The position numbers were made by a program, and so were the translations under genes. A stretch of 64,000 nt of DNA from contig JBCBYV010000014.1 of the NCBI GenBank assembly GCA_039815685.1, positions 12,338 through 76,337 of the forward strand. The letters run 5' to 3'. Source of the DNA: Pseudomonadota bacterium (GTDB lineage Bacteria > Pseudomonadota > Alphaproteobacteria > Rhodobacterales > Rhodobacteraceae). Within the stretch, counting starts at the first letter, position 1; every line of letters begins with the position of its first letter. A model generated the notes under the pieces. It ran no database searches, was not told the DNA's origin, and saw only the letters and a list, made by a program, of their open reading frames with translations. Below are positions 1 through 64,000 of this stretch, piece by piece.

Positions 1-142
1 GCTCAACCGTCCATTCCTCGCCCTGCGGCACCGTCCGCACCGCGCGGGCGACCGTGATGATTGCGAAGACGACGAAGACCAGCGCGGCAATCGCCAGCAC
101 ACTCGACCCATCGATCCCAAATTGCTCAAGCACGTCCAACAT
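1..142 (-). CDS. SPFH/band-7 (stomatin/QmcA-like) membrane protein, N-terminal part only (runs off the window)
   Basis: Not in the ORF track. ATG at 142 after GGAGGG translates to MLDVLEQFGIDGSSVLAIAALVFVVFAIITVARAVRTVPQGEEWTVE: one TM helix followed by the VPQG-x-x-W-TVE start typical of QmcA-like SPFH proteins. Confidence 0.75.
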   Translation of the reverse strand, partial: MLDVLEQFGIDGSSVLAIAALVFVVFAIITVARAVRTVPQGEEWTVE

Positions 143-360
143 GCTGACGACCCTCCGATCCCCCCGGCCACAACGCCGGCCCTGATGCGTGAATAGCACA
201 GTTGGTCAAGGCGCAGAGCGGACAGATGCGCCTCCGGGCGATATGTCACCGAAGGGGCACGGCAGCTATAGCCTTCCGGCAGGATGCAGCACCTTTGATG
301 AGGCTTCGAAGACGCCTAGTACCCTCGACAACGACCGCAGCAGCCCGGAGCAGGCAGACG

Positions 361-3015
361 ATGCAGCGCAGGTTCCTGATCTTCGTGCTCACGCTTCTCC
401 TGTCGGCTGCTCACGTGTCGACGCAGGCCGCCGCGCAGGCGACGGACAACGCCACCACCGATGCGGCGGCGTCGAGCGAGGCCGACGACCCGGCGCTAAA
501 GGGTGTCCTAAAGCGCTCTCCCGCCTTGCCAGAGGGCGCGGTCGCCGGCGGGGCGTCACAGGGAGGCGCGCCGCTCGCCACCCCATCGACCGTGGCGACA
601 TCCCTCGATGGCATCCGCGAAGGGCAAGCGAGGCAAAGAACGGCGCCCGCCCCGACCCGCCCCGCGACGCAGAGCGCCGAGACGGCACCGAATACTGTGC
701 CGACCGCCGACGCCGGGAGCTTCGAAGAGGGCGAGGATAGCCTAGGCGCGCTCCGCAGGGTGATCGAGGATCCGGAGGCACGCGCCAAACTCCTCGGCGC
801 GCTGGCTGCGCTCGAAGCGGCGGATGACGATGCGGAGGGAGCCGACGGCGCGGTCGCGGGCCCTGCTGAGGGCGCGGACGATGCGGCGGAGGCGGGCGCG
901 GGGGCGAGGGCGGGCGTGGGGGCGGGCGAAAGCGCAGCCCAAGCCGTCTCACCACCGCGGCTATCGTTGGGGCGCCGCGTCGCGGATGCGACCCGCGCTG
1001 GCGTGGAGGAGCTCCTCGAGACCGTCAACGGCTTTTTCATCGGACTGATGGCGACCCAGCGCAGGCTGAGCGGCTTCGCGGATGTCGAACAGGGTCGTCT
1101 GCTCGCCATCGCGATCGATGTCGGCGCCGCCTTCGTCTTGACCTTCGCGGTGTTCTTCGCCCTGCGCCTGCTCGCCCGCCCGCTCTGGCTCCGCCTCGGA
1201 CGCTACGCCAAGACCGGAAGCTACTGGCGCGGCATCCTCATCCTGCTCGCCTCGACCGTGATCGATGTGGTTGTCGTCCTGCTCGCCTGGGCGGCGGGCT
1301 ATCTCGGGGCGCTCTTCCTGCGGGGAGAGCCTGGACAGATCGACGTCGAGGAGGCGCTCTTCCTCAACGCCTTCTTCTTTGTCGAACTGATCAAGTCGGT
1401 CCTTCGCATCTTCATCGCGCCCTCAGAGGGCCGCATCCGGCCATTGCCGCTCACCGACGGCGCGGCCCGCTACTGGAATGCCTGGTCGAACGCGCTGATC
1501 AGCCTGCTCGGCTACGGCATTATGATGCTGGTGCCGATCGTGAACGCGGAGATCAACATCTTCACCGGGCGCGCGACCTCGGTGCTGATCTTCGTGATCT
1601 TTCTCGTGATCTCTATGGTCCTCGTGCTGCTGAACAGGCGGGCACCCACGGCCTATTTCCAACGGCGCCGAGCCGAGGAAGGCGGCGATGTGACCATCGG
1701 TGCCATTGCCGCCGTCGCACCGCTCTTCCCGCTCGCGATCATCGCGTATCTCTTCACGCTCTTCATCTTTGCCGTCGCCAATACCGATCAGGTGACCAGC
1801 ATCGTGCTCGACACGCTGAAGGTGATCGCGGTCGTCGGCCTCGGCTCGGCCGCGGTAAGCGTGCTGACGGCCGCAAGCCGGCGCGGCGTGCAACTGCCGG
1901 GAAAGGTGACCGAGACCCTGCCGCTCCTAGAGCGTCGGCTGAACACCTTCGTACCCGCGTTTCTCTCCATCGTGCGCTTCATCGTCTTCCTGGCGGTGAT
2001 CGGGGCGGCAATCGAGATCACAGGGCTCTTCGACGTAACCGGCTGGCTCGACGCGACGCTTGGCGGAGACGCGGCCGCCACGTTCGTAAGCGTCGTGCTC
2101 ATCGTCCTGGCAGCCTTCGCGGTCTGGCTCGGGCTCTCGAGCTGGATCGAGTACAGGCTGACGCCACGGGGTTATCGGATCGCAACCTCGCGCGAGCAGA
2201 CTCTGCTCACGCTCCTGCGCAATGCCGCTACGATCGGGATCCTGCTGATCGCGACGATGTTCTCGCTCTCGGAGCTCGGCATCAACATCGCGCCGCTGAT
2301 CGCATCGGCCGGTGTCCTCGGCCTTGCCATCGGCTTCGGCGCGCAAAAACTCGTGCAGGACATCATCACCGGCATCTTCATCCAGTTCGAGAATGCCTGC
2401 AATGTGGGGGACGTGATCACCGTGGGCGGCACGACGGGTACGGTGGAGAAGCTGACGATCCGGTCCGTCTCCCTCCGCGACCTCGACGGGACGTTCCATG
2501 TGATCCCGTTCTCCTCCGTCGACATGGTCTCGAACTACATGCGCGGCTTCGCCTACCACGTCGCCGATCTCGGCATCGCGTATCGGGAGAATACGGATGA
2601 GGGCAAAGAGGTCATGCTCGACTGCTTCCGGGCGATGAAGGAGGACCCGGAATGGCGCGGGGACATCATCGGCGAGCTCGAGTGGTTCGGCGTCCAGTCC
2701 CTCGGCGACAGCGCCGTCGTCCTGCGCGCGCGCATCAAGGTCCGCCCGGGCAAACAATGGGCGGTCGGTCGGCGCTACAACGAACTCCTCAAGAAGGCCT
2801 GCGACGAGCGCGGCATCGAGATCCCCTTCCCGCACATGACCGTCTGGATGGGTGAGGGAAAGGACGGAGCGGCCCCGCCCGTCCATCTGCGTTCCGAGGG
2901 CGACGTCGCGGCGAAGAACGACGAGCAACCGGAACTACGTCCGGATACCCCTCAAGCGAGCGACCGCGAGAAGTCGCGCAAACCTCTACAGGACGAACCG
3001 CTCGAGAACCCCTGA
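361..3015 (+). CDS. Large MscS-family mechanosensitive channel (YbiO-like)
   Basis: Signal peptide MQRRFLIF...AAAQA, low-complexity linker, many TM helices, MscS core APLIASAGVLGLAIGFGAQKLVQDIITGIF...GTVEKLTIRS...GIEIPFP. Start moved from 202 to ATG 361. Confidence 0.9.
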   Translation: MQRRFLIFVLTLLLSAAHVSTQAAAQATDNATTDAAASSEADDPALKGVLKRSPALPEGAVAGGASQGGAPLATPSTVATSLDGIREGQARQRTAPAPTRPATQSAETAPNTVPTADAGSFEEGEDSLGALRRVIEDPEARAKLLGALAALEAADDDAEGADGAVAGPAEGADDAAEAGAGARAGVGAGESAAQAVSPPRLSLGRRVADATRAGVEELLETVNGFFIGLMATQRRLSGFADVEQGRLLAIAIDVGAAFVLTFAVFFALRLLARPLWLRLGRYAKTGSYWRGILILLASTVIDVVVVLLAWAAGYLGALFLRGEPGQIDVEEALFLNAFFFVELIKSVLRIFIAPSEGRIRPLPLTDGAARYWNAWSNALISLLGYGIMMLVPIVNAEINIFTGRATSVLIFVIFLVISMVLVLLNRRAPTAYFQRRRAEEGGDVTIGAIAAVAPLFPLAIIAYLFTLFIFAVANTDQVTSIVLDTLKVIAVVGLGSAAVSVLTAASRRGVQLPGKVTETLPLLERRLNTFVPAFLSIVRFIVFLAVIGAAIEITGLFDVTGWLDATLGGDAAATFVSVVLIVLAAFAVWLGLSSWIEYRLTPRGYRIATSREQTLLTLLRNAATIGILLIATMFSLSELGINIAPLIASAGVLGLAIGFGAQKLVQDIITGIFIQFENACNVGDVITVGGTTGTVEKLTIRSVSLRDLDGTFHVIPFSSVDMVSNYMRGFAYHVADLGIAYRENTDEGKEVMLDCFRAMKEDPEWRGDIIGELEWFGVQSLGDSAVVLRARIKVRPGKQWAVGRRYNELLKKACDERGIEIPFPHMTVWMGEGKDGAAPPVHLRSEGDVAAKNDEQPELRPDTPQASDREKSRKPLQDEPLENP

Positions 3016-3140
3016 TCGGCGCCCTCAGATACCGCCCCCATAGCCACTGCCGTTCCGGAGGAGCGTGAGGCAGTGCAACACCCTTGGCGATTGCCGTCTG
3101 CTAGCGATCCGCTGCGCGATCGCGGTGGGGGTGGAGGCTG

Positions 3141-3279
3141 CTAGAGCACTCCTTGCGTAACGTACGCACGTCGTGCTCGGGCTTGACCCGAGCATCCAAG
3201 GCTTCTGGCGCCGGGCAGCTGGGTCAAGCCTGACAATGACGCAACTTCTGTTGGCACCTCAGGTCGAATGTCGCTCTGA
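3141..3279. repeat. REP/RIME-like composite palindromic element
   Basis: Core 3169-3241: CGTCGTGCTCGGGCTTGACCCGAGCATCC...GGGTCAAGCCTGACAATGACG, whose arms are near reverse complements. Outer weak inverted ends CTAGAGC/GCTCTGA. Confidence 0.75.
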
Positions 3280-3363
3280 TCCCGTACGGCGGCTGATCTG
3301 TATTGCCTGACGGAAGGCCCCGACACACACTGCGGATCCGAGACATTCAGAAGGGTCATTGCA

Positions 3364-3774
3364 ATGGACGTCGCCGAGGCGAGAGCACTGCTCACCGAGT
3401 TTCACGAAGCGCGCAAAAAGAACGATCCGGACACGCTACGCCCGTTCTTCGCCGAGGGCGCAACCTTCTCGGTCGCGGGCCAGTTGCGAGAAAACTCGAT
3501 CGCGATGGAAGTGATCGACAAGGCGGGCTTCGAACACGCGCTCCACGAGATCCTGCGCGACTGGCGCTGGATCGATGTCGACTTCAAGACGGTCATGGCC
3601 GACGGCGACCTCGTGGTCGTGCGCTACCTACTGACCGTCGAGCACGTGCCGTCGCAGCAGAGCTTTACGACCGACATCGTCGATTTCGTCACCGTTCGCG
3701 ACGGGAAGATCACGGATATGCGCCAGTTCGTGGATACCGCGCATCTCGGTGCCATTGCCGGCTGGAACCGCTGA
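3364..3774 (+). CDS. SnoaL/NTF2-like fold protein
   Basis: 136 aa, pattern MADGDLVVVRY...DFVTVRDGKITDMRQFVDT typical of NTF2-like proteins. Confidence 0.8.
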   Translation: MDVAEARALLTEFHEARKKNDPDTLRPFFAEGATFSVAGQLRENSIAMEVIDKAGFEHALHEILRDWRWIDVDFKTVMADGDLVVVRYLLTVEHVPSQQSFTTDIVDFVTVRDGKITDMRQFVDTAHLGAIAGWNR

Positions 3775-3786
3775 GCTGCGACCCCG

Positions 3787-6096
3787 TCAGCCGCATTTTG
3801 AGAATCCGCAGTCGAGGCAGACCTCGCAACCTTCCTTCATCTGGGTGTTGAAGCTGCCGCATGTGGGGCAGGCGCTGGCGGCGGGCCGGTCCTGCCCAAC
3901 CGCGATGGCTTCGCGGGCGGAAGCCGGGTCCTCGGTCAGGCCCGCGCCCTCCCCGTCGATGAAGCCGATATCGACAAGGTGGCGCTCGATCACCCCACCG
4001 AGGGCCGCGAGTATCGAGGGCACATAGCGGCCCTTCATCCAAGCGCCGCCGCGAGGATCGAAGACCGCCTTCAGCTCCTCGACGACGAAGGAGACGTCGC
4101 CACCTCTGCGAAACACAGCGGAGATCATGCGCGTGAGCGCGAGGGTCCAGGCGTAGTGCTCCATGTTCTTCGAGTTCACGAAGATCTCGAAGGGCCGCCT
4201 GCGCCCGCCCACGATCACGTCGTTCATGGTGATGTACATGGCATGCGGGCTCTCGGGCCATTTGAGCTTGTAGGTCACGCCCTCCAGCGTCTCGGGCCGG
4301 TCGAGCGGCTCCGAGATCCAGACCACATCGCCGCGGGCAGGTGCGGCCTCGTCCTCCAGCACGGTCGGCACCGGTGCCGCCTCGGCCTTCTTCTCCTCCG
4401 CGACCGAGAGGACCGAGCCCGTGATCTCGTTAGGCCTATAGGTCGTGCAGCCCTTACAACCCTGGGCATAGGCGTCGAGATAGACCTGCTCAAACGCATC
4501 GAAAGTGATGTCCGCCGGCACGTTGACCGTCTTGGAGATCGAGCTGTCGATGTATTTCTGGGCCTCCGCCTGCATCGCCACATGGTCGGCCGGGCTGAGG
4601 TCCTGGGCAGTGACGAAATGGTCCGGCAGGGGCGCGTTGCCCTTCAGACGCCGCCACTCAGCCAGCGCGTAGTCGACGACCTCCTCCTCGGTCCGGCTGC
4701 CATCCGGTTGCAAGACCTTGCGGGTGTAGCTGAGCGCGAACACGGGCTCGATGCCCGAGGACACGTTGCCAGCGAAGAGCGAGATCGTGCCGGTCGGTGC
4801 GATGGAGGTGAGGAGCGCATTGCGGATGCCGTGCGCCGCGATCCCCTCCCGAATATCCTCCGGCAGCGTCCGGATCGTCGCACCGGCGAGATAGGGCTCA
4901 GCGTCGAAGAGCGGGAACGGCCCCTTTTCCGCAGCCAGATCGACGCTCGCGCGGTAGGCCGCGTCCCGGATCTGGCGGAGCCAGTCGCCCGTCTGCACCA
5001 CCGCTTCCGCCGAGCCATAGCGGAGGCCGGTCATCAGAAGGGCATCCGCCAGCCCGGTCACGCCAAGGCCGATGCGCCGCTTGGCCCGCGCTTCCGCCGC
5101 TTGTGCTTCCAGCGGGAAGCGGGAGGCGTCGACGACGTTGTCCATCATGCGCACCGCGGTCGCCACCAGCTCGGCCAGTGCCGCGCCGTCGATCCCCGCA
5201 TCCGCCTCGAACGGGCGACGCACGAGCGCGGCGAGGTTGATCGAGCCCAGAAGGCAGGCGCCGTAGGGCGGCAAGGGCTGCTCGCCGCAGGGGTTCGTGG
5301 CCGCGATCGTCTCTGCGTAATGCAGGTTGTTGGCCGCGTTCACCCGGTCGATGAAGATGACGCCGGGCTCGGCGTAGTCGTAGGTCGCGCGCATGATCCG
5401 GTGCCAGAGGTCACGCGCGCGGAGAGTGCGGTAGACCCGCCCCTCGAAGACCAGCTCCCAGGGCCCGTCCGACTCGACCGCCGCCATGAACGCGTCGGTG
5501 GCGAGGACGCTGAGGTTGAACATGCGCAGGCGCGCGGCATCCGACTTGGCCGCAACGAAGTCCTCGATATCCGGGTGGTCGCAGCGCATCGTCGCCATCA
5601 TCGCCCCGCGGCGGGAGCCTGCGGACATGATCGTGCGGCACATCGCATCCCAGACATCCATGAAGCTGAGCGGACCCGAGGCGTCAGCACCGACGCCCTT
5701 CACCGGCGCACCCTTGGGCCGGAGGGTCGAGAAGTCGTAGCCTATGCCACCGCCCTGCTGCATGGTCAGCGCAGCTTCCTTCAGCATCTCGAATATGCCC
5801 TCGAGACTGTCGGGCACTGTTCCCATGACAAAGCAATTGAAGAGCGTCACCGACCGGCCCGTACCCGCCCCCGCCAAGATGCGGCCGGCGGGCAGGAACC
5901 AGAAATCCTCCAACGCCGATCGGAAGCGCTGCTCCCAGGCGGCCGGATCACTCTCGGTCTCGGCCAGGGCCGCCGCGACGCGTGCGAAAGTCGCGTCCAC
6001 ATCCGCCTCCGCCGCGCTGCCTTCGCCAGGCGCCGGTTTCAGCCGGTACTTCATGTCCCAGATCTGCTCGGCGATGGGCGCGGGAAAGGCGGTCAT
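3787..6096 (-). CDS. nrdJ: Adenosylcobalamin-dependent (class II) ribonucleotide reductase with C-terminal TSCPD-like domain and zinc ribbon
   Basis: FLPAGRIL, TLFNCFV, GGGIGYDFS, ATNPCGEQPL, SIAPTGTIS, DSSISKTVN, KGCTTYR, C-terminal CPTC...CEVCLDCGFSKC. No N-terminal ATP cone evident. ATG 6096 after GAGAGGG. Confidence 0.95.
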   Translation of the reverse strand: MTAFPAPIAEQIWDMKYRLKPAPGEGSAAEADVDATFARVAAALAETESDPAAWEQRFRSALEDFWFLPAGRILAGAGTGRSVTLFNCFVMGTVPDSLEGIFEMLKEAALTMQQGGGIGYDFSTLRPKGAPVKGVGADASGPLSFMDVWDAMCRTIMSAGSRRGAMMATMRCDHPDIEDFVAAKSDAARLRMFNLSVLATDAFMAAVESDGPWELVFEGRVYRTLRARDLWHRIMRATYDYAEPGVIFIDRVNAANNLHYAETIAATNPCGEQPLPPYGACLLGSINLAALVRRPFEADAGIDGAALAELVATAVRMMDNVVDASRFPLEAQAAEARAKRRIGLGVTGLADALLMTGLRYGSAEAVVQTGDWLRQIRDAAYRASVDLAAEKGPFPLFDAEPYLAGATIRTLPEDIREGIAAHGIRNALLTSIAPTGTISLFAGNVSSGIEPVFALSYTRKVLQPDGSRTEEEVVDYALAEWRRLKGNAPLPDHFVTAQDLSPADHVAMQAEAQKYIDSSISKTVNVPADITFDAFEQVYLDAYAQGCKGCTTYRPNEITGSVLSVAEEKKAEAAPVPTVLEDEAAPARGDVVWISEPLDRPETLEGVTYKLKWPESPHAMYITMNDVIVGGRRRPFEIFVNSKNMEHYAWTLALTRMISAVFRRGGDVSFVVEELKAVFDPRGGAWMKGRYVPSILAALGGVIERHLVDIGFIDGEGAGLTEDPASAREAIAVGQDRPAASACPTCGSFNTQMKEGCEVCLDCGFSKCG

Positions 6097-6191
6097 CGGC
6101 GGTCCCTCTCGGCTCAAGCTACCAGATGCGGCGGGGAGCCCGACGCGGACAGCGAACTATAGCGCTTCAACCGAGCGCGGGCGAGACCAAA

Positions 6192-6206
6192 GAACAATAA
6201 TGGAAC
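6192..6206 (-). promoter_or_regulatory. Alphaproteobacterial LexA (SOS) box upstream of nrdJ
   Basis: GAAC-AATAATG-GAAC (GTTC-N7-GTTC on minus), an exact match to the alphaproteobacterial LexA direct repeat, about 96 bp upstream of the nrdJ ATG. Confidence 0.7.
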
Positions 6207-6225
6207 ATTTCTCTATGTCGCAGGC

Positions 6226-7134
6226 TCAGGCCGCGCGGCGGGTGCGGAGGACCAGAAAGACACCACCGAGAACAGCGAGGGAGGAGAGGATCAGGCGCTG
6301 CGTCAGAGGCTCACCGATCAGGACGACGCCGACGGCTGCTGCGATGGCCGGCACGGCAAGCTGCACCGTGGCAGCCCGCCCCGCGCCAAGCTCCGGCAGC
6401 ACCGAGTACCAGATGACGTAGCCGAGACCGGAGGCGAGCCCGCCCGAGGCGAGCGCCAGCAGGAGCCCCGGCAGCGTGACACCAAGCTCAGCAACTGCGG
6501 CATAGACGGCGAGAAAGACGATCGCCGCGGGCACGTTCAGGAGAAAGGCGCGGGTCATGGAGAGGAGCGGCGCGCTCGTGCCCCGGCCCGAGAGCGAGAA
6601 GAAACCCCAGGCGATGCCGGCCGCAGCCATCGACGCCGCGGCGAGCGGGTCGGGGGCCGTGGTGCCCGGGTAGACCAGCCAGACCAGGCCGCCGAGCGCG
6701 ATGGCGAACCCAGTCCACCCAATCACCCCGAAACGCTCCCCACCGAGCACCGCCGCCGTCAGCATCGTGACCTGCACCGCGCCGAAGAGGACGAGCGCAC
6801 CGAGCCCGGCACCAAGCCGCAGATAGGCGAGCGAGAACCCAGCCATGTAGATGAAGAGCATGGCGCCCGCGAAGAAATCGCGCCGGGTGAAGGAGAGAAG
6901 CGACCCCGCGCCCCCAGCGCCCCCCGCGCCGCCGCCGCGCATTGTGCTGACTGCGACGAGGACCAGCGCGCCCGAACCGATACGGAGGATCGTGAAGCTC
7001 CCGGCATCGATGCTGCCTGCAACCTCCCCGCCCGCCAGCCCCGGGTTCGGCAGGAGGGCGAGGCGGCAGAGAATGGAGTTCGCCGCAAATGCCAAGAGCG
7101 TAAAGAGGGTGAGCGTCGCGAGCCTGCCCTGCAT
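6226..7134 (-). CDS. DMT/EamA family transporter
   Basis: About 10 hydrophobic segments, FAANSILCRLAL, SLAYLRLGAGLGALVLFGAVQ. ATG 7134 after AGAGGGAGG. Confidence 0.85.
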   Translation of the reverse strand: MQGRLATLTLFTLLAFAANSILCRLALLPNPGLAGGEVAGSIDAGSFTILRIGSGALVLVAVSTMRGGGAGGAGGAGSLLSFTRRDFFAGAMLFIYMAGFSLAYLRLGAGLGALVLFGAVQVTMLTAAVLGGERFGVIGWTGFAIALGGLVWLVYPGTTAPDPLAAASMAAAGIAWGFFSLSGRGTSAPLLSMTRAFLLNVPAAIVFLAVYAAVAELGVTLPGLLLALASGGLASGLGYVIWYSVLPELGAGRAATVQLAVPAIAAAVGVVLIGEPLTQRLILSSLAVLGGVFLVLRTRRAA

Positions 7135-7228
7135 TCTGTCGCCTCCCTCTGCCGCACGACCCTCGGCGGAGGCGCCGGAACGGTCAAGCGCGGGCGGGCT
7201 GCGGTAACGATGCGGCGAGCGGCGCGTG

Positions 7229-8134
7229 TTATCGCTTTGCGGGCGTGGGTGGACGGGGACGCTTCGGCCGGCGCGGTTTGGCAGCACCCTCCTTCGCCGA
7301 CGACCGCGTGCCGAGCTGGTCGGCCAACACCTTTGCGCGCACCTCTTCGACGGCGCCGGTGGCAAGATCACCGAGCTGGAACGGCCCGTAGGAGACGCGG
7401 ATCAGCCGGTTCACCTCGAGCCCGACCTCGGAGAGCGCGCGCCGGATCTCCCGGTTCTTACCCTCGCGAAGGCCGATCGTGAGCCAGGCATTGGCCCCCT
7501 GCTGCCGGTCGAGGCTCACCGTCATCGGCTGGAACCGCTCGCCCTCGACCTCGATCCCCTTCTCCAGTCGAGCGAGGGCCGCCTCGCTCGGCGCGCCATG
7601 CACGCGCACGCGGTACTTTCGAAGCCAGCCGGTCGAGGGAAGCTCGAGCCGTCGCTTTAGCTCCCCGTCATTGGTGAGGAGCAGGAGACCCTCGGAACTG
7701 AGATCGAGCCGTCCGACGCTGACCACACGGGGCAGCTCCGGCGGCAGCCGGTCGAAGACGGTCGCGCGCCCCTGCTCGTCCCGGGCGGTGGTCACGAGGC
7801 CCGAGGGCTTGTGATAGCGCCAGAGCCGCGCGGGCTCCGGTGCGGCAAGCTCCTTGCCATCGACCTCGATCCGGTCAGCGAGGGTAACGGTTATCGCCGG
7901 CGTCTCGAGCCGCTTGCCGTTGAGACGGACGCGACCCTCCTCGATCATCCGCTCGGCCTCGCGCCGGGACGCGACACCGGCCCGGGCCATGCGCTTGGCG
8001 ATGCGCTCGGCACCGTCGCCGGGTGCCTGATCAGGCGCGGCCGGTTGCTTGGGGGCGGGATCGCCGCGCGCCGGGCGCGTTGGCGTGCGCCCCGGTCTCC
8101 GACCGCTCTTCCCTCCACCATCGCCGCGCGCCAT
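7229..8134 (-). CDS. rluB: 23S rRNA pseudouridine synthase with S4 domain (RluB-like)
   Basis: ERIAKRMARAGVASRREAE (S4), YHKPSGLVTT, catalytic GRLDLSSEGLLLLTNDG, EGKNREIRR. Confidence 0.85.
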   Translation of the reverse strand: MARGDGGGKSGRRPGRTPTRPARGDPAPKQPAAPDQAPGDGAERIAKRMARAGVASRREAERMIEEGRVRLNGKRLETPAITVTLADRIEVDGKELAAPEPARLWRYHKPSGLVTTARDEQGRATVFDRLPPELPRVVSVGRLDLSSEGLLLLTNDGELKRRLELPSTGWLRKYRVRVHGAPSEAALARLEKGIEVEGERFQPMTVSLDRQQGANAWLTIGLREGKNREIRRALSEVGLEVNRLIRVSYGPFQLGDLATGAVEEVRAKVLADQLGTRSSAKEGAAKPRRPKRPRPPTPAKR

Positions 8135-8199
8135 GACGCTCTCCTTCGTGCCTGCCGGGGCCTTGGACCCTGCGGCGCGCTGTGGTCAAGCTCTGCGCC

Positions 8200-8664
8200 A
8201 TGTCGTTCACGAGCCATATGGACCGGGCACTTGCCGAAGCCATCGCCGCCGCGGAGCGGGGCGAGGCGCCGGTCGGAGCCGCGCTTGTCGCACCGGACGG
8301 TCGGCTGCTCGCGGCGGATGGCAATCGGATGCGGGAGCGCTTTGACCCCACGGCCCATGCTGAGATGAACGTCATCCGCGCGGCTGCCCGTGCGCTCGGT
8401 CAGGAGCGGCTGACGGGCTGCGACCTCTATGTGACGCTCGAACCCTGCCCGATGTGCGCGGGCGCGATCGCCCACGCCCGCATTGCACGGCTCTACTACG
8501 GCGCCGACGACCCGAAGGGCGGCGGCGTTGCCCATGGTGCCCGCGTCTTCGCCCAAGCGACCTGCAACCACCGCCCGGAGGTCTATGGCGGGATCGGCGA
8601 GCGTGCCTCGGCCGAGTTGCTCCGCGCCTTCTTCGCCGCGCGCAGATCCGCAGGGTCGGACTGA
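8200..8664 (+). CDS. tadA: tRNA adenosine deaminase / nucleoside deaminase
   Basis: DPTAHAE and TLEPCPMCAGAI zinc motifs, GADDPKGG. Confidence 0.85.
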   Translation: MSFTSHMDRALAEAIAAAERGEAPVGAALVAPDGRLLAADGNRMRERFDPTAHAEMNVIRAAARALGQERLTGCDLYVTLEPCPMCAGAIAHARIARLYYGADDPKGGGVAHGARVFAQATCNHRPEVYGGIGERASAELLRAFFAARRSAGSD

Positions 8665-8753
8665 ACCAGATCGAGGCAGCGCCCCTCGCGATCAGCGCAT
8701 CCTGCAGGCAAGGCCCCGCAAAGGTGGCGAGGCCCGGGCCACGCGAGGAGGCT

Positions 8754-9068
8754 ATGATGACGGATACGAACCACGAGTCGCAGCTTCTTTCGCGCCGGGC
8801 GGAGCTGATGGCGCGCCTCGAGAGCGTCGAGCACGACCTCGACCAACCCGGCAACAAGGACATCGAAGACCAGGCGACCGAGCGCGAGGACGACGAGGTG
8901 CTGGAGGGCCTCGGCAATGCGGGGCTCGCGGAGCTGCGCAAGATCGAGGCTGCACTGAAGCGGATCGAGGATGGCAGCTACGGCACCTGCGCCGCCTGCC
9001 ACGAAGCGATTTCCGAGGAGCGCCTGACCGCCGTGCCCTACGCGACCCGCTGCCGCCTCTGCGCATAG
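8754..9068 (+). CDS. Short TraR/DksA C4-type zinc finger protein
   Basis: 104 aa, coiled coil with DIEDQA (DxxDxA), GSYGTCAAC...ERL.AVP.ATRCRLCA. RBS GAGGAGG before ATG 8754. Confidence 0.9.
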   Translation: MMTDTNHESQLLSRRAELMARLESVEHDLDQPGNKDIEDQATEREDDEVLEGLGNAGLAELRKIEAALKRIEDGSYGTCAACHEAISEERLTAVPYATRCRLCA

Positions 9069-9297
9069 GGGCGACACCGTCGGGGGGGGGCATCGCGCGG
9101 TTTCCGATCTCCTGACCCGCTCCGCAGGCTCGCAGTGCGAGGCGCCGTCAATTCGGCACCGACAGTCTCATCTACATCGCTGCGATAATTGCCGGGCCAG
9201 CGCCCGTTCGGATCATCGGCACGCAGGAAGTCCCACAGACTTGCGAACGAGGAGTGGCCCCGACGCACAACGCAGTCTGGAGGCGAACGAGACTGCG

Positions 9298-9466
9298 CTA
9301 GCGGTTTGCCTGAAACGGAAGAGACCATTGGGGGTCATGCCCGGGCTTTACCCGAGGATCCACAGAGCATCATGACTACAATCGCTTGCAGCGGTTTGGA
9401 TTGCCGGATCGAGTCCGGCAATGAACGCCACGAGTGTCTCGGCCGAACCACAGGCACACCGTTCAG
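9298..9466. repeat. REP/RIME-like composite palindromic element
   Basis: Core 9334-9424: GTCATGCCCGGGCTTTACCCGAGGATCCA...TGGATTGCCGGATCGAGTCCGGCAATGA. Nested in outer inverted repeats CGGTTTGCCTG (9302-9312) / CAGGCACACCG (9451-9461). Confidence 0.75.
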
Positions 9467-9539
9467 ACGGCTCAGTTAAGTCTGTTTTCTAGCAGGCGCC
9501 TATGAGTGATCGCAGCGGATCGCGGAAAACCCGACACAC

Positions 9540-10655
9540 TCAACGTTGGCCGGTGCGGGCGCCGTGGAAGAGCTGTTTCAGCTCTCGCGGTTGGCTTCGC
9601 CAGTACTGCTTCGGAGCAGCGACGCTCGCGCCGAGCTTCGCCGCTGCGTGCCAGGGCCAGCGGGGGTTGTAGAGCATCGCTCGGGCGAGGGCGATTGCAT
9701 CGGCCTGCCCGTTTGCGACGATCTCCTCCGCCTGCTCGGGCTCGGTGATCAGGCCCACGGCGATCGTCGGCAGCCCCGCCTCGGCCTTCACGCGATCGGC
9801 GAACGGCACCTGATAGCCGGGGCCGAGGGCGATCTTCTGCTCGGGCGAGACGCCGCCGGAACTCACATGGATTGCCGCCGCACCTCGCGCGGCCAGCTCC
9901 TTCGTCAACGCTACGCTGTCCTCGATATCCCACCCGCCGTCGACCCAGTCGGAGGCTGAGATGCGGGTCCAGACCGGGCGATGCCCCGGGAAGGCGGCGC
10001 GCACGGCCTCGAATATCTCGAGCGGGAAGCGCATCCGCCCCTCGCGGCTGCCGCCATAGGCATCGTTGCGCTTGTTCGCGATGGGCGAGAGGAACTGGTG
10101 GAAGAGGTAGCCATGGGCGAAGTGAAGCTCGATCGCGTCGATGCCGAGCCGGGCAGCACGCCTGGCTGCGGCGACGAAATCCCCCTTCACCTTCTCGAGC
10201 CCGACCTCGTCGAGTGCGAGGGGCGCCTCCTCCCCCGCCCCATGCGGCAGGGCTGAGGATGACACGGTGCGCCATCCATGCGGTGTGGCCGCCGGGATCT
10301 GAATGCCCCCCTCCCATGGCGGCAGGCTCGATCCCTTTCGCCCGGCATGGGCGAGTTGAATCGCGACCGGGATATCGGAATGCACGCGTATCCCCGCCAG
10401 CACCTTCGCGAGCGCCGCCTCGTTCTCATCCGACCAGAGGCCAAGATCCCAGGCCGTGATGCCCGCCTCAGCGCTCACCCCCGTCGCTTCCAGTATCAGG
10501 AGCCCAGCCCCCGAGAGCGACAGGCTGCCGAGATGCATCATGTGCCAGTCCGTCGCCGAGCCGTTCTGGGCGGAGTATTGGCACATTGGCGCGATGATGA
10601 TGCGGTTCTCGAGGCGGAGACCGCCGAGGTCCAGGGGCTCGAAGAGCTTGCTCAT
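9540..10655 (-). CDS. NADH:flavin oxidoreductase / old yellow enzyme (YqjM/NamA-like)
   Basis: NRIIIAPMCQYSA, IQLAHAGRKGS, HFAHGYLFHQFLSP, RISASDW. ATG 10655 after GGAG. Confidence 0.9.
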   Translation of the reverse strand: MSKLFEPLDLGGLRLENRIIIAPMCQYSAQNGSATDWHMMHLGSLSLSGAGLLILEATGVSAEAGITAWDLGLWSDENEAALAKVLAGIRVHSDIPVAIQLAHAGRKGSSLPPWEGGIQIPAATPHGWRTVSSSALPHGAGEEAPLALDEVGLEKVKGDFVAAARRAARLGIDAIELHFAHGYLFHQFLSPIANKRNDAYGGSREGRMRFPLEIFEAVRAAFPGHRPVWTRISASDWVDGGWDIEDSVALTKELAARGAAAIHVSSGGVSPEQKIALGPGYQVPFADRVKAEAGLPTIAVGLITEPEQAEEIVANGQADAIALARAMLYNPRWPWHAAAKLGASVAAPKQYWRSQPRELKQLFHGARTGQR

Positions 10656-10728
10656 GGGGAGGAGTCCTTTCGCGAGGCGCGTTTCGGCGCAGCTATGCCC
10701 TGCGTGCGCGTTGGCAAGCCGCAGCACC

Positions 10729-11643
10729 TCAAGGCTCAATTGCGGGCGGCGCAAGGATCGCGGCAAAGGGCGCGGCCGAGGGGGCGAGGTAGCAGAGCTC
10801 GAACTCCATCGGCGTGAGGCGGAGGAGCGGGCCCGGCACGATGCGTTCGAGCCGCCCTTCGGCCACTTCGTCCGCCACCAGCCGGTCGGGCAATGTGCCG
10901 ATGCCGAAGCCCGCGCGCGCAAGATGCGTCATGGTTGCGAGCGAGGACGAGCCGTGCAGCACCGGCGCCGGCGCCCCTGGTACGGTCAGCAGTCTGAGCA
11001 CTTCGCGCGCGGGCGGCGTGCGCCGGGCAAAGGTGATCACGGCAAGGTCACGCGCCGCCAGCACATCGAGGAAAGCGGCCGGCTCCAGCGGCCCGAGGCG
11101 ATGGGGGAGCAGACCGGGGGCGGCGTACCAGCCGAGGCTCACCCGCTCGATGGGTTGCGATGGCGCCCCGCCCGGCACCCATTGGCGCAGCAGAAGCGCG
11201 ATGTCGATGGCATCCTCGGTCAGGGCGCGCTGCAGGTCCTCTGAGACATCCACCGAGAGTTCGAGCCGTATCTTCGGCGCGGCCTCGCGCAGACGTTCCA
11301 GAAGCTGCGGCAGGGCGGAGTGAACGATCGTCTCCGCCACGCCTATGCGCAGCGTGCCCTCCATCCCTTCCCCGGCCGACAGCTCCGCCGCGATGCTGTC
11401 GCGCAGATCGAGGAGCAGGTTGGCCCGTTCGAGAAAGCGCCGCCCCTCCGGCGCAAGCCGCGCACCGCGCCGCGACCGGTCGAAGAGGACAAGGCCGAGC
11501 GTCTCCTCGAGATGCGAGATTCGCTCCGACACCGCGGAGGGTGCAACCTTCAGCACTTCAGCCGCCGCCCGAAATCCTCCGGCACGGGCGATTTCGCGCA
11601 CGATCTCCGCATCCCTCAGTCCGAACATCGCTACCTTCCCCAT
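10729..11643 (-). CDS. LysR-family transcriptional regulator
   Basis: N-terminal HTH FRAAAEVLKVAPSAVSERISHLEETLGLVLFDRS, then LRIGVAETI. Divergent from the DUF1445 operon. Confidence 0.92.
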   Translation of the reverse strand: MGKVAMFGLRDAEIVREIARAGGFRAAAEVLKVAPSAVSERISHLEETLGLVLFDRSRRGARLAPEGRRFLERANLLLDLRDSIAAELSAGEGMEGTLRIGVAETIVHSALPQLLERLREAAPKIRLELSVDVSEDLQRALTEDAIDIALLLRQWVPGGAPSQPIERVSLGWYAAPGLLPHRLGPLEPAAFLDVLAARDLAVITFARRTPPAREVLRLLTVPGAPAPVLHGSSSLATMTHLARAGFGIGTLPDRLVADEVAEGRLERIVPGPLLRLTPMEFELCYLAPSAAPFAAILAPPAIEP

Positions 11644-11645
11644 AG

Positions 11646-11664
11646 TGTTCGGTTTAGCCGAACA
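11646..11664. promoter_or_regulatory. LysR-type operator palindrome
   Basis: TGTTCGG-TTTAG-CCGAACA, a perfect 7-bp dyad containing T-N11-A, at the lysR start codon. Confidence 0.65.
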
Positions 11665-11737
11665 TATTGATCATCATTTGATCGATTGACGATGACAACA
11701 ATCTCTGGTGGCGTGTCTTCGTACGGAGGTTGAAGCC

Positions 11738-12556
11738 ATGGCCGGCAGAACGCCCGACGAGATCGCCACGGATGCCCGGTCCTTCCGCAAGCGTGTGCGG
11801 AGCGGCGAGTGGAAAGGCCCCACCACCGGCGCCGCGCATGGCGCGCTGCAGGCGAACCTCGCGGTCATGCCGGCCTCCCATGCCGAGGCCTTCGAGACGT
11901 TCTGCCACCTGAACCCTCGACCCTGCCCCCTGCTGGGCCGCACCGCGCCTGGGCGCCGGGAGATCCCGGAACTTGCCCACGACCTCGACATCGCGCGTGA
12001 CGTACCGGCCTACCGCGTGCTCCGTCACGGCGCCCCGGCCGAAAAGCTCGATACGCTTGAGCCGATCTGGGCGGATCAGACCGTGGTCTTTGCCATCGGC
12101 TGCTCGTTCTCCTTCGAAGCGGCGATGGAAGGGGCCGGCATTCCGGTGCGTCACTGGCAGCGTCGGGCGAACGTCCCGATGTATCTCTCGAACATCGACA
12201 CGAAGCCCTCGGGGCCCTTCGGCGGCAAGATGGTCGTGAGCATGCGCGGCGTGCCCGCGGACCGAGCAAGTGAGCTACAGGCGCTCTGCTCCCGTTTCCC
12301 CTTTGCCCACGGCGCGCCGGTGCATATCGGCGACCCGGCGGAGATCGGGATCACAGACATCGCAAAGCCGGATTTTGGCGATGACCCATACGTGGAGGAG
12401 GGCGACGTGCTCGCCTTCTGGGCCTGCGGGGTGACGGCGCAGATCGCGCTTCGCCACGCGCGCTTGACCCTCGCTGCCGCGCATGAACCCGGCCACATGC
12501 TGGTGACGGACCTTGATGCCTCGGCGCCGGGCCTCGCCGCCTGGGCCGCTGCCTGA
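11738..12556 (+). CDS. DUF1445 putative hydro-lyase, D-glutamate cyclase family
   Basis: LQANL, FCHLNPRPCPLL, FAIGCSFSFE, HGAPVHIGDP, FWACGVT, HEPGHMLVTD. GGAGG RBS. Confidence 0.85.
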   Translation: MAGRTPDEIATDARSFRKRVRSGEWKGPTTGAAHGALQANLAVMPASHAEAFETFCHLNPRPCPLLGRTAPGRREIPELAHDLDIARDVPAYRVLRHGAPAEKLDTLEPIWADQTVVFAIGCSFSFEAAMEGAGIPVRHWQRRANVPMYLSNIDTKPSGPFGGKMVVSMRGVPADRASELQALCSRFPFAHGAPVHIGDPAEIGITDIAKPDFGDDPYVEEGDVLAFWACGVTAQIALRHARLTLAAAHEPGHMLVTDLDASAPGLAAWAAA

Positions 12557-12619
12557 CGTCCCGCCGCGTGGCGGCCCCCGCCTGCCGACGAATGAAAAGA
12601 AGAGACGAGGAGAGTATCA

Positions 12620-13660
12620 ATGACCACCCGCCTTATCGCCTCCGCCGCCACGGCCCTCGCGCTCGCCGCCACTGCGGCACCCGCGGCCGAGACATTCTCG
12701 GTCGTCGGCAGCTGGTCGTCCCTGCCGCTCTACAACGACTACGAGGCGCCCTTCTGGACGACGCAGCTGCCCGAGGCGTCGGGCGGCAACATCGCCGTCG
12801 AAATGACCACCTTCAACCAGATGGGCGTCAAGGGCGGCGACGTCTTCCGCCTGCTCAATGACGGCGTCTTCGACGTGGGCATGACCGTGGCGGACTATAC
12901 GGTCGGCGACGCGCCGGAACTCGAAGGCCTCGATGTGCCCCTGATCGCCACCGATGCGGCCACGGCGCGCAAGGCCGTGGATGCAGCGCGCCCCATGGTG
13001 GCGGACATCATGGAGCAGTCCTTCGGGGCCAAGATGCTCGCGATTGCGCCCTACCCGCCGCAGATCATCTTCTGCAAGCCGGAGGTGTCGAAGCTCAGCG
13101 ACCTTCAGGGGCTGAAGATCCGCGGCTCGGGCCGGATGACAACGAAACTTCTTGAGGCGCTCGGCGCCGAGGGCGTCAATGTCGGCTTCTCCGAGGTGCC
13201 GGGCGCGCTCCAGCGCGGCGTCGTGGACTGCGCGATCACCGGTTCCGGCTCGGGCTACAACGCCGGCTGGCACGAGGTGACAACGCATGTGATGCCCCTG
13301 CCGCTCGGTGGCTGGGACCCGGTCGTGACCGCCATGAACCTCGACCGCTGGAACAGCCTCGACGCCGAGACGCAGGCGCTCATCCAGAAGGAGATCGCCG
13401 AGAAGTTCGAGACGCCCGCCTGGGAGACCGCGGCTGCGAGCCTCGAGACCGATCTCGACTGCCTCACCGGCCGGGCCGACTGCCCGATGGGCGACCCCGC
13501 CTCGATGACCCTAGTGCCGGTCACGGCCGAGGACGAGGCGACGGCGCGCGAGATCCTGGTCGGTACCGTGCTACCGGACTGGGCCGAGCGGGCGGGCGGC
13601 GACTGGAAGACCCGCTGGAACGAGAGCGTCGGCGCTGCGACCGGCGTGGCCATTCCCTAA
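12620..13660 (+). CDS. TRAP transporter substrate-binding protein (DctP family)
   Basis: Sec signal peptide, SDLQGLKIR (carboxylate-binding Arg), EVPGALQRGVVDC. Confidence 0.88.
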   Translation: MTTRLIASAATALALAATAAPAAETFSVVGSWSSLPLYNDYEAPFWTTQLPEASGGNIAVEMTTFNQMGVKGGDVFRLLNDGVFDVGMTVADYTVGDAPELEGLDVPLIATDAATARKAVDAARPMVADIMEQSFGAKMLAIAPYPPQIIFCKPEVSKLSDLQGLKIRGSGRMTTKLLEALGAEGVNVGFSEVPGALQRGVVDCAITGSGSGYNAGWHEVTTHVMPLPLGGWDPVVTAMNLDRWNSLDAETQALIQKEIAEKFETPAWETAAASLETDLDCLTGRADCPMGDPASMTLVPVTAEDEATAREILVGTVLPDWAERAGGDWKTRWNESVGAATGVAIP

Positions 13661-13669
13661 GCCCGAGCG

Positions 13670-14260
13670 GTGACCGCCGAACGGACCCTTGCCGCCCTGC
13701 GCCGCGTGAATGCCGGCGTGGGGCTTGGCTGCGGGCTGGTGCTGCTCGCCGCCTGCGCCTTCATCCTGCTCGAGATCGTGATGCGCCGGGTCGCCTTCGG
13801 CATCTTCGGCGGCACGGACGAGATCTCGGGCTACGTGATGGCTGGGGTCGCGAGCTTCGCTGCCGGCTATGCGCTGGTCGAGCGCGCCCATATTCGCATC
13901 GACATCCTGCACCGCCGACTGCCGGCGGTGGCGCGGACGCTACTCGACATCCTGAGCCTCGGCGGTCTCTTTGCGGTATCGCTCACGCTCCTCTACCACG
14001 GCGGCGGGGTCCTCTCGAAGTCGCTGAGTGCCGGATCGACCGCCAACACGCCGCTCGAGACACCGCTCTGGATACCCCAGCTCATCTGGCTCCTCGGCTG
14101 GGTATGGTTCGCGGTCGCGGCACTGGTGCTGCTCGTTCTCACCATTCGCTTCGCGCTCTCGGCCGACTGGTCGAACGCCGCCGCGCTGGCGGCGCCCGAG
14201 ACCGACGAAAGCGCGGTCGAGACTGCGTTGAACGAAGAAGAGGGGCGGCGGACGACATGA
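13670..14260 (+). CDS. TRAP small permease (DctQ)
   Basis: 4 TM, GTDEISGY, HIRIDIL, PLWIPQ. Confidence 0.88.
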   Translation: MTAERTLAALRRVNAGVGLGCGLVLLAACAFILLEIVMRRVAFGIFGGTDEISGYVMAGVASFAAGYALVERAHIRIDILHRRLPAVARTLLDILSLGGLFAVSLTLLYHGGGVLSKSLSAGSTANTPLETPLWIPQLIWLLGWVWFAVAALVLLVLTIRFALSADWSNAAALAAPETDESAVETALNEEEGRRTT

Positions 14261-15549
14261 TCACGCGTCTCACCATCGCCCTCCTCGCGCTGCTGGTGGT
14301 CTCCGCGCCTGTGGGGCTCACGCTCTTCGTGCTGGCCTTCGGGGTGGACTGGTTCTTCTCGGCATTCCCCCTCTCCCGCGGGATGGGACAGGTGATCTGG
14401 AGTTCCTCGAACTCCGCTCTCCTCATCGCCATCCCTTTCTTCATCTTCCTGGGCGAGCTACTGGTCCGATCCGGCGTTGCCGCGCGCACCTACAAGGCGC
14501 TCGATGCCTGGCTCTCCTGGCTGCCCGGCGGGCTCATCCACGCGAATATCGCGACGGCGACGGCGTTCTCCGCCACCTCCGGCTCTTCGGTGGCCACGGC
14601 TGCAACTGTAGCGACCGTGGCGACGCCACAGGGCACGAAGCTCGGCTACGACCCGCGCCTTTTTGCCGGCGCGATCGCTGCCGGGGGAACGCTCGGCATC
14701 ATGATCCCGCCCTCAATCAACCTGATCGTCTACGGGTTTCTGACCCAGACCTCGATCCCGCAGCTCTTCCTTGCCGGGCTCATTCCGGGGATCCTGCTCG
14801 CGCTCATGTTCATGGGCGTGACAGCCCTCATCTGCTCGCTAAAGCCGTCCTATGGCGGCCCGGGAACGAAAGTCGACTGGAACGCGCGCCTCCGCGGGCT
14901 CTGGGATCTCGTGCCGGTGCTGATCCTATTCGCCGCCATCGTCGGCTCGATCTATGCCGGCTGGGCCACGCCGACGGAGGCCGCGGCCGTGGGCGTGGCC
15001 ATCGCCGCCGTCATCGCCGCATCCGTCGGCGGGCTCACGCTCGCCGCCGTGCACGCAGCCCTCCTCGGCACGGTGAAGGTGACGGGGATGATTATCTTCA
15101 TCATCCTCGCCGCCTCCTTCCTCAACTACACGCTCGGCGCCGCGGGCCTTGGCCGAGAGCTGCAGGCGCTGCTCGACAGCCTGCAACTCGGACCGCTCGA
15201 GACCATGCTGGCGATCATCGTGCTCTACATCATCCTCGGCTTCTTCATCGAGACCCTGAGCCTGATGGTCGCCACGATCCCCATCGTAGCGCCAATCGTC
15301 ATCGCCATAGGCTACGACCCCGTCTGGTTCGGCATCATGCTGATCCTTCTGGTGGAGATGGCGCTGATCACGCCGCCCGTCGGTCTCAACCTCTTCGTCG
15401 TGCAAGCTGCACGACGCGCCGCCGGCGCGCCCGGCGGGCTCGGCGTCGTAATGCAGGGAGCAGCGCCCTATGCCGTCGTTATGCTGCTCATGGCCTTTCT
15501 GCTGCTCGCCGTCCCGGGCCTCGCGCTCTGGCTGCCGAGCCTCGGCTAG
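14257..15549 (+). CDS. TRAP large permease (DctM)
   Basis: LIAIPFFIFLGE, SGSSVA, AGGTLGIMIPPS, TPTEAAAVG, ITPPVGLNLF. ATGA overlap with dctQ. Confidence 0.92.
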   Translation: MITRLTIALLALLVVSAPVGLTLFVLAFGVDWFFSAFPLSRGMGQVIWSSSNSALLIAIPFFIFLGELLVRSGVAARTYKALDAWLSWLPGGLIHANIATATAFSATSGSSVATAATVATVATPQGTKLGYDPRLFAGAIAAGGTLGIMIPPSINLIVYGFLTQTSIPQLFLAGLIPGILLALMFMGVTALICSLKPSYGGPGTKVDWNARLRGLWDLVPVLILFAAIVGSIYAGWATPTEAAAVGVAIAAVIAASVGGLTLAAVHAALLGTVKVTGMIIFIILAASFLNYTLGAAGLGRELQALLDSLQLGPLETMLAIIVLYIILGFFIETLSLMVATIPIVAPIVIAIGYDPVWFGIMLILLVEMALITPPVGLNLFVVQAARRAAGAPGGLGVVMQGAAPYAVVMLLMAFLLLAVPGLALWLPSLG

Positions 15550-15558
15550 GAGAGGCCC

Positions 15559-16239
15559 ATGCCGCTCCGCTTCGAGACGCCTGAGGGCGCGCTGGAGGTC
15601 ACGCCTCGCCGCTGTCTGATCGCGGGCTGGACGGGTCGGGATCCCGCGAAGGTCGCCCATCATATCGAGGAGCTGGCGGCCATTGGAGTCGCCCCGCCCT
15701 CCACGACGCCGCTCTATTACCGCGTGCCTGCAGCGCTCGCGGCACAGGAGGCCGCCTACGAGGTGCTCTCGGCGGAAACAGGCGGAGAGTCCGAGCCCGT
15801 AATCCTCGACGATGGCGAGCGCCTCTGGCTGACCCTCGGCTCCGACCACACGGATCGCGGTCTCGAAGCCGCCTCCGTCGCCCATTCCAAAGCCGTCTGC
15901 CCCAAACCCCTCGCGACCGCGGCCTGGCCGCTCGAGGCGGTCGCAGCGCGTCTCGACGCCCTCACGCTCGAGAGCGAGATCTCCGCGGACGGGGCGTCTT
16001 GGCAGTCCTACCAGGCCGACAGCCTCACTGCGATGCTCCCGCTTCAGACGCTGATCGACGGCGCACCCGGCGCGAGCGCTGGCCGGCTCGGCGCGGGAAC
16101 GCTGCTCTTCTGCGGCACCGTCCCCGCCATCGGTGGCGTCCGCCCGACCCCGCATTTCCGGGCGCGGCTCCACGACCCTGCTGCCGGTCGGACAATTGCG
16201 CTTTCCTACCGAATAGAAGCGCTGCCCGTGATTGCCTGA
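15559..16239 (+). CDS. DUF2848 protein (fumarylacetoacetate-hydrolase-like fold)
   Basis: IAGWTGRD...HHIEELAAIGV.PPS.TPLYYRV, GSDHTDR.LE, SK.VCPKP, LFCGTVPAIGG. Confidence 0.8.
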   Translation: MPLRFETPEGALEVTPRRCLIAGWTGRDPAKVAHHIEELAAIGVAPPSTTPLYYRVPAALAAQEAAYEVLSAETGGESEPVILDDGERLWLTLGSDHTDRGLEAASVAHSKAVCPKPLATAAWPLEAVAARLDALTLESEISADGASWQSYQADSLTAMLPLQTLIDGAPGASAGRLGAGTLLFCGTVPAIGGVRPTPHFRARLHDPAAGRTIALSYRIEALPVIA

Positions 16240-16243
16240 ACCC

Positions 16244-16594
16244 TCAAGGCCCGTCCGCATAGTAGAAAACGGCAAGCAACAGACACCCGCCCTCGGACCG
16301 GAAAGGCCCGTGCGGCATGCCGCCGGGGCGGCAAGCATAGGCAGGCGCTTCGAACCGCACGCCCGCGGCGATCAAGTCCCCGTGCCAGACGAAGACCTCC
16401 TCGCACTCCTCATGGGTCAGCACGCCGTCCGTGGCCGCACCGGGCGCGATCCGCTGCAGCACGGTACGCGATCCGCGGCGCGTGGCATGGTCAAGATCAT
16501 CCGACAGCACCTGAACCTCGAACCCGGCCGGATAGCCCTCCTGCGCCACCCACGCGCTCTCATCGATGGCAAAGAACTCCCGATGCGGCTTCAT
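16244..16594 (-). CDS. Small cupin protein (ChrR-like cupin)
   Basis: HEECEEVFVWHGDL, YACRPGGMPHGPF. Start trimmed to ATG 16594. Confidence 0.75.
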   Translation of the reverse strand: MKPHREFFAIDESAWVAQEGYPAGFEVQVLSDDLDHATRRGSRTVLQRIAPGAATDGVLTHEECEEVFVWHGDLIAAGVRFEAPAYACRPGGMPHGPFRSEGGCLLLAVFYYADGP

Positions 16595-16714
16595 GCGACG
16601 CCCCCTTGCTGACATCTCATTGAGACCCGCCCGCGCCGCGCCGTCCAGCCCGACCGCTTGCGCTCAACCTCGCGGCAGGCTCTTCTTCGATCACTGGAAC
16701 GCGCGGGATGGCGG

Positions 16715-18010
16715 ATGACCAAGACCACACCCTTCTGGTGGGAGGATGCCGGCGCGCCGAGCGCGCCCGCGCCCTCCCCCCTGCCCGACACGGCGGATGT
16801 GGTGATCGTCGGAGCCGGCCTCACTGGCGCCTCGGCCGCTCGCACGCTCGCCCGCGCCGGCCGCTCAGTCCTGCTGCTGGATGCCGGCGCCCCTGGCATC
16901 GGCGCCTCCAGCCGCAATGGCGGCATGATCGGCGGGGGCCACCGCCTCTCGCCAGAGGCGCTCCGCGCACGCTACGGGCCCGATCTCGCCCGCCGACTGC
17001 TCCATGAGGCGCATATCGAGAGCCTCGCCTTCTGCCGCACCCTCATGGCGGACGAGGGCATTGACCCGGATTTCCGGCAAACAGGCCGCTTTCGCGGCTT
17101 CTGGGCCGCGCGCGACTATGACAGCACCGCCGGAGCGATGGAGACGCTCGCCGGCCTCATCCCCCTCGACTACGAGATGATCCCGCGCGCCCGCCAGCAT
17201 GAGGAGACCGGCTCGCCCCTCTACCGCGGCGGCATCGTCTTCCCGTCGCATGGCGGCCTCAACCCTGCGAAATGGGTCAAGGGCCTGCTCGCCGCCGCAA
17301 CCCGCCATGGCGCGACGATCCAAGGCGACACACCCGTCCTCCGCATCGAGCGGGATGCCGAGGGCCACAGGATCGAGACCCCGCGCGGCACCGTCCGCGC
17401 AGGGCAGGTCCTGATCGCCACCAACGGCTATACATCCGCGGCCACGCCCGCGTTGCGCCGCCGCATCGTGCCCGTGCCGAGCTTCATCATCGCAACGGAG
17501 CCCTTGGGCGCGAACCGCATGAAGGCGCTCTTCCCCAAGGGCCGGATGACCGTCGAGAGCCGGGATAGGCATTGCTACTACCGCCCCTCTCCCGCCGGAG
17601 ACCGCATCGTCTTCGGCGGCCGGGCCGCGATGACCGATGCGCCGGAGCGCTTCGTTCGCCACCAACTCACGGGCCTCCTCGCACAGATCTTCCCCGATCT
17701 CGGCCCCGTAGCACTCAGCCATAGCTGGCGCGGTTTCACCGGCTTCACCTTCGAGACCTTGCCGCATATGGGCGAGATCGACGGCCTCTGGAACGCGATG
17801 GGCTATTCCGGCTCCGGCAACGCCATGGCCCCCTATCTCGGTCACAAGGCAGCCCTCTCGATGCTCGGTGATCCGGCAGGGGAGACCGCCTTCGCCCACA
17901 CGCGCTTCGAGACGCGCTGGTGGCATCGCGGGCGCCCCTGGTTCATGCCGGCCGCCGATATCGCGCTCCGCCTCCGCGATGCCCGAGCCGCCTTCGGCCG
18001 CGATGCCTGA
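16715..18010 (+). CDS. FAD-dependent amine/amino-acid oxidoreductase (PuuB/OrdL-like)
   Basis: IVGAGLTG, GASSRNGG, LNPAK, ATNGYT, GYSGSGNAMAPYLG. Confidence 0.85.
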   Translation: MTKTTPFWWEDAGAPSAPAPSPLPDTADVVIVGAGLTGASAARTLARAGRSVLLLDAGAPGIGASSRNGGMIGGGHRLSPEALRARYGPDLARRLLHEAHIESLAFCRTLMADEGIDPDFRQTGRFRGFWAARDYDSTAGAMETLAGLIPLDYEMIPRARQHEETGSPLYRGGIVFPSHGGLNPAKWVKGLLAAATRHGATIQGDTPVLRIERDAEGHRIETPRGTVRAGQVLIATNGYTSAATPALRRRIVPVPSFIIATEPLGANRMKALFPKGRMTVESRDRHCYYRPSPAGDRIVFGGRAAMTDAPERFVRHQLTGLLAQIFPDLGPVALSHSWRGFTGFTFETLPHMGEIDGLWNAMGYSGSGNAMAPYLGHKAALSMLGDPAGETAFAHTRFETRWWHRGRPWFMPAADIALRLRDARAAFGRDA

Positions 18011-18047
18011 GAACGGGATCGAGAATTCCACCGGCCGGCGCGTGGAT

Positions 18048-18107
18048 GGCGGGCGGGCCGCTGAGGGGGCGGAGCCCCCGAAGTCGGGGCGCCGGACAGC
18101 CCGCGCC
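18048..18107. repeat. GC-rich nested intergenic hairpin
   Basis: GGGGGC-GGA-GCCCCC inner stem inside outer GCGGGC/GCCCGC arms, between two co-oriented genes. Confidence 0.35.
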
Positions 18108-18133
18108 ACGCAGCCCATAGCCGCGAGCCGGCG

Positions 18134-19672
18134 ATGAACCCCGCCGAATGGCTGCAGCGCGCGGCCCGCCGCTGGCCGGACACCCCTGCCCTCCTGCGCG
18201 GCACCGAGTGTCTCGCGGACTACGCGGCCTTCGCGCAGCGCGCGGCGAGCCTCGCAGCGATGTTCCGCTACCATTACGGCATCGTCGGCGGCGACCGGGT
18301 GGCGATCTTCATGCCGAACGACCCGTCCTATCTCGAAGCGCTCTACGCAACCTGGCACGCGGGCGCCGCGGTCGTCCCGATCAACGCCAAGCTGCATGCG
18401 CGTGAGGCCGCCTGGATCCTCGCCGACAGCGGCACGCGTCTCGTCATCGCCAACGCGCCGCTGGTCGCAGCCCTCGATCCACATCTCCCCGACAGTGTCG
18501 AAGCGGTCATCGAGCCCGGCGGCGCCGCGTGGGAGGCAGCAGCAGAACGATCAGCGGCGTCGGAAACCGGCCCTGCCCGGATGACCGATCGGAGCCTCGT
18601 CTGGCTCTTCTACACTTCCGGGACAACCGGCCGGCCGAAAGGCGTGATGATCACCGCGGGCAACATCGCCGCCATGACCGCCTGCTACTTCATGGATGTC
18701 GACGAGGTGCGCCGGGACGACACGGCGCTCTACGCAGCACCCATGTCCCACGGCGCGGGCCTCTACAACTTCATGCATGTCATTCGCGGCGCGCGGCACT
18801 CGGTGCCGCCATCGGGCGGCTTCGATGCCGCGGAGATCCTTGACCTCGCGCCGCGGCTCGGCAGCGTCCACATGTTCGCGGCGCCGACCATGCTCCGCCG
18901 CCTGACCGATGCCGCCCGATCGGCGGGCAGTAACGGCGAGGGCATCCGCACGATCGTCTACGGCGGCGGGCCGATGTATCTCGCCGATGTCGAGGACGCC
19001 GTGCGCGTCCTAGGCCCCCGCTTCGTGCAGATCTACGGGCAGGGCGAGAGCCCGATGACCATCACCGCCCTCGCGCGCGATCTCGTATCCGATCGGCAGC
19101 ATCCGCGATGGCGGCAACGCCTCGGCTCGGTCGGTACGCCACAGTCGCTCGTCAGCCTTCGCATCGCAGACACCGCAGGGGAGGACGTAGCACCGGGGGA
19201 AACCGGTGAGATCCTCGTCGCGGGCCCCACCGTGATGGCTGGCTACTGGCAAAACCCAATGGCGACGGCCGAAACGATCCGAGACGGCTGGCTCCACACG
19301 GGCGATCTTGGCCGGCTCGATGAAGACGGCCTCCTGACGCTAATCGACCGCTCGAAGGACGTGATCATCTCGGGCGGTACCAACATCTACCCGCGGGAGG
19401 TGGAGGAGGCCCTGCTCGAGCACCCCGCTGTGCACGAGACCGCTGTCATCGGCCGCGCCCATGACGACTGGGGCGAGGAAGTCGTCGCCTTCGTCGTGCC
19501 AGCCCCGGGCGTCGAAATCGCCGAGGCCGATCTGGACGCCCATTGCCGCGACTGCATCGCTCGCTTCAAGCGCCCCAAGGCATACTTCCTCTGCGATGAC
19601 CTGCCGAAGAACAACTATGGCAAGGTGCTCAAAACGGCGCTGCGCGAACGGCTCGGCAGCCAGGAGCCATGA
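18134..19672 (+). CDS. AMP-binding acyl-CoA synthetase
   Basis: FYTSGTTGRPKG, QIYGQGE, WLHTGDLG, DRSKDVIISGGTNIYPREVE, LPKNNYGKVLK. Confidence 0.92.
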   Translation: MNPAEWLQRAARRWPDTPALLRGTECLADYAAFAQRAASLAAMFRYHYGIVGGDRVAIFMPNDPSYLEALYATWHAGAAVVPINAKLHAREAAWILADSGTRLVIANAPLVAALDPHLPDSVEAVIEPGGAAWEAAAERSAASETGPARMTDRSLVWLFYTSGTTGRPKGVMITAGNIAAMTACYFMDVDEVRRDDTALYAAPMSHGAGLYNFMHVIRGARHSVPPSGGFDAAEILDLAPRLGSVHMFAAPTMLRRLTDAARSAGSNGEGIRTIVYGGGPMYLADVEDAVRVLGPRFVQIYGQGESPMTITALARDLVSDRQHPRWRQRLGSVGTPQSLVSLRIADTAGEDVAPGETGEILVAGPTVMAGYWQNPMATAETIRDGWLHTGDLGRLDEDGLLTLIDRSKDVIISGGTNIYPREVEEALLEHPAVHETAVIGRAHDDWGEEVVAFVVPAPGVEIAEADLDAHCRDCIARFKRPKAYFLCDDLPKNNYGKVLKTALRERLGSQEP

Positions 19673-19696
19673 TCGAGTTCTTCCTAGGGCACGTTC

Positions 19697-20614
19697 TCAT
19701 CGGAAAGCCGGATGCTCGGCGAGAAGGTTACCGACACGCCTCGCCCCTGCAGAGAGGGGCAGCAACCGCGCCGCCGCCTCATCGACCGCCTGGCAGCGAT
19801 ACCCATGGCCGTCGAGAAGACCGACGACATCATCGACCGTCTCCGGCGTCACTTCCAACAGCAGGCGCGGCCGGCGCTCGCCCAGCAGCGCCGCCATACC
19901 CCGGAGGGCAGAAAGCTCTGCCCCCTCGACATCGATCTTCACGATATCCGGCACAAAACCCTCAGCCGCGAGCAGTCTGTCGATTGCGACCGTCTCCACG
20001 CGTTCATCTGCTGCCTGTATCGCGAGGCCTCGCTTCTCGAAGAGGCTGTCGCCGATCCCGAGAATATTCTCCCCCCGAAACCGCTTAAAGGTCGCGCTGC
20101 CGGGGCCGTCCGACGCCGCGCGGTTCACCGCGCGGACCCGTCCCTCAAGCCCGTTCGCCTGGATGTTCGAGAGGAGCCGGCCATAGGTCCGACGCGCGGC
20201 CTCCACCGCCAGCACCTCGACCCGCGGCGAGACGGACGCGGCCAGCAGGCTGTAGAGGCCCGAGAAGGCCCCGATATCGAGGACGCATGAAGCCTCCGCC
20301 GCCCAACCGCGCCAGAGCCGCGTCGACATCGGCTCCCAAGCATCGGCCCCGTGCCAGAAGAAGCTCATGGCCACGAGATCGTCATTCGTGGAGAGCATGG
20401 CAAAGCGCTCCCCCGCCACCTCCACCTCCACGAAGCCGTGATAGGGAAAACGGTTCTTGAAGCGGTGGAAGCGCGCATCGATGCGGCCGTGCTCGCCCGC
20501 CTCGCGCGCTGCCTGGAACGCCGCAACTTCAGCCATGGCCCGCGCGTTGCGCGCCTCTATCGCCGCTACGCCACCCGGCGCCGCCATATCGGCCACCACT
20601 GCCACTCCAGCCAT
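19697..20614 (-). CDS. FkbM-family SAM methyltransferase
   Basis: LDIGAFSGLYS, AVEAARRTY, KIDVEGAEL. Start uncertain (ATG 20614 after GGGAGAGGG). Confidence 0.8.
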   Translation of the reverse strand: MAGVAVVADMAAPGGVAAIEARNARAMAEVAAFQAAREAGEHGRIDARFHRFKNRFPYHGFVEVEVAGERFAMLSTNDDLVAMSFFWHGADAWEPMSTRLWRGWAAEASCVLDIGAFSGLYSLLAASVSPRVEVLAVEAARRTYGRLLSNIQANGLEGRVRAVNRAASDGPGSATFKRFRGENILGIGDSLFEKRGLAIQAADERVETVAIDRLLAAEGFVPDIVKIDVEGAELSALRGMAALLGERRPRLLLEVTPETVDDVVGLLDGHGYRCQAVDEAAARLLPLSAGARRVGNLLAEHPAFR

Positions 20615-20761
20615 CGCCCTCTCCCGCAAGCACTCGCAGCGCCCGTGATGGGCGGATATGGTGGAGAAAGCGTGAAGCTCGGGGGCGCCCGCCCGTGACA
20701 TCGGACTGTCACCGCCGCCTGCTCCAATCGCCACGACGCGCCGCAACCGAACGGAGCCGGG

Positions 20762-22165
20762 ATGACGACCCTAGAGAACACGCCCTTTGACGCCATCGTC
20801 CCGGGCCAGTCGGCGGAGCTGCGCCGGCTCTGCACGGAAGACGACTTCTACGCCTTCGCCGCGACGACGGGGAACCACAATCCGCTGCATCTGAGCGACC
20901 ATGACGGCGACGGAGACGGCTCACCCGAGGCGATTGCGCCGGCGCTCTTCGTTGGCAGTCTGATCTCGGCGGTGCTGGGCACGATGCTGCCGGGGGCGGG
21001 CACGGTCTACCTCTCGCAGAGCTTCCGCTTTCACAACCGTGCTGCGGTGGGCGACGAACTGCTGGCGGCGGTCGAGGTGCTGGAGACCGGGCCCGAGCGG
21101 AGCGTCAAGCTCGCCACCACGGTTCGACGCCCGGCGGATGGCGCGCTGCTGCTGGATGGCGAAGCGTGGGTCAAGGCGCCGGAGAAACGGCTGCGTTTCG
21201 AAGGCGTGGATGTGCCCGGGCTCCTAGTCGAGCGACACCGGCATTTCGACGCGCTCCTGGCCCAGGCCGAGCCGCTCGACCCGATCCCCACGGCCGTCGT
21301 GGTGCCAGAAGATCCGAACAGCCTGGCGGGCGCCCTCCTCGCGATGCGCCACACCATCATCACGCCCATTCTGGTCGGCGCGCCGGGGCGGATCGCGGCG
21401 GCGGCGAAGGCGGCGGGTGCCTCCACCGACGGTATCGAGATCGTCGCAGCAGCCACCCATGAGGACGCAGCCCATGCGGCGGTCGATCTCGTCGCGGACG
21501 GACGGGCCCGCGCAGTGATGAAGGGACATCTGCACACGGACGAGCTCCTGCGCGCCTGTCTCCGCCGTGACCGCGGCCTTCGTGCCGGGCGCCGCTTCAC
21601 CCATGTCTTCGTGATGGATGTGCCGGGGCTCGCCCACCCGCTCCTCGTCACGGATGCCGCGATCAACATCGCGCCCGATCTCGCGACTAAGGTCGATATC
21701 GTTCAGAATGCGATCGACCTCGCCCGTGCCATCGGGATCGAAGAGCCGAAGGTCGGCGTGCTCTCGGCGGTCGAGACGGTGAACACAGCCATCCAGAGTT
21801 CGGTCGATGCGGCCCTTATCGCCAAGATGGCAGACCGGGGTCAGATCAAGGGCGGGCTCGTCGACGGACCGCTGGCGATGGACAACGCCATCGACATCAA
21901 GGCCGCGCGAACCAAGGGGATCGGCGGCGCGGTCGCCGGGATGGCCGAGGTGCTGGTCGTGCCGGGCATCGATGCGGGCAACATGCTGGCAAAGCAGCTC
22001 ACCTATGTGAGCCATGCGGAGGCCGCCGGCGTCGTGCTCGGCGCCTCAGTGCCGGTGATCCTCACGAGCCGGGCGGATGACGACAAGGCGCGCCTTGCCT
22101 CCTGTGCCGTTGCGGCACTGCATTCCGTCTGGATGGCGGATCAGGCAAGCCGAAGCGGGTACTGA
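20762..22165 (+). CDS. Bifunctional MaoC-type enoyl-CoA hydratase / phosphate acyltransferase
   Basis: N-terminal hotdog domain (TGNHNPLHL, LPGAGTVYLSQ) plus PTA/PTB domain (DAAINIAPDL, DGPLAMDNAI, GNMLAKQL, LTSRAD). Confidence 0.9.
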   Translation: MTTLENTPFDAIVPGQSAELRRLCTEDDFYAFAATTGNHNPLHLSDHDGDGDGSPEAIAPALFVGSLISAVLGTMLPGAGTVYLSQSFRFHNRAAVGDELLAAVEVLETGPERSVKLATTVRRPADGALLLDGEAWVKAPEKRLRFEGVDVPGLLVERHRHFDALLAQAEPLDPIPTAVVVPEDPNSLAGALLAMRHTIITPILVGAPGRIAAAAKAAGASTDGIEIVAAATHEDAAHAAVDLVADGRARAVMKGHLHTDELLRACLRRDRGLRAGRRFTHVFVMDVPGLAHPLLVTDAAINIAPDLATKVDIVQNAIDLARAIGIEEPKVGVLSAVETVNTAIQSSVDAALIAKMADRGQIKGGLVDGPLAMDNAIDIKAARTKGIGGAVAGMAEVLVVPGIDAGNMLAKQLTYVSHAEAAGVVLGASVPVILTSRADDDKARLASCAVAALHSVWMADQASRSGY

Positions 22166-22260
22166 CCGTCGCAATGTCGTGCGGAGTGCTTGCCCTGCTC
22201 CGCCCCTCTGGGCAGGTTGGCGCCGAGCCCTTTCGCAGCCCATGCGCCGGAGATCCGTCC

Positions 22261-23112
22261 ATGAACCGCCCCGCTATCACACGGTGCCTCCCGGCCCCAT
22301 TCGCCAAGCGGCGCCGGTTCGGTCTGAGAGCTGCACCAAGGGTTGGCCTGGGAATCGCGCTGCTCTCGGCAATCGCGTTGCCCGGCACAGTCTGGGGTGA
22401 GGAACGCGCGGTCACACCGCAGCTCTGCGCCCTTCGCAGCGGGGCCGAGGGCGGGACGCTCACGCTCTCCTCCGGCTGCCAAAGCTCGAGTTTCGAGCGG
22501 CTGGCGGGAAGCCCGGCAGTGACCGTCGAGGAGGAGCGGGCAACCATCAGCATCGAGGGCGCCTTTCGCTACCAGGTTCCGGCGAATGGCATCGCAACGG
22601 CCGATTGCGGGGGCGGGGTCATCGAGCAGGTGACAGTCGAAAGCCTCGGCGCCCGGCGATACCGCGTGCTGGCCGACGGTGCCTATCAGGGCGTGCTGGA
22701 CCTTACGACCGAGGCGCAGAGCTGCACGGCGCCCGAGGGCGCGAAAGGCATCGAGCCTGAGGTGCTTGAGAGTGCGTGGAAGGGGATGGACCGACCGCGC
22801 TGGGGCAAACTGACGGCGCCGCGGGTGGTGGACCTCCTGCCCCGCCTCGTGCGCGGCTTCCCCACGACCGTCGAAGGGCGGCCGACCGTGGATATCGAGA
22901 TCGCCCGCAGCCCCGGTGATGGGCCCGACGGCCCGCGGCTGGAGGTACACGCCACGGGCACCGGATATCCGGACGACTCCGTCACCGGCGTGCGCTTCGT
23001 TCTCTTCGCCAGTCCCCATCCCGATGGCTGGCGCCTCGATGAGCTATGGCGACAGAACCTCTGCGCCCGCGGCACGCTCGCCGGGCAATGGACCGCAGAG
23101 CGCTGCCCCTAG
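22261..23112 (+). CDS. Hypothetical secreted protein, six Cys in the mature part
   Basis: Basic plus hydrophobic signal-like N-terminus, normal codon style, C-terminal DDSVTGVRF...GWRL...QNLCARG. Start uncertain. Confidence 0.6.
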   Translation: MNRPAITRCLPAPFAKRRRFGLRAAPRVGLGIALLSAIALPGTVWGEERAVTPQLCALRSGAEGGTLTLSSGCQSSSFERLAGSPAVTVEEERATISIEGAFRYQVPANGIATADCGGGVIEQVTVESLGARRYRVLADGAYQGVLDLTTEAQSCTAPEGAKGIEPEVLESAWKGMDRPRWGKLTAPRVVDLLPRLVRGFPTTVEGRPTVDIEIARSPGDGPDGPRLEVHATGTGYPDDSVTGVRFVLFASPHPDGWRLDELWRQNLCARGTLAGQWTAERCP

Positions 23113-23135
23113 CAAGCGCGCCGGGATCGGCCGGG

Positions 23136-24812
23136 TCACTCGCTGCGCTGATAGAGCACGCCCTCGCGCCCTCGCAGGACCTCGAGATAGCGTTCGTACG
23201 CCAGAAGCTCAGCAAGGCTCGCCTTCATCGGATGAGCCAGCGGATCGAGCGGCAAATGCCGGGCGGCGATGAAGACGAAAGCAGGCATCTCGGCCTCCAA
23301 GGCCGCCGCGAACTCGGCGTTCCAGCGCTGACCGAGAACACTCTCCGGATCGACTACCATGGCAGCCTCGACCGCGATGAAACGGGTCGGCGGCAGCCGC
23401 TCCGAAAGGAAGGCCAGCTCGTATGCGCGCCCGAACTGAAGAAAGGTGCCTTCAGGGGCTTTCGGCGCTCGCATGATGTCCTCAGCCGCATCCAGCAGCG
23501 CGGTGGATGGAGCGTTCGGGGCGAGCAGTGGCGCCCGCCAGCGTCCTTCATCCATCACCGCCCCGGATACGGCCGCAGCAGCGGGTGAGAGCGACGGCAG
23601 CTTCGCGAGCGTGCCGACCGATACAACGGCGAGCCAGCCGAAGAGCAAGAGGGTTCCCGCAAGGCGTCGGGTCATTTGCCACAGCATGCCGGTGGGGCCG
23701 CCAATGCCCAACGCCGCCCTCGCTCCCCAGTCCGCCATCATCGCGATCAGAAGTACGAGGGCTGGCAGAAGCGCCATCAGATGATAGTCGAAGCCCTTCC
23801 GTTGCACAGCGAAGGACACGAGAGCCGTCAGCCCGAGCCCGAGGGTGGCGAGCAGCGCAAGCCGACTGCGCGCCCCGTCCTCCCCATGCCGCATGGTCTC
23901 GCCGCAGGACCAAAGCCAGACGGCAGCGCCGACCAGACCCAGAACCGTGATCCAGTGCCATACGAACCACAGCACCCGCTTCATCGTATGCACTGGGTTC
24001 AAGGTGAACGAGCCGTCATTATAGGCACCCAAATTGAATAACACGGCCTGCTCCGCCCAGGCTGACAGATTGCCGGCTGCGAGCGCCCAGAGAGCAGCTG
24101 CTGCAAAACCACCGAAGAGACCGGCAGTCATCCAGGTCAACCGGCGGAGATCGACCCTCCCGCCTTCCTGCATCCGAGCACCTCGGAGCTTCAGCACAGC
24201 CTGCAGGGCGATCAGACCACCCAGACCGGCGGCGAAAGCGAGATATGTCGGGCGGAGGAAGACGGCCCCGGCAAGCAGCAGCCCTGCCAGCAGTCCTTCG
24301 AGTGCGATGCGCCGGCCTCCGGCGGGCCTTCGGCCGATCGAGAGCGCCATCGCACCCAGCAGGAAATTGGCACCGAGCATGTCGTTCTGCCCGACCATCC
24401 AGTAGCCGCCGGTGACGTAGATCGGCGGATAGAGCGCCAGGAACGCCGTTGCTGCGACCGCATGCCCCGACCGCAGCAGGAACGCTGCACCTGCCAGCGT
24501 CGAAAGCTGCATGATGGCATAGTCGAGGGTGCGGAAGCTCCAGCTCTCGACGCCGAAGAGCCTGATCGCGATCTCATGAGCCAGAAAGCCGCCGGGCCAA
24601 GCATGATCGAAGGCGTCGCTGTAGTAACTGAAGCCTTGCGTGCCGAGCCAACCGATGTAGTCGAAGATCGCCTGATCCGGTGAGCCAGGGATCGTGGTGT
24701 AGAGAAGGCCGAGCGGCACCAGTCCGGCAAGCCAGATCACAAGGAACGTGGCGGGGAGAACGCGCGCCGCGAAGGCGCCGCTCGACACAAGATAGCCAAT
24801 GGCCCGCGACAC
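23136..24812 (-). CDS. GT-C fold integral membrane glycosyltransferase (ArnT/PMT-like)
   Basis: First loop PDQAIFDYIGW...YYSDAFDHAWPG, more than 10 TM segments, soluble C-terminal domain. Confidence 0.7.
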   Translation of the reverse strand: MSRAIGYLVSSGAFAARVLPATFLVIWLAGLVPLGLLYTTIPGSPDQAIFDYIGWLGTQGFSYYSDAFDHAWPGGFLAHEIAIRLFGVESWSFRTLDYAIMQLSTLAGAAFLLRSGHAVAATAFLALYPPIYVTGGYWMVGQNDMLGANFLLGAMALSIGRRPAGGRRIALEGLLAGLLLAGAVFLRPTYLAFAAGLGGLIALQAVLKLRGARMQEGGRVDLRRLTWMTAGLFGGFAAAALWALAAGNLSAWAEQAVLFNLGAYNDGSFTLNPVHTMKRVLWFVWHWITVLGLVGAAVWLWSCGETMRHGEDGARSRLALLATLGLGLTALVSFAVQRKGFDYHLMALLPALVLLIAMMADWGARAALGIGGPTGMLWQMTRRLAGTLLLFGWLAVVSVGTLAKLPSLSPAAAAVSGAVMDEGRWRAPLLAPNAPSTALLDAAEDIMRAPKAPEGTFLQFGRAYELAFLSERLPPTRFIAVEAAMVVDPESVLGQRWNAEFAAALEAEMPAFVFIAARHLPLDPLAHPMKASLAELLAYERYLEVLRGREGVLYQRSE

Positions 24813-24908
24813 CGCTTCGCGCCCCCGTCTTTGCCCCAGACCCCCGGGCGTCTTCCGGGGACCATCTGCCGTGAGCCTTTAGTGGTCAACAGGTTACATC
24901 AAATGAAA

Positions 24909-24935
24909 GAAGGGGCGCCGACTGGGCGCCCCTTC
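24909..24935 (-). terminator. Rho-independent terminator of the glp ABC operon
   Basis: GAAGGGGCGCC-GACTG-GGCGCCCCTTC, a perfect 11-bp stem followed on minus by TTTCATTT. Confidence 0.8.
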
Positions 24936-24958
24936 ATCATGCTGAAGCGCTGGTTAGA

Positions 24959-26665
24959 TCAGCCTTCCCAGCTCTTGATCAGTTCGTCGTAGCTGATGGT
25001 CTCGGGCGCCGGTTTCTCGTTGTCGAGCTTGGCTTTCGGTGCGCCCTCCTGCTCGAGCCAGACCGACGCGTCCTGCTCCTCGTTGAGCTTCGGACCGATA
25101 TCGCCCTGGATGCCTGCCCGCTCTAGGCGCTGCAGCACGCGCTCCTGCGCATCGCAGAGCGCGTCGAGCGCTTCCTGCGCCGTCTTCGCGCCCGAGGACG
25201 CATCGCCGATGTTCTGCCACCAGAGCTGAGCGAGCTTCGGGTAGTCAGGCACGTTGGTGCCGGTGGGCGACCAGCGGACGCGCGCCGGCGAGCGGTAGAA
25301 CTCGACGAGGCCGCCGAGCTTCGGCGCCCGCTCCGTGAAGCTCTCATCGTTGATCGAGCTCTCGCGGATGAAGGTGAGGCCCGTGTGGCTCTTCTTCAGG
25401 TCCACGGTCTTCGAGACCACGAACTGCGCGTAAAGCCAAGCGGCTTTGGCGCGATCCACGGGCGTCGACTTCATGAGGGTCCAGGAGCCCGCGTCCTGAT
25501 AGCCGACCTTCATGCCGTCTTCCCAGTAGGCGCCGTGCGGGCTGGGGGCCATGCGCCACTTGGGCGAGCCGTCCTCGTTCACGACCGGCAGGCCGTCCTT
25601 GACCATGTCGGCGGTAAAGGCGGTGTACCAGAACATCTGCTGGGCGATCTCACCCTGCGCCGGCACCGGACCGGCCTCGGAGAAGACCATGCCGGCCGCG
25701 GCGGGCGGAGCATACTCCTGCAGCCAGTCGACGTATTTCTGCACGGCATAGACGGCAGCCGGGGAGTTCGTCGCCCCGCCACGCGCCACGCAGGAGCCCG
25801 TGGGGCGGGAGTTCTCATCGACCCGGATACCCCACTCGTCCACCGGCAGACCATTCGGCTCGCCCACATCGCCCATGCCGGCCATCGACATCCAGGCATC
25901 GGTAAAGCGCCAGCCGAGCGAAGGGTCCTTCTTGCCGTAGTCCATGTGGCCGTAGACGGTCTTGCCGTCGATCTCGCGGCCGGTGAAGAACTCGGCGATG
26001 TCCTCATAGGCCGACCAGTTGCGCGGCACGCCGAGGTCGTAGCCGTACTTTGCCTTGAAGTCCGCCTTGTTCTTATCGTCGTTGAACCAGTCGTAGCGGA
26101 ACCAGTAGAGGTTCGCGAACTGCTGGTCCGGGAGCTGGTAGAGCTTGCCGTCGGGCCCCGTCGTGAACTGCGTTCCGATGAAATCCCCGACATCGAGGGT
26201 CGGGAGCGTCACGTCCGCACCCTCGCCCGCCATCCAGTCGGTGAGGTTGCGCACCTGCTGGTAGCGCCAGTGCGTGCCGATGAGATCGCTATCGTTCACA
26301 TAGGCGTCGTAGATGTTCTCGCCCGACTGCATCTGCGTCTGAAGCTTCTGGACGACGTCGCCCTCACCGATCAGGTCGTGCGTGACCTGGATGCCGGTGA
26401 TGGCGGAGAACGCGGGCGCGAGCACTTCGGATTCGTAGGCATGCGTCGTGATCGTCTCGGAGACGACCTTGATCTCCATGCCCTCGAAGGGCTTCGCAGC
26501 ATCGACGAAGAACTGCATCTCCGCCTCCTGCTCCTCTCGGGAGAGGACGGAGAGATCGCCGATCTCGGCGTCGAGGAACTGTCGCGCCTCCTCCATGCCA
26601 GCGAATGCAGGCTGCGCGAGCATGGCAAGTGCCAGCGCGGTTGTGGTCAGGATCGTGTGTTTCAC
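24959..26665 (-). CDS. glpV: ABC substrate-binding protein, glycerol-uptake type
   Basis: GTG 26665 after GGGAGGAGG, signal peptide, VVSETITTHAYES, DSDLIGTHWRY, YQLPDQQFANLYWFRYDWF. Last gene of an S-T-P-Q-U-V style operon. Confidence 0.8.
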   Translation of the reverse strand: MKHTILTTTALALAMLAQPAFAGMEEARQFLDAEIGDLSVLSREEQEAEMQFFVDAAKPFEGMEIKVVSETITTHAYESEVLAPAFSAITGIQVTHDLIGEGDVVQKLQTQMQSGENIYDAYVNDSDLIGTHWRYQQVRNLTDWMAGEGADVTLPTLDVGDFIGTQFTTGPDGKLYQLPDQQFANLYWFRYDWFNDDKNKADFKAKYGYDLGVPRNWSAYEDIAEFFTGREIDGKTVYGHMDYGKKDPSLGWRFTDAWMSMAGMGDVGEPNGLPVDEWGIRVDENSRPTGSCVARGGATNSPAAVYAVQKYVDWLQEYAPPAAAGMVFSEAGPVPAQGEIAQQMFWYTAFTADMVKDGLPVVNEDGSPKWRMAPSPHGAYWEDGMKVGYQDAGSWTLMKSTPVDRAKAAWLYAQFVVSKTVDLKKSHTGLTFIRESSINDESFTERAPKLGGLVEFYRSPARVRWSPTGTNVPDYPKLAQLWWQNIGDASSGAKTAQEALDALCDAQERVLQRLERAGIQGDIGPKLNEEQDASVWLEQEGAPKAKLDNEKPAPETISYDELIKSWEG

Positions 26666-26750
26666 CGTGTTCCTCCTCCCAGGAGTTGTCGTTGATCGGA
26701 TGGTGATGTCCGTCGCCGTGGCAGTGCGCTGCGGCGGGGATGACGTTGCC

Positions 26751-27023
26751 TCAGACGAAGCGGAAAACGAAGGCCCACCAGACCGCCGCGACGCCGAGCG
26801 CACCCCAGAGCGGGGTGCCCATGGCGGCGAGCCAGCCGAGACAGATGAAGGCGGTGCCGAGGAGCGAGATGAAGAGCCGGTCGCCTCGCGTCGTCTCTAT
26901 ACGCAGAATGCCCGTGCGCGGCGTCTCCGGAAACCGGATCGCGAGGAAGGTGAAGAGGCCAAGCAGGCAGGCAATCACGACAAAGAAGAGCGCCGTCTCG
27001 AAGGTCCAGGCCATCCATGCCAT
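26751..27023 (-). CDS. glpU: DUF2160 small membrane protein of the glycerol ABC operon
   Basis: MAWMAWT...ETTRGDRLFISLLG.AFI.L.W. Confidence 0.8.
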   Translation of the reverse strand: MAWMAWTFETALFFVVIACLLGLFTFLAIRFPETPRTGILRIETTRGDRLFISLLGTAFICLGWLAAMGTPLWGALGVAAVWWAFVFRFV

Positions 27024-27035
27024 CGTGCTTCTCCC

Positions 27036-27890
27036 TCAGACCCGGCCCAGGGCAAAGCCCTTGGCGATGTAGTTGCGGACGAAGTAGATCACGAGCGCGC
27101 CGGGGATGATGGTGAGCACGCCCGCGGCTGAGAGCAGCCCCCAGTCGATCCCCGCGGCGGAGACCGTACGCGTCATCGTGGCGGCAATAGGCTTCGCATC
27201 GGTGGCGGTAAGCTGCGAGGAGAGCAAGAGCTCGACCCAGGAGAACATGAAGCAGAAGAACGCCGCCACGCCGATCCCGCTTGCGATCAGCGGCATAAAG
27301 ATGCGCGTGAAGAAGCGCCCGAACGAGTAGCCGTCGATATAGGCTGTCTCGTCGATCTCCTTCGGCACGCCGCGCATGAAGCCCTCGAGGATCCAGACCG
27401 CCAAGGGCACGTTGAAGAGGCAATGCGCCAACGCCACGGCGATATGTGTATCGAACAGGTTCACGGCCGAGTAGAGCTGGAAGAAGGGCAGCGCGAAGAC
27501 CGCGGGCGGCGCCATGCGGTTCGTCAGCAGCCAAAAGAAGAGATGCTTGTCGCCCATGAAGTTGTAGCGGCTGAAGGCATAGGCCGCCGGCAGCGCCACG
27601 GTGACCGAGATCACGGTGTTCATCACCACATAGATGATCGTGTTGATGTAGCCCCAATACCAGGCGGGGTTGGTGAAGATCTCGATGTAGTTCCGGAAGG
27701 TGATCTCATTCGGCCAGAGCGTGAAGGTCGAGAGGATCTCCTCGTTCGTCTTGAGGCTCATCATCAGGAGCCAGTAGATCGGCAACATGAGAAAGACGAT
27801 GTAGGCCGTCATCACCACCGCCGACCGGTTCACTGCCGGCAGGGACATGCCCCCGCTGCGGGCCGCAGTCGCAGCCGCATCGGCCATCAC
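27036..27890 (-). CDS. glpQ: Carbohydrate ABC permease
   Basis: EAA loop FMRGVPKEIDETAYIDG, six TM. Confidence 0.85.
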   Translation of the reverse strand: MMADAAATAARSGGMSLPAVNRSAVVMTAYIVFLMLPIYWLLMMSLKTNEEILSTFTLWPNEITFRNYIEIFTNPAWYWGYINTIIYVVMNTVISVTVALPAAYAFSRYNFMGDKHLFFWLLTNRMAPPAVFALPFFQLYSAVNLFDTHIAVALAHCLFNVPLAVWILEGFMRGVPKEIDETAYIDGYSFGRFFTRIFMPLIASGIGVAAFFCFMFSWVELLLSSQLTATDAKPIAATMTRTVSAAGIDWGLLSAAGVLTIIPGALVIYFVRNYIAKGFALGRV

Positions 27891-28761
27891 GAACCCTCCT
27901 TCTTGTCGAGGTTCGTCATCACCGTGAAGAAGACCCAGGAGACGAGCAGGATCACCAGGAAGTAGATGATCGAGAAGGCGCCAGCCGGCCCGAGATCGAA
28001 CTGCCCCAGCGCCTGCTTCACGAGGTCGATGGAGAGGAGCGTCGTCGCGTTACCGGGTCCACCTCCCGTGACCACGATGATCTCGGTGTAGATCTTGAAG
28101 CTGTCCATGAAGCGCAGGAGGATCGCGATGGTGAGGACACCCATCATCTTGGGCAGCTCGATGTAGCGGAAGACCTTCCACCGGCTCGCCTGATCGATCC
28201 GCGCGGCTTGGTAGTAGGCCTGCGGGATGGATTGGAGCCCTGCATAGGCGAGGAGGACCACCAGCGACGTCCAGTGCCAGACATCCATGACGATGATCGT
28301 GATCCAGGCGGCAACCGCGTCCTGCGCGTAGTTGTAGGGAATGCCGATGCCGTTCACCGCCGCGCCCAGAAGCCCGATGTCTTCCCGCGCGAAGATCCGC
28401 CAGATGGTACCGACGACGTTCCAGGGGATCAGCAGCGGCAGTGCCACGAGCACGAGGCACACCGTCGCCCAGATCCCCTTCTTAGGCATGTGGAGTGCGA
28501 TATAGACGCCAAGCGGGATCTCGATGGCGAGGATCGTGAGCGTAAAGAAGACCTGCCGCAGGAAGGCGTTGTGCAGGCGCTCGGACGCAAGGACCTCGCC
28601 AAACCACTCGAACTTGTCATCGAGCGGATAGAACTCGCCGCCGAAGGCATCCTGAATCGAGTAGTTGACGACCGTCATCAGCGGGATCACAGCCGAGAAC
28701 GCCACGATCACCAGCACCGGCAGCACCAGGAACCAGGCGCGATTGTTCCAGGTCTTCTCCA

Positions 28762-28765
<4 letters not shown>
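27887..28765 (-). CDS. glpP: Carbohydrate ABC permease
   Basis: EAA loop YYQAARIDQASRWKVFRYIELP, MDVWHWT. Confidence 0.85.
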
Positions 28766-29856
<1,091 letters not shown>

Positions 29857-29867
29857 CGGCGTCTTCC

Positions 29868-30956
29868 TCAGGCTGCAATCGCGTAGGAGGCCGGGGCGAC
29901 CAGCGGCCCGTCCTCCGCGAAGATGTAGATGTGCTCGGGGCGCACGAAGAAGGACTGCACCGACCCGATCTCCAGATGCCGCACGCCATGGCTCAACGAC
30001 ACCCAGCGGTCGGTCCCGTGATCGAGGTGGATGAAGCTCTCCGAACCGGTGATCTCAGTCACCGCGACATGCCCCCGGAACTCAAGTGCTTCCGGCGACT
30101 GGCGCTCGAGGCCAAGATGGTTGGGCCTGAAGCCCGCGCGATAGCGCCCGTCTGGGATCTCAGCGAGTGGGCCTGTGGCCGCAACGCTCTGCCCCTCCCC
30201 GAAGAGCAGCTTCGTGCCGTTCTTCGAGATAGCCAGGAAGTTCATCGGCGGGTCGGAAAAGACCCGCGCCGTCGTCGCATCCTGAGGCTGACGATAGACC
30301 TCGACCGTCGGGCCGAACTGCGTCACTTGCCCTTCCCAAATGGCTGCGCACTGCCCGCCCAGAAGCAGCGCCTCCTCTGGCTCAGTCGTCGCATAGACGA
30401 AGATCGCGCCGGATTCCTGGAAGATCTTCGGGATCTCGGCGCGCAGTTCCTCGCGCAGCTTGTAGTCGAGATTGGCCAAGGGCTCGTCGAGGAGAACGAG
30501 ACCCGCCCCCTTCACGAGCGCCCGACCCATGGCGCAGCGCTGCTGCTGTCCGCCCGAAAGCTCCAGCGGCTTGCGGTCGAGGAAACCCTCGAGGCGCATC
30601 ATCTCCGCGGTCGCGCGCACCCGCCGGTCGACCTCGTCCTTCGAGGCGCCCTTGAGGCGGAGGGGGGAGGCAATGTTCTCGTAGACACTGAGTGAGGGGT
30701 AGTTGATGAACTGCTGATAGACCATCGCGACACCGCGATCCTGCACCCGCACGCCCGTCACGTCCTGACCCTGCCACAGCACGCGGCCCGTCGTCGGCGC
30801 ATCCAGCCCGGCCATCAGGCGCATCAGCGAGGTCTTGCCGGATAGCGTCGGCCCCAGCAGCACGTTCATCGTGCCGGGCTCTAGCGTCAGATCGGTCGGG
30901 TGGATGTGCATCGACGCACCGGCGACGCGGCTCACCCCCTCGAGGGTCAGTGTCAT
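29868..30956 (-). CDS. glpS: ABC ATPase with degenerate H-loop
   Basis: Walker A GPTLSGKT, LSGGQQQ, LLDEP. Switch region YATTEPEEA lacks His. Confidence 0.88.
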   Translation of the reverse strand: MTLTLEGVSRVAGASMHIHPTDLTLEPGTMNVLLGPTLSGKTSLMRLMAGLDAPTTGRVLWQGQDVTGVRVQDRGVAMVYQQFINYPSLSVYENIASPLRLKGASKDEVDRRVRATAEMMRLEGFLDRKPLELSGGQQQRCAMGRALVKGAGLVLLDEPLANLDYKLREELRAEIPKIFQESGAIFVYATTEPEEALLLGGQCAAIWEGQVTQFGPTVEVYRQPQDATTARVFSDPPMNFLAISKNGTKLLFGEGQSVAATGPLAEIPDGRYRAGFRPNHLGLERQSPEALEFRGHVAVTEITGSESFIHLDHGTDRWVSLSHGVRHLEIGSVQSFFVRPEHIYIFAEDGPLVAPASYAIAA

Positions 30957-31049
30957 GCTTCCTCCCGTGTCGCGCCCCAACTCTCGGCCGGGTTGTGCCA
31001 TTCGTGCTCGCCTGCAACGCACCCGTCAATCCCGCACAGGAACGCGCAA

Positions 31050-31215
31050 AAGCGAAGCTATATGGCTTTCGTTCTTGTTCCTAATTCAACCACTTTGCGC
31101 GCATCTGTCAAATAGCGAAAGCGAGAAAAGCAGCGAGAAGGCTCGAAATTTCGCTCCAGAAGGAGCCGAAACATCGTCAGTGCGAGACTTCGTTCGAAAG
31201 CGGGGATGAGCGAAT
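31050..31215 (-). promoter_or_regulatory. Candidate glp promoter with clustered TTTCG/CGAAA motifs (possible GlpR sites)
   Basis: TTGACA on minus at 31111-31106, TTTCGTT at 31067, CGAAA at 31116, CGAAATTTCG near 31144, CGAAAC near 31167, TTCGTTCGAAAG near 31189. The -10 element is weak. Confidence 0.4.
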
Positions 31216-31223
31216 TTGCGCGC

Positions 31224-31850
31224 TTAAGACGCCTGGGCGTAGCTGATGACCGACAGGAAGCGCGCCGGGAGCCGGATCAGGGCGTCCGGACCGTGCGGCG
31301 CGTCCGCTTCGAAGAACAGCGCATCGCCGGGTCTTAGATGGAAGACCGTGTCACCGTGGCGATAACCGACCTCACCTTCGAGCAAATACAGGAACTCGAC
31401 CCCGTCATGCCGAAACGTCGGAAACACATCCGATTCGTCGGACAAGGTGATGAGATAGGGCTCCGTCACCACCCCTGCGCCCGAACCGGCGAGATGCCCG
31501 AGGAGGCTGTACTGGTGTCCCGCGCGGGTACCCATGCGCTCGACGCTTAATCCCTCCCCCGCTCGGACATGCACGGCCCGACGGGCCTCCTCGAAGCGCT
31601 GGAAGAAGGTGGTGATCGGCACGGCAAGCGCACGGGAGAGCGCCTGCAAGGTGGCGAGCGACGGGGAGATCAGCCCGTTCTCGATCTTTGAGAGCATGCC
31701 GGCACTGAGCCCCGCCACCTCCGCCAGTGCGCCGAGGCCGAGGCCCGCCTGGGTGCGAAGGCTCCGCACCTGATGACCGATGGCGACCTCCAGCACCTCG
31801 CTCCCGCCCTCGCTCGACCGGTGGGGGTCCTGCGCCAGGCGGCCGCGCAT
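31224..31850 (-). CDS. XRE-family HTH plus cupin transcriptional regulator
   Basis: LSAGMLSKIENGLISPSLATL, then cupin HDGVEFLYLLEG...FEADAPHGP. Starts 4 bp after the gmaS stop. Confidence 0.9.
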   Translation of the reverse strand: MRGRLAQDPHRSSEGGSEVLEVAIGHQVRSLRTQAGLGLGALAEVAGLSAGMLSKIENGLISPSLATLQALSRALAVPITTFFQRFEEARRAVHVRAGEGLSVERMGTRAGHQYSLLGHLAGSGAGVVTEPYLITLSDESDVFPTFRHDGVEFLYLLEGEVGYRHGDTVFHLRPGDALFFEADAPHGPDALIRLPARFLSVISYAQAS

Positions 31851-31854
31851 CGGC

Positions 31855-33162
31855 TCAGATATCCAGCGTGTTGGTCCGCTCCCAATCCGAGAAATGGGCG
31901 GTGTAGTCGTGCCATTCCTGCGTCTTGAGCTTCACATAGGCGCCCGCGAAACTCTCGCCCAAGGCCTCCTTCAACTCCGTATCCGCATCGAAGGTGCGGA
32001 GTGCGTCGAGCAGGTTGAGCGGCAGCCGCCGCGCATCGGGCACGAAGGCCGCATCGGCATACATGTCGAAGTCGGACTTCGGGCCCGGATCGGCCTTGTT
32101 GATCAGCCCCGAGAGCCCGGCCGCGATAATCGCCGCCTGCAGGAGGTAGGGGTTCGCCGCCCCGTCCGCGAGACGCAGCTCGAAGCGCCCCGGGCCGGGC
32201 ACGCGGACCATATGCGTTCGGTTGTTGCCGGACCAGGTAACCGTGTTGGGCGCCCAGGTCGCCCCCGAATGCGTCACCGGGGCGTTGATCCGCTTGTAGC
32301 TGTTGACGGTCGGGTTGGTGATCGCCGCCAGCGCCTCCGCATGCGCCATGATCCCGCCCAGGAAGTGTCGGCCTTGCGTGGCGAGGCCAAGCTCCTTCGA
32401 CTCGTCCTCGAAGAGGTTCTTCTTGCCGGCAGGATCCCAGACACTGACATGCGCGTGGCAACCATTGCCCGTCAGCCGCTCGATCGGCTTCGGCATGAAG
32501 GTCGCACGGAGCCCGTGTTTCTCCGCAATCGACTTCACCATGAACTTGAAGAACGAGTGCTTGTCCGCCGTCGCCAGCGCATCGTCGAATTCCCAGTTCA
32601 TCTCGAACTGGCCGTTCGCGTCCTCGTGGTCGTTCTGATAGGGCAGCCAGCCAAGATGCAGCATCGCGTCCGAGATCTCGGCGATCACATCATAGCGGCG
32701 CATCACCGCCTGCTGATCGTAGCAGGGCTTGGCCTGCGTATCGTGCGGGTCGCTGATCTCCGTGCCGTCGGGGTTCAGCAGGAAGAACTCCGCCTCGACG
32801 CCCGACTTCACCCGCATATTCACGCTTTGCGCGGCGAGGATCTGACGGCGGAGCACATTGCGCGGCGCCTGCGCGACCTCGATCCCCTCCATCATGCAGT
32901 CGGCGGCAACCCAGGCGACTTCCGGCTTCCAAGGGAGCTGAATGACCGAGTGCGGATCTGGAAGCGCGAGCATGTCAGGATGCGCGGGGCTCATGTCGAG
33001 ATGGGCGGCAAAGCCCGCAAACCCGGCGCCTTCATCCTGCATCATGCCGATCGCCTGCGTCGGTACGAGCTTCGAGCGCTGCACGCCGAAGAGGTCGGTG
33101 AACGACACCAGGAAGTACTTGACGTTATGCTCCGCCGCGAACTCGCTCAGACTTGCAGACAT
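31855..33162 (-). CDS. gmaS: Type III glutamate-ammonia ligase, gamma-glutamylmethylamide synthetase
   Basis: KYFLVSFTDLFGVQRSKLVP, HEDANGQFEMN, TFMPKP, GNGCHAH, NRTHMVR. Directly downstream of mgsABC. Confidence 0.88.
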   Translation of the reverse strand: MSASLSEFAAEHNVKYFLVSFTDLFGVQRSKLVPTQAIGMMQDEGAGFAGFAAHLDMSPAHPDMLALPDPHSVIQLPWKPEVAWVAADCMMEGIEVAQAPRNVLRRQILAAQSVNMRVKSGVEAEFFLLNPDGTEISDPHDTQAKPCYDQQAVMRRYDVIAEISDAMLHLGWLPYQNDHEDANGQFEMNWEFDDALATADKHSFFKFMVKSIAEKHGLRATFMPKPIERLTGNGCHAHVSVWDPAGKKNLFEDESKELGLATQGRHFLGGIMAHAEALAAITNPTVNSYKRINAPVTHSGATWAPNTVTWSGNNRTHMVRVPGPGRFELRLADGAANPYLLQAAIIAAGLSGLINKADPGPKSDFDMYADAAFVPDARRLPLNLLDALRTFDADTELKEALGESFAGAYVKLKTQEWHDYTAHFSDWERTNTLDI

Positions 33163-33174
33163 GCCATCCCCTCT

Positions 33175-34524
33175 TCAGTAGCCGTTTCGGCCCGGTATCC
33201 ACTCGGTTCCCGCCAGCGGGACCTGCGCCATCGCGGCGGCTTCGACCGTAAGGGCGCATAGGTCCTCCGGCTCCAGGTTCCGTACATCGTTCTTGCCGCA
33301 GGCTCGCGCGATGGTCTGCGCCTCAAGCGTCATGACCTTCAGGAAGTTATGGAGGCGCCGCCCACCCAGCACCGGGTCGAGCCGGGCGGAGAGCTCCGGG
33401 TCCTGCGTCGTGATGCCGGCAGGGTCACGGCCTTCGTGCCAGTCGTCATAGGCGCCCGCGGTGGTGCCGAGAGCGCGATAGTCCTCCTCCCAGCGCGGGT
33501 CGTTATCGCCGAGCGCGATGAGCGCGGCGGTCCCGATGCTCACCGCATCCGCACCTAGCGCCAGCGCCTTGGCCATGTCGGCACCGTTCCGGATGCCGCC
33601 GGAGACGACGAGCTGCACCCGACGGTGCATGCCCAACTCCTCGAGTGCGCGCACCGCCGGACGGATGCAGGCGAGCGTGGGTTGGCCCACATGTTCGATG
33701 AAAACATCCTGCGTCGCCGCTGTGCCGCCCTGCATGCCGTCGAGCACCACGACATCCGCACCGGCCTTCACCGCCAGCGCCGTGTCGTAGTAAGGACGCG
33801 CGCCGCCGACCTTGATGAAGATCGGCTTCTCCCAGCCGGTGATCTCTCGGAGCTCCAGGATCTTGATCTCGAGATCGTCGGGCCCCGTCCAGTCCGGATG
33901 CCGGCAGGCCGAGCGCTGGTCGATACCCGGCGGCAGGGTGCGCATCTCCGCCACGCGGTCATCGATCTTCTGGCCCATGAGCATGCCGCCGCCTCCGGGC
34001 TTCGCGCCCTGGCCCACGACCACCTCGATGGCGTCCGCCCGCCGCAGATCGTGCGGGTTCATACCGTAGCGGGAGGGGAGAAGCTGATAGACCAGCAGCT
34101 CCGAGTGCCCGCGCTCCTCCTCCGTCATGCCGCCATCGCCGGTGGTCGTCGATGTGCCGGCGAGCGTCGCGCCGCGGCCCAGCGCCTCCTTCGCCTGACC
34201 GGAAAGCGCGCCGAAGCTCATACCCGCAATCGTCACGGGGATCTTCAGCTCCAGCGGTTTCGAGGCATGCCGAGTGCCAAGCATCACGCTCGTGTCGCAG
34301 GCCTCGCGATACCCCTCGAGCGGGTAGCGGGACATCGAGGCGCCCAGAAACAGCAGGTCGTCGAAATGCGGCACCGCCCGCTTCACGCCGCCGCCCCGAA
34401 TATCGTAGATGCCCGTCGCCGCCGCCCTCCGGATCTCCGCATTCACCTCAGGCGTGAAGGTCGCGGAGTAGCGCGGCAGGGTCCGGGGCGCCTCTCGGCC
34501 CAGTTTCAGGGGCGTGTCATCCAT
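33175..34524 (-). CDS. mgsC: N-methylglutamate synthase subunit C (FMN-binding glutamate synthase domain; GlxD)
   Basis: IAGMSFGALS, TTTGDGG, GQGAKPGGGG, DGMQGGTAA, SGGIRNGAD. Confidence 0.88.
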   Translation of the reverse strand: MDDTPLKLGREAPRTLPRYSATFTPEVNAEIRRAAATGIYDIRGGGVKRAVPHFDDLLFLGASMSRYPLEGYREACDTSVMLGTRHASKPLELKIPVTIAGMSFGALSGQAKEALGRGATLAGTSTTTGDGGMTEEERGHSELLVYQLLPSRYGMNPHDLRRADAIEVVVGQGAKPGGGGMLMGQKIDDRVAEMRTLPPGIDQRSACRHPDWTGPDDLEIKILELREITGWEKPIFIKVGGARPYYDTALAVKAGADVVVLDGMQGGTAATQDVFIEHVGQPTLACIRPAVRALEELGMHRRVQLVVSGGIRNGADMAKALALGADAVSIGTAALIALGDNDPRWEEDYRALGTTAGAYDDWHEGRDPAGITTQDPELSARLDPVLGGRRLHNFLKVMTLEAQTIARACGKNDVRNLEPEDLCALTVEAAAMAQVPLAGTEWIPGRNGY

Positions 34525-34532
34525 GACGGGCC

Positions 34533-35198
34533 TCAATACGCATCATCGGGCTCGAAGTTGTAGAGCCGTCGGGCCGAGCCGAAGCGGCGGAAGCGGGCAG
34601 GGTCGGCATCCATGAAGCAGGCCTCGAGCTGACCCGTCAGCCAGCGGAGGGAGGCTGCGTCCATCTCCTTCTCCTCGCAATCGGCGCCGAGGCTCTTTAC
34701 CTGGCCACCGACATAGATCTCCGCCTCATAGAGGCTGTCGCCCAGCGCATCGCCCGCATCGCCACAGACGACGAGCCGCCCGGCCTGACCCATGAAGGCG
34801 CCCATATGGCCGATCCGCCCGCCAACCACGATGTCGATCCCCTTCATGGAGATCCCACAGCGCGACGAGGCGTTGCCACGAATGATCAGCAGCCCGCCGC
34901 GACCCGTGGCACCTGCGTACTGGCTCGCATCGCCATCCACGACGACTGTGCCGGACATCATGTTCTCGGCGACACCCGGCCCCGCATTGCCCGCGATCCG
35001 GACGGTCGCCTGCGCGTTCATGCCCGCACAGTAATACCCCGCCGGGCCCGCAACCCGCACCTCGACCGGCGCGTCGAGGCCCACAGCGATGGCATGGCGC
35101 CCGCCGGGATTGGCTACCTCGAAGGCAGGCGCATTGGCCGCCTGCAGGGCCATGTTCACCTGCCGGAGGGGGCTGGTGGAAAGATCGAGCCGCTGCAT
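34533..35198 (-). CDS. mgsB: N-methylglutamate synthase subunit B (GXGXG domain; GlxC)
   Basis: AGYYCAGMN, GVAENMMSG, SRCGISMKG. TGATG coupling with mgsA. Confidence 0.88.
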   Translation of the reverse strand: MQRLDLSTSPLRQVNMALQAANAPAFEVANPGGRHAIAVGLDAPVEVRVAGPAGYYCAGMNAQATVRIAGNAGPGVAENMMSGTVVVDGDASQYAGATGRGGLLIIRGNASSRCGISMKGIDIVVGGRIGHMGAFMGQAGRLVVCGDAGDALGDSLYEAEIYVGGQVKSLGADCEEKEMDAASLRWLTGQLEACFMDADPARFRRFGSARRLYNFEPDDAY

Positions 35199-36097
35199 CA
35201 GTGCTCCCAGAAATAGACGGTGGCGGGTTCCGGCTCCCAGAGCCGGGCCTTGGCGATCCCCGGCAGGACCGCCAAGGCGCGGTACTCCGAGCCGAAGGCG
35301 ACATAGCCCGGGGTCTCCGCCATTACCGCAGGCTTGCAAGCGATGGGGTCGCGCAGGACGCCGAAGCCCGTGGCCGTGCCCACGACGAAGGTGAAGAAGC
35401 CGTCGAGTTCATCGATGCCGTCCTCCAGCGCCCCCCCCAGATTGCGCCCTTGGCGCATCCGTCCGGTGAGAAAGGCCGCGGCCACCTCGCTATCGTTCTC
35501 GGTGTCGAAATGATGCCCCTCCGCCTCCAGCTTCCGACGCAGCCGGTTGTGGTTCGAGAGTGAGCCATTGTGCACAAGGCACTGATCGGGACCGGTGGAG
35601 AACGGGTGGGCGCCGAGGGTCGTCACCGCACTCTCCGTCGCCATGCGCGTATGCCCGATCCCGTGCCGCCCCTTCATCCTGCCGAGACCGAAGCGCTGCG
35701 AGACCGAAGCGGGGGCGCCGACCTCCTTGTAGATCTCAATGGCACCGCCCGCGCTCATGACACTCACATCCGGAAAGCTCTCCCTCAGCAGCGCGCGCAC
35801 CGCCGCCTCCGTATTGGAGGCACAGCGCAGGACGCCATGCGTGTCCTTGCGCTCGATGCTGGCGCCGTGGGTCGAGGGCCGCTCGCAGAGCGTGGCCTCG
35901 ATTGCCGGAAAATCGTCATCAGGCACGGCACTCCGCAATGTGAGTTTGACCGTCCGCTCTGCCTCGGGCGTGTAGACGGCGATCCCGGCGCTGTCCGGTC
36001 CCCGTTCCGTCATCGTCACCAGCATGTCGGACAGCATGCCACCGAGCTCACCCTCGAGCCTGCGATCCTTCAGGAATAGGCCGACGATGCCACACAT
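35198..36097 (-). CDS. mgsA: N-methylglutamate synthase subunit A (class II glutamine amidotransferase; GlxB)
   Basis: N-terminal MCGIVG nucleophile, RGPDSAG, GHTRMATES, HNGSLSN, ENDSE. Confidence 0.9.
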   Translation of the reverse strand: MCGIVGLFLKDRRLEGELGGMLSDMLVTMTERGPDSAGIAVYTPEAERTVKLTLRSAVPDDDFPAIEATLCERPSTHGASIERKDTHGVLRCASNTEAAVRALLRESFPDVSVMSAGGAIEIYKEVGAPASVSQRFGLGRMKGRHGIGHTRMATESAVTTLGAHPFSTGPDQCLVHNGSLSNHNRLRRKLEAEGHHFDTENDSEVAAAFLTGRMRQGRNLGGALEDGIDELDGFFTFVVGTATGFGVLRDPIACKPAVMAETPGYVAFGSEYRALAVLPGIAKARLWEPEPATVYFWEH

Positions 36098-36113
36098 GCC
36101 GCGACTCCCATGC

Positions 36114-36148
36114 TTTCTCTGGAAGAAACATCAGTTCTTCTAGAGAAA
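36114..36148. promoter_or_regulatory. Double-dyad operator upstream of mgsA
   Basis: TTTCTCTGGAAGAAACATCAGTTCTTCTAGAGAAA: 14-bp arms with one mismatch, built from two (T/G)TTCT-N5-AGAAA units 20 bp apart, 17 bp from the ATG. Confidence 0.7.
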
Positions 36149-36205
36149 CAAGAGCGGTGACCTTACTCGCGGATTTTGCGTGGGCAGAGACGGGAGAGAT
36201 GGAGC

Positions 36206-36358
36206 CAGAGCGCCATCCGATCAGCTTGCACCACCGTGATCATCCGCCGGGGTAGGCCCGGCGGTCCAAGGTACCGGGCGCTGAGTCACGATATTGCCCC
36301 AAGATCATGCCGGGGCATGGCAGGATCGTTCAATTGATCCCGTCAGACCGGACGCTGC
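36206..36358. repeat. Degenerate REP/RIME-like composite element
   Basis: TCAT-CCGCCGGG-GTAGG-CCCGGCGG-TCCA (perfect 8-bp stem, 36244-36264) and a second CATGCC-GG-GGCATG hairpin. Same architecture as the elements at 3141 and 9298. Confidence 0.55.
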
Positions 36359-36577
36359 CCCAGTCGTAAGAACGAGATGGCTGAAACCGTTCACGGTCAG
36401 CCCCGAGGCTCAACCCGGGACTCGACAAACCCGATGCAGTCCAAGCTTGTGGCGGCAGGCTTCACTGCCGGAACAAGTCTGGCAGTGAAGCTGACGAACG
36501 TCTCGGTCGTACCACTGGAAAGATCTGAGATAAGCGGGGGCGCTCGCACGCCACCGCCCGATAACGCATCGCCGCCG

Positions 36578-39232
36578 TCAGAAATTCAGCGAGATGTCGC
36601 GGTGATCGGCGCTGCAGGCTGCGACGTAGAGCGCCTGTTCACGCGGCAGACGGGACTGCTGGCGAAGGCCGATCGTGTTCTGGATCGCAGCATCGTATTC
36701 CTCGATCACGGCGAGCAGCCCGGCCTCGCGCGCCTGCAGACGCCAGGCCTTCTCGAACTCGAACGCCTCCATCCCCTCGGCAAACTCCTCCTCGGCGTCC
36801 TCATAGTCAGGCGTATCGTCGTCGATATCGCGCCGTGCCCCGGCGATACCGGAGCGGATGTCGCCCGCCCCTTCGATGGCGCCGATCATCTGCTCAATGG
36901 GCGCAAAACGCTCCTCCGCCGCCTCACCCTGGAAGTTCCGCCACTCACCCTCAAGCTCGCGCAGCGGCTCCTCGAGCGCCAGCAGCGCGTCCGTATCCGC
37001 GAGGATGGCGGACAGCTCCATCACGGGCTTGTAGGCGGCATCGACCGAACGGCGATAGGCGTTCCGCGCGTTCCGGTCGTCGCGCGTGATCGCGACATAG
37101 GCTTCCTGCACCTCGGTCCAGTCGCCGGGGATCTGGGCGAGGAGCGCTTCCTTGTCCGCCTCCAGCACCACGATCTCGGCCTCTGCGTCGGCGATCAGCT
37201 CCTCATTGCCCTGCGCAAAGTTGACGCTCTGGCGCAAATCTTCGAGGACGGCATCGATCTGGCGGGCATCGCGCTGGAGCGCTCGAACGAGCGTATGTGC
37301 CGGGCGATAGTCGCCCGCTCCCTCGTCCAGGCGCTGCTCGACCGCCTTGATCTCGGCCATGTGCTCGAAGCTCTCCCGCGCGTTCTCGAGACCTTCCTCG
37401 AACTCCTCGCGCAGGTCTTCCGGCAGGTAGGAGAGATCGACCCCCTCCATCCGACCGATCGCCGCCTCGAGCTCCGCACGGTTCTCAGTGAACTGCTCGT
37501 GGATGAAGTTCTCCATGCAGTACTGCAAGCGTGGGTTGAGGGGCGGCGGCGCCGTCTCCGCCGTCAGCGAGGAACGCGTCGGCAGATAGTTCACGAGGCT
37601 CGGATTGAAGCCCACGATCACGAGCGCGATGAGCTGCAGCGAGATGAAGGCGATGACGCCCTTGTACATCTGGATCGTCCGTACCGCCGCCGGCGCCACG
37701 CCGCGCAGATAGAAGAGCGCAAAGCCGAAGGGCGGCGTGAGGAACGATGTCTGGATGTTGAGCCCGATCATGACGCCGAGCCAGACAGCGGTCACGTTCG
37801 CGCCCGGGTCGGCCAGCAGGATCGGCGCCACGATGGGCACGACGACCACGGCGATCTCGATGAAGTCCAGGAAGAAGCCGAGGACGAAGATCACCAGCAT
37901 CACGATGACAAAGCGCGTCCAGAACCCGCCCGGCAGCCCTTCGAGGAAGTGCTTGACCAGTTCCTCGCCGCCGAAGGCCCGGAAGGCGGCCGTCAGCATC
38001 GCGGCACCGAGGAGGATGATGAAGACGAGCGAGGTGGTCTTCGCCGTCTCGACCATCACGCCCTGGAGCGTGTCGTCGGTCGTGTAGGTGCGCCAGCCCG
38101 ACCAGAGGAGGCCGACGGCCGTGATGCCGACGCCGATCAGCGCGAGCGTCACACCCGTCACGTCCTCGGGCGTGTCGATCGCCTTGATGTTGGTGTCGTA
38201 GTTCGCGAGCACGTAGCCGATGATGGCGAGGCCGATGAGCGCCATGATCGCGGGCACGAAGGTCAGCGCTCCGCCCTTGTGCAGCCGATAGCCCGCCATG
38301 ATCATCGCGCCGACAGCACCGATGGCGCCTGCCTGGTTCACCGTCGCGATGCCGCCGATGATCGAGCCGAGCACGAGGAAGATCAGCAGGAGCGGCGGGA
38401 TGAGAGCGAGCGCCACCTTGCCGGCGAAGCGCGCATCGTACTTGCCGTCATAGGGCACCGGCGGCGCAAGCTTCGGCCGGACGAGCGCGAAGGCCAGGAT
38501 GAAAGCGATGTAGAGCCCGACCAGCAGCAGGCCGGGCACGAGCGCGCCGAGGAACATGTCGCCGGCGGAGGTGGAGACGACACCGTATTCGGACGGCATC
38601 ACGATCTCGCCAGTCGCTTCCTTGTAGAGCTCCTTCCGAGACGTATCCGCCTGGTCGACCGCACTCGCCAACTGGTCGGCGAGGATGATCAGCACGATGG
38701 AGGGCGGAATGATCTGCCCCAGCGTGCCGGAGGCCGCGATGGTGCCCGTGGCAAGCGGGTTGGAATAGCCACGCTGCATCATGGCCGGGAGCGAGATCAG
38801 GCCCATGGCGACAACGGTGGCACCGACAATGCCGGTCGTCGCCGCCAGCAGCGCACCCACGAAGACGACCGAGATGCCGAGACCCCCGGGAACCGGCCCG
38901 AAGAGCTGCGCCATCGTGACGAGCAGATCCTCCGCGATCTTCGACCGCTGGAGCATGATGCCCATGAAGATGAAGAGCGGAATGGCGATCAGGGTATCTC
39001 GATCGGGTTCCCAGTACACCCCTCGAAGGTTCGTGACCCCCGCCGACAGCCACTGCGACGGTCCGCCGGAAGCGAAGTAGGCGTCCGTGTCCCCCGCGAA
39101 CAGATAGCCCGAGATGGCGGCCGCCGCGATCGTGATGATCGCGGCACCAGGCAGCGCGAAGGCAACCGGGTAACCGGAGCCGAGCGCGAACGCCATGATG
39201 ACCACGAGGAGGAGGAGGAAGTAGAGTTCCAT
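36578..39232 (-). CDS. TRAP large permease (DctM) with internal insertions and ~330-aa C-terminal soluble domain
   Basis: LIAIPLFIFMG, ATTGIVGA, SGTLGQIIPPS, FFLDFIEI, SFLTPPFGFALFY; last TM ends NYLPT near 37580, then an acidic helical tail. Confidence 0.9.
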   Translation of the reverse strand: MELYFLLLLVVIMAFALGSGYPVAFALPGAAIITIAAAAISGYLFAGDTDAYFASGGPSQWLSAGVTNLRGVYWEPDRDTLIAIPLFIFMGIMLQRSKIAEDLLVTMAQLFGPVPGGLGISVVFVGALLAATTGIVGATVVAMGLISLPAMMQRGYSNPLATGTIAASGTLGQIIPPSIVLIILADQLASAVDQADTSRKELYKEATGEIVMPSEYGVVSTSAGDMFLGALVPGLLLVGLYIAFILAFALVRPKLAPPVPYDGKYDARFAGKVALALIPPLLLIFLVLGSIIGGIATVNQAGAIGAVGAMIMAGYRLHKGGALTFVPAIMALIGLAIIGYVLANYDTNIKAIDTPEDVTGVTLALIGVGITAVGLLWSGWRTYTTDDTLQGVMVETAKTTSLVFIILLGAAMLTAAFRAFGGEELVKHFLEGLPGGFWTRFVIVMLVIFVLGFFLDFIEIAVVVVPIVAPILLADPGANVTAVWLGVMIGLNIQTSFLTPPFGFALFYLRGVAPAAVRTIQMYKGVIAFISLQLIALVIVGFNPSLVNYLPTRSSLTAETAPPPLNPRLQYCMENFIHEQFTENRAELEAAIGRMEGVDLSYLPEDLREEFEEGLENARESFEHMAEIKAVEQRLDEGAGDYRPAHTLVRALQRDARQIDAVLEDLRQSVNFAQGNEELIADAEAEIVVLEADKEALLAQIPGDWTEVQEAYVAITRDDRNARNAYRRSVDAAYKPVMELSAILADTDALLALEEPLRELEGEWRNFQGEAAEERFAPIEQMIGAIEGAGDIRSGIAGARRDIDDDTPDYEDAEEEFAEGMEAFEFEKAWRLQAREAGLLAVIEEYDAAIQNTIGLRQQSRLPREQALYVAACSADHRDISLNF

Positions 39233-39303
39233 GGGACGCCGCCCTTGTCGTTCTCGTTATGGTTAAGCAGGCACGCAGCGCGCCGGGCGGCGCGCCGTGG
39301 TCG

Positions 39304-40323
39304 TCAGAGCGGTTCCATATGCGACTCGCGATGCCCCGGCTCGCCGCGCCGATCCGCCACCCCGTCGAAGAGCTGGCTGACGAACTGGATTAGCATGGTG
39401 GCGGCGAAGACGCCGAGGAACCCGGCCATGAAGTACTTCACGTACATGCCGAAGCCGGCCTGCGTCACCTCGAAGACGAGGATCGGGCTCACGATGACCG
39501 CGTTCGCAGAGCTGAAGCCGAAATAGAGGATGGTCCAGCAGACCGACATCCCGAGCAGGATCGAGCCCAGGCTGTTCACGAGCCCCTGCCCCCGCTGCGA
39601 CATGCCTGCGTAGAAGAGGTCGACCCTCACATGTCCGTCCTCGAGCAGCGTGTAGGCGGAGGCGAAGAGGAAGAGCGCGCCGTACCAGAACCGCACGAGA
39701 TCGGCCATGAAGGCCTGCTCGTATGAGAAGACGAAGCGGCAGACGACGATCAGGAGTTCGGCCACGACGACGAGGAGCGCGAGCCAGGTGAAGCCGAGTG
39801 TCCGCGTGAAGAAGGCGATCACGATCCCGAGCAGAACCAGTGGCGTGTGAAAGTAGAGCCCCCGGTATGCAGACCGGCCGAGATCGCCCGCCATCTCCTC
39901 ACCGACATAGCCCTCCAGCATCCCCTCGACGCGCAGGAACGACATCGCCGCGTCTCCGACGCCCACGAGGAAGACGGCCCAGAAGGCCGCGCGCACGAGG
40001 AAGGCATTGAAGGCCGCGACGCGCGCCGCATCGGACCGAAGGCTCGTCTCGGCCGTTCGAGCGACGTGCCAGACCGTAAAGGCGGGGGCTGCGAGATAGA
40101 TGATGAGCTGCACGACAGCGAGACCGGTGGAGCCCTCGCCACCGCTGCCGAACAAGCTCTCGACACCCGGAAAGCCGACCCAGAAGGTCAGGATCGAGTT
40201 CAGCAGGAAGACTGCGAGCAGGCTCAGCATGAGCCATCCGAAGCCGCGGACGAGAGCCGTAGATCCGCCGCTCGCGCCGGCATGCACGTCACCAGTCGCC
40301 GAAGCCGTCATGCTTTCAGCCAT
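39304..40323 (-). CDS. TRAP small permease (DctQ) with N-terminal multi-TM extension
   Basis: 339 aa. DctQ core (YGALFLFASAYTLLEDGHVRVDLFY) lies in the C-terminal half. Confidence 0.85.
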   Translation of the reverse strand: MAESMTASATGDVHAGASGGSTALVRGFGWLMLSLLAVFLLNSILTFWVGFPGVESLFGSGGEGSTGLAVVQLIIYLAAPAFTVWHVARTAETSLRSDAARVAAFNAFLVRAAFWAVFLVGVGDAAMSFLRVEGMLEGYVGEEMAGDLGRSAYRGLYFHTPLVLLGIVIAFFTRTLGFTWLALLVVVAELLIVVCRFVFSYEQAFMADLVRFWYGALFLFASAYTLLEDGHVRVDLFYAGMSQRGQGLVNSLGSILLGMSVCWTILYFGFSSANAVIVSPILVFEVTQAGFGMYVKYFMAGFLGVFAATMLIQFVSQLFDGVADRRGEPGHRESHMEPL

Positions 40324-40392
40324 ACGTCCTCTCCGCTCCGGATAGCTGGACGAGCAGGACGGCCCCGCGACCGACCCGGTCCATAAAGAAGT

Positions 40393-40419
40393 AGGGGCAG
40401 GCCCGAAGGCCCGCCCCCT
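40393..40419 (-). terminator. Hairpin between dctP and dctQ (partial terminator or mRNA stabiliser)
   Basis: On minus GGGGCGGGCC-TTCG-GGCCTGCCCC followed by TACTTCTTT. Confidence 0.6.
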
Positions 40420-40426
40420 CTACGCC

Positions 40427-41509
40427 TCAGAGATCGAGGACGCGGTTGCGCTTCTGCACGAAGGCCTGGTCGGAAATGGCCGTCCAGCTACCGATGTCCT
40501 TCCGCGCCAGCAGGAAGCTGTCGAAGATCTCCTTCGCCAGCGGGCTGTGATCCCGCGCTTCCTCGATGACCTCGGCCGCAGCCTCTCCGAAGCTCTCGTA
40601 GACGTCGTCGTTGAACTCCTTGAGCTCGACGCCGTTCTCCGTGACGAGGCGGGTGAGGAAGGTACCGTTGTTGGCGTTCGTCTCGGCCATCTGACGGGCG
40701 TTCTCTTCGTTCGCCGCCGCCTCGATGATCGCCTGATCGGTGGCCGAGAGGCCGCCCCACCAGGAAGCGTTCATGCCGAGAGCGAGCTGCGAGCCCGGCT
40801 CGTGCATGCCCGGCCAGTAGTAGAACTTGGCCGCCTCGTAGAACTTCATGAAGTAGTCGTTGTAGGGGCCGACCCACTCCGTCGCGTCCACGGCACCCGA
40901 TACCAAGTTCTCGTAGATCTGACCGCCCGGCAGCGAGACGGGGGAGGCGCCGAGCTTGGCCATGACGTCGCCGCCGAGACCCGGGATACGCATCTTAAGA
41001 CCCTTGAGGTCGTCGGCGCTCTCGATCTCCTTGTTGAACCAGCCGCCCATCTGCACGCCGGTGTTGCCGCAGGCGAAGTTCTTGAGGCCGAACTCACCGG
41101 CAAGCTTGTCCCAGAGCTGCTGACCGCCAGCATACTTAATCCAGGCGTCGATCTCGGTGTAGGTGAGGCCGAAGGGGACAGCCGTGAACGGCGCCCAGCC
41201 CGGATGCTTGCCCTTCCAGTAGTAGTCGGCGGCGATGTAGGCCTGCGCGTTGCCGCTCGCGACCTCATCGAAGCTGTCGAAGGCGCCGACACGCTCGCCC
41301 GCAGCGAAGTACTGGACGTTGATGCGGCCCTCGGTCAGCTCCGGGATGCGCGCGGCAAGACGCTGGGCGCTGACGCCGAGGCCGGGGAAGTCCCGCGGCC
41401 AGGTCGACACGATGACCATGTCGATCTTGCCCTGTGCGACGGCCGGTGCCGCGAGCGGCGCGGCCACACCCGCAGCAGCAGCGCCTGCGAGGAAGTTACG
41501 ACGTTCCAT
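40427..41509 (-). CDS. TRAP substrate-binding protein, Tat-exported (TakP-like)
   Basis: MERRNFLAG twin-Arg signal, GNTGVQMGGWFNKEI, GLKMRIPGLGG, EWVGPYND, PGMHEPG. Confidence 0.9.
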   Translation of the reverse strand: MERRNFLAGAAAAGVAAPLAAPAVAQGKIDMVIVSTWPRDFPGLGVSAQRLAARIPELTEGRINVQYFAAGERVGAFDSFDEVASGNAQAYIAADYYWKGKHPGWAPFTAVPFGLTYTEIDAWIKYAGGQQLWDKLAGEFGLKNFACGNTGVQMGGWFNKEIESADDLKGLKMRIPGLGGDVMAKLGASPVSLPGGQIYENLVSGAVDATEWVGPYNDYFMKFYEAAKFYYWPGMHEPGSQLALGMNASWWGGLSATDQAIIEAAANEENARQMAETNANNGTFLTRLVTENGVELKEFNDDVYESFGEAAAEVIEEARDHSPLAKEIFDSFLLARKDIGSWTAISDQAFVQKRNRVLDL

Positions 41510-41774
41510 GGTGGATGATCCTCCGGTGTACTTTGTTTTGTCGGTTGCCAGCGCGCTTTGGACGAAACCGCGTCGGGTCCGTTAGCGCATGCGGCTATCC
41601 GACCCGCCCGATGCCCCCCGGCAACACAAGCGCGGGGGACCGTATAAGGTGCCCCGGACAGGCGCAAGACGAGACCGCACAAGCGTTTTGCAATAAATGA
41701 AATGTTATACCGCTATGGGGGAGCCCACAGTCTCCTGCACTGCGGTTTCGGATGGGCTTTAGTGGGTCACTACG

Positions 41775-43175
41775 TCAGCCGGTGTCGATGAGACGACGCA
41801 TCGTCTCTAGAAATCGCCCCTCGACTGTTTCGCGCTGCGGATGGCGGCCCTCCTGCACTACATGGCGTCCGGCGGACCAGAGCTCAGCGATCGTGCCGTC
41901 CCCTGCCGCGAAGACCATGCCGTCGATCAACGCATAGAGCGGCAGGGGCGCAAGCGCGGAGTGGGAGAGGTTTGGCGCGAGCAGGTCGGCAAGATGTCCC
42001 TCCGCGATCCGGCCCGCGCGCCGGTCGAGCGCCTGTGCCGCCCCTTCCGCCGCCGCCCGCCAGAGTGTCTCGCCGGTGGAGACGGGCGGCGCGCCCTCAC
42101 CGCCCTCGGGCACCATGCAGCCCCGGGCCCGCATCGTCAGCCGCTGGCCGTATTCAAGCATGCGCAACTCCTCCCCAAGCGCGATCCGGACATTCGAGTC
42201 CGACCCGACCCCGAGCCGTCCGCCTGCGCGAAGGAAGTCGGGGCCGGGAAAGATCCCGTCGCCAAGATTGGCCTCGGTGATCGGGCATAAGCCTGCGACC
42301 GCCCCGCTTCGGGCCAGCCCCTCGGTCTCCTCCGCGATCATGTGTGTCGCATGCACGACGCACCATCGCGAATCGAGGAACCTGCGGAGCAGCCAGGCGA
42401 TCGGACGCTGCCCAAGCCAGGTTTCGATCTCCTCCACCTCGCGCGTCTGCTCTGCTGCGTGAATGTGCACGGGCCCGCTCGGCACTGCCTCCAGCACCGC
42501 ACGCATCCCAGCTTCATCGCAGGCCCTGAGCGAATGGAAGGCGAGGCCCAGGCGCGCATCTTCAGTCGCCTCGGACAGGATCGACCGGCAGGTTTCGAGA
42601 AGTCCGAGGAAACCATCGGGCGCGTGCCCGAAGCGCCGCTGTCCACCGTCGAGTGGCGCGTTCCGCGCCCCGCCGTACTGATAGAGCACCGGGAGATGCG
42701 TGAGCCCGATCCCTGTCTCGACCGCAGCACCTGCGATCCGGCGCGAGAGCTCCGCCCGGTCCTCGTAGGGCGCGCCGCCGGGCTGGTGATGGAGATAATG
42801 GAACTCACCAACCGCCGCGTAGCCCGCCTCCAGCATCTCGACGAAGACCTGCGCCGCGATGGCCTCGACATCATCGGGCGTCAGCCGGTCGAGAAAGCGG
42901 TACATGAGCGTGCGCCAAGTCCAGAAGCTGTCCCGGCCCGGCCGTGCTGCCTCCCCCAGCCCTGCCATCGCGCGCTGGAAGCTGTGAGAATGCAGGTTGC
43001 CCGGCGCGGGAAGCAGTACCGGCACCCGCAGATCGCCCGGCGCCGCAGCGGTACCCACTTCGACGCCCGCGATATGGCTGTCCGCCATGGTCACGCGCAC
43101 ATCGCACGCCCAGCCATCCGGCAAGAGCGCCGATCCCGCATGCAGCGCGCGCCCGCTCCTTTCAGCCATGAACAT
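41775..43175 (-). CDS. hutF: Formimidoylglutamate deiminase
   Basis: NLHSHSFQRAMAG, DSFWTWR, VGEFHYLHH, HIHAAEQ, CPITEANLGDG, GSDSN. Real start ATG 43175, not 43775. Confidence 0.92.
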   Translation of the reverse strand: MFMAERSGRALHAGSALLPDGWACDVRVTMADSHIAGVEVGTAAAPGDLRVPVLLPAPGNLHSHSFQRAMAGLGEAARPGRDSFWTWRTLMYRFLDRLTPDDVEAIAAQVFVEMLEAGYAAVGEFHYLHHQPGGAPYEDRAELSRRIAGAAVETGIGLTHLPVLYQYGGARNAPLDGGQRRFGHAPDGFLGLLETCRSILSEATEDARLGLAFHSLRACDEAGMRAVLEAVPSGPVHIHAAEQTREVEEIETWLGQRPIAWLLRRFLDSRWCVVHATHMIAEETEGLARSGAVAGLCPITEANLGDGIFPGPDFLRAGGRLGVGSDSNVRIALGEELRMLEYGQRLTMRARGCMVPEGGEGAPPVSTGETLWRAAAEGAAQALDRRAGRIAEGHLADLLAPNLSHSALAPLPLYALIDGMVFAAGDGTIAELWSAGRHVVQEGRHPQRETVEGRFLETMRRLIDTG

Positions 43176-43241
43176 CTCCCCTAGGCACGCGCCAGCCGTC
43201 CGCCTTACGGTGCATTCCGAAGCGGCGGAGGTCGAGCGGCG

Positions 43242-44456
43242 ATGACGGGCGACAAAAGGCTTCTCACAGGCGCACGCCTCGCCACGATGGACCCGAGCCT
43301 TCCCACACCCTACGGCCTGATCGACGACGGCACGGTCGTGATCGAGGGTGGCCGGATCGCCTGGACAGGTTCCAGTGCCGCGCTGCCCACTGAGCACCGT
43401 AGCGCGCCGTCCGACGCCTGCGAGGGTCGCCTCGTGACCCCCGCGCTCATCGACTGCCACACCCATATCGTGCATGCGGGCAGCCGGGCGGGCGAGTTCG
43501 AGCAGCGGCTCAAAGGCGCGAGCTATGCCGAGATTGCAGCGGCCGGCGGTGGCATCCTCAGCACCGTGACGGCGACCCGGGCGGCGACCGAGGACGACCT
43601 TCTCGAGAACGCCCTCCGCTGGGTCGACCGGCTTCTCGCGGAGGGCGTCGGCACCATCGAGATCAAATCGGGCTACGGGCTGGACATCGAGACCGAGCTT
43701 CGCATGCTCCGCGCAGCCAGGCGCGTGGCCGAGAAGCGGGACATCACCGTCGTGACTAGCTTCCTGGGCGCCCATGCCATCCCGCCAGCCTTCAAGGACC
43801 GGAACCGCGCCTACCTCGACGAGACCTGCCTGCCCGCCCTACGCGCCGCCGCCGAGCAGGGTCTTGCCGACGCCGTTGACGGGTTCTGCGAGGGCATCGC
43901 CTTCTCGACCGAAGAGATCGACCATCTGTTCAAGGCGGCCAAGGCGCTGGGACTGCCGGTGAAACTGCACGCAGAACAGCTCTCCAACATCGGCGGGGCA
44001 GCGCTCGCGGCGCGGCATGGGGCGCTCTCCGCCGACCATATCGAGTACCTCGATCAGGATGGCATCGACGCAATGGCGGCAGCCGGGACCGTCGCCGTCC
44101 TGCTGCCTGGCGCCTTCTACACCTTGCGCGAGACGCAGGCCCCGCCGATAGAACAGCTCCGCGCCGCCGGCATTCCGATGGCGGTCGCCACGGACGCGAA
44201 CCCGGGCTCCTCGCCCATGGTCTCCCTCCTCCTCGCGATGAACATGGCCTGCACCCTCTTCCGCCTCACGCCGGAGGAGGCGCTGACCGGTGTCACGCGC
44301 AACGCGGCCCGCGCCCTTGGCCTCACGGATCGCGGTATCCTCCGCCAAGGCCTCCGCGCTGACCTCGCGATCTGGGAGGTGGAGCACCCCGCAGAGCTCT
44401 CCTGGCGCATTGGCTGGGCGCCCCTTGCGCGTCGCATTCTCGGAGGCCGCGGATGA
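43242..44456 (+). CDS. hutI: Imidazolonepropionase
   Basis: [40 protein letters not shown]. Confidence 0.95.
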
Positions 44457-45991
44457 CCGCCGAAGCGCTCACGCTGACCCCCGGCGCGGTGACACTCGGC
44501 ACCCTGCGAACGCTCCTGGCCGAGGGTCGCCCTGCGCGCCTCGACCGAGCCTGCCGCCCCGCCGTCGAAGCCGCCGCTGCCCGCGTGGCAGAAGCCGCCG
44601 CAGGGGACGACCCGGTCTACGGCGTCAACACGGGCTTCGGGAAGCTCGCCAGCATCCGCATCCCGGCGGAGGACACCGCGACCCTCCAGCGGAACCTGAT
44701 CCTGAGCCACTGCGCCGGCGTCGGCGACACGCTGCCGCTCGGGCCCGCGCGCCTGATGATGGCGCTCAAGCTCGCCTCCCTCGGCCGCGGCGCGTCGGGT
44801 ACGCGATGGGAGATCGTCACACTCCTCGAAGGCATGCTCGCCGCCGGCGTCACCCCCGTCGTGCCGGTGAAGGGCTCCGTCGGGGCGTCGGGCGACCTCG
44901 CCCCGCTGGCCCACATGACCGCCGTGATGATCGGGGAGGGGGAGGCCGAGGTCGCGGGCCGCATCCTGCCGGGCGCCGAGGCCCTCGCCGCCGCGGGCCT
45001 CGCCCCGGTCGCCCTCGGACCCAAGGAGGGCCTCGCCCTCATAAACGGCACGCAGTTCTCAACCGCCCTCGCCCTCGCCGGCCTCTTCTCCGCCTGGATC
45101 GCGGCGCAGGCCTCGCTCGTCACCACCGCGCTCTCGACCGACGCCGTGATGGGCAGCACCGCGCCCTTGCAGCCGGAGATCCACGCCCTCCGCGGCCATC
45201 GCGGCCAGATCGAAGCGGCGGCGAGCATGCGCGCGCTCCTCGAGGGCTCCGAGATCCGGGAGAGCCACCGCGAGGACGACACCCGCGTCCAGGACCCCTA
45301 CTGCATCCGCTGCCAGGCACAGGTGGTCGGGGCCGCGATGGACGTCCTGCGCATGGCCGCGGGCACCCTCGAGATCGAGGCGAACGCGGCGACCGACAAC
45401 CCGCTCGTCCTTGCCGAGCCATCGCGCATCGTCTCCGGCGGCAATTTCCATGCGGAGCCCGTGGGCTTCGCCGCGGACATGATCGCGCTCGCGGTGGCCG
45501 AGATCGGCGCGATCGCGCAGCGGCGCGTGGCCCTAATGGTCGACCCGGCACTCAGCCACGACCTGCCGCCGTTCCTTACGCCCGCGCCGGGCCTCAACTC
45601 GGGCTTCATGATCGCGGAGGTGACCACCGCGGCGCTCATGTCCGAGAACAAGCACCTCGCCCACCCCACGGTGACGGACTCGACGCCCACCTCCGCCAAC
45701 CAGGAGGACCATGTCTCCATGGCTGCCCACGGCGCCCGCCGCCTGCCGCCGATGGTCACGAACCTCGAACGCATCCTCGGCGTCGAACTCCTCTGCGCCG
45801 CCCAGGGCGTCGAGTTCCGTAGCCCTCTCACGACGAGCCCCGCCCTCGCCCGCGCCATCACCGCGCTCCGCGCTGAGATCCCGCCGCTGGTTGAGGACCG
45901 CATTCTGTCGCCCGAAATCGACCGCGCGGCACAACTGATCGCGACCGGCCACCTCGCCGCTGCCCCCGCCGTCCCGCTCCCCGCACTCTGA
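44453..45991 (+). CDS. hutH: Histidine ammonia-lyase
   Basis: [12 protein letters not shown] motif [39 protein letters not shown]. Confidence 0.95.
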
Positions 45992-46155
45992 GTGTTCTGA
46001 ACGAGACGCCGAAGACCGTCATTGCAGGGCGCGAGAGCGCTTTCGGTATTCCGGATCCTTGGGCCTGGCCCGCCAGTCACCTGAACGGGCTCATGAGCGA
46101 GCGTCGGGCCACTGGAGCGACGCCAAGCAGAGCCTTTGAGTGCCGCAGAGGCCCA

Positions 46156-46989
46156 TCACCCGAAGCTCAGAGGGGCATCCTGCAAGACCGGCGAAAGCGG
46201 TTGCCACGCCTTTGCAACCGCATCCGCCATGGTGTCGTCGAGCCCCGCGATCAGGAGACCCGACCCGGTCATGCCCCGCGTCGGCGGGTTTCGATAGGGC
46301 GCCTCGTGGCGCAACACCTGGCGCCCTATCGCTCGCATGACGGTTTCGGCCATGGCGCCGTGCCGGCCAGCCGGGAGAATCGGGTACCAGAGCATCACGA
46401 TGCCCGCGGGCCAGGCTTCGGCAAGCGCGATCATTGTGTCCGCCGCCTGCCGATACTCGGCCTTCACCTCGTAGGACGGGTCGATCAGCGCCAGTCCCGG
46501 CCGCGCCCCGGGGCGGAGACCCCGCAGAGCGTCATGCCCATCCTCCGACGAGATCTCGATCAGCGCCCCTCGACGCCCGCGCCCGCGCGCATCGAGGTGC
46601 CCGCGCGCCCGGAGAAGCGCCCGATGCTCCGCTGGGTGCCGCTCATGGAGCAGCACCCGATCCCCGGGCTCAAAAAGGCTCGCCGCCAAGGCGGGTGAAC
46701 CCGGATATGCCGTCCCACCGTCGCGCGCCCGGAGGGCCAGCAACACGTCCCAGAAGGACCCGTCCGGCGGCCCATCGGGCAGGGCTTCGGCAAGCCGTCC
46801 CAGCCCCTCGGCCGCCTCACCCGTCTTCGCAGCCTCCGGGCTCGAAAGATCGTAGAGCCCCCGCCCCGCATGGCTCTCGACATAAAGCGCCCCGCGACCC
46901 GCGAGCGGCGTCAGCAACACCGCAAGCGCCACGTGCTTGTGCAGATCGGCAGGCGAGCCTGCATGGTAGGCGTGCTGATAGGAGAGCAT
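46156..46989 (-). CDS. rlmJ: 23S rRNA m6A2030 methyltransferase
   Basis: MLSYQHAYHAGSPADLHKH, ESHAGRGLY, YPGSP, LIDPSYE, WYPI. Confidence 0.9.
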   Translation of the reverse strand: MLSYQHAYHAGSPADLHKHVALAVLLTPLAGRGALYVESHAGRGLYDLSSPEAAKTGEAAEGLGRLAEALPDGPPDGSFWDVLLALRARDGGTAYPGSPALAASLFEPGDRVLLHERHPAEHRALLRARGHLDARGRGRRGALIEISSEDGHDALRGLRPGARPGLALIDPSYEVKAEYRQAADTMIALAEAWPAGIVMLWYPILPAGRHGAMAETVMRAIGRQVLRHEAPYRNPPTRGMTGSGLLIAGLDDTMADAVAKAWQPLSPVLQDAPLSFG

Positions 46990-47073
46990 GCGCCCGCCTA
47001 TCGCGCCCACCGACACTGCACAACGGCCCTGCCGCGGCTGGCGTGGCTCGACGCCAGCCCTATGCTCCCGCCC

Positions 47074-48681
47074 ATGCGCGCCTTTGCCAGCCTCCTCGAA
47101 AGCCTCCTTTTCACGCCGTCGCGAAACGCGAAGCTGCGACTCATGGCGCGCTATTTCGAGGAGACGCCGGACCCGGATCGCGGCTGGGCCCTGGCGGCCC
47201 TCTCGGACGGCGTGGAACTGCCCGCCATCTCCGCCAGCCGCATCCGGGGCCTCGTCGAAGAGCGGGTCGACCCGGTCCTCTTCGCGCTTTCATACGACTA
47301 TGTCGGCGATCTCGCGGAGACCGTCGCGCTCATATGGCCCGTGCCGGAGGGCGCCTCATCGACCGACGGCACCGGCGAGACGCCGAGGCTCGGCGAGGTC
47401 GTCGACAGGTTGCGCGCGGCCTCGCGCACCGAGATCGGCGGCGTCTTCGCAGCCCTTCTCGACCGCATGGGCCCCTCCGAACGCCTCGCGCTCATCAAGC
47501 TCGTGACCCGCGGCATGCGTGTCGGCGTGAGTGCGCGCCTCGCCCGCACGGCGCTGGCGCAGTATTCGGGCCGCCCACTCGACAGGATCGAGGAACTCTG
47601 GTTCGGGATCGATCAGCCCTACGGGCCCCTCTTCGCCTGGCTCGATGGCGGCGACGAGCCCGCGGTCGATCTCAGCCTCGCCTTCCGCCCCATGATGCTA
47701 GCCCACCCGGTCGAAGAGCGTTGGTCCGAACTCGACCCAAAGGCCTATCGAGCCGAGTGGAAGTGGGACGGCATCCGCGTGCAGGCGGTGAGCTTCGGCG
47801 GCGCACGCAGGCTCTACAGCCGGACGGGCGAGGACATCGCCGAGGCCTTCCCGGACGTGATCGCGAGCATGGACTGGGAAGGCTGCGTCGACGGCGAACT
47901 GCTGGTGATCCGGGACGGCCATGTCGCCCCCTTCGCCGACCTCCAGCGCCGGCTCGGCCGCAAGCAGGTCGGCGCGAGGCTGCTGGCTGAGGCACCGGCG
48001 GCGATGCGCCTTTACGACATACTTCACGACGGGGAGCAGGATACCCGCCCCCTGCCCTTCGACGCCCGACGCACCGCCCTCGAAGCCTGGCACACCCGCT
48101 TCGCGCCCGACCGAACAGACCTCTCGGAACTCGTCCCCTTCGAGACCTGGTCGACGCTGGAGGAACTGCGGGAAGGCGCACGCGCCGAGGGCCAGGAAGG
48201 GCTCATGCTGAAGCGGCATGACAGCATCTATGCCGGCGGACGCCCGGTCGGCCCTTGGTTCAAGTGGAAGCGCGAGCCGCTCACCGCTGATTGCGTGCTG
48301 GTCTACGCCCAACGCGGCCACGGCAAGCGCTCGAGCTTCTACTCCGACTACACCTTCGCCGCCTGGACGCCTGCGAAACCCGGTGACAACGCACTCAGCC
48401 TCGTGCCGGTCGGGAAGGCCTATTCGGGCTATACGGACGAAGAGCTGAAGAAGCTCGACCGCTGGATCCGTAACAATACGATCGAGCGCTACGGCCCCGT
48501 GCGCTCGGTCGAACCGGCGCTGGTCCTCGAGGTTGCCTTCGATGCCGTGCAGCGCTCGACCCGTCACAAGTCCGGCATCGCCATGCGCTTCCCCCGCATC
48601 AAGCGCATCCGTTGGGACAAGCCGGCGGAGGAGGCGGATCGGCTGGAGACGCTGGAGGCGATGATCCCGGGCGTCGGATGA
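47074..48681 (+). CDS. ATP-dependent DNA ligase (Lhr-cluster / damage-response type)
   Basis: YDYVGDLAET, motif I EWKWDGIR, DGEL, EGLMLK, WFKWK, YAQRGHGKRS, SGIAMRFPR. Confidence 0.92.
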   Translation: MRAFASLLESLLFTPSRNAKLRLMARYFEETPDPDRGWALAALSDGVELPAISASRIRGLVEERVDPVLFALSYDYVGDLAETVALIWPVPEGASSTDGTGETPRLGEVVDRLRAASRTEIGGVFAALLDRMGPSERLALIKLVTRGMRVGVSARLARTALAQYSGRPLDRIEELWFGIDQPYGPLFAWLDGGDEPAVDLSLAFRPMMLAHPVEERWSELDPKAYRAEWKWDGIRVQAVSFGGARRLYSRTGEDIAEAFPDVIASMDWEGCVDGELLVIRDGHVAPFADLQRRLGRKQVGARLLAEAPAAMRLYDILHDGEQDTRPLPFDARRTALEAWHTRFAPDRTDLSELVPFETWSTLEELREGARAEGQEGLMLKRHDSIYAGGRPVGPWFKWKREPLTADCVLVYAQRGHGKRSSFYSDYTFAAWTPAKPGDNALSLVPVGKAYSGYTDEELKKLDRWIRNNTIERYGPVRSVEPALVLEVAFDAVQRSTRHKSGIAMRFPRIKRIRWDKPAEEADRLETLEAMIPGVG

Positions 48682-48747
48682 TCCCGGCAGCCCGGAGAAG
48701 CGGGCCGATTGTGGTTGTCCCAAGGGTCAGCCAACGCCTCGAAGCAG

Positions 48748-48778
48748 ATCCGCCGCACTCTGACCGAGAGCGGCGGAT
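48748..48778. terminator. Hairpin between convergent ligase and spondin genes
   Basis: ATCCGCCGC...GCGGCGGAT, 9-bp perfect stem. No strong U-tract. Confidence 0.5.
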
Positions 48779-48799
48779 GGGTGCTTAGGACGCGGCGGT

Positions 48800-50089
48800 T
48801 CAGGCGAGGATCAGGAATCCGTCCTCGATCGTCTCGGCGTTGACCGTCTCCGTCTCAGACGCGCCAACAAACGCCGCGATCAGATCGCCCGCGTCGAAGT
48901 CATCCTCGGCAAGCTGCGCCGACCAGAAGGCAGCACCACCCTCATCGGGCCCCCGCTCCACCGCATTCTGGTAGACGAAGTCGAGCAGCGCATCGCTGTC
49001 GGACGCATCCCCGCCCGCCGCGGCAAACTCGCCAGACGCAACGAAAGCATCCGCGATCGAGGCGATGCTCTGCCCGCCGAGCAGGATCTCCGTCCAGAAG
49101 GCGAGACCCGCGGCATCCGCCTCCCGGTCGAGGGCGATGTCGTAGAGCAGGCCGATCGCCACGGCCGCCGCATCGGTCGTCACCCCGAGGCTCGCATCGG
49201 TGAAGTCGATCTGCTCGACACCGCCGACCTCGACCTCGTCGCCATCCGCCTCGATGAAGCGGAACCCGGTGCCCGCCCGCACGACCTCGAGCCCCGCGAG
49301 AGCGGCGTCGATATCGACGGTGTCGTCTCCGTCCCCGCCATCGATGCGGTTCAGCCCGTCGAAGGAGACCGAGAGGCTGTCATCGCCATCGGTGCCGAGG
49401 GTCACGATCACTTCCTCGATCGTCACGGCTGCGATCTGGGCTCCGGGCTGCGTGAAGTCGGCGATCACCGGGTCGATGAAGTCACCGAACGCGTTCGTGC
49501 CACCCAGGATGATCTGCTCGAATTCGGGCTCCGGCAGCCCCAGCGAGCCGTTGAAGCCGGGATGCGCAGCGATCACACCGCCTTCCTCGATCCCGTCGTC
49601 GTTCTGCCCCTGGTTGATGAAGGCCGCGTCCATCTCCGTGTTCACTTCGGTCCCGGCATCAAGGACGTCGGTGCCGAGGAAGGTGATCGTCTGCGTGCCG
49701 AGGAAGTCGCCCGCCTCGTCGTAGATCGCGATCTCCTCCTCTGTGCCGACAAAGGCATCGTTCGACGGCAACAACATCGCGGCGAGGCTCAGAAAACGCG
49801 TATCCGTGCTGTCGGCGATCCCGACATTGACGGAAGCCGTCTCCTCGGTCGCGATGGGCCCGGCCGCACCGGTCACGATCCCACCCAGTCCTTCGGGGTC
49901 GGCCGCGACGAGCTCCTCGGCAATCGTCATGAAGGTGCCGTCCTCGGCGATCCGCTCGAGCCCCTCGGACGCCGTCTCGCCTACCTCGAAGAGATCAAAG
50001 CCTTCGTCATGCACCCCGAACCAGAAGGGAGTGAGAACCGTCCCTCCTTCGGGCGAAAGATTCTCAACCGTAATGCGGATCTCAGTCAT
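48800..50089 (-). CDS. Acidic Spondin_N-domain protein with RTX-like repeats and C-terminal DUF4214-like domain
   Basis: ITVENLSP...LTPFW.GVH, ASEGLERIAEDG, MLLPSNDAF, DAGTEVN; GTDGDDSL and DGGDGDDTV; LYDIALDREADAAGLAFW...F..S.EF. No Sec signal. Confidence 0.75.
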   Translation of the reverse strand: MTEIRITVENLSPEGGTVLTPFWFGVHDEGFDLFEVGETASEGLERIAEDGTFMTIAEELVAADPEGLGGIVTGAAGPIATEETASVNVGIADSTDTRFLSLAAMLLPSNDAFVGTEEEIAIYDEAGDFLGTQTITFLGTDVLDAGTEVNTEMDAAFINQGQNDDGIEEGGVIAAHPGFNGSLGLPEPEFEQIILGGTNAFGDFIDPVIADFTQPGAQIAAVTIEEVIVTLGTDGDDSLSVSFDGLNRIDGGDGDDTVDIDAALAGLEVVRAGTGFRFIEADGDEVEVGGVEQIDFTDASLGVTTDAAAVAIGLLYDIALDREADAAGLAFWTEILLGGQSIASIADAFVASGEFAAAGGDASDSDALLDFVYQNAVERGPDEGGAAFWSAQLAEDDFDAGDLIAAFVGASETETVNAETIEDGFLILA

Positions 50090-50218
50090 TCTGGCCTCCG
50101 TCTGCATGTGCGCTCTGGTGGTGCGCTTGCCCTCGCGTCGCGCAATCTCGCTGGAGGCTCGATCACTGTCCCATGATATAATGGTGATAGCGGCGTGATG
50201 GGTGGTGTGGCCGCTCGC

Positions 50219-50806
50219 CTAAAGCGCTTTCATCCAAAGGCTCATCGGCTTTTCGGTCTCCGCGGCGTCGCCGATGTCGCGCCACGGAAAGCGGGCTTCC
50301 GCATGCTCGATGCACCGGTAGCCATAGCGCTGCCAGATCGGATCGAGGGGGGCGTAGTCCGCCGGACGTCGCGGATCGTCAGGCCGGCGAATGACGGCGC
50401 AGAAGACGGAGTGGCGGCGCCTCAGCGCCCGACCGGCAGCCTCGCGTAACTCGAAAAAGCGCCGATAGACCCCCTGACCCCGGCACGCCGGCAGGAGAAC
50501 GCTCTCCCCGCAATACCAGGTCTGGGCCGGATCGATCCCCGCGGCGGCGAGGGCCTCCGCGAACTCAGCCGCATGGTCCTCCATCGGGGCGCCCGTCGCC
50601 GCGCCGACCAGACGCTCACCATCGAAACAGCCGACCACAAGGGCGTCGGGGCTCTCGGTATAGGCGCATAGATAGGATGCCTCATAGGACCGATCCCCGT
50701 CGTATAGATAGGGAAAGGCGCGGAAGACGGTGATGCGAAGCGTCGCGAGGTCGTCGAGCCGCGCTTCGACCTCGGCCCGCGAAAGCGCGCGGATCTCGAG
50801 GGTCAT
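50219..50806 (-). CDS. GNAT-family N-acetyltransferase
   Basis: FRAFPYLYDG, YCGESVLLPACRGQG (acetyl-CoA loop). ATGA overlap with mnmD. Confidence 0.8.
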   Translation of the reverse strand: MTLEIRALSRAEVEARLDDLATLRITVFRAFPYLYDGDRSYEASYLCAYTESPDALVVGCFDGERLVGAATGAPMEDHAAEFAEALAAAGIDPAQTWYCGESVLLPACRGQGVYRRFFELREAAGRALRRRHSVFCAVIRRPDDPRRPADYAPLDPIWQRYGYRCIEHAEARFPWRDIGDAAETEKPMSLWMKAL

Positions 50807-51564
50807 GCCGATGCCCCGTCGGTCGCTCCTCGCCCGTCCTGCAATCGCGCGGTCACCATCTCCCGCTTTGAGCCGAAGCCCGCGCGCTTCTTCACGACGA
50901 AGCCGGCAGCGCGAAGCGCGCGGCGCACGGCGCCTGCCGCGGTGTAGCTCGCGGCCGTCCCGCCGGGGCGCGTTGCCCGGGCAACGGCGGCCAGCAGCGG
51001 CGGCTCCCACATCTCAGGATTGCGGGAGGGGGCGAACCCGTCGAGGAACCACGCATCCACGGGGCGGTTATCGAGCGCGAAGCTCGGCACGCGCACGCGC
51101 GCATCCCCGACGCGGACCTCGAGACGCAGATCGCCAAGATCGAGCCCGATGGTGCCGTCGACGGGCGGACTATCCGGCCAGGCGCCGAGCAACTCCGCCG
51201 CCTCGAGCCTCAGCGACGGGAAGGGGCCGAGCGCCCGTGCAAGGGCGGCGCGGTCGAGCGGTGCCTCCTCGAAGCTCACATGCTCAAGCACCGCGCCAGG
51301 CACCGCCAGCTGGCGCCAGAGCGACCAGGCCGCCAGCGTCGCAAGCCCCGCCCCGAAGCCGAGCTCGCCGGTCCGGAAGCCTTCACCGGCTCCCATCCCT
51401 CCCTCCGACCATCGGCGGGGCAGCTCGTTGCCGTCGAGATAGACGTGCCGCGTCTCCGCAAACCCGTCGGCCGGCGCGTAGAAGGGATCATTGTAGCGGC
51501 GCGAAAACGGCACCGGGCCCGGGCCGCCGGTGACCCAGTCAAGACCGTCTTCGGCTATCCCCAT
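50803..51564 (-). CDS. mnmD: tRNA (mnm5s2U34) methyltransferase, stand-alone MnmC methyltransferase domain
   Basis: GELGFGAGL, VGDAR, AWFLDGFAPSRNPEMW, SYTAAGAVRRAL, GFGSKREM. Confidence 0.9.
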   Translation of the reverse strand: MGIAEDGLDWVTGGPGPVPFSRRYNDPFYAPADGFAETRHVYLDGNELPRRWSEGGMGAGEGFRTGELGFGAGLATLAAWSLWRQLAVPGAVLEHVSFEEAPLDRAALARALGPFPSLRLEAAELLGAWPDSPPVDGTIGLDLGDLRLEVRVGDARVRVPSFALDNRPVDAWFLDGFAPSRNPEMWEPPLLAAVARATRPGGTAASYTAAGAVRRALRAAGFVVKKRAGFGSKREMVTARLQDGRGATDGASA

Positions 51565-51638
51565 GCTCTGGGCCCTCTCACCGGCCTGCTGCCCTGACCC
51601 TGATGGACTTGGCCGGAGAGATTGGCAAGGAAGGCTGC

Positions 51639-52820
51639 ATGGCAGGGCTGGTGTCGGGTTTTGAGGTTGCGGTTGTCGGCGCCGGGGTCGCGGGGTTGAC
51701 CCTGGCGCGGGAGCTGCTGGCCCGGGGAGCGCGCGTCACCGTGCTCGACGGTGGCGCACCGCCTGCGTCCGCCACGCCGGTCGGCGCCCTCATGCCCCTG
51801 CCGCGTGCCGCGCCCGACGATCCACTGGCAGCGCTGCAGACCGATGGCCTCACCGCCATGCCGGGCCTTGCAGCAGCACTCGCAGCGGAGACGCGCATCG
51901 ACCCCGGGTACCGGGTGGTGGGACGGGTCACCCCGATCGCCGATCCGAAGACGACGGCAGAGGCGATCGCGCGCTTCGGGGCGATCGCGGCGGCGCAGCA
52001 GGCCGCAGGCCATCGCCCAACGGAGACCGCACCACCGCTGTGTGCGCTCGGGGCGGGGCAGCTCCACACCGCCATCCCGCATGGCTTCTTGGCCCCAGAC
52101 GCCGCGGCACATGGCGGCATGGTCGACACCGTGACCGCGCGCATCGATGCAGCGATGCTCCTCCGGGCGCTCCGCGCCGCCGTCTCCAACCATCCGAACG
52201 GTACGATCCTCGACGCCTGGCCGGTTGGTCACCTCGCCGCGGCGCAAGCGGCGGGCGGGCGCGCGGCCGCCATCGGTCCGCGAGGGCGCCTCCCGGCCGA
52301 TGCGGTGGTCGTCGCTTCGGGCCATAGTGCGGCGGCCTTCGCTTCCGCCATGGGCATGGACGCCGGCCGCCCGGTGAAGGGGCAGGCCGCCATGCTGAAG
52401 GCCCGCCTGCCGGACGGCGCCCCGGTCGTGCAGGCGCCGGGCCTCTTCATCGTGCCGCATTCACCTGGGCCCGATGGCGCGCCCCGCGTCGGCGTCGGCA
52501 GCACCCGAGAGGCCGGCCGCACCGATCTCGCGACCAACGCTCAGCTCGACGAGGTCATCGACCGCGCCGCCGAGTTCGTGCCGGCGCTGAAGCGCGCTCC
52601 GGTCCTCTCGCGCTGGGCCGGCATCCGCCCCCGCCCGCCAGCGCGCCTGCCGCAAGCAGGCCCGATCCCGGCCCGCCCCGGCCTCTGGATGCTGACCGGC
52701 GGCCACGGTATCGGCATCGCCCTCGCCCCGGCCTTGGCCAAACGCGTGGCGGAAGCGCTGATCGGCGAACGGCCCCTGCCAGCCCTACCGACGCGCCGGG
52801 TGAGACACACCAAGGCTTAG
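51639..52820 (+). CDS. FAD-dependent oxidoreductase (DAO family; possibly the stand-alone MnmC oxidase half)
   Basis: VVGAGVAG, RPVKGQ, WAGIRPR, GHGIGIALAP. Divergent from mnmD. Start could be 51603. Confidence 0.75.
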   Translation: MAGLVSGFEVAVVGAGVAGLTLARELLARGARVTVLDGGAPPASATPVGALMPLPRAAPDDPLAALQTDGLTAMPGLAAALAAETRIDPGYRVVGRVTPIADPKTTAEAIARFGAIAAAQQAAGHRPTETAPPLCALGAGQLHTAIPHGFLAPDAAAHGGMVDTVTARIDAAMLLRALRAAVSNHPNGTILDAWPVGHLAAAQAAGGRAAAIGPRGRLPADAVVVASGHSAAAFASAMGMDAGRPVKGQAAMLKARLPDGAPVVQAPGLFIVPHSPGPDGAPRVGVGSTREAGRTDLATNAQLDEVIDRAAEFVPALKRAPVLSRWAGIRPRPPARLPQAGPIPARPGLWMLTGGHGIGIALAPALAKRVAEALIGERPLPALPTRRVRHTKA

Positions 52821-52833
52821 GGCCGCCCCATCC

Positions 52834-53796
52834 TCAATCGGCAGCGCGGCGTGCCACCTCGGGCGCCTTGGTCTCTGCGCGCAGGACGGTCTCGATGATG
52901 AAGATCGGGCGGCGCTTCGACTCCATGTAGAGCCGGCCGAGATACTCCCCCAGGACACCGATCATGATCATCTGCATCCCGCCAATCAGCAGCACGATCA
53001 TCATCAGCGAGGTCCAGCCGTCGACCGTTCGTCCGGCGACCCAGACGGCCAGCGTATAAAGGATCAGCAAGCACGAAACGAAAGCCAGCGCAAAGCCCAT
53101 CCAGGTCGCGAGCCTGAGGGGTACGGTGGAAAATGCTGTGATCGCATCGAGGGCGAGGCGCAGCATCTTCGCCAGCGGATACTTGGTCTCACCGGCAAAC
53201 CTCGGATCTCTGTCATACTCGATCGCGGTCTGTCGAAAGCCGATCCACGCCACCATGCCACGGATGTATCTCTGGCGCTCTGGCATCCCCTGGAGCACTT
53301 CGACGACGCGACTGCTCATCAGGCGGAAGTCCCCGGTGTCCTTGGGAATGGCTGTATCCACCATCAGGTTCAGCAGCCGATAGAAGAGGGAGGCGGACTT
53401 CTTCTTGAAATATGTCTCGCCCGTCCGCTCACGACGCTGCCCGTAGACGACGTCAAAGCCCTGATCCATCAGCTCCATCATCGGACCGAGCAGTTCGGGC
53501 GGATCCTGCAGATCGGCATCCAGCACCATCACCCGCTCCCCGCGCGCGACGCTCAACCCCGCCGTGAGCGCAAGCTGGTGCCCATGGTTGCGGGCAAGCA
53601 GACAGCCGACGAAGCGGCGATCTTCGTCATGGAAGCGTGTGATCATGGCGCGCGTTTCATCACGCGAGCCGTCATCGATCAGCACGATCTCGAAATCGTT
53701 GCCCACGACCGCCTCGCAGGCCGCCACTACCCGGCGCCGCAATTCGACCAAGCCGTCGGCCTCGTTGTAGCAGGGGACGACGACCGAGAGCTTCAA
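52834..53796 (-). CDS. GT2 polyprenol-phosphate glycosyltransferase (GtrB/CsbB-like)
   Basis: LSVVVPCYNE, DDGSRD, RNHGHQLAL, DADLQDPP, DTGDFRLMS, two C-terminal TMs, LGEYLGRLY. Confidence 0.9.
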   Translation of the reverse strand: MKLSVVVPCYNEADGLVELRRRVVAACEAVVGNDFEIVLIDDGSRDETRAMITRFHDEDRRFVGCLLARNHGHQLALTAGLSVARGERVMVLDADLQDPPELLGPMMELMDQGFDVVYGQRRERTGETYFKKKSASLFYRLLNLMVDTAIPKDTGDFRLMSSRVVEVLQGMPERQRYIRGMVAWIGFRQTAIEYDRDPRFAGETKYPLAKMLRLALDAITAFSTVPLRLATWMGFALAFVSCLLILYTLAVWVAGRTVDGWTSLMMIVLLIGGMQMIMIGVLGEYLGRLYMESKRRPIFIIETVLRAETKAPEVARRAAD

Positions 53797-53885
53797 GGGA
53801 AACCCACCACTGTTTCGGGACGGTCCGAAGGGATTACCCTCCGGCGACAGGAAGCGCTACGACTGCGGCGCCCGCAAACGGACGA

Positions 53886-54263
53886 TCAGCTCTCGCCTTC
53901 TGCTTCGCGGGCGAGTTCGATGGCGCGCTCGGCCGTTTCCTCGGCATCCTCTTCCGCCAGCGTCTCCAGTCGGCCCTCGGTGGCGAGGGCGGAGGCCTGG
54001 CGGGCCTTGAGACGGGCGGACTCGGCCAGACCGATCGCCTCGTCCTTCTGGCCCGTCGCCGCCAGATCCTCGGCCGCGGTCAGTTCGGCCTGCGCTTCGA
54101 AGAGCCGCTCGGACGCATAGCTCGCCGCCTGGTTGGTCATCGCGTTCTCGACCGCCGCCCGCGCCTTCAAGAGCGCCACTTCGGTGTCGCTCATGCCGCC
54201 ACAGCCGGCCAGCAGAAGGCCAAGGCCCAGGCCAACGCCCATCATCGTCCGGTTCAGCGTCAT
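53886..54263 (-). CDS. DUF4398-like lipoprotein
   Basis: Lipobox LLLAGC, A...A..YA...L..A...L helical pattern. ATG 54263 after GGAGGAG. Confidence 0.7.
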   Translation of the reverse strand: MTLNRTMMGVGLGLGLLLAGCGGMSDTEVALLKARAAVENAMTNQAASYASERLFEAQAELTAAEDLAATGQKDEAIGLAESARLKARQASALATEGRLETLAEEDAEETAERAIELAREAEGES

Positions 54264-54701
54264 GCCAACTCTCCTCCGCAATGCCGCGCAGATGCAGCGA
54301 ATTTCGCGCTGCACCCTATCGTCCGGAGGCTTTGCCTGCCACAGCGCCGTGCCGACACCGCCAAACTTCGCCAGGGGAGTTGCACGGACACAATGGCTGA
54401 GGTGCCGGACGCGAAGGACAGCCCCATTTTTGGGCATTCCATCCTGAGCCGAAGGACCGGCAAACCTTGAAACACCGGTCCGACACGGCGCCTCACCATC
54501 CATTCCACGGAAAGACCGCACGTTAGCCGCACAAACGCACAGACAATCACCGTGGTTCATGCTGACAGGGCGAATGAAGATTGTGTAACCAGTGATTCCG
54601 CAGGCAACGGCACTACCTCCGCGTGTGCGCCGCGTGAATGAACATTGCGTGCGTTAAAAAACAGCCCTTAGAGGGGCGCTCCATCCCTTGGGAGGAACCA
54701 C

Positions 54702-55826
54702 ATGACTGACACCACCAACACCCGCCGCTCTTTCCTTCGCGGGGGCCTACTGGCAGGCGGCGCCGCTGCAGCCACCCTCGCGGCGCCGCAGGTCAGCCGC
54801 GCTCAGACCGTCACCATCAAGATGCAGGGCGCCTGGCCCGACGCCAACGTCTTCTCCGACTTCGCCAAGCAGTATGTAGATCGCGTCAACAAGATGTCCG
54901 GCGGGCGCATGCAGGTCGACTATCTGCCCTCGGGCGCGGTCGTGAAGGCGTTCCAGATCCAGGATGCCGTTGCGGACGGCGTCCTCGACGGCGGGCACCA
55001 CGTGACCGCCTACTGGTACGGCAAGAACAAGGCCGCCTCGCTCTTCGGCACCGGCCCCGTCTTTGGCGCGAACGCCGCGCAGATGCTTGCCTGGATCCAG
55101 TATGGCGGCGGCAAGGCGCTCTATGACGAGCTCATCCAGGACGTGCTCGGCCTCAACCTCGTCGGCTTCTTCTGCATGCCCATGCCAACACAGCCTCTCG
55201 GCTGGTTCAAGCAGGAGGTGACGAGCCTCGACGACATGAAGGGCCTGAAGTGGCGCACCGTCGGCCTCGCAGCGGACGTCATGCAGCAGGCGGGCGTCGC
55301 CGTGACCCAGCTTCCGGGTGGCGAGATCGTCCCGGCGCTCGAGCGCGGCGTGATCGACGCGTTCGAGTTCAACAACCCGACCTCGGACAGCCAGTTTGGT
55401 GCGCAGGACGTCTCGAAGCACTACCACATGTCGAGCTACCATCAGGCGGCGGAGTTCTTCGAGATCATCTTCAACCGCGATGTCTTCGACGGCCTCTCCG
55501 AAGAGCAACAGTCGATCCTCGAATACGCGGCGGAAGCAGCCAACACCGCTAACTACGGTCTGGCCATGGACAAGTATTCGGCAGATCTGCAGAAGCTGAT
55601 CAACGAGGACGGCGTGAACGTCTACCGCACACCGACCTCGATCCTGCAGGAGCAGCTCGGCGCCTGGGACGCGGTTCTGGAAGACCTGAACCAGGATGCG
55701 TTCTTCAAGAAGGTGGTCGACAGCCAGAAGGCCTGGGCCGAGCGCTGTGCGTTCTACGACCTGCTGAACGCTGCCGACTACAAGCTTGCCTACGATCACT
55801 ACTTCCCGGGCAAGCTGCCCTTCTGA
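54702..55826 (+). CDS. TRAP substrate-binding protein, Tat-exported (TakP/keto-acid type)
   Basis: TRRSFLRGG, PMPTQPLGWF, GLKWRTVG, GGEIVPALERGVIDAFEF. Confidence 0.9.
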   Translation: MTDTTNTRRSFLRGGLLAGGAAAATLAAPQVSRAQTVTIKMQGAWPDANVFSDFAKQYVDRVNKMSGGRMQVDYLPSGAVVKAFQIQDAVADGVLDGGHHVTAYWYGKNKAASLFGTGPVFGANAAQMLAWIQYGGGKALYDELIQDVLGLNLVGFFCMPMPTQPLGWFKQEVTSLDDMKGLKWRTVGLAADVMQQAGVAVTQLPGGEIVPALERGVIDAFEFNNPTSDSQFGAQDVSKHYHMSSYHQAAEFFEIIFNRDVFDGLSEEQQSILEYAAEAANTANYGLAMDKYSADLQKLINEDGVNVYRTPTSILQEQLGAWDAVLEDLNQDAFFKKVVDSQKAWAERCAFYDLLNAADYKLAYDHYFPGKLPF

Positions 55827-55848
55827 TCGCGGTCTGTGTAGCGATGCT

Positions 55849-55875
55849 GCCGGGCGCCCCCAATGGGCGCTCGGC
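55849..55875 (+). terminator. Hairpin between dctP and dctQ
   Basis: GCCGGGCGCCC-CCAAT-GGGCGCTCGGC. Confidence 0.5.
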
Positions 55876-55897
55876 TCTCGCCTAGTCGGAGCGTCCC

Positions 55898-56491
55898 ATG
55901 ATCGCTGCCATCCACTTCATCGACCGGCTGACCAGCTGGTTCGGCCGGGCCTTCGCCTGGTGCATCCTGATCATGACCTTCGGCGTCGCCTACGAGGTCT
56001 TCAGCCGATACCTCTTCGGCGCGCCCACCGCCTGGGCCTTCGACCTCAGCTACATGATGTACGGCGCACTCTTCATGATGGGCGGCGCCTACGCGCTGGC
56101 CACCAACGCCCATGTGCGCGGCGATTTCCTCTACCGGCTCTGGTCGCCGCGCTGGCAGGGCCGCGTTGAGGTCGTGCTCTACTTCATCTTCTTCTTCCCC
56201 GGCGTGCTCGCCCTCATCTTCGCCGGGTGGAAATATGCAGAGCGCTCGATCCGCTTCACCGAGGTGAGCGTGATGAGCCCCGCCGGCATGCCGATCTTTC
56301 AGTTCAAGGTGCTGATCGTCGCCGCCGGCGTCCTGCTGCTGCTGCAGGGCATCGCGCAGGTCCTCCGCTGCCTCTGGGCCATCCGCTACAATGAGTGGAT
56401 CGGACATGACGAGGATGTGGAGGAGCTTGAGGACGTCATCCTGCGCGAGGCGCGTGAAAAGGGCCTCGGCGGCGGCACCCCGCGGAACTAA
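55898..56491 (+). CDS. TRAP small permease (DctQ)
   Basis: YEVFSRYLFGAPT.WAFD, YGALFMMGGAY, HVRGDFLY. Confidence 0.9.
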   Translation: MIAAIHFIDRLTSWFGRAFAWCILIMTFGVAYEVFSRYLFGAPTAWAFDLSYMMYGALFMMGGAYALATNAHVRGDFLYRLWSPRWQGRVEVVLYFIFFFPGVLALIFAGWKYAERSIRFTEVSVMSPAGMPIFQFKVLIVAAGVLLLLQGIAQVLRCLWAIRYNEWIGHDEDVEELEDVILREAREKGLGGGTPRN

Positions 56492-56503
56492 GGAACAACA
56501 AAA

Positions 56504-57919
56504 ATGACCGATCCGCAAATCGCGATCCTGATGCTCGCGATCTTTATACTGACGATCTTCCTAGGCTTCCCTGTCGCCTTCACGCTGATGGCCGTTGCCG
56601 TGATCTTCGGGTACTATGCGTATTTCGATGCGGACCGGCAGTGGCGCGGGCTGGACCGGCTGGGCGAAGACGCCACCACGACGCAGTATGTCGGTGAGTA
56701 TCTCGGCGGCTTCCTGAACAACCGGATCTTCGACCTCTTCGTGAACCAGACCTACTCAGTCATGTCGAATGACGTGCTGACGGCGATCCCGCTATTCCTT
56801 TTCATGGGCTATATCGTTGAGCGCGCGAACATCGTCACCCGCCTCTTCGACACGCTCTACGTCACGGCAAAGCGTCTACCGGGCGCGATGGCGGTCGCTG
56901 CCCTCGCCACTTGCGCGCTCTTCGCCACGGCTACCGGCATCATCGGTGCGGTCGTGACGCTCATGGGCATGCTCGCGCTGCCCTCGATGCTGAAGGCGCG
57001 CTACGATGTCTCCTTCGCCAGCGGCGTGATCTGTGCGGGCGGCTGCCTCGGCATCCTGATCCCGCCCTCGATCATGCTGATCGTCTATGCGGCGACCTCC
57101 AATGTCTCGATCGTGCAGCTCTATGCGGGCGCGCTCATTCCCGGCTTCCTGCTCGCGGGCCTCTACATGGTCTACGTCGTGGGCCGCGCGGCACTGCAGC
57201 CGCGCCTTGCGCCGAAGCCGCCCGAGAGCGAGACGGAAGACCTTTCTTATGCGGAGGTGACGATCCGGCTCGCCACCTCCTTCTTCCCGCTCGCGATCCT
57301 GATCCTCTCGGTCCTGGGCGCCATCCTCTTCGGCCTCGCAACCCCGTCCGAGGCGGCCTCCCTCGGCGCGCTCGGCGGGCTCGTGCTCGCCGTCGCCTAC
57401 CGCTCGCTGACCTGGGAGCGGCTGCGCGAGAGCGTCTATCTCACGATGAAGACCTCGGCGATGGTCTGCTGGATGTTCGTCGGTGCCTGGACCTTCGCCA
57501 GCGTCTTCTCCTATCTCGGCGGGGAGGCGCTCATCGAGGAGTTTGTCCTCGGCCTCGACCTCACCCCGATCCAGTTCCTGATCATGGCGCAGGTGATCAT
57601 CTTCATCCTGGGCTGGCCGCTCGAGTGGTCGGAGATCATTATCATCTTCGTGCCGATCTTCCTGCCGCTCCTGCCGTTCTTCGAGATCGATCCGCTCTTC
57701 TTCGGCATCCTGATCGCGCTGAACCTGCAGACCTCGTTCCTCACACCGCCGATGGCGATGGCGGCCTACTACCTCAAAGGGGTCGCGCCACCCGGCGTGG
57801 AGCTGACGCAGATCTTCAAGGGCGTGATGCCGTTCCTCGTGCTGATCGTCACCGCGATGGTCCTCGTCTACAACTTCCCGGGCATCTATCTCTGGCTGCC
57901 CAACGCCATCTACGGCTGA
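56504..57919 (+). CDS. TRAP large permease (DctM)
   Basis: LTAIPLFLFMG, ATATGIIGA, GCLGILIPPS, TSFLTPP. Confidence 0.92.
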   Translation: MTDPQIAILMLAIFILTIFLGFPVAFTLMAVAVIFGYYAYFDADRQWRGLDRLGEDATTTQYVGEYLGGFLNNRIFDLFVNQTYSVMSNDVLTAIPLFLFMGYIVERANIVTRLFDTLYVTAKRLPGAMAVAALATCALFATATGIIGAVVTLMGMLALPSMLKARYDVSFASGVICAGGCLGILIPPSIMLIVYAATSNVSIVQLYAGALIPGFLLAGLYMVYVVGRAALQPRLAPKPPESETEDLSYAEVTIRLATSFFPLAILILSVLGAILFGLATPSEAASLGALGGLVLAVAYRSLTWERLRESVYLTMKTSAMVCWMFVGAWTFASVFSYLGGEALIEEFVLGLDLTPIQFLIMAQVIIFILGWPLEWSEIIIIFVPIFLPLLPFFEIDPLFFGILIALNLQTSFLTPPMAMAAYYLKGVAPPGVELTQIFKGVMPFLVLIVTAMVLVYNFPGIYLWLPNAIYG

Positions 57920-57926
57920 GGCGGGC

Positions 57927-59273
57927 ATGGCAGACGGTGGCAAGCCCAACCCTGCAGACCTGACGGCGACGGAGGCGCGTGCAGCCCTCGCCTCGGGCGC
58001 GCTGAGCGCCGAGGCGCTGGTCGCCGCCTGCGTCGCTCGCATCGACGCTTCCGACGGCGACCTCCGCGCCTGGAAGCATGTCGATCGGGAAGGGGCGATG
58101 CTCACGGCCCGCGCCCGGGATGCGCATCGTAAGCGCGGCCTGCCGATCGGTGCGCTTCACGGGCTGCCGATCGGCGTCAAGGACATCATCGACGTCGCCG
58201 GCATGCCCTGCGAGAACGGCGCGCCCCTCGATGCCGGCCGGATGCCGAGGGAGGACGCGACCTGTGTCCGCCGGCTGAAGGCGGCGGGTGCGATCATCCT
58301 CGGCAAGACCGTGACGACGGAGATGGCGGGCGCGCCGCCCTCCGTCACCCGGAACCCACACGACGCCACGCGCACCCCCGGTGGGTCTTCCGCAGGCTCG
58401 GCCGCTGCTGTCGCTGCCGGCCACGTTCCCCTCGCCCTCGGCACGCAGACGAACGGATCGGTCATCCGTCCCTCGAGCTTCTGCGGGATCGTCGGGCTGA
58501 AGGCGAGCTTCGGTGCGGTCCCGCGCACCGGCGTCCTGCCCGTCAGCACCTCGCTCGACCATGTCGGGCTGATGGGGCGGAGCGTCGAGGACGTGGCGCT
58601 CCTCGAACACATGACCGGCCCGGACGGCGCGGACGACCACGCCCTGCCCCATCGCCTGCCACTGAGCACCACGACCGCCGGAGAGCCCCCACTGCCGCCC
58701 GTCCTCGGGTTCTTCGAGGGACCGACATGGCGCGACGCGGCGGAGGGCACGCCGGAGGCCTTCGCGGAGCTCGTTGCGGCCATCCCGGGCTGTCGGCACA
58801 TCGCGACACCGAGCCTGCTGATCGGCATCAAGGACCTGATCGCCTGCATCATGCAGGTCGAGGCTGCCCATCTCCTCGGCCACTACTACGACGACGCGCC
58901 CCAGACCGTGCATCCGCTCTATGTCGAGGTCATCCGCACGGGCCGCCGCGTCTCCGCCCTCGACTATCTCGAGAGCCGTGCGCTGCAGACGCGCCTCCGC
59001 GCAGCCTTCGCGGAAATCTTCGACGAGGTCGACGCGCTCGTGACCCCCGCCGCCCCCGGCGAGGCGCCGGGCCCCGAGACGACCGGCAACCCCGCCTTCT
59101 GCAGCCTCTGGTCCTTCACGGGCCTGCCCGCGATCACGCTCCCGCTCCTCACCGGCCCTGCCGGCCTGCCCATGGGCGTCCAACTCGTCGGCCCGCATGG
59201 CGACGACGCCAGGCTTCTGCGCACCGCCCGCTGGCTCGTCCGCACCCTCACCACGAACGGAGAGACCTCATGA
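57927..59273 (+). CDS. Amidase signature family protein
   Basis: PIGVKDIID, GKTVTTE, GGSSAGSAAAVA, GTQTNGSVIRP. Confidence 0.9.
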   Translation: MADGGKPNPADLTATEARAALASGALSAEALVAACVARIDASDGDLRAWKHVDREGAMLTARARDAHRKRGLPIGALHGLPIGVKDIIDVAGMPCENGAPLDAGRMPREDATCVRRLKAAGAIILGKTVTTEMAGAPPSVTRNPHDATRTPGGSSAGSAAAVAAGHVPLALGTQTNGSVIRPSSFCGIVGLKASFGAVPRTGVLPVSTSLDHVGLMGRSVEDVALLEHMTGPDGADDHALPHRLPLSTTTAGEPPLPPVLGFFEGPTWRDAAEGTPEAFAELVAAIPGCRHIATPSLLIGIKDLIACIMQVEAAHLLGHYYDDAPQTVHPLYVEVIRTGRRVSALDYLESRALQTRLRAAFAEIFDEVDALVTPAAPGEAPGPETTGNPAFCSLWSFTGLPAITLPLLTGPAGLPMGVQLVGPHGDDARLLRTARWLVRTLTTNGETS

Positions 59274-59449
59274 TCCTCCTCGAGATTGTCCTCGCCATCC
59301 TAGCCCTCGCAGGCTTCGGAGGGTTTCTCTACGTGATCGTCAGCTTCGTGCCGCAGATCGAGCTCATCGTGATCATCGGCCTTGTCGTCGGCATGGCCGT
59401 CTTCGACTTCCTGCGTGAGATCACGATCAAGATCCGCGGCCTGCGCTGA
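59270..59449 (+). CDS. 59-aa two-TM membrane protein
   Basis: MILLEIVLAILALAGFGGFLYVIVSFVPQIELIVIIGLVVGMAVFDFLREITIKIRGLR. ATGA overlap upstream, TGATG overlap downstream, GGAGAG RBS. Confidence 0.75.
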   Translation: MILLEIVLAILALAGFGGFLYVIVSFVPQIELIVIIGLVVGMAVFDFLREITIKIRGLR

Positions 59450-60405
59450 TGAAGCGTCTCCTGATCACGCGCCGCCTGACGGACGCGGTGCATGAGCGGG
59501 CTCAGCGGGACTACGACGCCATCCTCAACATGGAAGACCGGGTCTTCACGCGCGACGAGCTTGTGGCCGCCTGTCAGGAGGTCGATGCGGTCCTGCCCTG
59601 CCACTCCGAGCACTTCTCAGCCGAGGTGATCGCGGCATTGCCCGAGCGCCTTCAGATCATCGCCAATCACTCCGTCGGCGTCGACCACGTGGACCTCGCC
59701 GCCGCCAAGGCGCATGGCTTGACCGTCACCAACACGCCCGACGTCCTCTCCGACGCCACGGCCGAGATCGCGATGCTCTGCATGCTGGGCGCCGCCCGCC
59801 GGGGTGCCGAAGGCCACATCATGGTGCGCGAGGGCAAGTGGGACTTCTGGTCCCCCGCCTTCATGGTCGGCCGGCAGGTGACGGGCAAGCGCTTTGGCGT
59901 CGTCGGCATGGGCCGTGTCGGACAGGTCACGGCCGAGCGGGCGCGCGGCTTCGGCATGGAGATCCATTACCACAATCGCCGCCGCCTAGAGCCCGCGCTC
60001 GAGAAGGGCGCCGTCTTCCATGACACGCTCGACAGCCTGCTCGCGGTCTCGGACGTGCTCTCGCTCCACTGCCCTGCGGGGCCGGAGACGACCGGCATGA
60101 TGGACGCCGCGGCCTTCGCGCGGCTTCCCGAAGGCGCCATCCTCGTCAACACGGCCCGCGGCGCGCTGATCGACGAGGCGGCGTTGGTCGACGCGCTCCG
60201 CTCAGGCCGGCTCTTCGCCGCGGGGCTCGACGTCTTCCGCGACGAGCCGGGCGGGAACGCGGAGATCGCCGCCCTGCCGAACGTCTTCCTGCTCCCGCAT
60301 ATCGGCTCCGCGACCTCGGAGACGCGGGACGCCATGGGCTTCCGCGCCCTCGACAATCTCGACGCCTTCTTCGCAGGCCGTGAGCCGGGCGACCGCGTAG
60401 CTTGA
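59449..60405 (+). CDS. D-2-hydroxyacid dehydrogenase (glyoxylate/hydroxypyruvate reductase-like)
   Basis: VTNTPDVL, GVVGMGRVG, VNTARG, AGLDVF..EP, PHIGS. Confidence 0.9.
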   Translation: MKRLLITRRLTDAVHERAQRDYDAILNMEDRVFTRDELVAACQEVDAVLPCHSEHFSAEVIAALPERLQIIANHSVGVDHVDLAAAKAHGLTVTNTPDVLSDATAEIAMLCMLGAARRGAEGHIMVREGKWDFWSPAFMVGRQVTGKRFGVVGMGRVGQVTAERARGFGMEIHYHNRRRLEPALEKGAVFHDTLDSLLAVSDVLSLHCPAGPETTGMMDAAAFARLPEGAILVNTARGALIDEAALVDALRSGRLFAAGLDVFRDEPGGNAEIAALPNVFLLPHIGSATSETRDAMGFRALDNLDAFFAGREPGDRVA

Positions 60406-60425
60406 CGACACGCGGCGGGTGAGCC

Positions 60426-61688
60426 TCAGGCGCTGCGGCGACGGACGAGGAGCGGCTCTGCCCGCAGGCTCATCATCGCGAGCGCGGCACAAAGGACGCC
60501 GAGCGCGGTCGTGTAGATCCACTGATAGGTAACGCCCTCCCGCACCGTCCAATCGAGCGGCGAGATGATGTGCTCGATCCCCCCGATCACCAGGAGCGAC
60601 CCCAAAAGAAGCGCGCGCGGCAGGACGGACCCCGCGGTCATCGCCAGCGCGAGCCCCGGCATCAGCAAGAGCGCGTTCGTGCTGTGGCCGGGCGCGATGA
60701 AGATACCGACGGCGGTCGCGAGCATGGCGGCGGCATAGGGGTCGCGCTCACCATCGAAGAACAGGAAGATCGCCCCGGCGGCCATGATGCAGAGCGCCAC
60801 GGTCACGAATGGTCCGAGCGGGACACCAAGCTGTCCCAGCAGGAACGCCAGCCCGACCAGGCGGCTTGTGTCGTTCTCCGGCTGCTCGGCATAGGTCGAG
60901 AGCGCCGTGACGAAGTCGATCCCGTAGGCGAAGAGCCCATGCGGCCAGGCCGTCGCCGCATAGATCAGGAGCGATAGGATACCGGCAGAGATGAGCCCCA
61001 GCCGCCAGGACGGCGTCGCGAGGGCCACCAGCGAGAGCACGATACCGACCTGCGGCATCATCATCAGGAGCGTGAGACCGACCGCCTGTAGGATGAGGCT
61101 CCGCCGCTCGATCCCCGCGATCCAGAGTACGAGACCCGCCAGCATCACGAACTTCACCTGCCCGAGCCAGAGCACGCTGACCGATGGCGTCAGGATCGCG
61201 GAGCCGAGCAGCACCGCGATCCCGGTCGCCATGCGCCAGTCGATCACCATGCGCCGCGTCCGCAGGAGCCAGCAGGCACCGAAAAGGCTCGCGACCGTTA
61301 TGCAGGCATCGGTCGCCATGAAGACGCCCGATGCCGGCGCCCAGTCGAACAAGGCCAAGGGCGAAATGACGGGCAGGAGGGTTGGTGGATAGAAGAACAA
61401 GGCTCGAAACGTGCCGTCATAGATCTCCGCGCCCAGCCGGACATACTCGTCCGAGTAGACCGAGACACCCTCCACAAAGGATCGCGCCGCGACGTAGAAG
61501 AACCTGAAGTCGATCCGGGCGAAGTCCGGCGACATATTGTAGATGATGATGCCAAGGCGGATCAGCGCGAGCGAGACGCCTATTACGACCGCCGCAATCG
61601 AAAGCAGGCGATAGATCCGCTGCAACTTCGTCGGGAGAAGGCTACCAACAACATCGCCCGAATAATCGTGGCGTAAGCTCTTGGTCAT
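60426..61688 (-). CDS. GT87/DUF2029-like GT-C membrane glycosyltransferase
   Basis: DFRFFYVAAR..G.SVY, FFYPP, LWLGQ, many TMs. Confidence 0.75.
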   Translation of the reverse strand: MTKSLRHDYSGDVVGSLLPTKLQRIYRLLSIAAVVIGVSLALIRLGIIIYNMSPDFARIDFRFFYVAARSFVEGVSVYSDEYVRLGAEIYDGTFRALFFYPPTLLPVISPLALFDWAPASGVFMATDACITVASLFGACWLLRTRRMVIDWRMATGIAVLLGSAILTPSVSVLWLGQVKFVMLAGLVLWIAGIERRSLILQAVGLTLLMMMPQVGIVLSLVALATPSWRLGLISAGILSLLIYAATAWPHGLFAYGIDFVTALSTYAEQPENDTSRLVGLAFLLGQLGVPLGPFVTVALCIMAAGAIFLFFDGERDPYAAAMLATAVGIFIAPGHSTNALLLMPGLALAMTAGSVLPRALLLGSLLVIGGIEHIISPLDWTVREGVTYQWIYTTALGVLCAALAMMSLRAEPLLVRRRSA

Positions 61689-61796
61689 CCTGCGATGCGC
61701 CCCTCGGCCTGCGTGCCCGGCAACGCATAGCTGCCGCCCGACAGGGTGGCAAGCGGCAATGGACGGCGCCGAAAGGCCCACGCGCTTGGCGGCACC

Positions 61797-62534
61797 TCAC
61801 GCCCCTTTCGCATCGAGCCATGCCCTGATCAGCGCCCGATGCCGCGCGCCGTCATAGCTCGGGAAGTGACCACCATGGACCGTCCGCACCGGCAGCGTCA
61901 GAAGCCGCTTCATCGAGGCCACGTAGTCCGCCGCATCCGCGTGGTAGGTGTCCTCGATCAGCGGGCCATCATAGACGATGTCGCCGGAAATCAGCGTCGC
62001 CGTCGCCTCTTCCCAGAGCGCTATGCCGCCTGGCGAGTGCCCCGGCGTGTGCACCACCTCGAACCGGCGATCGCCGGTGTCGAGCACCTCCCCGTCCTCG
62101 AGCAGTTGCGTCGCCGGCGCCGGCGTCACCTCGTAGTACGGGCTGTCATAGGGCTCGGGCGGCAGGGTCGTGAAGATCTCGTCCGTGACATACGGATCGG
62201 CGAGGGTCGCCGCCCGCGTCGGCGCCGCAAGGAGGGCGGCCTCGGCCCTGTGCACGGCGCGATGCTCGAACTCGTGATGACAGCCGATATGGTCGAAATG
62301 CGTGTGGCTGGCGACCGCGAGCAACGGCTTCTCGCTTACGAGCGGGACCCAGCGGCGGAGGCTCACGACACCCATGCCGCTGTCGATCAGCAGGTCACGG
62401 TCGCGCCCCCGGATGTGCCAGCAGTTGCAGCGATACATCGGCTTGATATGCGGCTCGTCGATCAGGCTGATGTCGTCCGCCAGGCGGGTGACGCGCCACC
62501 AATCCGCTGGCCTTGCACGGTCAAAGTCGGTCAT
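61797..62534 (-). CDS. Metallo-beta-lactamase fold hydrolase
   Basis: HTHFDHIG (HxHxDH), HTPGHSPG, SGD, GGH. ATGA overlap with the ATPase gene. Confidence 0.88.
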   Translation of the reverse strand: MTDFDRARPADWWRVTRLADDISLIDEPHIKPMYRCNCWHIRGRDRDLLIDSGMGVVSLRRWVPLVSEKPLLAVASHTHFDHIGCHHEFEHRAVHRAEAALLAAPTRAATLADPYVTDEIFTTLPPEPYDSPYYEVTPAPATQLLEDGEVLDTGDRRFEVVHTPGHSPGGIALWEEATATLISGDIVYDGPLIEDTYHADAADYVASMKRLLTLPVRTVHGGHFPSYDGARHRALIRAWLDAKGA

Positions 62535-63601
62535 TTCGGATCCTCTCCTGGCAGGATGACGGCGTCGCCCGGCTCGAAGGCGAGCACCAGTCGCTGGCCC
62601 GGCGCGGGATCGGCACGCTGGGGCAGATGCGCGATGAGCGGCGGGCCGGCCGGGCGCGGCTCGAGCACTACACGGTGATGGGTGCCGAAAAAGGCGCTCT
62701 CGATCACGGTCCCCGGGACCTGCACGCCACCCTCGCCGCCTGAAAGCCCGAGATGCTCGGGCCTGATGCCAAGGGCAGCGTCGCCGGCCGGAAGCGCTTC
62801 GCCGGAAGGTGCTGGGAGGGGTCCCAGCGGTGTGTCGAGCATCGCGCGCCCGTCCCGCTCCGGCAGGGCCCGAGCTGGGACCAGGTTGATCTCGCCCATG
62901 AAGGATGCCGCGAACCGGCTCACAGGACGCAGATAGACCCGCTCCGGCGGGCCGGCATCGGCGATGCGTCCCTCGTTCATCACCACCACTATATCGGCGA
63001 TCGCCATCGCCTCCTCCTGATCATGCGTGACATGGACGAAGGTCGTCCCGAGCCGGCGCTGGATCGCCTTGAGCTCACGCTGCATGGCCCGGCGAAGAGC
63101 GAGGTCGAGCGCGCCGAGCGGCTCGTCGAGGAGCAGTACCTCGGGCTCCACGGCGAGCGCCCTGGCGAGCGCCACGCGCTGTCGCTGTCCGCCCGAAAGC
63201 GCGTGGGGACGCCGGTCCTCCGCCCCCTCAAGCCCGACAAGCGCCAGCATCTCCGCCGCCCGCGCTCGCCGCGGCCCCCGCTTCCAGCCACGCATGCGGA
63301 GGCCGAAGGCGACATTGTCGGCGAGGTCCATATGCGGAAAGAGCGCGTAGTCCTGAAAGACGGTCGTGGTCGGCCGTTTCACCGGACCGATGGCTGTGAC
63401 GTCCTTCCCGCCGATCAGCACCCGCCCGCTATCGGGGTCGATGAACCCACCGAGGAGCCCGAGAAGCGTCGATTTGCCGGAGCCGGATGGGCCGAGGATC
63501 ACCGCATAGGCGCCCTCCGGCACCTGAAGCGACACAGCATCCAGCGCCGCGGTGCTGCCATAGCGCTTGGTCGCGCGCTCGACCGCCAACCCCGCGCTCA
63601 T
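62531..63601 (-). CDS. PotA-like ABC ATPase (polyamine/opine type)
   Basis: GPSGSGKS, VFQDYALFPH, LSGGQRQR, LLLDEPL, VTHDQEEA, TOBE-like tail. Confidence 0.9.
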   Translation of the reverse strand: MSAGLAVERATKRYGSTAALDAVSLQVPEGAYAVILGPSGSGKSTLLGLLGGFIDPDSGRVLIGGKDVTAIGPVKRPTTTVFQDYALFPHMDLADNVAFGLRMRGWKRGPRRARAAEMLALVGLEGAEDRRPHALSGGQRQRVALARALAVEPEVLLLDEPLGALDLALRRAMQRELKAIQRRLGTTFVHVTHDQEEAMAIADIVVVMNEGRIADAGPPERVYLRPVSRFAASFMGEINLVPARALPERDGRAMLDTPLGPLPAPSGEALPAGDAALGIRPEHLGLSGGEGGVQVPGTVIESAFFGTHHRVVLEPRPAGPPLIAHLPQRADPAPGQRLVLAFEPGDAVILPGEDPK

Positions 63602-64000
63602 GAGCGCCGCCGCCGGAAGAGGAGAAGCTCGGCGAGCAGCACCGCGATCACGGAGACGAGGAAGACGATGGAGCCCGCGGCATTCGTTTTGGGGCTGAGG
63701 CCCGAGCGGAGCAGCGACCAGATCTCGACCGGCAGGGTCACTTCGAAGCGGGTCAGCAGGAAGGCGATCACGAACTCGTCCCAGGAGAAGGTGAGGCTGA
63801 GCGCGAAGGCCGCGAGGATGGCGGGCCAGAGCACAGGCGCGGTGACGAGGGCGAGCACGCGAAGCTCCGTCGCGCCAAGGTCCCGCGCCGCCCGCTCGAG
63901 GTTCGCGTGCTGCGCACCCATGGAGGCCGCGCAGATCGCGAAGCAGAGCGGCGTGTTGATCACCGCATGCCCGATCCCGGTCGTCAGCAGCGACCGGTCG
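63598..64000 (-). CDS. PotC-like ABC permease, C-terminal part only
   Basis: Frame is open to the window edge (DRSLLTTGIGHAVINTP...), EAA loop LERAARDLGAT, SWDEFV. Confidence 0.85.
   Translation of the reverse strand, partial: DRSLLTTGIGHAVINTPLCFAICAASMGAQHANLERAARDLGATELRVLALVTAPVLWPAILAAFALSLTFSWDEFVIAFLLTRFEVTLPVEIWSLLRSGLSPKTNAAGSIVFLVSVIAVLLAELLLFRRRRS

Follow-up and report, generated by a model that had tools for sequence, protein, structure and literature searches.

Organization of the operon

The question raised by this locus is which compound is taken up and converted by a LysR-linked operon that joins a TRAP transporter to two enzymes of uncharacterised families, DUF1445 and DUF2848, in the 64,000-nucleotide stretch of DNA analysed here (the window). 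Six genes of named families had been proposed in a first-pass annotation, and all of them are confirmed by Pfam and NCBIfam:

10729..11643, minus strand: lysR, LysR-type transcriptional regulator (Pfam HTH_1 and LysR_substrate)
11738..12556, plus strand: DUF1445/UPF0317 'putative hydro-lyase' (P0001, 272 aa), the operon's first enzyme (PF07286, E 9e-56)
12620..13660, plus strand: dctP, TRAP solute-binding protein (P0003, 346 aa; Pfam DctP), with a signal peptide ending AAPA-AE
13670..14260, plus strand: dctQ, TRAP small membrane subunit (Pfam DctQ, E 9e-20)
14257..15549, plus strand: dctM, TRAP large membrane subunit (Pfam DctM, E 1e-76; TIGR00786, 290 bits, above cut-off)
15559..16239, plus strand: DUF2848 (P0002, 226 aa), the operon's last gene (PF11010, E 6e-63)

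The lysR gene lies on the minus strand and diverges from the DUF1445-dctP-dctQ-dctM-DUF2848 unit at 11738-16239. The successive intergenic gaps of this unit measure 63, 9, -4 and 9 bp, in agreement with the initial description of five genes no more than 63 bp apart. The dctP-dctQ junction is a 9-bp gap, while the true start of dctM, read from the sequence of the junction, is at 14257, where an ATGA overlaps the dctQ stop. The likely start of DUF1445 is the ATG at 11738, behind GGAGG, rather than the GTG at 11708. A search for terminator-like sites inside the DUF1445-to-DUF2848 unit found none, and the lysR product matched no specific equivalog in NCBIfam.

Promoter region

Two elements lie in the region between the divergent genes:

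11646..11664, no strand: perfect 7+7 dyad TGTTCGG-N5-CCGAACA, overlapping the lysR leader, candidate LysR recognition site
11669..11691, no strand: a second conserved element of the promoter region, GATCA-N5-TGATC and after it TTGACG, as seen in the sequence itself

Both the gene orientation and the perfect dyad agree with the original description of lysR diverging from the unit. Searched for with up to 2 mismatches allowed, the dyad has no second match in the window, and with up to 1 allowed it has none in the 4.7-Mb genome; it is retained at the equivalent position in two related loci (L045 and L046). In Roseibium and Thalassospira loci the orthologous site reads GTGATCA-N7-TGATCAC, with the same layout of 21 bp. 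A sigma-70-like lysR promoter occupies 11698-11670 on the minus strand, immediately upstream of the dyad. TTGACG is a candidate -35-like box for the operon and the GATCA-N5-TGATC element a candidate activation site; TGATC...GATTTGAC(T)TGATA-related motifs are found upstream of DUF1445 in many orthologous loci.

Conservation of the module

The locus was compared with 121 DUF2848 loci of Alpha-, Beta- and Gammaproteobacteria, neighbours being counted within 6 kb. DUF1445 accompanies DUF2848 in 76 of the 121 loci, TRAP genes in 77-82, a LysR gene in 59, an amidase in 45 and the 5-oxoprolinase genes pxpBCA, whose products PxpB, PxpC and PxpA were identified by Pfam, in 12-14, and the same gene order is kept in 69 loci across the three proteobacterial classes. 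In an unbiased sample of 401 alphaproteobacterial genomes, DUF2848 is present in 49 and DUF1445 in 69; the co-occurrence check suggested at the outset gives 35 genomes with both, against about 8 expected if the two were independent, and in 13 genomes they lie on the same contig less than 5 kb apart. The DUF2848 tree places the window inside the TRAP/DUF1445 clade and groups seven transporter-less loci (SDR-DUF1445-DUF2848-CoA-transferase), where DUF1445 is fused straight onto DUF2848, in one clade with 100% support. A coupling of DUF1445 and DUF2848 even without a transporter is supported, and the five genes, first proposed as a module, are supported as a conserved functional one by the locus and genome comparisons.

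Among 40 DUF1445 loci without DUF2848, TRAP genes are adjacent in 18, pxpBCA adjoins in 5 and a fused HyuA/HyuB ATP-dependent lactamase-family protein in 14. PxpBCA and HyuA/HyuB open lactams by unrelated machineries, and both adjoin DUF1445. Taken with the amidase, these neighbours indicate a pyroglutamate-like C5 lactam or amide as substrate. The cyclic imino/dicarboxylic acid theme of the first-pass annotation fits the PxpBCA, HyuA/HyuB and amidase links.

The DUF1445 enzyme

The DUF1445 protein scores 331.7 bits against the NCBIfam 'putative hydro-lyase' model (cut-off 324) and matches PDB entries 3DB9 (2.4e-66) and 2PIF (1.1e-63), both structures of unknown function; its AF2 model has a pLDDT of 93.6. 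All 118 homologues compared, which cover every genomic context, share C122, C230, E127, R170, H191 and H249, the two cysteines being placed at strand-to-helix junctions. Because these active-site residues are identical in every genomic context, the family probably catalyses one fixed reaction.

Homology to D-glutamate cyclase had been claimed for this protein. The DUF1445 domain (PF07286) is indeed common to it and mammalian DGLUCY (C14orf159 / 9030617O03Rik, EC 4.2.1.48), but this is one domain of two and the link was overstated. DGLUCY, a DUF1445-containing animal protein, converts D-Glu to 5-oxo-D-proline (PMC5339696), compounds of the same chemical family as the gene neighbourhood here suggests. 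The animal DUF1445+DUF4392 fusion is the sole assayed DUF1445 enzyme, its activity having been recorded on the whole protein only (PMC5339696, PMC5132392), and its DUF4392 domain has its own Mn site (PMC5132392), whereas the bacterial protein is a single domain. The literature yielded no test of which domain, DUF1445 or DUF4392, is catalytic. A search of this genome for DUF4392 gave no match; its control likewise detected the family in none of the control genomes. Cyclase activity of a stand-alone bacterial DUF1445 protein is an assumption by analogy, since the animal enzyme is two-domain and was assayed whole and DUF4392 was not found here. Furthermore, if 5-oxo-D-proline made from D-Glu were passed to an ATP-driven oxoprolinase, the cycle would be futile without inversion of the stereocentre, and the simple cyclase reading therefore fails to explain the commonest neighbours.

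The DUF2848 enzyme

No paper naming DUF2848 was found in a literature search, in keeping with the previous statement that it has no established reaction. The FAH-like fold ascribed to it is borne out by the AF2 model (pLDDT 96.5, pTM 0.93) and by Foldseek, where the best PDB match is 4MAQ (E 3e-9, TM 0.65) and other matches include KdaD (2Q18/2Q19), FAH (1QCN), 4-oxalocrotonate decarboxylase (5D2I) and HpcG (2EB5). Across the FAH superfamily the matches range in E from 3e-9 to 7e-5 and in TM from 0.55 to 0.65 at a probability of 1.0, with about 15-19% identity in the structural alignments. No sequence-level match was obtained with any solved FAH protein or with an FAH alignment from the same genome, and the hhalign probability of 1.6% was too low to place the FAH metal triad residue by residue. 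The invariant residues are H35, E38, E77, E79, D96, H97, D99, R100, K111 and K116, and we take the E77-x-E79, S95-D96-H97-T98-D99-R100, H35/E38 and K111/K116 elements to resemble the E-x-E and N-D-x-S-x-R metal/catalytic motifs of FAH. As modelled, DUF2848 confidently folds as a distant FAH-superfamily enzyme. The fold is common to fumarylacetoacetate/fumarylpyruvate hydrolases, KdaD dehydratase, 4-oxalocrotonate decarboxylase and HpcE/HpcG but, unlike these, DUF2848 has a separate Pfam family. In the unbiased sample, roughly one DUF2848 gene in four has an HpaB-type monooxygenase gene and Cupin_7 as neighbours but no DUF1445, and the chemistry of DUF2848 is thus wider than the DUF1445 pathway.

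The transporter and its ligand

The carboxylate-binding Arg noted in the binding protein is R168; all 32 orthologues compared have it, and it falls in the same alignment column as the conserved Arg of TRAP binding proteins of solved structure. Since 96.8% of the family carries this residue (PMC4646407), it indicates a carboxylate ligand only. The window's DctP shares 33-64% identity with DctPs that adjoin DUF1445 elsewhere, but 23-28% with unrelated TRAP solute-binding proteins (SBPs) of the same loci, and one DctP with 57% identity to it adjoins a HyuAB fusion. Judged by these identities, the DUF1445-adjacent DctPs are one family that travels with DUF1445. By score, the solved SBPs closest to the window's DctP are 5I5P, 5IGA and 5IM2, like 7NR2 and 7NSW presumably aromatic-acid binders, so the transporter alone gives no pointer to pyroglutamate; 2PFZ (E 5e-25) and 2PFY (1.7e-24), which we take to be the Bordetella pyroglutamate-binding DctP6/DctP7, are also among the nearest. 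The P-Q-M layout, signal peptide and Arg are common to TRAP systems of known ligand (Bordetella DctP6/DctP7, SiaPQM, TarP-like; PMC4646407), but the window's DctP is about 25-30% identical to any solved SBP and their ligands are therefore not transferable to it.

Flanking genes

Four further genes border the operon:

9540..10661, minus strand: OYE-family NADH:flavin oxidoreductase (Pfam Oxidored_FMN, E 1e-58; NCBIfam NamA and NEM-reductase-like models), start near 10661 inferred from the beginning of the domain
16244..16615, minus strand: small Cupin_7 protein, 117-123 aa (Pfam Cupin_7, 28.3 bits, cut-off 27)
16658-18010, plus strand: DAO-family FAD oxidoreductase, divergent from the cupin gene (Pfam, NCBIfam)
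18134-19672, plus strand: acyl-CoA ligase (Pfam, NCBIfam)

The OYE and Cupin_7 genes, recurring partners of DUF2848, had been missed previously. The OYE gene shares the strand of lysR and follows it downstream at a distance of about 67 bp, a layout also seen in L045 and L046. In 12 of the 121 loci an OYE gene falls inside the 6-kb range around DUF2848; here it is likely an accessory enzyme of the locus, an ene-reductase. The Cupin_7 gene is convergent, 4 bp past DUF2848, with a probable start at 16595 behind AAGGGGG. It scores 172 bits against an HMM built from 10 DUF2848 neighbours, has a counterpart no more than 6 kb from DUF2848 in 17 of the 121 loci and is placed identically in L045 and L046. 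The DAO and AMP-ligase genes also come next in L046 and are rare elsewhere (4/121 and 6/121, respectively); together (16658..19672) they may extend the locus, and then in this one lineage.

The module had been called complete, which does not hold, as most relatives continue into an amidase or a 5-oxoprolinase and Cupin_7 and OYE flank the operon here instead. Amidase and oxoprolinase are both absent beside the window's operon; the lactam link rests on the relatives. The reported absence of pxpABC is right for the neighbourhood, none being present near the cluster within the window, but pxpA and pxpB are located on another contig of the same genome.

Comparison with 5-oxoprolinase operons

The pxpABC operon of B. 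subtilis and the SAR11 and C. glutamicum clusters that pair pyroglutamate uptake with pxpABC also combine a transporter, C5-lactam enzymes and a local regulator. Close relatives of the window's operon (L014, L016, L022/L114, L069, L096) run directly into pxpBCA. Some loci, such as L009 and L010, also carry a metal transporter, the counterpart of MntG in the B. subtilis operon. The DUF1445 member of B. subtilis is presumably ycsI, consistent with the PF07286 match found in that organism. The operon pxpA-mntG-ycsI-pxpB-pxpC has ycsI inside it (PMC10448178). In contrast, in the window's genome the pxp genes are on another contig with none adjoining, the transporter is TRAP where pxp systems use ABC or PxpT, and the conserved DUF1445 and DUF2848 core is extra to pxp systems, as are the cupin and OYE reductase. 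L-pyroglutamate is a real marine substrate (PMC11485210).

Alternative explanations

It seems unlikely that the operon serves import of D-Glu, for example from peptidoglycan turnover, with DUF1445 as a true D-glutamate cyclase making 5-oxo-D-proline, DUF2848 acting for instance as lactam racemase/hydrolase and PxpABC yielding L-glutamate. The above-cut-off PF07286 and NCBIfam matches, pxpBCA following DUF2848 in 12-14 loci and pxpA/B in this genome agree with such a route, and marine bacteria offer a precedent in DgcN/DgcA, which handles D-Glu by a 'derivatise, racemise, deprotect' logic. The animal protein that makes 5-oxo-D-proline from D-Glu (PMC5339696) shares the DUF1445 domain, but it is a DUF1445+DUF4392 fusion assayed whole (PMC5132392), and DUF4392 was found neither in this genome nor in the control genomes. 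Most DUF1445-TRAP-oxoprolinase loci carry no DUF2848 or other candidate racemase, so cyclase followed by oxoprolinase would there burn ATP in a futile cycle. To our knowledge, no FAH-fold enzyme racemises carboxylate alpha-carbons.

Little credence is given to a route for an unsaturated or N-heteroaromatic C5 ring (such as pyrrole-2-carboxylate-derived 5-oxo-dihydropyrrole-2-carboxylate, dehydro-/hydroxy-pyroglutamate, 2-oxoglutaramate lactam), in which DUF1445 would (de)hydrate the ring, DUF2848 act as FAH-type tautomerase/hydrolase, OYE reduce the double bond and an amidase (elsewhere) or oxoprolinase lead to 2-oxoglutarate/glutamate. DUF2848 does recur with an HpaB-like flavin monooxygenase, Cupin_7, amidase and isochorismatase-like hydrolase (12 loci), Cupin_7 and OYE flank the operons of the window, L045 and L046, FAH-fold KdaD, 4-oxalocrotonate decarboxylase and HpcG use C5/C6 2-oxo or enol acids, and OYE enzymes reduce activated C=C bonds. 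However, a search of this genome found no HpaB homologue, the HpaB-linked DUF2848 genes occupy a different, basal part of the tree, the scheme is built from general chemistry, and we know of no comparable pathway employing families of the DUF1445/DUF2848 type. Import of a hydroxy-aromatic acid, with DUF2848 hydrolysing a ring-fission product as in gentisate/homogentisate pathways, is highly improbable. The presumed aromatic-acid binders among the best-scoring SBPs (5I5P, 5IGA, 5IM2, 7NR2, 7NSW), the FAH fold, the adjacent cupin and the HpaB contexts elsewhere resemble such pathways, but identity to those SBPs is low and pyroglutamate binders score nearly as high, ring-hydroxylating or ring-cleaving dioxygenases of known type are absent here, and lactam hydrolases and amidases, for which an aromatic route has no use, dominate among the partners of DUF1445-TRAP. 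That DUF1445 and DUF2848 are accidental neighbours with unrelated roles is scarcely credible: DUF2848 occurs in other contexts in 15 of 41 sampled loci, the window included, and 14 of 49 DUF2848 genomes have no DUF1445, but the comparative data already contradict this reading through the order shared by 69 loci in three classes, the separate transporter-less clade that retains the pair and the tight or overlapping gene junctions.

Proposed function

The reading we favour, at slightly less than an even chance, is a LysR-controlled uptake-and-conversion operon of a conserved uncharacterised proteobacterial module acting on a pyroglutamate-like C5 lactam or on its open-chain amino/oxo-dicarboxylate. 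Layout and footprinting suggest that the LysR protein would repress its own promoter by binding the dyad at 11646-11664 and, when inducer-bound, would activate the DUF1445 promoter via the second element. By analogy with its family, DctP would capture the carboxylate through R168 and DctQM import it. In the cytoplasm DUF1445 would act first, by 5-oxoproline/glutamate ring closure, ring opening or stereocentre inversion, and DUF2848, as a predicted divalent-metal FAH-fold enzyme, may perform the second step on a 2-oxo, enol or enamide C5 intermediate, its fold suggesting tautomerisation, hydration or hydrolysis. The OYE ene-reductase and Cupin_7 may occupy in this lineage the place of the relatives' amidase or 5-oxoprolinase, and the product would be channelled into glutamate or 2-oxoglutarate, the PxpABC genes being on another contig. 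The locus represents a widespread, unstudied bacterial module that joins import of a small organic acid to two enzymes of unknown function, and its tie to ring-amide metabolism of the pyroglutamate type, drawn from more than 100 related loci, makes it a testable lead.

Organization of the cluster

The cluster lies in a G+C-rich region (66–71%). The long ORFs at 9.5–19.7 kb of the window were scanned with Pfam and NCBIfam. The matches bore out the gene list of the first-pass annotation (lysR, DUF1445, dctP, dctQ, dctM and DUF2848) and placed at its two flanks an OYE-family and a Cupin_7 gene that were absent from that list. The features are as follows.

9540 to ~10661, minus strand: OYE-family NADH:flavin oxidoreductase gene, downstream of lysR on the same strand
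10729–11643, minus strand: lysR, with an N-terminal PF00126 HTH_1 domain (E 7.5e-17) and a PF03466 LysR substrate-binding domain (E 1.1e-26)
11646–11664: dyad TGTTCGG-N5-CCGAACA, candidate LysR site
11738–12556, plus strand: DUF1445/UPF0317 gene, "putative hydro-lyase" (PF07286 and NCBIfam)
start 12620, plus strand: dctP, 63 bp past DUF1445
9 bp after dctP, plus strand: dctQ
start 14257, plus strand: dctM, its start codon overlapping the stop of dctQ (ATGA)
9 bp after dctM, plus strand: DUF2848 gene
16244 to 16595/16615, minus strand: Cupin_7 gene, convergent, its end 4 bp past DUF2848

The junctions place the probable start of DUF1445 at the ATG at 11738, with GGAGG upstream. No terminator-like site was found within the five-gene unit, and the close spacing suggests that the five genes are co-transcribed. 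The DAO oxidoreductase and acyl-CoA ligase genes were set aside as operon members because they form a separate unit, divergent from the cupin gene; the pair is conserved only in L046, which together with L045 is a locus from another genome sharing the OYE-lysR layout and Cupin_7 of the window. A few genes beyond the right end of the cluster, positions 20762–22165 of the plus strand encode a protein in which a MaoC-like dehydratase domain is, unusually, joined to a phosphate acetyl/butyryl-transferase (PTA_PTB) domain.

Operator footprint

The 94-bp spacer between lysR and DUF1445 contains the perfect dyad noticed at first pass, TGTTCGG-N5-CCGAACA, which has no second match in the window with as many as two mismatches allowed and none elsewhere in the 4.7-Mb genome with one allowed. 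Its position is conserved in L045, with one mismatch, and in L046. The dyad is of the T-N11-A type and, occupying the shared intergenic region and being kept in orthologous loci, is a candidate LysR site. In the Roseibium and Thalassospira loci the corresponding upstream site reads GTGATCA-N7-TGATCAC with the same 21-bp layout. Both half-sites have thus changed symmetrically between lineages, as expected for a dimer site co-evolving with its regulator, and the TGTTCGG-type and TGATCA-type operators offer a regulator-operator pair suited to inducer screening. Transcription from a predicted sigma-70-like lysR promoter (11698–11670, minus strand) would begin at the dyad, which fits autorepression. 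Downstream of the dyad lies a candidate second element (11669–11691; GATCA-N5-TGATC followed by TTGACG), and similar motifs precede DUF1445 in many orthologous loci.

The TRAP transporter and its binding protein

DctP (346 residues) is a family 7 solute-binding protein (PF03480; Pfam DctP E 6.6e-25) that scores 84.6 bits against the NCBIfam TRAP_S1 model, with a cut-off of 50, and possesses a signal peptide, its N-terminus reading MTTRLIASAATALALAATAAPA-AE. The adjacent DctQ (PF04290, E 9e-20) and DctM (PF06808, E 1e-76; TIGR00786 above cut-off) complete the importer. The carboxylate-binding arginine that DctP had been said to keep is Arg-168, which is invariant in 32 orthologues and aligns with the conserved arginine of 5I5P, 5IM2, 4N4U and 2PFZ, the equivalent of SiaP Arg-147; an arginine contacting the ligand carboxylate is found in 96.8% of the TRAP binding-protein family (PMC4646407). 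DctPs encoded next to DUF1445 share 33–64% identity with that of the window, against 23–28% for other TRAP binding proteins of the same loci, and one at 57% identity adjoins a HyuA/HyuB fusion. Compared with solved binding proteins, the orthologue profile matches best 5I5P and 5IGA (E ~3–4e-27), which we take to be aromatic-acid binders; not far behind are 2PFZ and 2PFY (E 5e-25 and 1.7e-24), presumably the pyroglutamate-binding DctP6/7 of Bordetella. At 25–30% identity this likeness does not decide the ligand.

Conservation of the module and its three contexts

The co-occurrence of DUF1445 with DUF2848, proposed at first pass as a check, was followed through 401 evenly sampled alphaproteobacterial genomes. 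DUF2848 is encoded in 49 and DUF1445 in 69; both are found in 35 genomes against roughly 8 expected if independent, a figure that relatedness and genome size inflate. The two genes lie within 5 kb of each other on one contig in 13 of the 401 genomes. Loci around DUF2848 were then assembled, 40 from this sample, 80 named loci from a species-representative collection and that of the window, and their neighbours were clustered, named by Pfam/NCBIfam and mapped with HMMs built from the clusters.

Genes within 6 kb of DUF2848 (loci out of 121)
DctM: 82
DctQ: 79
DctP: 77
DUF1445: 76
LysR: 59
Amidase (PF01425): 45
SDR: 23
Cupin_7: 17
PxpA/B/C: 12–14
OYE: 12
CoA-transferase III: 9
HpaB-like monooxygenase: 9

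Three arrangements recur. Type I, with 69 loci, has the order [LysR]-DUF1445-DctPQM-DUF2848; in most cases an amidase or pxpBCA comes next. It is spread over Alpha-, Beta- and Gammaproteobacteria, among them Roseibium, Thalassospira, Paracoccus, Salinicola, Psychromonas and Leisingera. Type II, found in Reyranella and relatives, has the order SDR-DUF1445-DUF2848-CoA-transferase III without TRAP genes, and its members (L003, L007, L106, L111, L112, L120 and L121) form a single DUF2848 clade with 100% support. The CoA-transferase of type II weakly resembles succinate-glutarate CoA-transferase, another hint of a C5 acid. Type III (L004, L005, L008, L013, L015, L019, L023, L032 and L122) combines DUF2848 with an HpaB-like flavin monooxygenase and Cupin_7 without DUF1445, sometimes adding an amidase, an isochorismatase-like hydrolase, MarR or OYE. 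It constitutes a basal grade of the DUF2848 tree and resembles a gene set for the breakdown of a hydroxylated (hetero)aromatic compound.

The locus of the window belongs to type I, in a long-branched subclade with L045 (78% identity) and L046 (66%), where OYE stands behind lysR and Cupin_7 after DUF2848, and amidase and pxp genes are missing. It is thus an atypical instance of the arrangement: where others usually have the amidase or oxoprolinase, it has Cupin_7 and OYE. In the 17 DUF2848 loci that contain it, Cupin_7 usually stands beside the HpaB-like monooxygenase; the recurrence of OYE near DUF2848 suggests an ene-reduction step in the pathway.

Two observations concern single groups of loci. 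In L009, L010 and L012 the order is DUF2848, amidase, a 272-aa protein with no Pfam or NCBIfam match, and OYE; L009 and L010 then continue with a Mn/Zn-type ABC transporter (ABC_tran and ABC-3), which recalls MntG, the Mn importer inside the pxp operon of B. subtilis. In a single genome the pair seems to be decaying: in L020 an intact DUF2848 is immediately preceded by a DUF1445 remnant (G069:C6:135963–136136, profile positions 85–142) that contains an in-frame TGA.

Association with lactam and amide hydrolases

In L014, L016 and L022 the three genes after DUF2848 encode PxpB, PxpC and PxpA as identified by Pfam, which together make up the prokaryotic ATP-dependent 5-oxoprolinase; pxpA/B/C adjacency extends to L065, L069, L087, L096 and L114. 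The absence of pxpABC noted at first pass holds for the window, where none of pxpA, pxpB and pxpC lies within 10 kb, and the genome carries pxpA and pxpB on another contig, C38. It also encodes four Hydantoinase_B proteins. A search for an amidase elsewhere in the genome gave a best PRK07056-type match of 338 bits, below the model cut-off, and a search for an HpaB homologue found none.

Whether the oxoprolinase link belongs to DUF1445 itself was addressed with 40 DUF1445 loci lacking a neighbouring DUF2848. TRAP genes are adjacent in 18 of them, pxpBCA is found in 5, and 14 have a nearby ORF of ~1200–1290 aa (L131, L134, L137, L141, L144, L146, L148, L150, L153, L156, L159, L164, L166 and L167). 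The four large ORFs that were scanned (L131, L137, L148 and L166) match the caprolactamase A and B subunit models, below the model cut-offs, and are on this sequence evidence fused HyuA/HyuB proteins of the ATP-dependent lactamase family; the size of the other ten suggests that they are such fusions too. The fusion is a non-homologous counterpart of PxpABC beside the same DUF1445(-TRAP) genes. That two unrelated lactam-opening machines adjoin the same DUF1445-TRAP pair is the best evidence for a pathway acting on 5-oxoproline or a lactam closely resembling it, and the kinship among the DctPs next to DUF1445 agrees with this.

Predicted structure of DUF2848

The AF2 model of DUF2848 (226 residues), built from 52 homologues, has a pLDDT of 96.5 and a pTM of 0.93. 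Foldseek against the PDB returned 11 matches at E ≤ 0.001 and a twelfth, HpcG, at 8.5e-3, all of the FAH superfamily. The putative fumarylpyruvate hydrolase 4MAQ comes first (E 3e-9, TM 0.65), and 2-keto-3-deoxy-arabinonate dehydratase, fumarylacetoacetate hydrolase and 4-oxalocrotonate decarboxylase are also among the matches. The predicted model thereby agrees with the FAH-like fold, of no established reaction, named at first pass. Sequence searches were blank, so that only the fold search placed DUF2848: a Pfam scan found no match to PF01557 (FAH), two PDB matches came from the single sequence, both to small transporter fragments and at chance level (E 0.27 and 0.71), and none from the 52-sequence profile. 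Aligned by hhalign with three FAH proteins of the same genome, the profile pairs LGSDHTDR with VxNDVSER at a non-significant probability of 1.6%. The invariant residues of DUF2848 are His-35, Glu-38, Glu-77-x-Glu-79, Ser-95-Asp-96-His-97-Thr-98-Asp-99-Arg-100, Lys-111 and Lys-116, and we take these, from sequence, to resemble the metal and catalytic motifs of FAH enzymes. A literature search found no paper mentioning the family.

Conserved residues of DUF1445

The DUF1445 protein (272 residues) matches only two solved structures, 3DB9 and 2PIF, both of unknown function. Foldseek with its model returned only these two structural-genomics entries and a weak match to the NrpR-like MJ0159, and no mechanistic class emerged. 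Among 118 homologues, in every context, Gly-121-Cys-122-Ser-123, Glu-127, Arg-170, His-191, Trp-228-x-Cys-230-Gly-231-Val-232-Thr-233, His-249 and Met-254 are invariant, and the family therefore probably does one reaction regardless of its neighbours. Cys-122 and Cys-230, retained in 118/118 homologues and in 3DB9 and 2PIF, each lie, in the AF2 model, where a strand passes into a helix. A cysteine pair at such junctions is typical of cofactor-independent two-thiol racemases and isomerases, and DUF1445 as an enzyme of this kind is a lead offered by the model rather than a finding. A literature search for a function of bacterial DUF1445 found none reported.

Interpretation of the pathway

The locus is tentatively read, with slightly less than even confidence, as an inducible operon for the uptake and conversion of a pyroglutamate-like C5 lactam or its open-chain form. 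From the gene neighbourhoods we infer the substrate class: a C5 lactam or amide is likely, the candidates being either enantiomer of pyroglutamate, compounds closely derived from it, and the lactam of 2-oxoglutaramate. The comparative data also indicate the genes that complete the route in different lineages. DUF1445 would act before DUF2848, OYE and Cupin_7 would have roles in the pathway, and the product would be handed over to PxpABC encoded on another contig.

The route written at first pass, in which DUF1445 acts as a D-glutamate cyclase, is unlikely. The homology stands, with PF07286 at 188 bits against a cut-off of 25 and PRK05463 at 331.7 against 324; the link to the activity is weaker than the annotation suggests. 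The only characterised enzyme, that of animals, is a fusion of DUF1445 with DUF4392 that was assayed whole (PMC5339696), and DUF4392 has its own Mn-binding cavity (PMC5132392). The single-domain protein of the window differs from this DUF1445-DUF4392/GLUCM-like_C architecture, and a genome-wide search for PF14336 (DUF4392) found none, as it did in the control genomes, so that the absence is weakly shown. Moreover, a maker of 5-oxo-D-proline beside an ATP-driven oxoprolinase is futile unless the stereocentre is inverted, and most DUF1445-TRAP-oxoprolinase loci contain no further enzyme able to invert it; a simple scheme of cyclase then oxoprolinase was rejected for this reason. A route for an unsaturated or heteroaromatic C5 ring, which draws on the association with OYE, cupin and HpaB, is somewhat less probable still. 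An aromatic-acid route appears improbable and accidental neighbourhood scarcely credible, and some explanation outside those considered takes the remaining weight.

A further proposal joins the two enzymes and is put forward as speculative and on balance doubtful. DUF1445 would be a non-cyclase two-thiol enzyme that, through Cys-122 and Cys-230 and independently of cofactors, inverts or isomerises a pyroglutamate-type lactam, and DUF2848, a novel enzyme with the FAH fold, would convert an intermediate that is a lactam, an enamide or a 2-oxo-amide. If so, both enzymes and their dedicated TRAP importer would constitute a previously unknown route by which marine and soil proteobacteria salvage D- or modified pyroglutamates to glutamate or 2-oxoglutarate via ATP-dependent oxoprolinases or amidases.

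The system is of a familiar kind, a catabolic TRAP operon under LysR control with ties to 5-oxoprolinase, and its conserved enzymatic core is undescribed. DUF2848 has no assigned reaction, bacterial DUF1445 owes its name only to analogy with a single domain of an enzyme from animals, and both are widespread. Marine bacteria have recently been shown to use pyroglutamate as a substrate (PMC11485210). Another route, for D- or modified pyroglutamate, would extend what is understood of how dissolved organic nitrogen turns over and would assign functions to thousands of database entries.

What the first reader, a model, noticed from the sequence alone, without database searches (positions are those of the whole stretch)
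36578..41509. Non-canonical TRAP transporter: enlarged DctQ and DctM with a Cys-clamped ~330-aa helical domain
Seen: DctM is 884 aa versus 430-471 aa for the other two DctM here. It has a loop insertion (DQADTSRKELYKEATGEIVMPSEYG), roughly two extra TMs, and after the last TM a ~330-aa acidic, heptad-like domain with exactly two Cys, one near each end (LQYCME, VAACSADH). DctQ is 339 aa versus ~197 aa, with extra N-terminal TMs. Known: canonical TRAP membrane subunits have little soluble mass. Inference: a disulfide-closed periplasmic helical hairpin that may tether or capture the binding protein, drive oligomerisation, or act as a sensor. This is the most architecturally novel system in the window, and its substrate is unknown.
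Basis: partly seen in the sequence, partly recalled or inferred. Interest (0 to 1): 0.72.

Follow-up and report, generated by a model that had tools for sequence, protein, structure and literature searches.

The report
TRAP transporter with periplasmic helical domain
This nutrient-uptake (TRAP) transporter belongs to a widespread marine subfamily, also abundant in SAR11, whose membrane subunits carry an undescribed 330-residue helical domain, probably disulfide-stapled and facing the periplasm, plus four extra membrane helices of unknown function.

Summary
dctP (360 aa), dctQ (339 aa) and dctM (884 aa) lie on the minus strand at 36578-41509.

DctM residues 1-552 are a TRAP large permease. Residues 553-884 match no Pfam, NCBIfam or PDB entry, yet AlphaFold2 models them confidently as all-helical.

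The tail is conserved in hundreds of homologues from marine Alpha- and Gammaproteobacteria, including very abundant SAR11 versions, and was only ever found fused to DctM. It always co-occurs with a DctQ carrying four extra N-terminal membrane helices.

Both tail cysteines are present in 216 of 216 complete tails. The one exception found has lost both.

Homology to solved TRAP structures and the positive-inside rule both place the tail in the periplasm.

The binding protein is TakP-like. Every pyruvate- and cation-binding residue checked is invariant, it has a twin-arginine signal and it keeps the C-terminal dimerisation segment. The substrate is therefore probably a small 2-oxo or 2-hydroxy acid.

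Three points need correcting:
- The two extra DctM helices also occur in some tail-less relatives.
- Tail acidity is not conserved (net charge -43 to +19).
- The neighbouring genes are not conserved.

Function remains inferred. My best guess is an accessory periplasmic arm seated on the enlarged Q scaffold that helps handle the dimeric binding protein. I class it as a new variant of a known kind.

The parts
40427..41509 (-). dctP: TakP-like TRAP solute-binding protein (360 aa) with a twin-arginine signal (MERRNFL...AVAQG) and a C-terminal segment equivalent to the TakP swapped helix.
   Evidence: Pfam DctP E 2.4e-51. NCBIfam TRAP_S1 scores 62.1, above its cut-off of 50, and TIGR01409 (Tat signal) scores 19.3, above 16.7. 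The nearest PDB entries are 2hzk/2hzl (TakP), 4pet, 5cm6, 7ug8, 4yzz and 4yic, at E 1e-64 to 4e-69. TakP residues Y100, Q156, R177 and W215, plus E214 of the identical DATEWVGPY motif, correspond to Y97, Q153, R174, W212 and E211; these are (near-)invariant in 29 long-form and 11 short-form DctP.
40393..40418 (-). Terminator-like GC-rich hairpin with a T-rich tail, between dctP and dctQ.
   Evidence: 11 pairs, 9 of them G-C. This is a consensus match only. Its position would fit a higher output of P than of Q and M (inference).
39796..40323 (-). dctQ N-terminal extension (aa 1-176): four additional TM helices (H19-49, H66-89, H95-132, H151-172).
   Evidence: AF2 model pLDDT 83.8, pTM 0.82. No Pfam or NCBIfam match. 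It is not a detectable duplicate of the DctQ core (hhalign probability 0.45%). Conserved motifs include R26, WPG, LRxD, FLRVEG and H159-x-P161. It is present in every tail-bearing locus that has upstream DNA and absent from tail-less relatives.
39304..39795 (-). dctQ canonical core (aa 177-339, four TM helices) plus stop codon.
   Evidence: Pfam DctQ scores 38.9, above its cut-off of 28.3, over aa 191-321. Foldseek matches PpSiaQ 7qha_A over 144 columns, the size of this core, with TM-score 0.69 and rmsd 3.2 A.
37577..39232 (-). dctM membrane domain (aa 1-552): TRAP large permease with an elevator fold.
   Evidence: Pfam DctM E 5.3e-61. It aligns to IseQM 9pym, FnSiaQM 8y4w, HiSiaQM 7qe5/8thi and PpSiaM 7qha_B up to residue ~552. 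Foldseek gives the same structures.
38582..38656 (-). Loop insertion DQADTSRKELYKEATGEIVMPSEYG (aa 193-217).
   Evidence: HMMER places a 32-residue gap between query 183 and 216 against 9pym and 8y4w. In the MAFFT alignment about half is shared with tail-less TakM-like relatives and ~14 aa are specific to the long form.
38078..38284 (-). Insert of two extra TM helices (aa ~317-385).
   Evidence: Hydropathy peaks at 325-343 and 358-376. AF2 helices at 326-344 and 355-384. The insert is absent from the window's other two DctM and from L072 and L080. It is present in tail-less L041, L048, L052, L060 and L064.
36581..37576 (-). dctM C-terminal tail (aa 553-884): a Pro-rich linker and the conserved motif TAPPPxNPxLQYC, then a ~300-aa all-helical body, then the conserved C-terminus GLRxQxRL...C...HRDISLxF.
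   Evidence: AF2 pLDDT is 85-95 over residues 570-870, all helices, one of them 68 residues long (605-672). There is no Pfam, NCBIfam or PDB match by sequence or fold. Invariant residues across 34 lineages are listed. Conservation peaks at both ends and at 725-734. Tail length is held at 324-336 aa.
37517..37519 (-). Codon of Cys572 (LQYCME).
   Evidence: Read directly. Invariant.
36614..36616 (-). Codon of Cys873 (VAACSADH).
   Evidence: Read directly. Invariant, and lost only together with Cys572 in P0119.

Best explanation
The locus encodes a DctP-type TRAP transporter of the TakP / 'mannitol-chloroaromatic' (COG4663-4665) branch. It belongs to a distinct, widespread and so far undescribed subfamily with two co-inherited additions.

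(a) A ~330-residue all-helical domain is fused to the C-terminus of DctM. That is the end of the last helix of the mobile elevator bundle.

(b) A four-helix membrane module sits at the N-terminus of DctQ, the scaffold subunit.

Shown here: both additions are real, conserved and strictly co-occurring, and the tail was found only fused to DctM.

Inferred with good support: the tail lies in the periplasm, and its two ends are held together near the membrane by a C572-C873 disulfide.

Inferred with weaker support (the mechanism):
- The conserved tail ends (TAPPPxNPxLQYC and ...HRDISLxF) seat on the periplasmic face of the enlarged Q scaffold.
- The fast-evolving but length-conserved helical body projects beside the docking site of the binding protein.
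- There it acts as an accessory arm that positions or retains the Tat-exported, probably dimeric, TakP-like binding protein.

The substrate is most likely a small 2-oxo or 2-hydroxy monocarboxylate such as pyruvate, or an isosteric sulfonate, bound together with a cation.
For: The architecture is real and conserved.
- The tail has at least 444 clusters at 90% identity, nearly all 880-888 aa.
- A profile search gave 776 hits. The best 150 were listed and five were opened; those were C-terminal pieces of DctM or frameshifted read-throughs.
- It occurs in 29 of 401 evenly sampled genomes of the class and in 23 of 308 genera. The open frame is almost always ~885-900 aa; shorter frames seen are a contig end, a frameshift or partial matches.
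- The SAR11 versions are very abundant in metagenomes.

Co-inheritance. Every tail-bearing locus with upstream DNA also has the Q extension and a 59-81% identical DctP. Tail-less relatives at 41-48% identity lack both additions.

Fold.
- The tail is modelled at pLDDT 85-95 and is all-helical.
- Q is modelled with eight TMs at pTM 0.82.

Periplasmic side.
- In HiSiaQM the fusion helix joins M on the periplasmic side (PMC10942642).
- M has ten TMs plus two re-entrant hairpins (PMC9352664), so the canonical C-terminus is periplasmic.
- Solved chains end where this tail starts.
- The insert adds two TMs, so parity is kept.
- The loop before the last TM carries 2.98 K+R against 0.48 D+E on average over 46 sequences. 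The N-terminus and loop 344-357 are acidic.

Disulfide.
- There are exactly two Cys, one near each end, in 216 of 216 complete tails.
- They are invariant in 34 lineages.
- The sole exception lost both.
- The rest of DctM is almost Cys-free.

The tail end belongs to the elevator bundle. TM10 and TM11 are part of the mobile bundle in HiSiaQM.

Tail and Q extension are linked.
- Conservation is concentrated at the two tail ends.
- The last eight residues are modelled poorly in the monomer, as expected if a partner is missing.
- The partial correlation of evolutionary distances, given the M core, is 0.40 for tail with Q extension.

Binding protein.
- It is TakP-like.
- All TakP ligand and cation residues checked are conserved.
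- The C-terminal helix region is present.
- TakP is a helix-swapped dimer, and its authors proposed that it stays docked on the membrane subunits (PMC1839085).
Against: - No multimer model, coordinates or experiment were available. The tail-Q and tail-P contacts and the disulfide are therefore unobserved.
- The partial correlation between tail and DctP distances is about zero (-0.07). The tail surface evolves 3-4 times faster than the highly conserved DctP. Neither fits easily with a large, specific tail-P interface.
- The correlation method is weak. The pairs are non-independent, and fast-evolving regions may correlate for compositional reasons.
- Tail-less TakQM systems work with the same kind of dimeric binding protein, so an arm is not needed for TakP-type transport as such.
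- Foldseek found no homologue that would suggest a binding function.
Confidence: 0.42

Rival explanations
1. The tail is a structural spacer or oligomerisation module that does not depend on the binding protein. As a length-conserved periplasmic helical mast, it would either dimerise QM complexes or set the transporter's position relative to the cell envelope (peptidoglycan or outer membrane). The extra Q helices would simply anchor it.
For: - Length is tightly conserved at 324-336 aa, while the sequence evolves fastest of all parts and the net charge swings from -43 to +19. That pattern is typical of rulers and coiled-coil spacers.
- One helix is 68 residues long, about 100 A.
- The only fold hits, all insignificant, are elongated helical bundles: BAR domains, SH3BP5, HlyD and Wzc.
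- There is no co-variation with DctP.
Against: - No heptad-based family match rises above noise.
- No internal repeats were found.
- Several invariant polar or aromatic residues lie inside the body: R650, W705, Y726-R-R, D731, Y734, W830 and R831. These suggest a specific site rather than a plain spacer.
- No envelope partner is conserved in the neighbourhood.
Confidence: 0.2
2. The tail is a regulatory or gating element. It is attached to the last helix of the moving elevator bundle and pinned by a reversible disulfide. It could therefore brake or license elevator movement in response to periplasmic redox state, ions or a ligand. That would make it a built-in sensor.
For: - The attachment point is the C-terminus of the last transport-domain helix.
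- A flexible, low-confidence linker spans residues 544-564.
- The Cys pair is strictly conserved.
- A conserved internal patch (YRRxVDxAY, W705, W830-R831) could bind something.
Against: - No similarity to known periplasmic sensor domains such as Cache, 4HB, HBM or PAS in Pfam or PDB.
- In six related loci sensing appears to be done by a separate dCache histidine kinase with a NarL-type regulator.
- The one lineage without the Cys pair keeps the whole domain.
Confidence: 0.12
3. The tail is a cytoplasmic coiled-coil domain, for example for regulation or protein recruitment, and the cysteines are not a disulfide.
For: Acidic, helical, coiled-coil-like tails on transporters are often cytoplasmic. 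The membrane part of the AF2 model was of low confidence, so the topology rests on homology rather than on the model.
Against: - The canonical DctM C-terminus is periplasmic, and the number of extra TMs is even.
- The positive-inside pattern places the loop before the last TM in the cytoplasm.
- The strict two-or-none Cys parity is what periplasmic disulfides show.
Confidence: 0.05

Closest known systems
TakPQM of Rhodobacter sphaeroides (alpha-keto-acid TRAP transporter; TakP = PDB 2HZK/2HZL) and the other TakP-like binding proteins 4PET, 5CM6, 7UG8, 4YZZ and 4YIC
   Same: - The binding-protein family is the same, at E 4e-69 to 1e-64.
- Tyr, Gln, Arg and Trp of the pyruvate/cation site, and the Glu of the DATEWVGPY motif, are all conserved.
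- It has a twin-arginine signal and a C-terminal segment equivalent to the swapped dimerisation helix.
- The membrane subunits belong to the same COG4664/4665 branch and share part of the loop insertion. In some members they also share the two extra TMs.
   Different: Tail-less relatives of this branch end at the last TM, and their Q aligns only to the core of this Q. This system adds a 330-aa periplasmic domain to M and four TMs to Q. Its DctP differs from short-form DctP at a set of long-form-invariant positions: R39, Y67, Q89, K185, Q197, E200, N201, K222 and E225.
Structurally solved TRAP membrane components: PpSiaQM (7QHA), HiSiaQM (7QE5, 8THI), FnSiaQM (8Y4W) and IseQM (9PYM)
   Same: The DctM elevator fold and the four-helix DctQ scaffold match by sequence and by fold. 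The topology with the M termini on the periplasmic side is inferred to be the same.
   Different: The solved proteins have almost no soluble mass. Where they enlarge the scaffold, it is with a single fusion helix, not a four-helix module. They have no C-terminal domain.
TPAT systems (TPR-protein-associated TRAP transporters, TatT/TatP(T)/TatQM of Treponema pallidum).
   Same: This is a precedent for a fourth, all-helical periplasmic component that works with the binding protein of a TRAP transporter.
   Different: TatT is a separate TPR lipoprotein, not a domain fused to M. The tail shows no TPR signature apart from a noise-level TPR_23 hit at E 0.17, and it did not retrieve TatT among the 50 listed fold matches. 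The comparison is an analogy only.
ABC importers with binding domains fused or tethered to the membrane subunit (for example GlnPQ and OpuA). Recalled knowledge; the TakP paper makes the same comparison.
   Same: The concept is the same: the receptor is kept at the translocator rather than left to diffuse freely.
   Different: The transporter class is different. In this system the binding protein is still a separate, Tat-exported protein, and the fused domain is not a binding-protein fold.

Membership tests
TRAP transporter large permease, DctM (Pfam PF06808 / TIGR00786) | Sequence match to the family model above the curated threshold | tested here: met
   PF06808 scores 207.1 bits against a cut-off of 23.8. 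TIGR00786 scores 249 bits, below its stricter cut-off of 268.45, because the match is split by the insertions.
TRAP transporter large permease, DctM (Pfam PF06808 / TIGR00786) | Elevator fold shared with solved SiaM/IseM structures | tested here: met
   HMMER aligns residues 13-552 to 9pym, 8y4w, 7qe5, 8thi and 7qha_B. Foldseek ranks the same five first at probability 1.00, although TM-scores are low because the membrane part of the model was poor.
TRAP transporter small permease, DctQ (Pfam PF04290) | Four-helix DctQ domain | tested here: met
   PF04290 scores 38.9 bits against a cut-off of 28.3, over aa 191-321. The best Foldseek hit is PpSiaQ 7qha_A over 144 columns at TM-score 0.69. No NCBIfam model matches.
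DctP-type TRAP solute-binding protein (Pfam PF03480; NCBIfam NF037995) | Family match, export signal, and the conserved arginine that binds the substrate carboxylate | tested here: met
   PF03480 scores 175.2 bits. NF037995 scores 62.1, above its cut-off of 50. The Tat signal model TIGR01409 scores 19.3, above 16.7. R174 aligns with TakP R177 and is invariant.
TakP-like (COG4663) alpha-keto-acid binding proteins | The cation-mediated ligand site described for TakP (Tyr100, Gln156, Arg177, Trp215) | tested here: met
   Y97, Q153, R174 and W212 align to those residues, and E211 aligns to E214 of the identical DATEWVGPY motif. All are invariant or nearly so in 29 long-form and 11 short-form proteins.
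TakP-like (COG4663) alpha-keto-acid binding proteins | Long C-terminal helix that swaps between monomers to form a dimer | tested here: inconclusive
   The sequence continues through the equivalent region (aa ~323-360) and aligns to TakP up to residue 350. Whether it forms a dimer cannot be tested here.
TakP-like (COG4663) alpha-keto-acid binding proteins | Actual binding of 2-oxo acids | not testable with these tools
   This needs DSF or ITC with purified DctP.
Fused QM TRAP permeases (TIGR02123, HiSiaQM type) | Q and M in a single polypeptide joined by a connector helix | tested here: not met
   Q and M are separate ORFs with a 71-nt gap. TIGR02123 scores 37.9 against a cut-off of 320.65.
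Known periplasmic helical domains (HBM/4HB sensor domains, TPR, spectrin, BAR, adaptor hairpins) | A significant sequence or fold match for the tail | tested here: not met
   Pfam gives only coiled-coil noise, for the window tail and for all 34 aligned tails. The best PDB sequence hit has E 0.82. Foldseek matches attributable to the tail have E above 1.5. Caveat: the fold search used the full-length model, so tail-only hits were ranked below the membrane hits.

The most novel reading that the evidence does not exclude
The M tail and the four extra Q helices together form a fourth functional element of TRAP transport. This would be a disulfide-stapled periplasmic arm, anchored on an enlarged scaffold, that keeps the back-to-back TakP-type binding-protein dimer permanently docked. 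The result would be a 'tethered-receptor' TRAP transporter. It would realise the membrane-bound pathway that the TakP authors proposed in 2007, and it would be used by some of the most abundant bacteria in the ocean (SAR11 and roseobacters) to scavenge 2-oxo acids or hydroxy-sulfonates at very low concentrations.
Probability: 0.2. Interest if true: 0.85.

Novelty: new variant of a known kind. Interest (0 to 1): 0.62.

Why it matters
TRAP transporters are a major route of organic-acid uptake in marine bacteria. Their mechanism, an 'elevator with an operator', has been worked out only on minimal SiaQM-type systems that have almost no soluble mass.

This subfamily departs from that model in two ways:
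- About 40% of the large subunit is an undescribed periplasmic domain attached to the moving part of the elevator.
- The scaffold subunit has twice the usual number of helices.

The subfamily occurs in roughly 7% of sampled genomes of this class and in some Gammaproteobacteria. In SAR11 one exact binding-protein sequence was seen on at least 1000 metagenome contigs. Yet the tail has no Pfam or NCBIfam model of its own, no solved structure, and no mention in the literature I could search.

Working out what the domain does would test whether binding proteins can be held at a secondary transporter. It would also give a name and probably a substrate class to a very abundant ocean transporter. The predictions are directly testable by reporter fusions, Cys mutants, tail deletion, cryo-EM and ligand screening.

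Tried and rejected
1. Contact prediction. Mean-field DCA on 226 tails (Meff 171) was meant to find helix packing and the closeness of the two ends. The output was dominated by gap and frameshift artefacts and was discarded.

2. Q extension as a duplicated DctQ. hhalign probability was 0.45%, so this was rejected.

3. Internal repeats in the tail, spectrin-like or otherwise. hhalign probability was at most 13%, so this was rejected.

4. Recurrent weak Pfam families across 34 tails. Only generic coiled-coil noise appeared.

5. Substrate from synteny.
- Only P, Q and M are conserved.
- The mgsABC/gmaS-like and hut genes beside this copy are not conserved elsewhere.
- Some SAR11 and other loci carry GlcD-like or LldD-like genes nearby, which is suggestive only.

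6. Acidity as a functional property, for example cation capture. Rejected, because net charge ranges from -43 to +19.

7. Tail as a free-standing protein.
- Two short open frames appeared.
- One is cut by a contig end.
- The other (G212) is a frameshift inside the C-run that encodes APPP.
- So no natural split version was found.

8. Equating the SAR11 long-form system with SAR11_0864-0866, whose binding protein binds isethionate (tested with Ca2+) and DHPS. This could not be settled from papers, cluster names or a homologue search.

9. Cys-Cys distance. I could not measure it, or view the tail's 3D shape, because model coordinates are not returned.

10. Literature. Searches for any description of the tail found nothing relevant.

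Full report
**1. What is there**

Three co-directional ORFs lie on the minus strand.
- dctP: 40427..41509, 360 aa.
- dctQ: 39304..40323, 339 aa.
- dctM: 36578..39232, 884 aa.

The 1049-aa ORF on the plus strand (36377..39526) is a high-GC shadow of dctM.

The Pfam and NCBIfam scans recognise only part of each membrane subunit.
- The DctM model covers residues ~36-545 of DctM.
- The DctQ model covers residues 191-321 of DctQ.
- DctP gets a full-length match plus a twin-arginine signal.
- Nothing matches DctM residues 553-884 or DctQ residues 1-176, even at E up to 10.

Solved TRAP permeases (IseQM 9pym, FnSiaQM 8y4w, HiSiaQM 7qe5/8thi, PpSiaM 7qha) align to residues 13-552. Their chains stop exactly where the tail begins.

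The genome holds about 21 DctM genes. The other two in this window are of ordinary size and lack the insertions.

**2. It is a conserved family, not an accident**

Searching with the tail alone gave three results.
- At least 444 clusters at 90% identity, almost all 880-888 aa and annotated only as 'TRAP transporter large permease'.
- A profile of 34 diverse tails found 776 proteins among 1.84 billion representatives.
- The best 150 were listed; the five I opened were C-terminal parts of DctM, contig-truncated fragments or frameshifted read-throughs.

A scan of species genomes found the long form in the following groups.
- Rhodobacterales, Roseibium, Hoeflea, Thalassobaculum, Nisaea and Kiloniellaceae.
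- Pelagibacteraceae (SAR11).
- Several Gammaproteobacteria: Granulosicoccus, a Chromatiales symbiont and Ectothiorhodospiraceae.

In an even sample of the class, 29 of 401 genomes and 23 of 308 genera carry it. They usually have one copy, and the distribution is patchy: three other genera of this organism's own family lack it.

The SAR11 versions are extremely abundant.
- One exact DctP sequence occurs on at least 1000 contigs.
- Two 90% clusters have 1003 and 1861 members.

**3. Two additions travel together**

In every tail-bearing locus with upstream sequence, tblastn also finds two things.
- The DctQ N-terminal extension.
- A DctP that is 59-81% identical to this one.

The nearest tail-less relatives are 41-48% identical, end at about residue 551, and lack both the tail and the Q extension.

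- The two extra TM helices (aa ~317-385) are present in some tail-less relatives (L041, L048, L052, L060, L064). They are absent in others (L072, L080).
- About half of the loop insertion is also shared with tail-less relatives.

What defines the subfamily is therefore the tail plus the Q extension.

**4. Anatomy of the additions**

*The tail.* AlphaFold2 on a 46-sequence alignment modelled the membrane part poorly. It modelled residues 570-870 at pLDDT 85-95 as purely helical.
- The helices span 567-596, 605-672 (68 residues, about 100 A), 677-698 and 705-745, followed by shorter ones up to 873.
- The linker (544-564) and the last eight residues are of low confidence.

Across 34 lineages the invariant tail residues are P562-P-P, N566, P567, C572, R650, W705, W830, G855, C873, S881, L882 and F884.

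Conservation is highest at the two ends (555-574 and 855-884) and at YRRxVDxAY (725-734).

The body evolves 3-4 times faster than the membrane core, yet tail length stays within 324-336 aa. Net charge ranges from -43 in this organism to +19, so acidity is not a family trait.

No internal repeats were detected.

*The DctQ extension.* The model is confident (pLDDT 83.8, pTM 0.82) and shows eight TM helices.
- The last four match the size of PpSiaQ, which Foldseek aligns over 144 columns at TM-score 0.69.
- The first four match nothing.
- They are not a detectable duplicate of the Q core.

**5. Which side of the membrane, and are the cysteines a pair?**

Topology argument:
- In HiSiaQM the connector helix starts in the cytoplasm and joins M on the periplasmic side (PMC10942642).
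- M consists of ten TM helices plus two re-entrant hairpins (PMC9352664).
- The canonical M C-terminus is therefore periplasmic.
- This protein adds an even number of TMs (two), so the tail should also be periplasmic.

Positive-inside rule, averaged over 46 sequences:
- The loop before the last TM has 2.98 K+R and 0.48 D+E, so it is cytoplasmic.
- The N-terminus and loop 344-357 are acidic.

Cysteines:
- All 216 complete tails available have exactly two Cys, one near each end.
- The single exception, P0119, has replaced both (C to S and C to D).
- The rest of DctM is nearly Cys-free.

This two-or-none parity is what a structural periplasmic disulfide predicts.

Neither the location nor the bond was observed directly. 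Model coordinates are not returned, so the Cys-Cys distance could not be measured.

**6. Binding protein and substrate**

DctP's closest solved relatives are TakP of R. sphaeroides (2hzk/2hzl) and the TakP-like proteins 4pet, 5cm6, 7ug8, 4yzz and 4yic, at E 1e-64 to 4e-69.

The TakP paper describes how pyruvate is bound (PMC1839085).
- It is held by Arg177 and Tyr100.
- A cation bridges it to Gln156, the Trp215 carbonyl and acidic side chains.
- A 40-residue C-terminal helix swaps between monomers to make a tight dimer.
- The authors proposed that this dimer might stay docked on the membrane subunits.

In this DctP the named residues align to Y97, Q153, R174 and W212, and E211 aligns to E214 of the identical DATEWVGPY motif. 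All are invariant or nearly so in 29 long-form and 11 short-form homologues, and the C-terminal segment is present. The twin-arginine motif is invariant among long-form proteins.

The substrate class is therefore most likely a small 2-oxo or 2-hydroxy acid bound with a cation.

SAR11's TRAP binding protein SAR11_0864 binds isethionate, tested with Ca2+ (PMC11485210), and DHPS (PMC13335735). I could not establish whether it is the partner of the SAR11 long-form system.

Gene neighbourhood gives no help. Only P, Q and M are conserved. The mgsABC/gmaS-like and hut genes that flank this copy are not conserved elsewhere.

**7. How it most likely works**

Shown:
- The additions exist, are conserved and co-occur.
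- The tail was found only fused to DctM.

Well-supported inference:
- The tail is periplasmic.
- Its two conserved ends are tied together near the membrane by a disulfide.

The attachment point is the C-terminus of the last helix of the mobile transport bundle (TM11 in HiSiaQM numbering), while Q is pure scaffold.

Weaker inference: the conserved tail ends seat on the periplasmic face of the enlarged Q scaffold. Three observations point that way.
- The Q extension has conserved motifs at its predicted periplasmic boundaries.
- The tail's C-terminal peptide is disordered in the monomer model.
- The partial correlation of evolutionary distances, given the M core, is 0.40 for tail with Q extension but -0.07 for tail with DctP.

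On this reading the helical body stands next to the docking site and helps position or retain the dimeric binding protein.

The lack of co-variation with DctP and the fast-evolving tail surface count against a large, specific tail-DctP interface. I therefore give the mechanism only moderate odds. The live rivals are a spacer or oligomerisation role and a gating or redox role.

**8. Comparison with what is known**

By every membership test run, this is a TRAP transporter of the TakP / COG4663-4665 branch. It is not a fused QM type.

The tail has no significant match to any known domain by sequence or fold. The best tail-like Foldseek hits are BAR, SH3BP5, HlyD and Wzc helical bundles at E above 1.5.

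The closest functional precedents are analogies recalled from knowledge, not homologues.
- TPAT systems, which have a separate helical TatT protein.
- ABC importers with tethered binding domains.

Full-text searches found no description of this tail.

Earlier notes of this scan, which I consulted only after reaching my own reading, report the same subfamily in several other genomes with similar conclusions. They are AI notes and not independent evidence.

**9. Verdict**

The feature is real, widespread and unannotated. I class it as a new variant of a known kind. The architecture and the periplasmic placement are solid, while the function is unproven. Interest is moderate to high because of its abundance in ocean bacteria and because it bears on how TRAP transporters work.

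Noticed in passing
window 40393-40418 (-): A GC-rich hairpin with a T-rich tail lies between dctP and dctQ. It is a candidate attenuating terminator that would give more binding protein than membrane subunits.
   Followed up: no
window 36098-36577: A 480-nt gap lies downstream of dctM. Its GC content is lower (~0.60 against ~0.66), and no ORF of 80 aa or more on the dctM strand, promoter or terminator was called.
   Followed up: no
window 31855-36097 (-): Four genes resemble N-methylglutamate synthase subunits plus gamma-glutamylmethylamide synthetase: a class-II amidotransferase, a GXGXG protein, an FMN GltB-like protein and a glutamine-synthetase-like protein. The assignment is by eye from the translations. 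None of the four was found next to the long-form TRAP in any other locus.
   Followed up: partly
window 41775-45991: Histidine-utilisation genes: hutF-like on the minus strand directly upstream of dctP, and hutI and hutH on the plus strand. The 666-aa hutF ORF is over-extended at its 5' end. A tail-less TakP-type TRAP in L064 also sits beside hutF, hutI and hutH, which may be coincidence.
   Followed up: partly
L081 4470-4485 (genome G212): One genome has the long-form dctM split into a 572-aa membrane ORF and an intact 326-aa tail ORF. The cause is a frameshift inside the C-run that encodes APPP. It is either an assembly error or a recent pseudogene.
   Followed up: yes
L003, L004, L009, L013, L030, L053, ~3200-5800: Six long-form loci have a divergent pair upstream of dctP: a histidine kinase with a predicted periplasmic sensor domain, and a NarL/LuxR-type response regulator. 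This is a candidate dedicated regulator. Both assignments were made by eye from the sequences.
   Followed up: no
27 long-form loci (window plus L001-L053): DctP pairwise distances correlate poorly with those of Q and M (r 0.16-0.29). All the membrane parts correlate well with each other (r 0.70-0.83). This may mean a separate history for dctP, or it may reflect its narrow range of divergence.
   Followed up: partly
whole genome G000: The genome (4.7 Mb, 62 contigs) holds about 21 DctM genes, three of them in this window. That is an unusually TRAP-rich organism.
   Followed up: no
L022 and L039 (SAR11), upstream of dctP: FMN-dependent 2-hydroxy-acid dehydrogenase-like and GlcD-like FAD oxidase genes lie near the SAR11 long-form operon. 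This would fit uptake of a 2-hydroxy or 2-oxo acid. The assignments were made by eye only.
   Followed up: no
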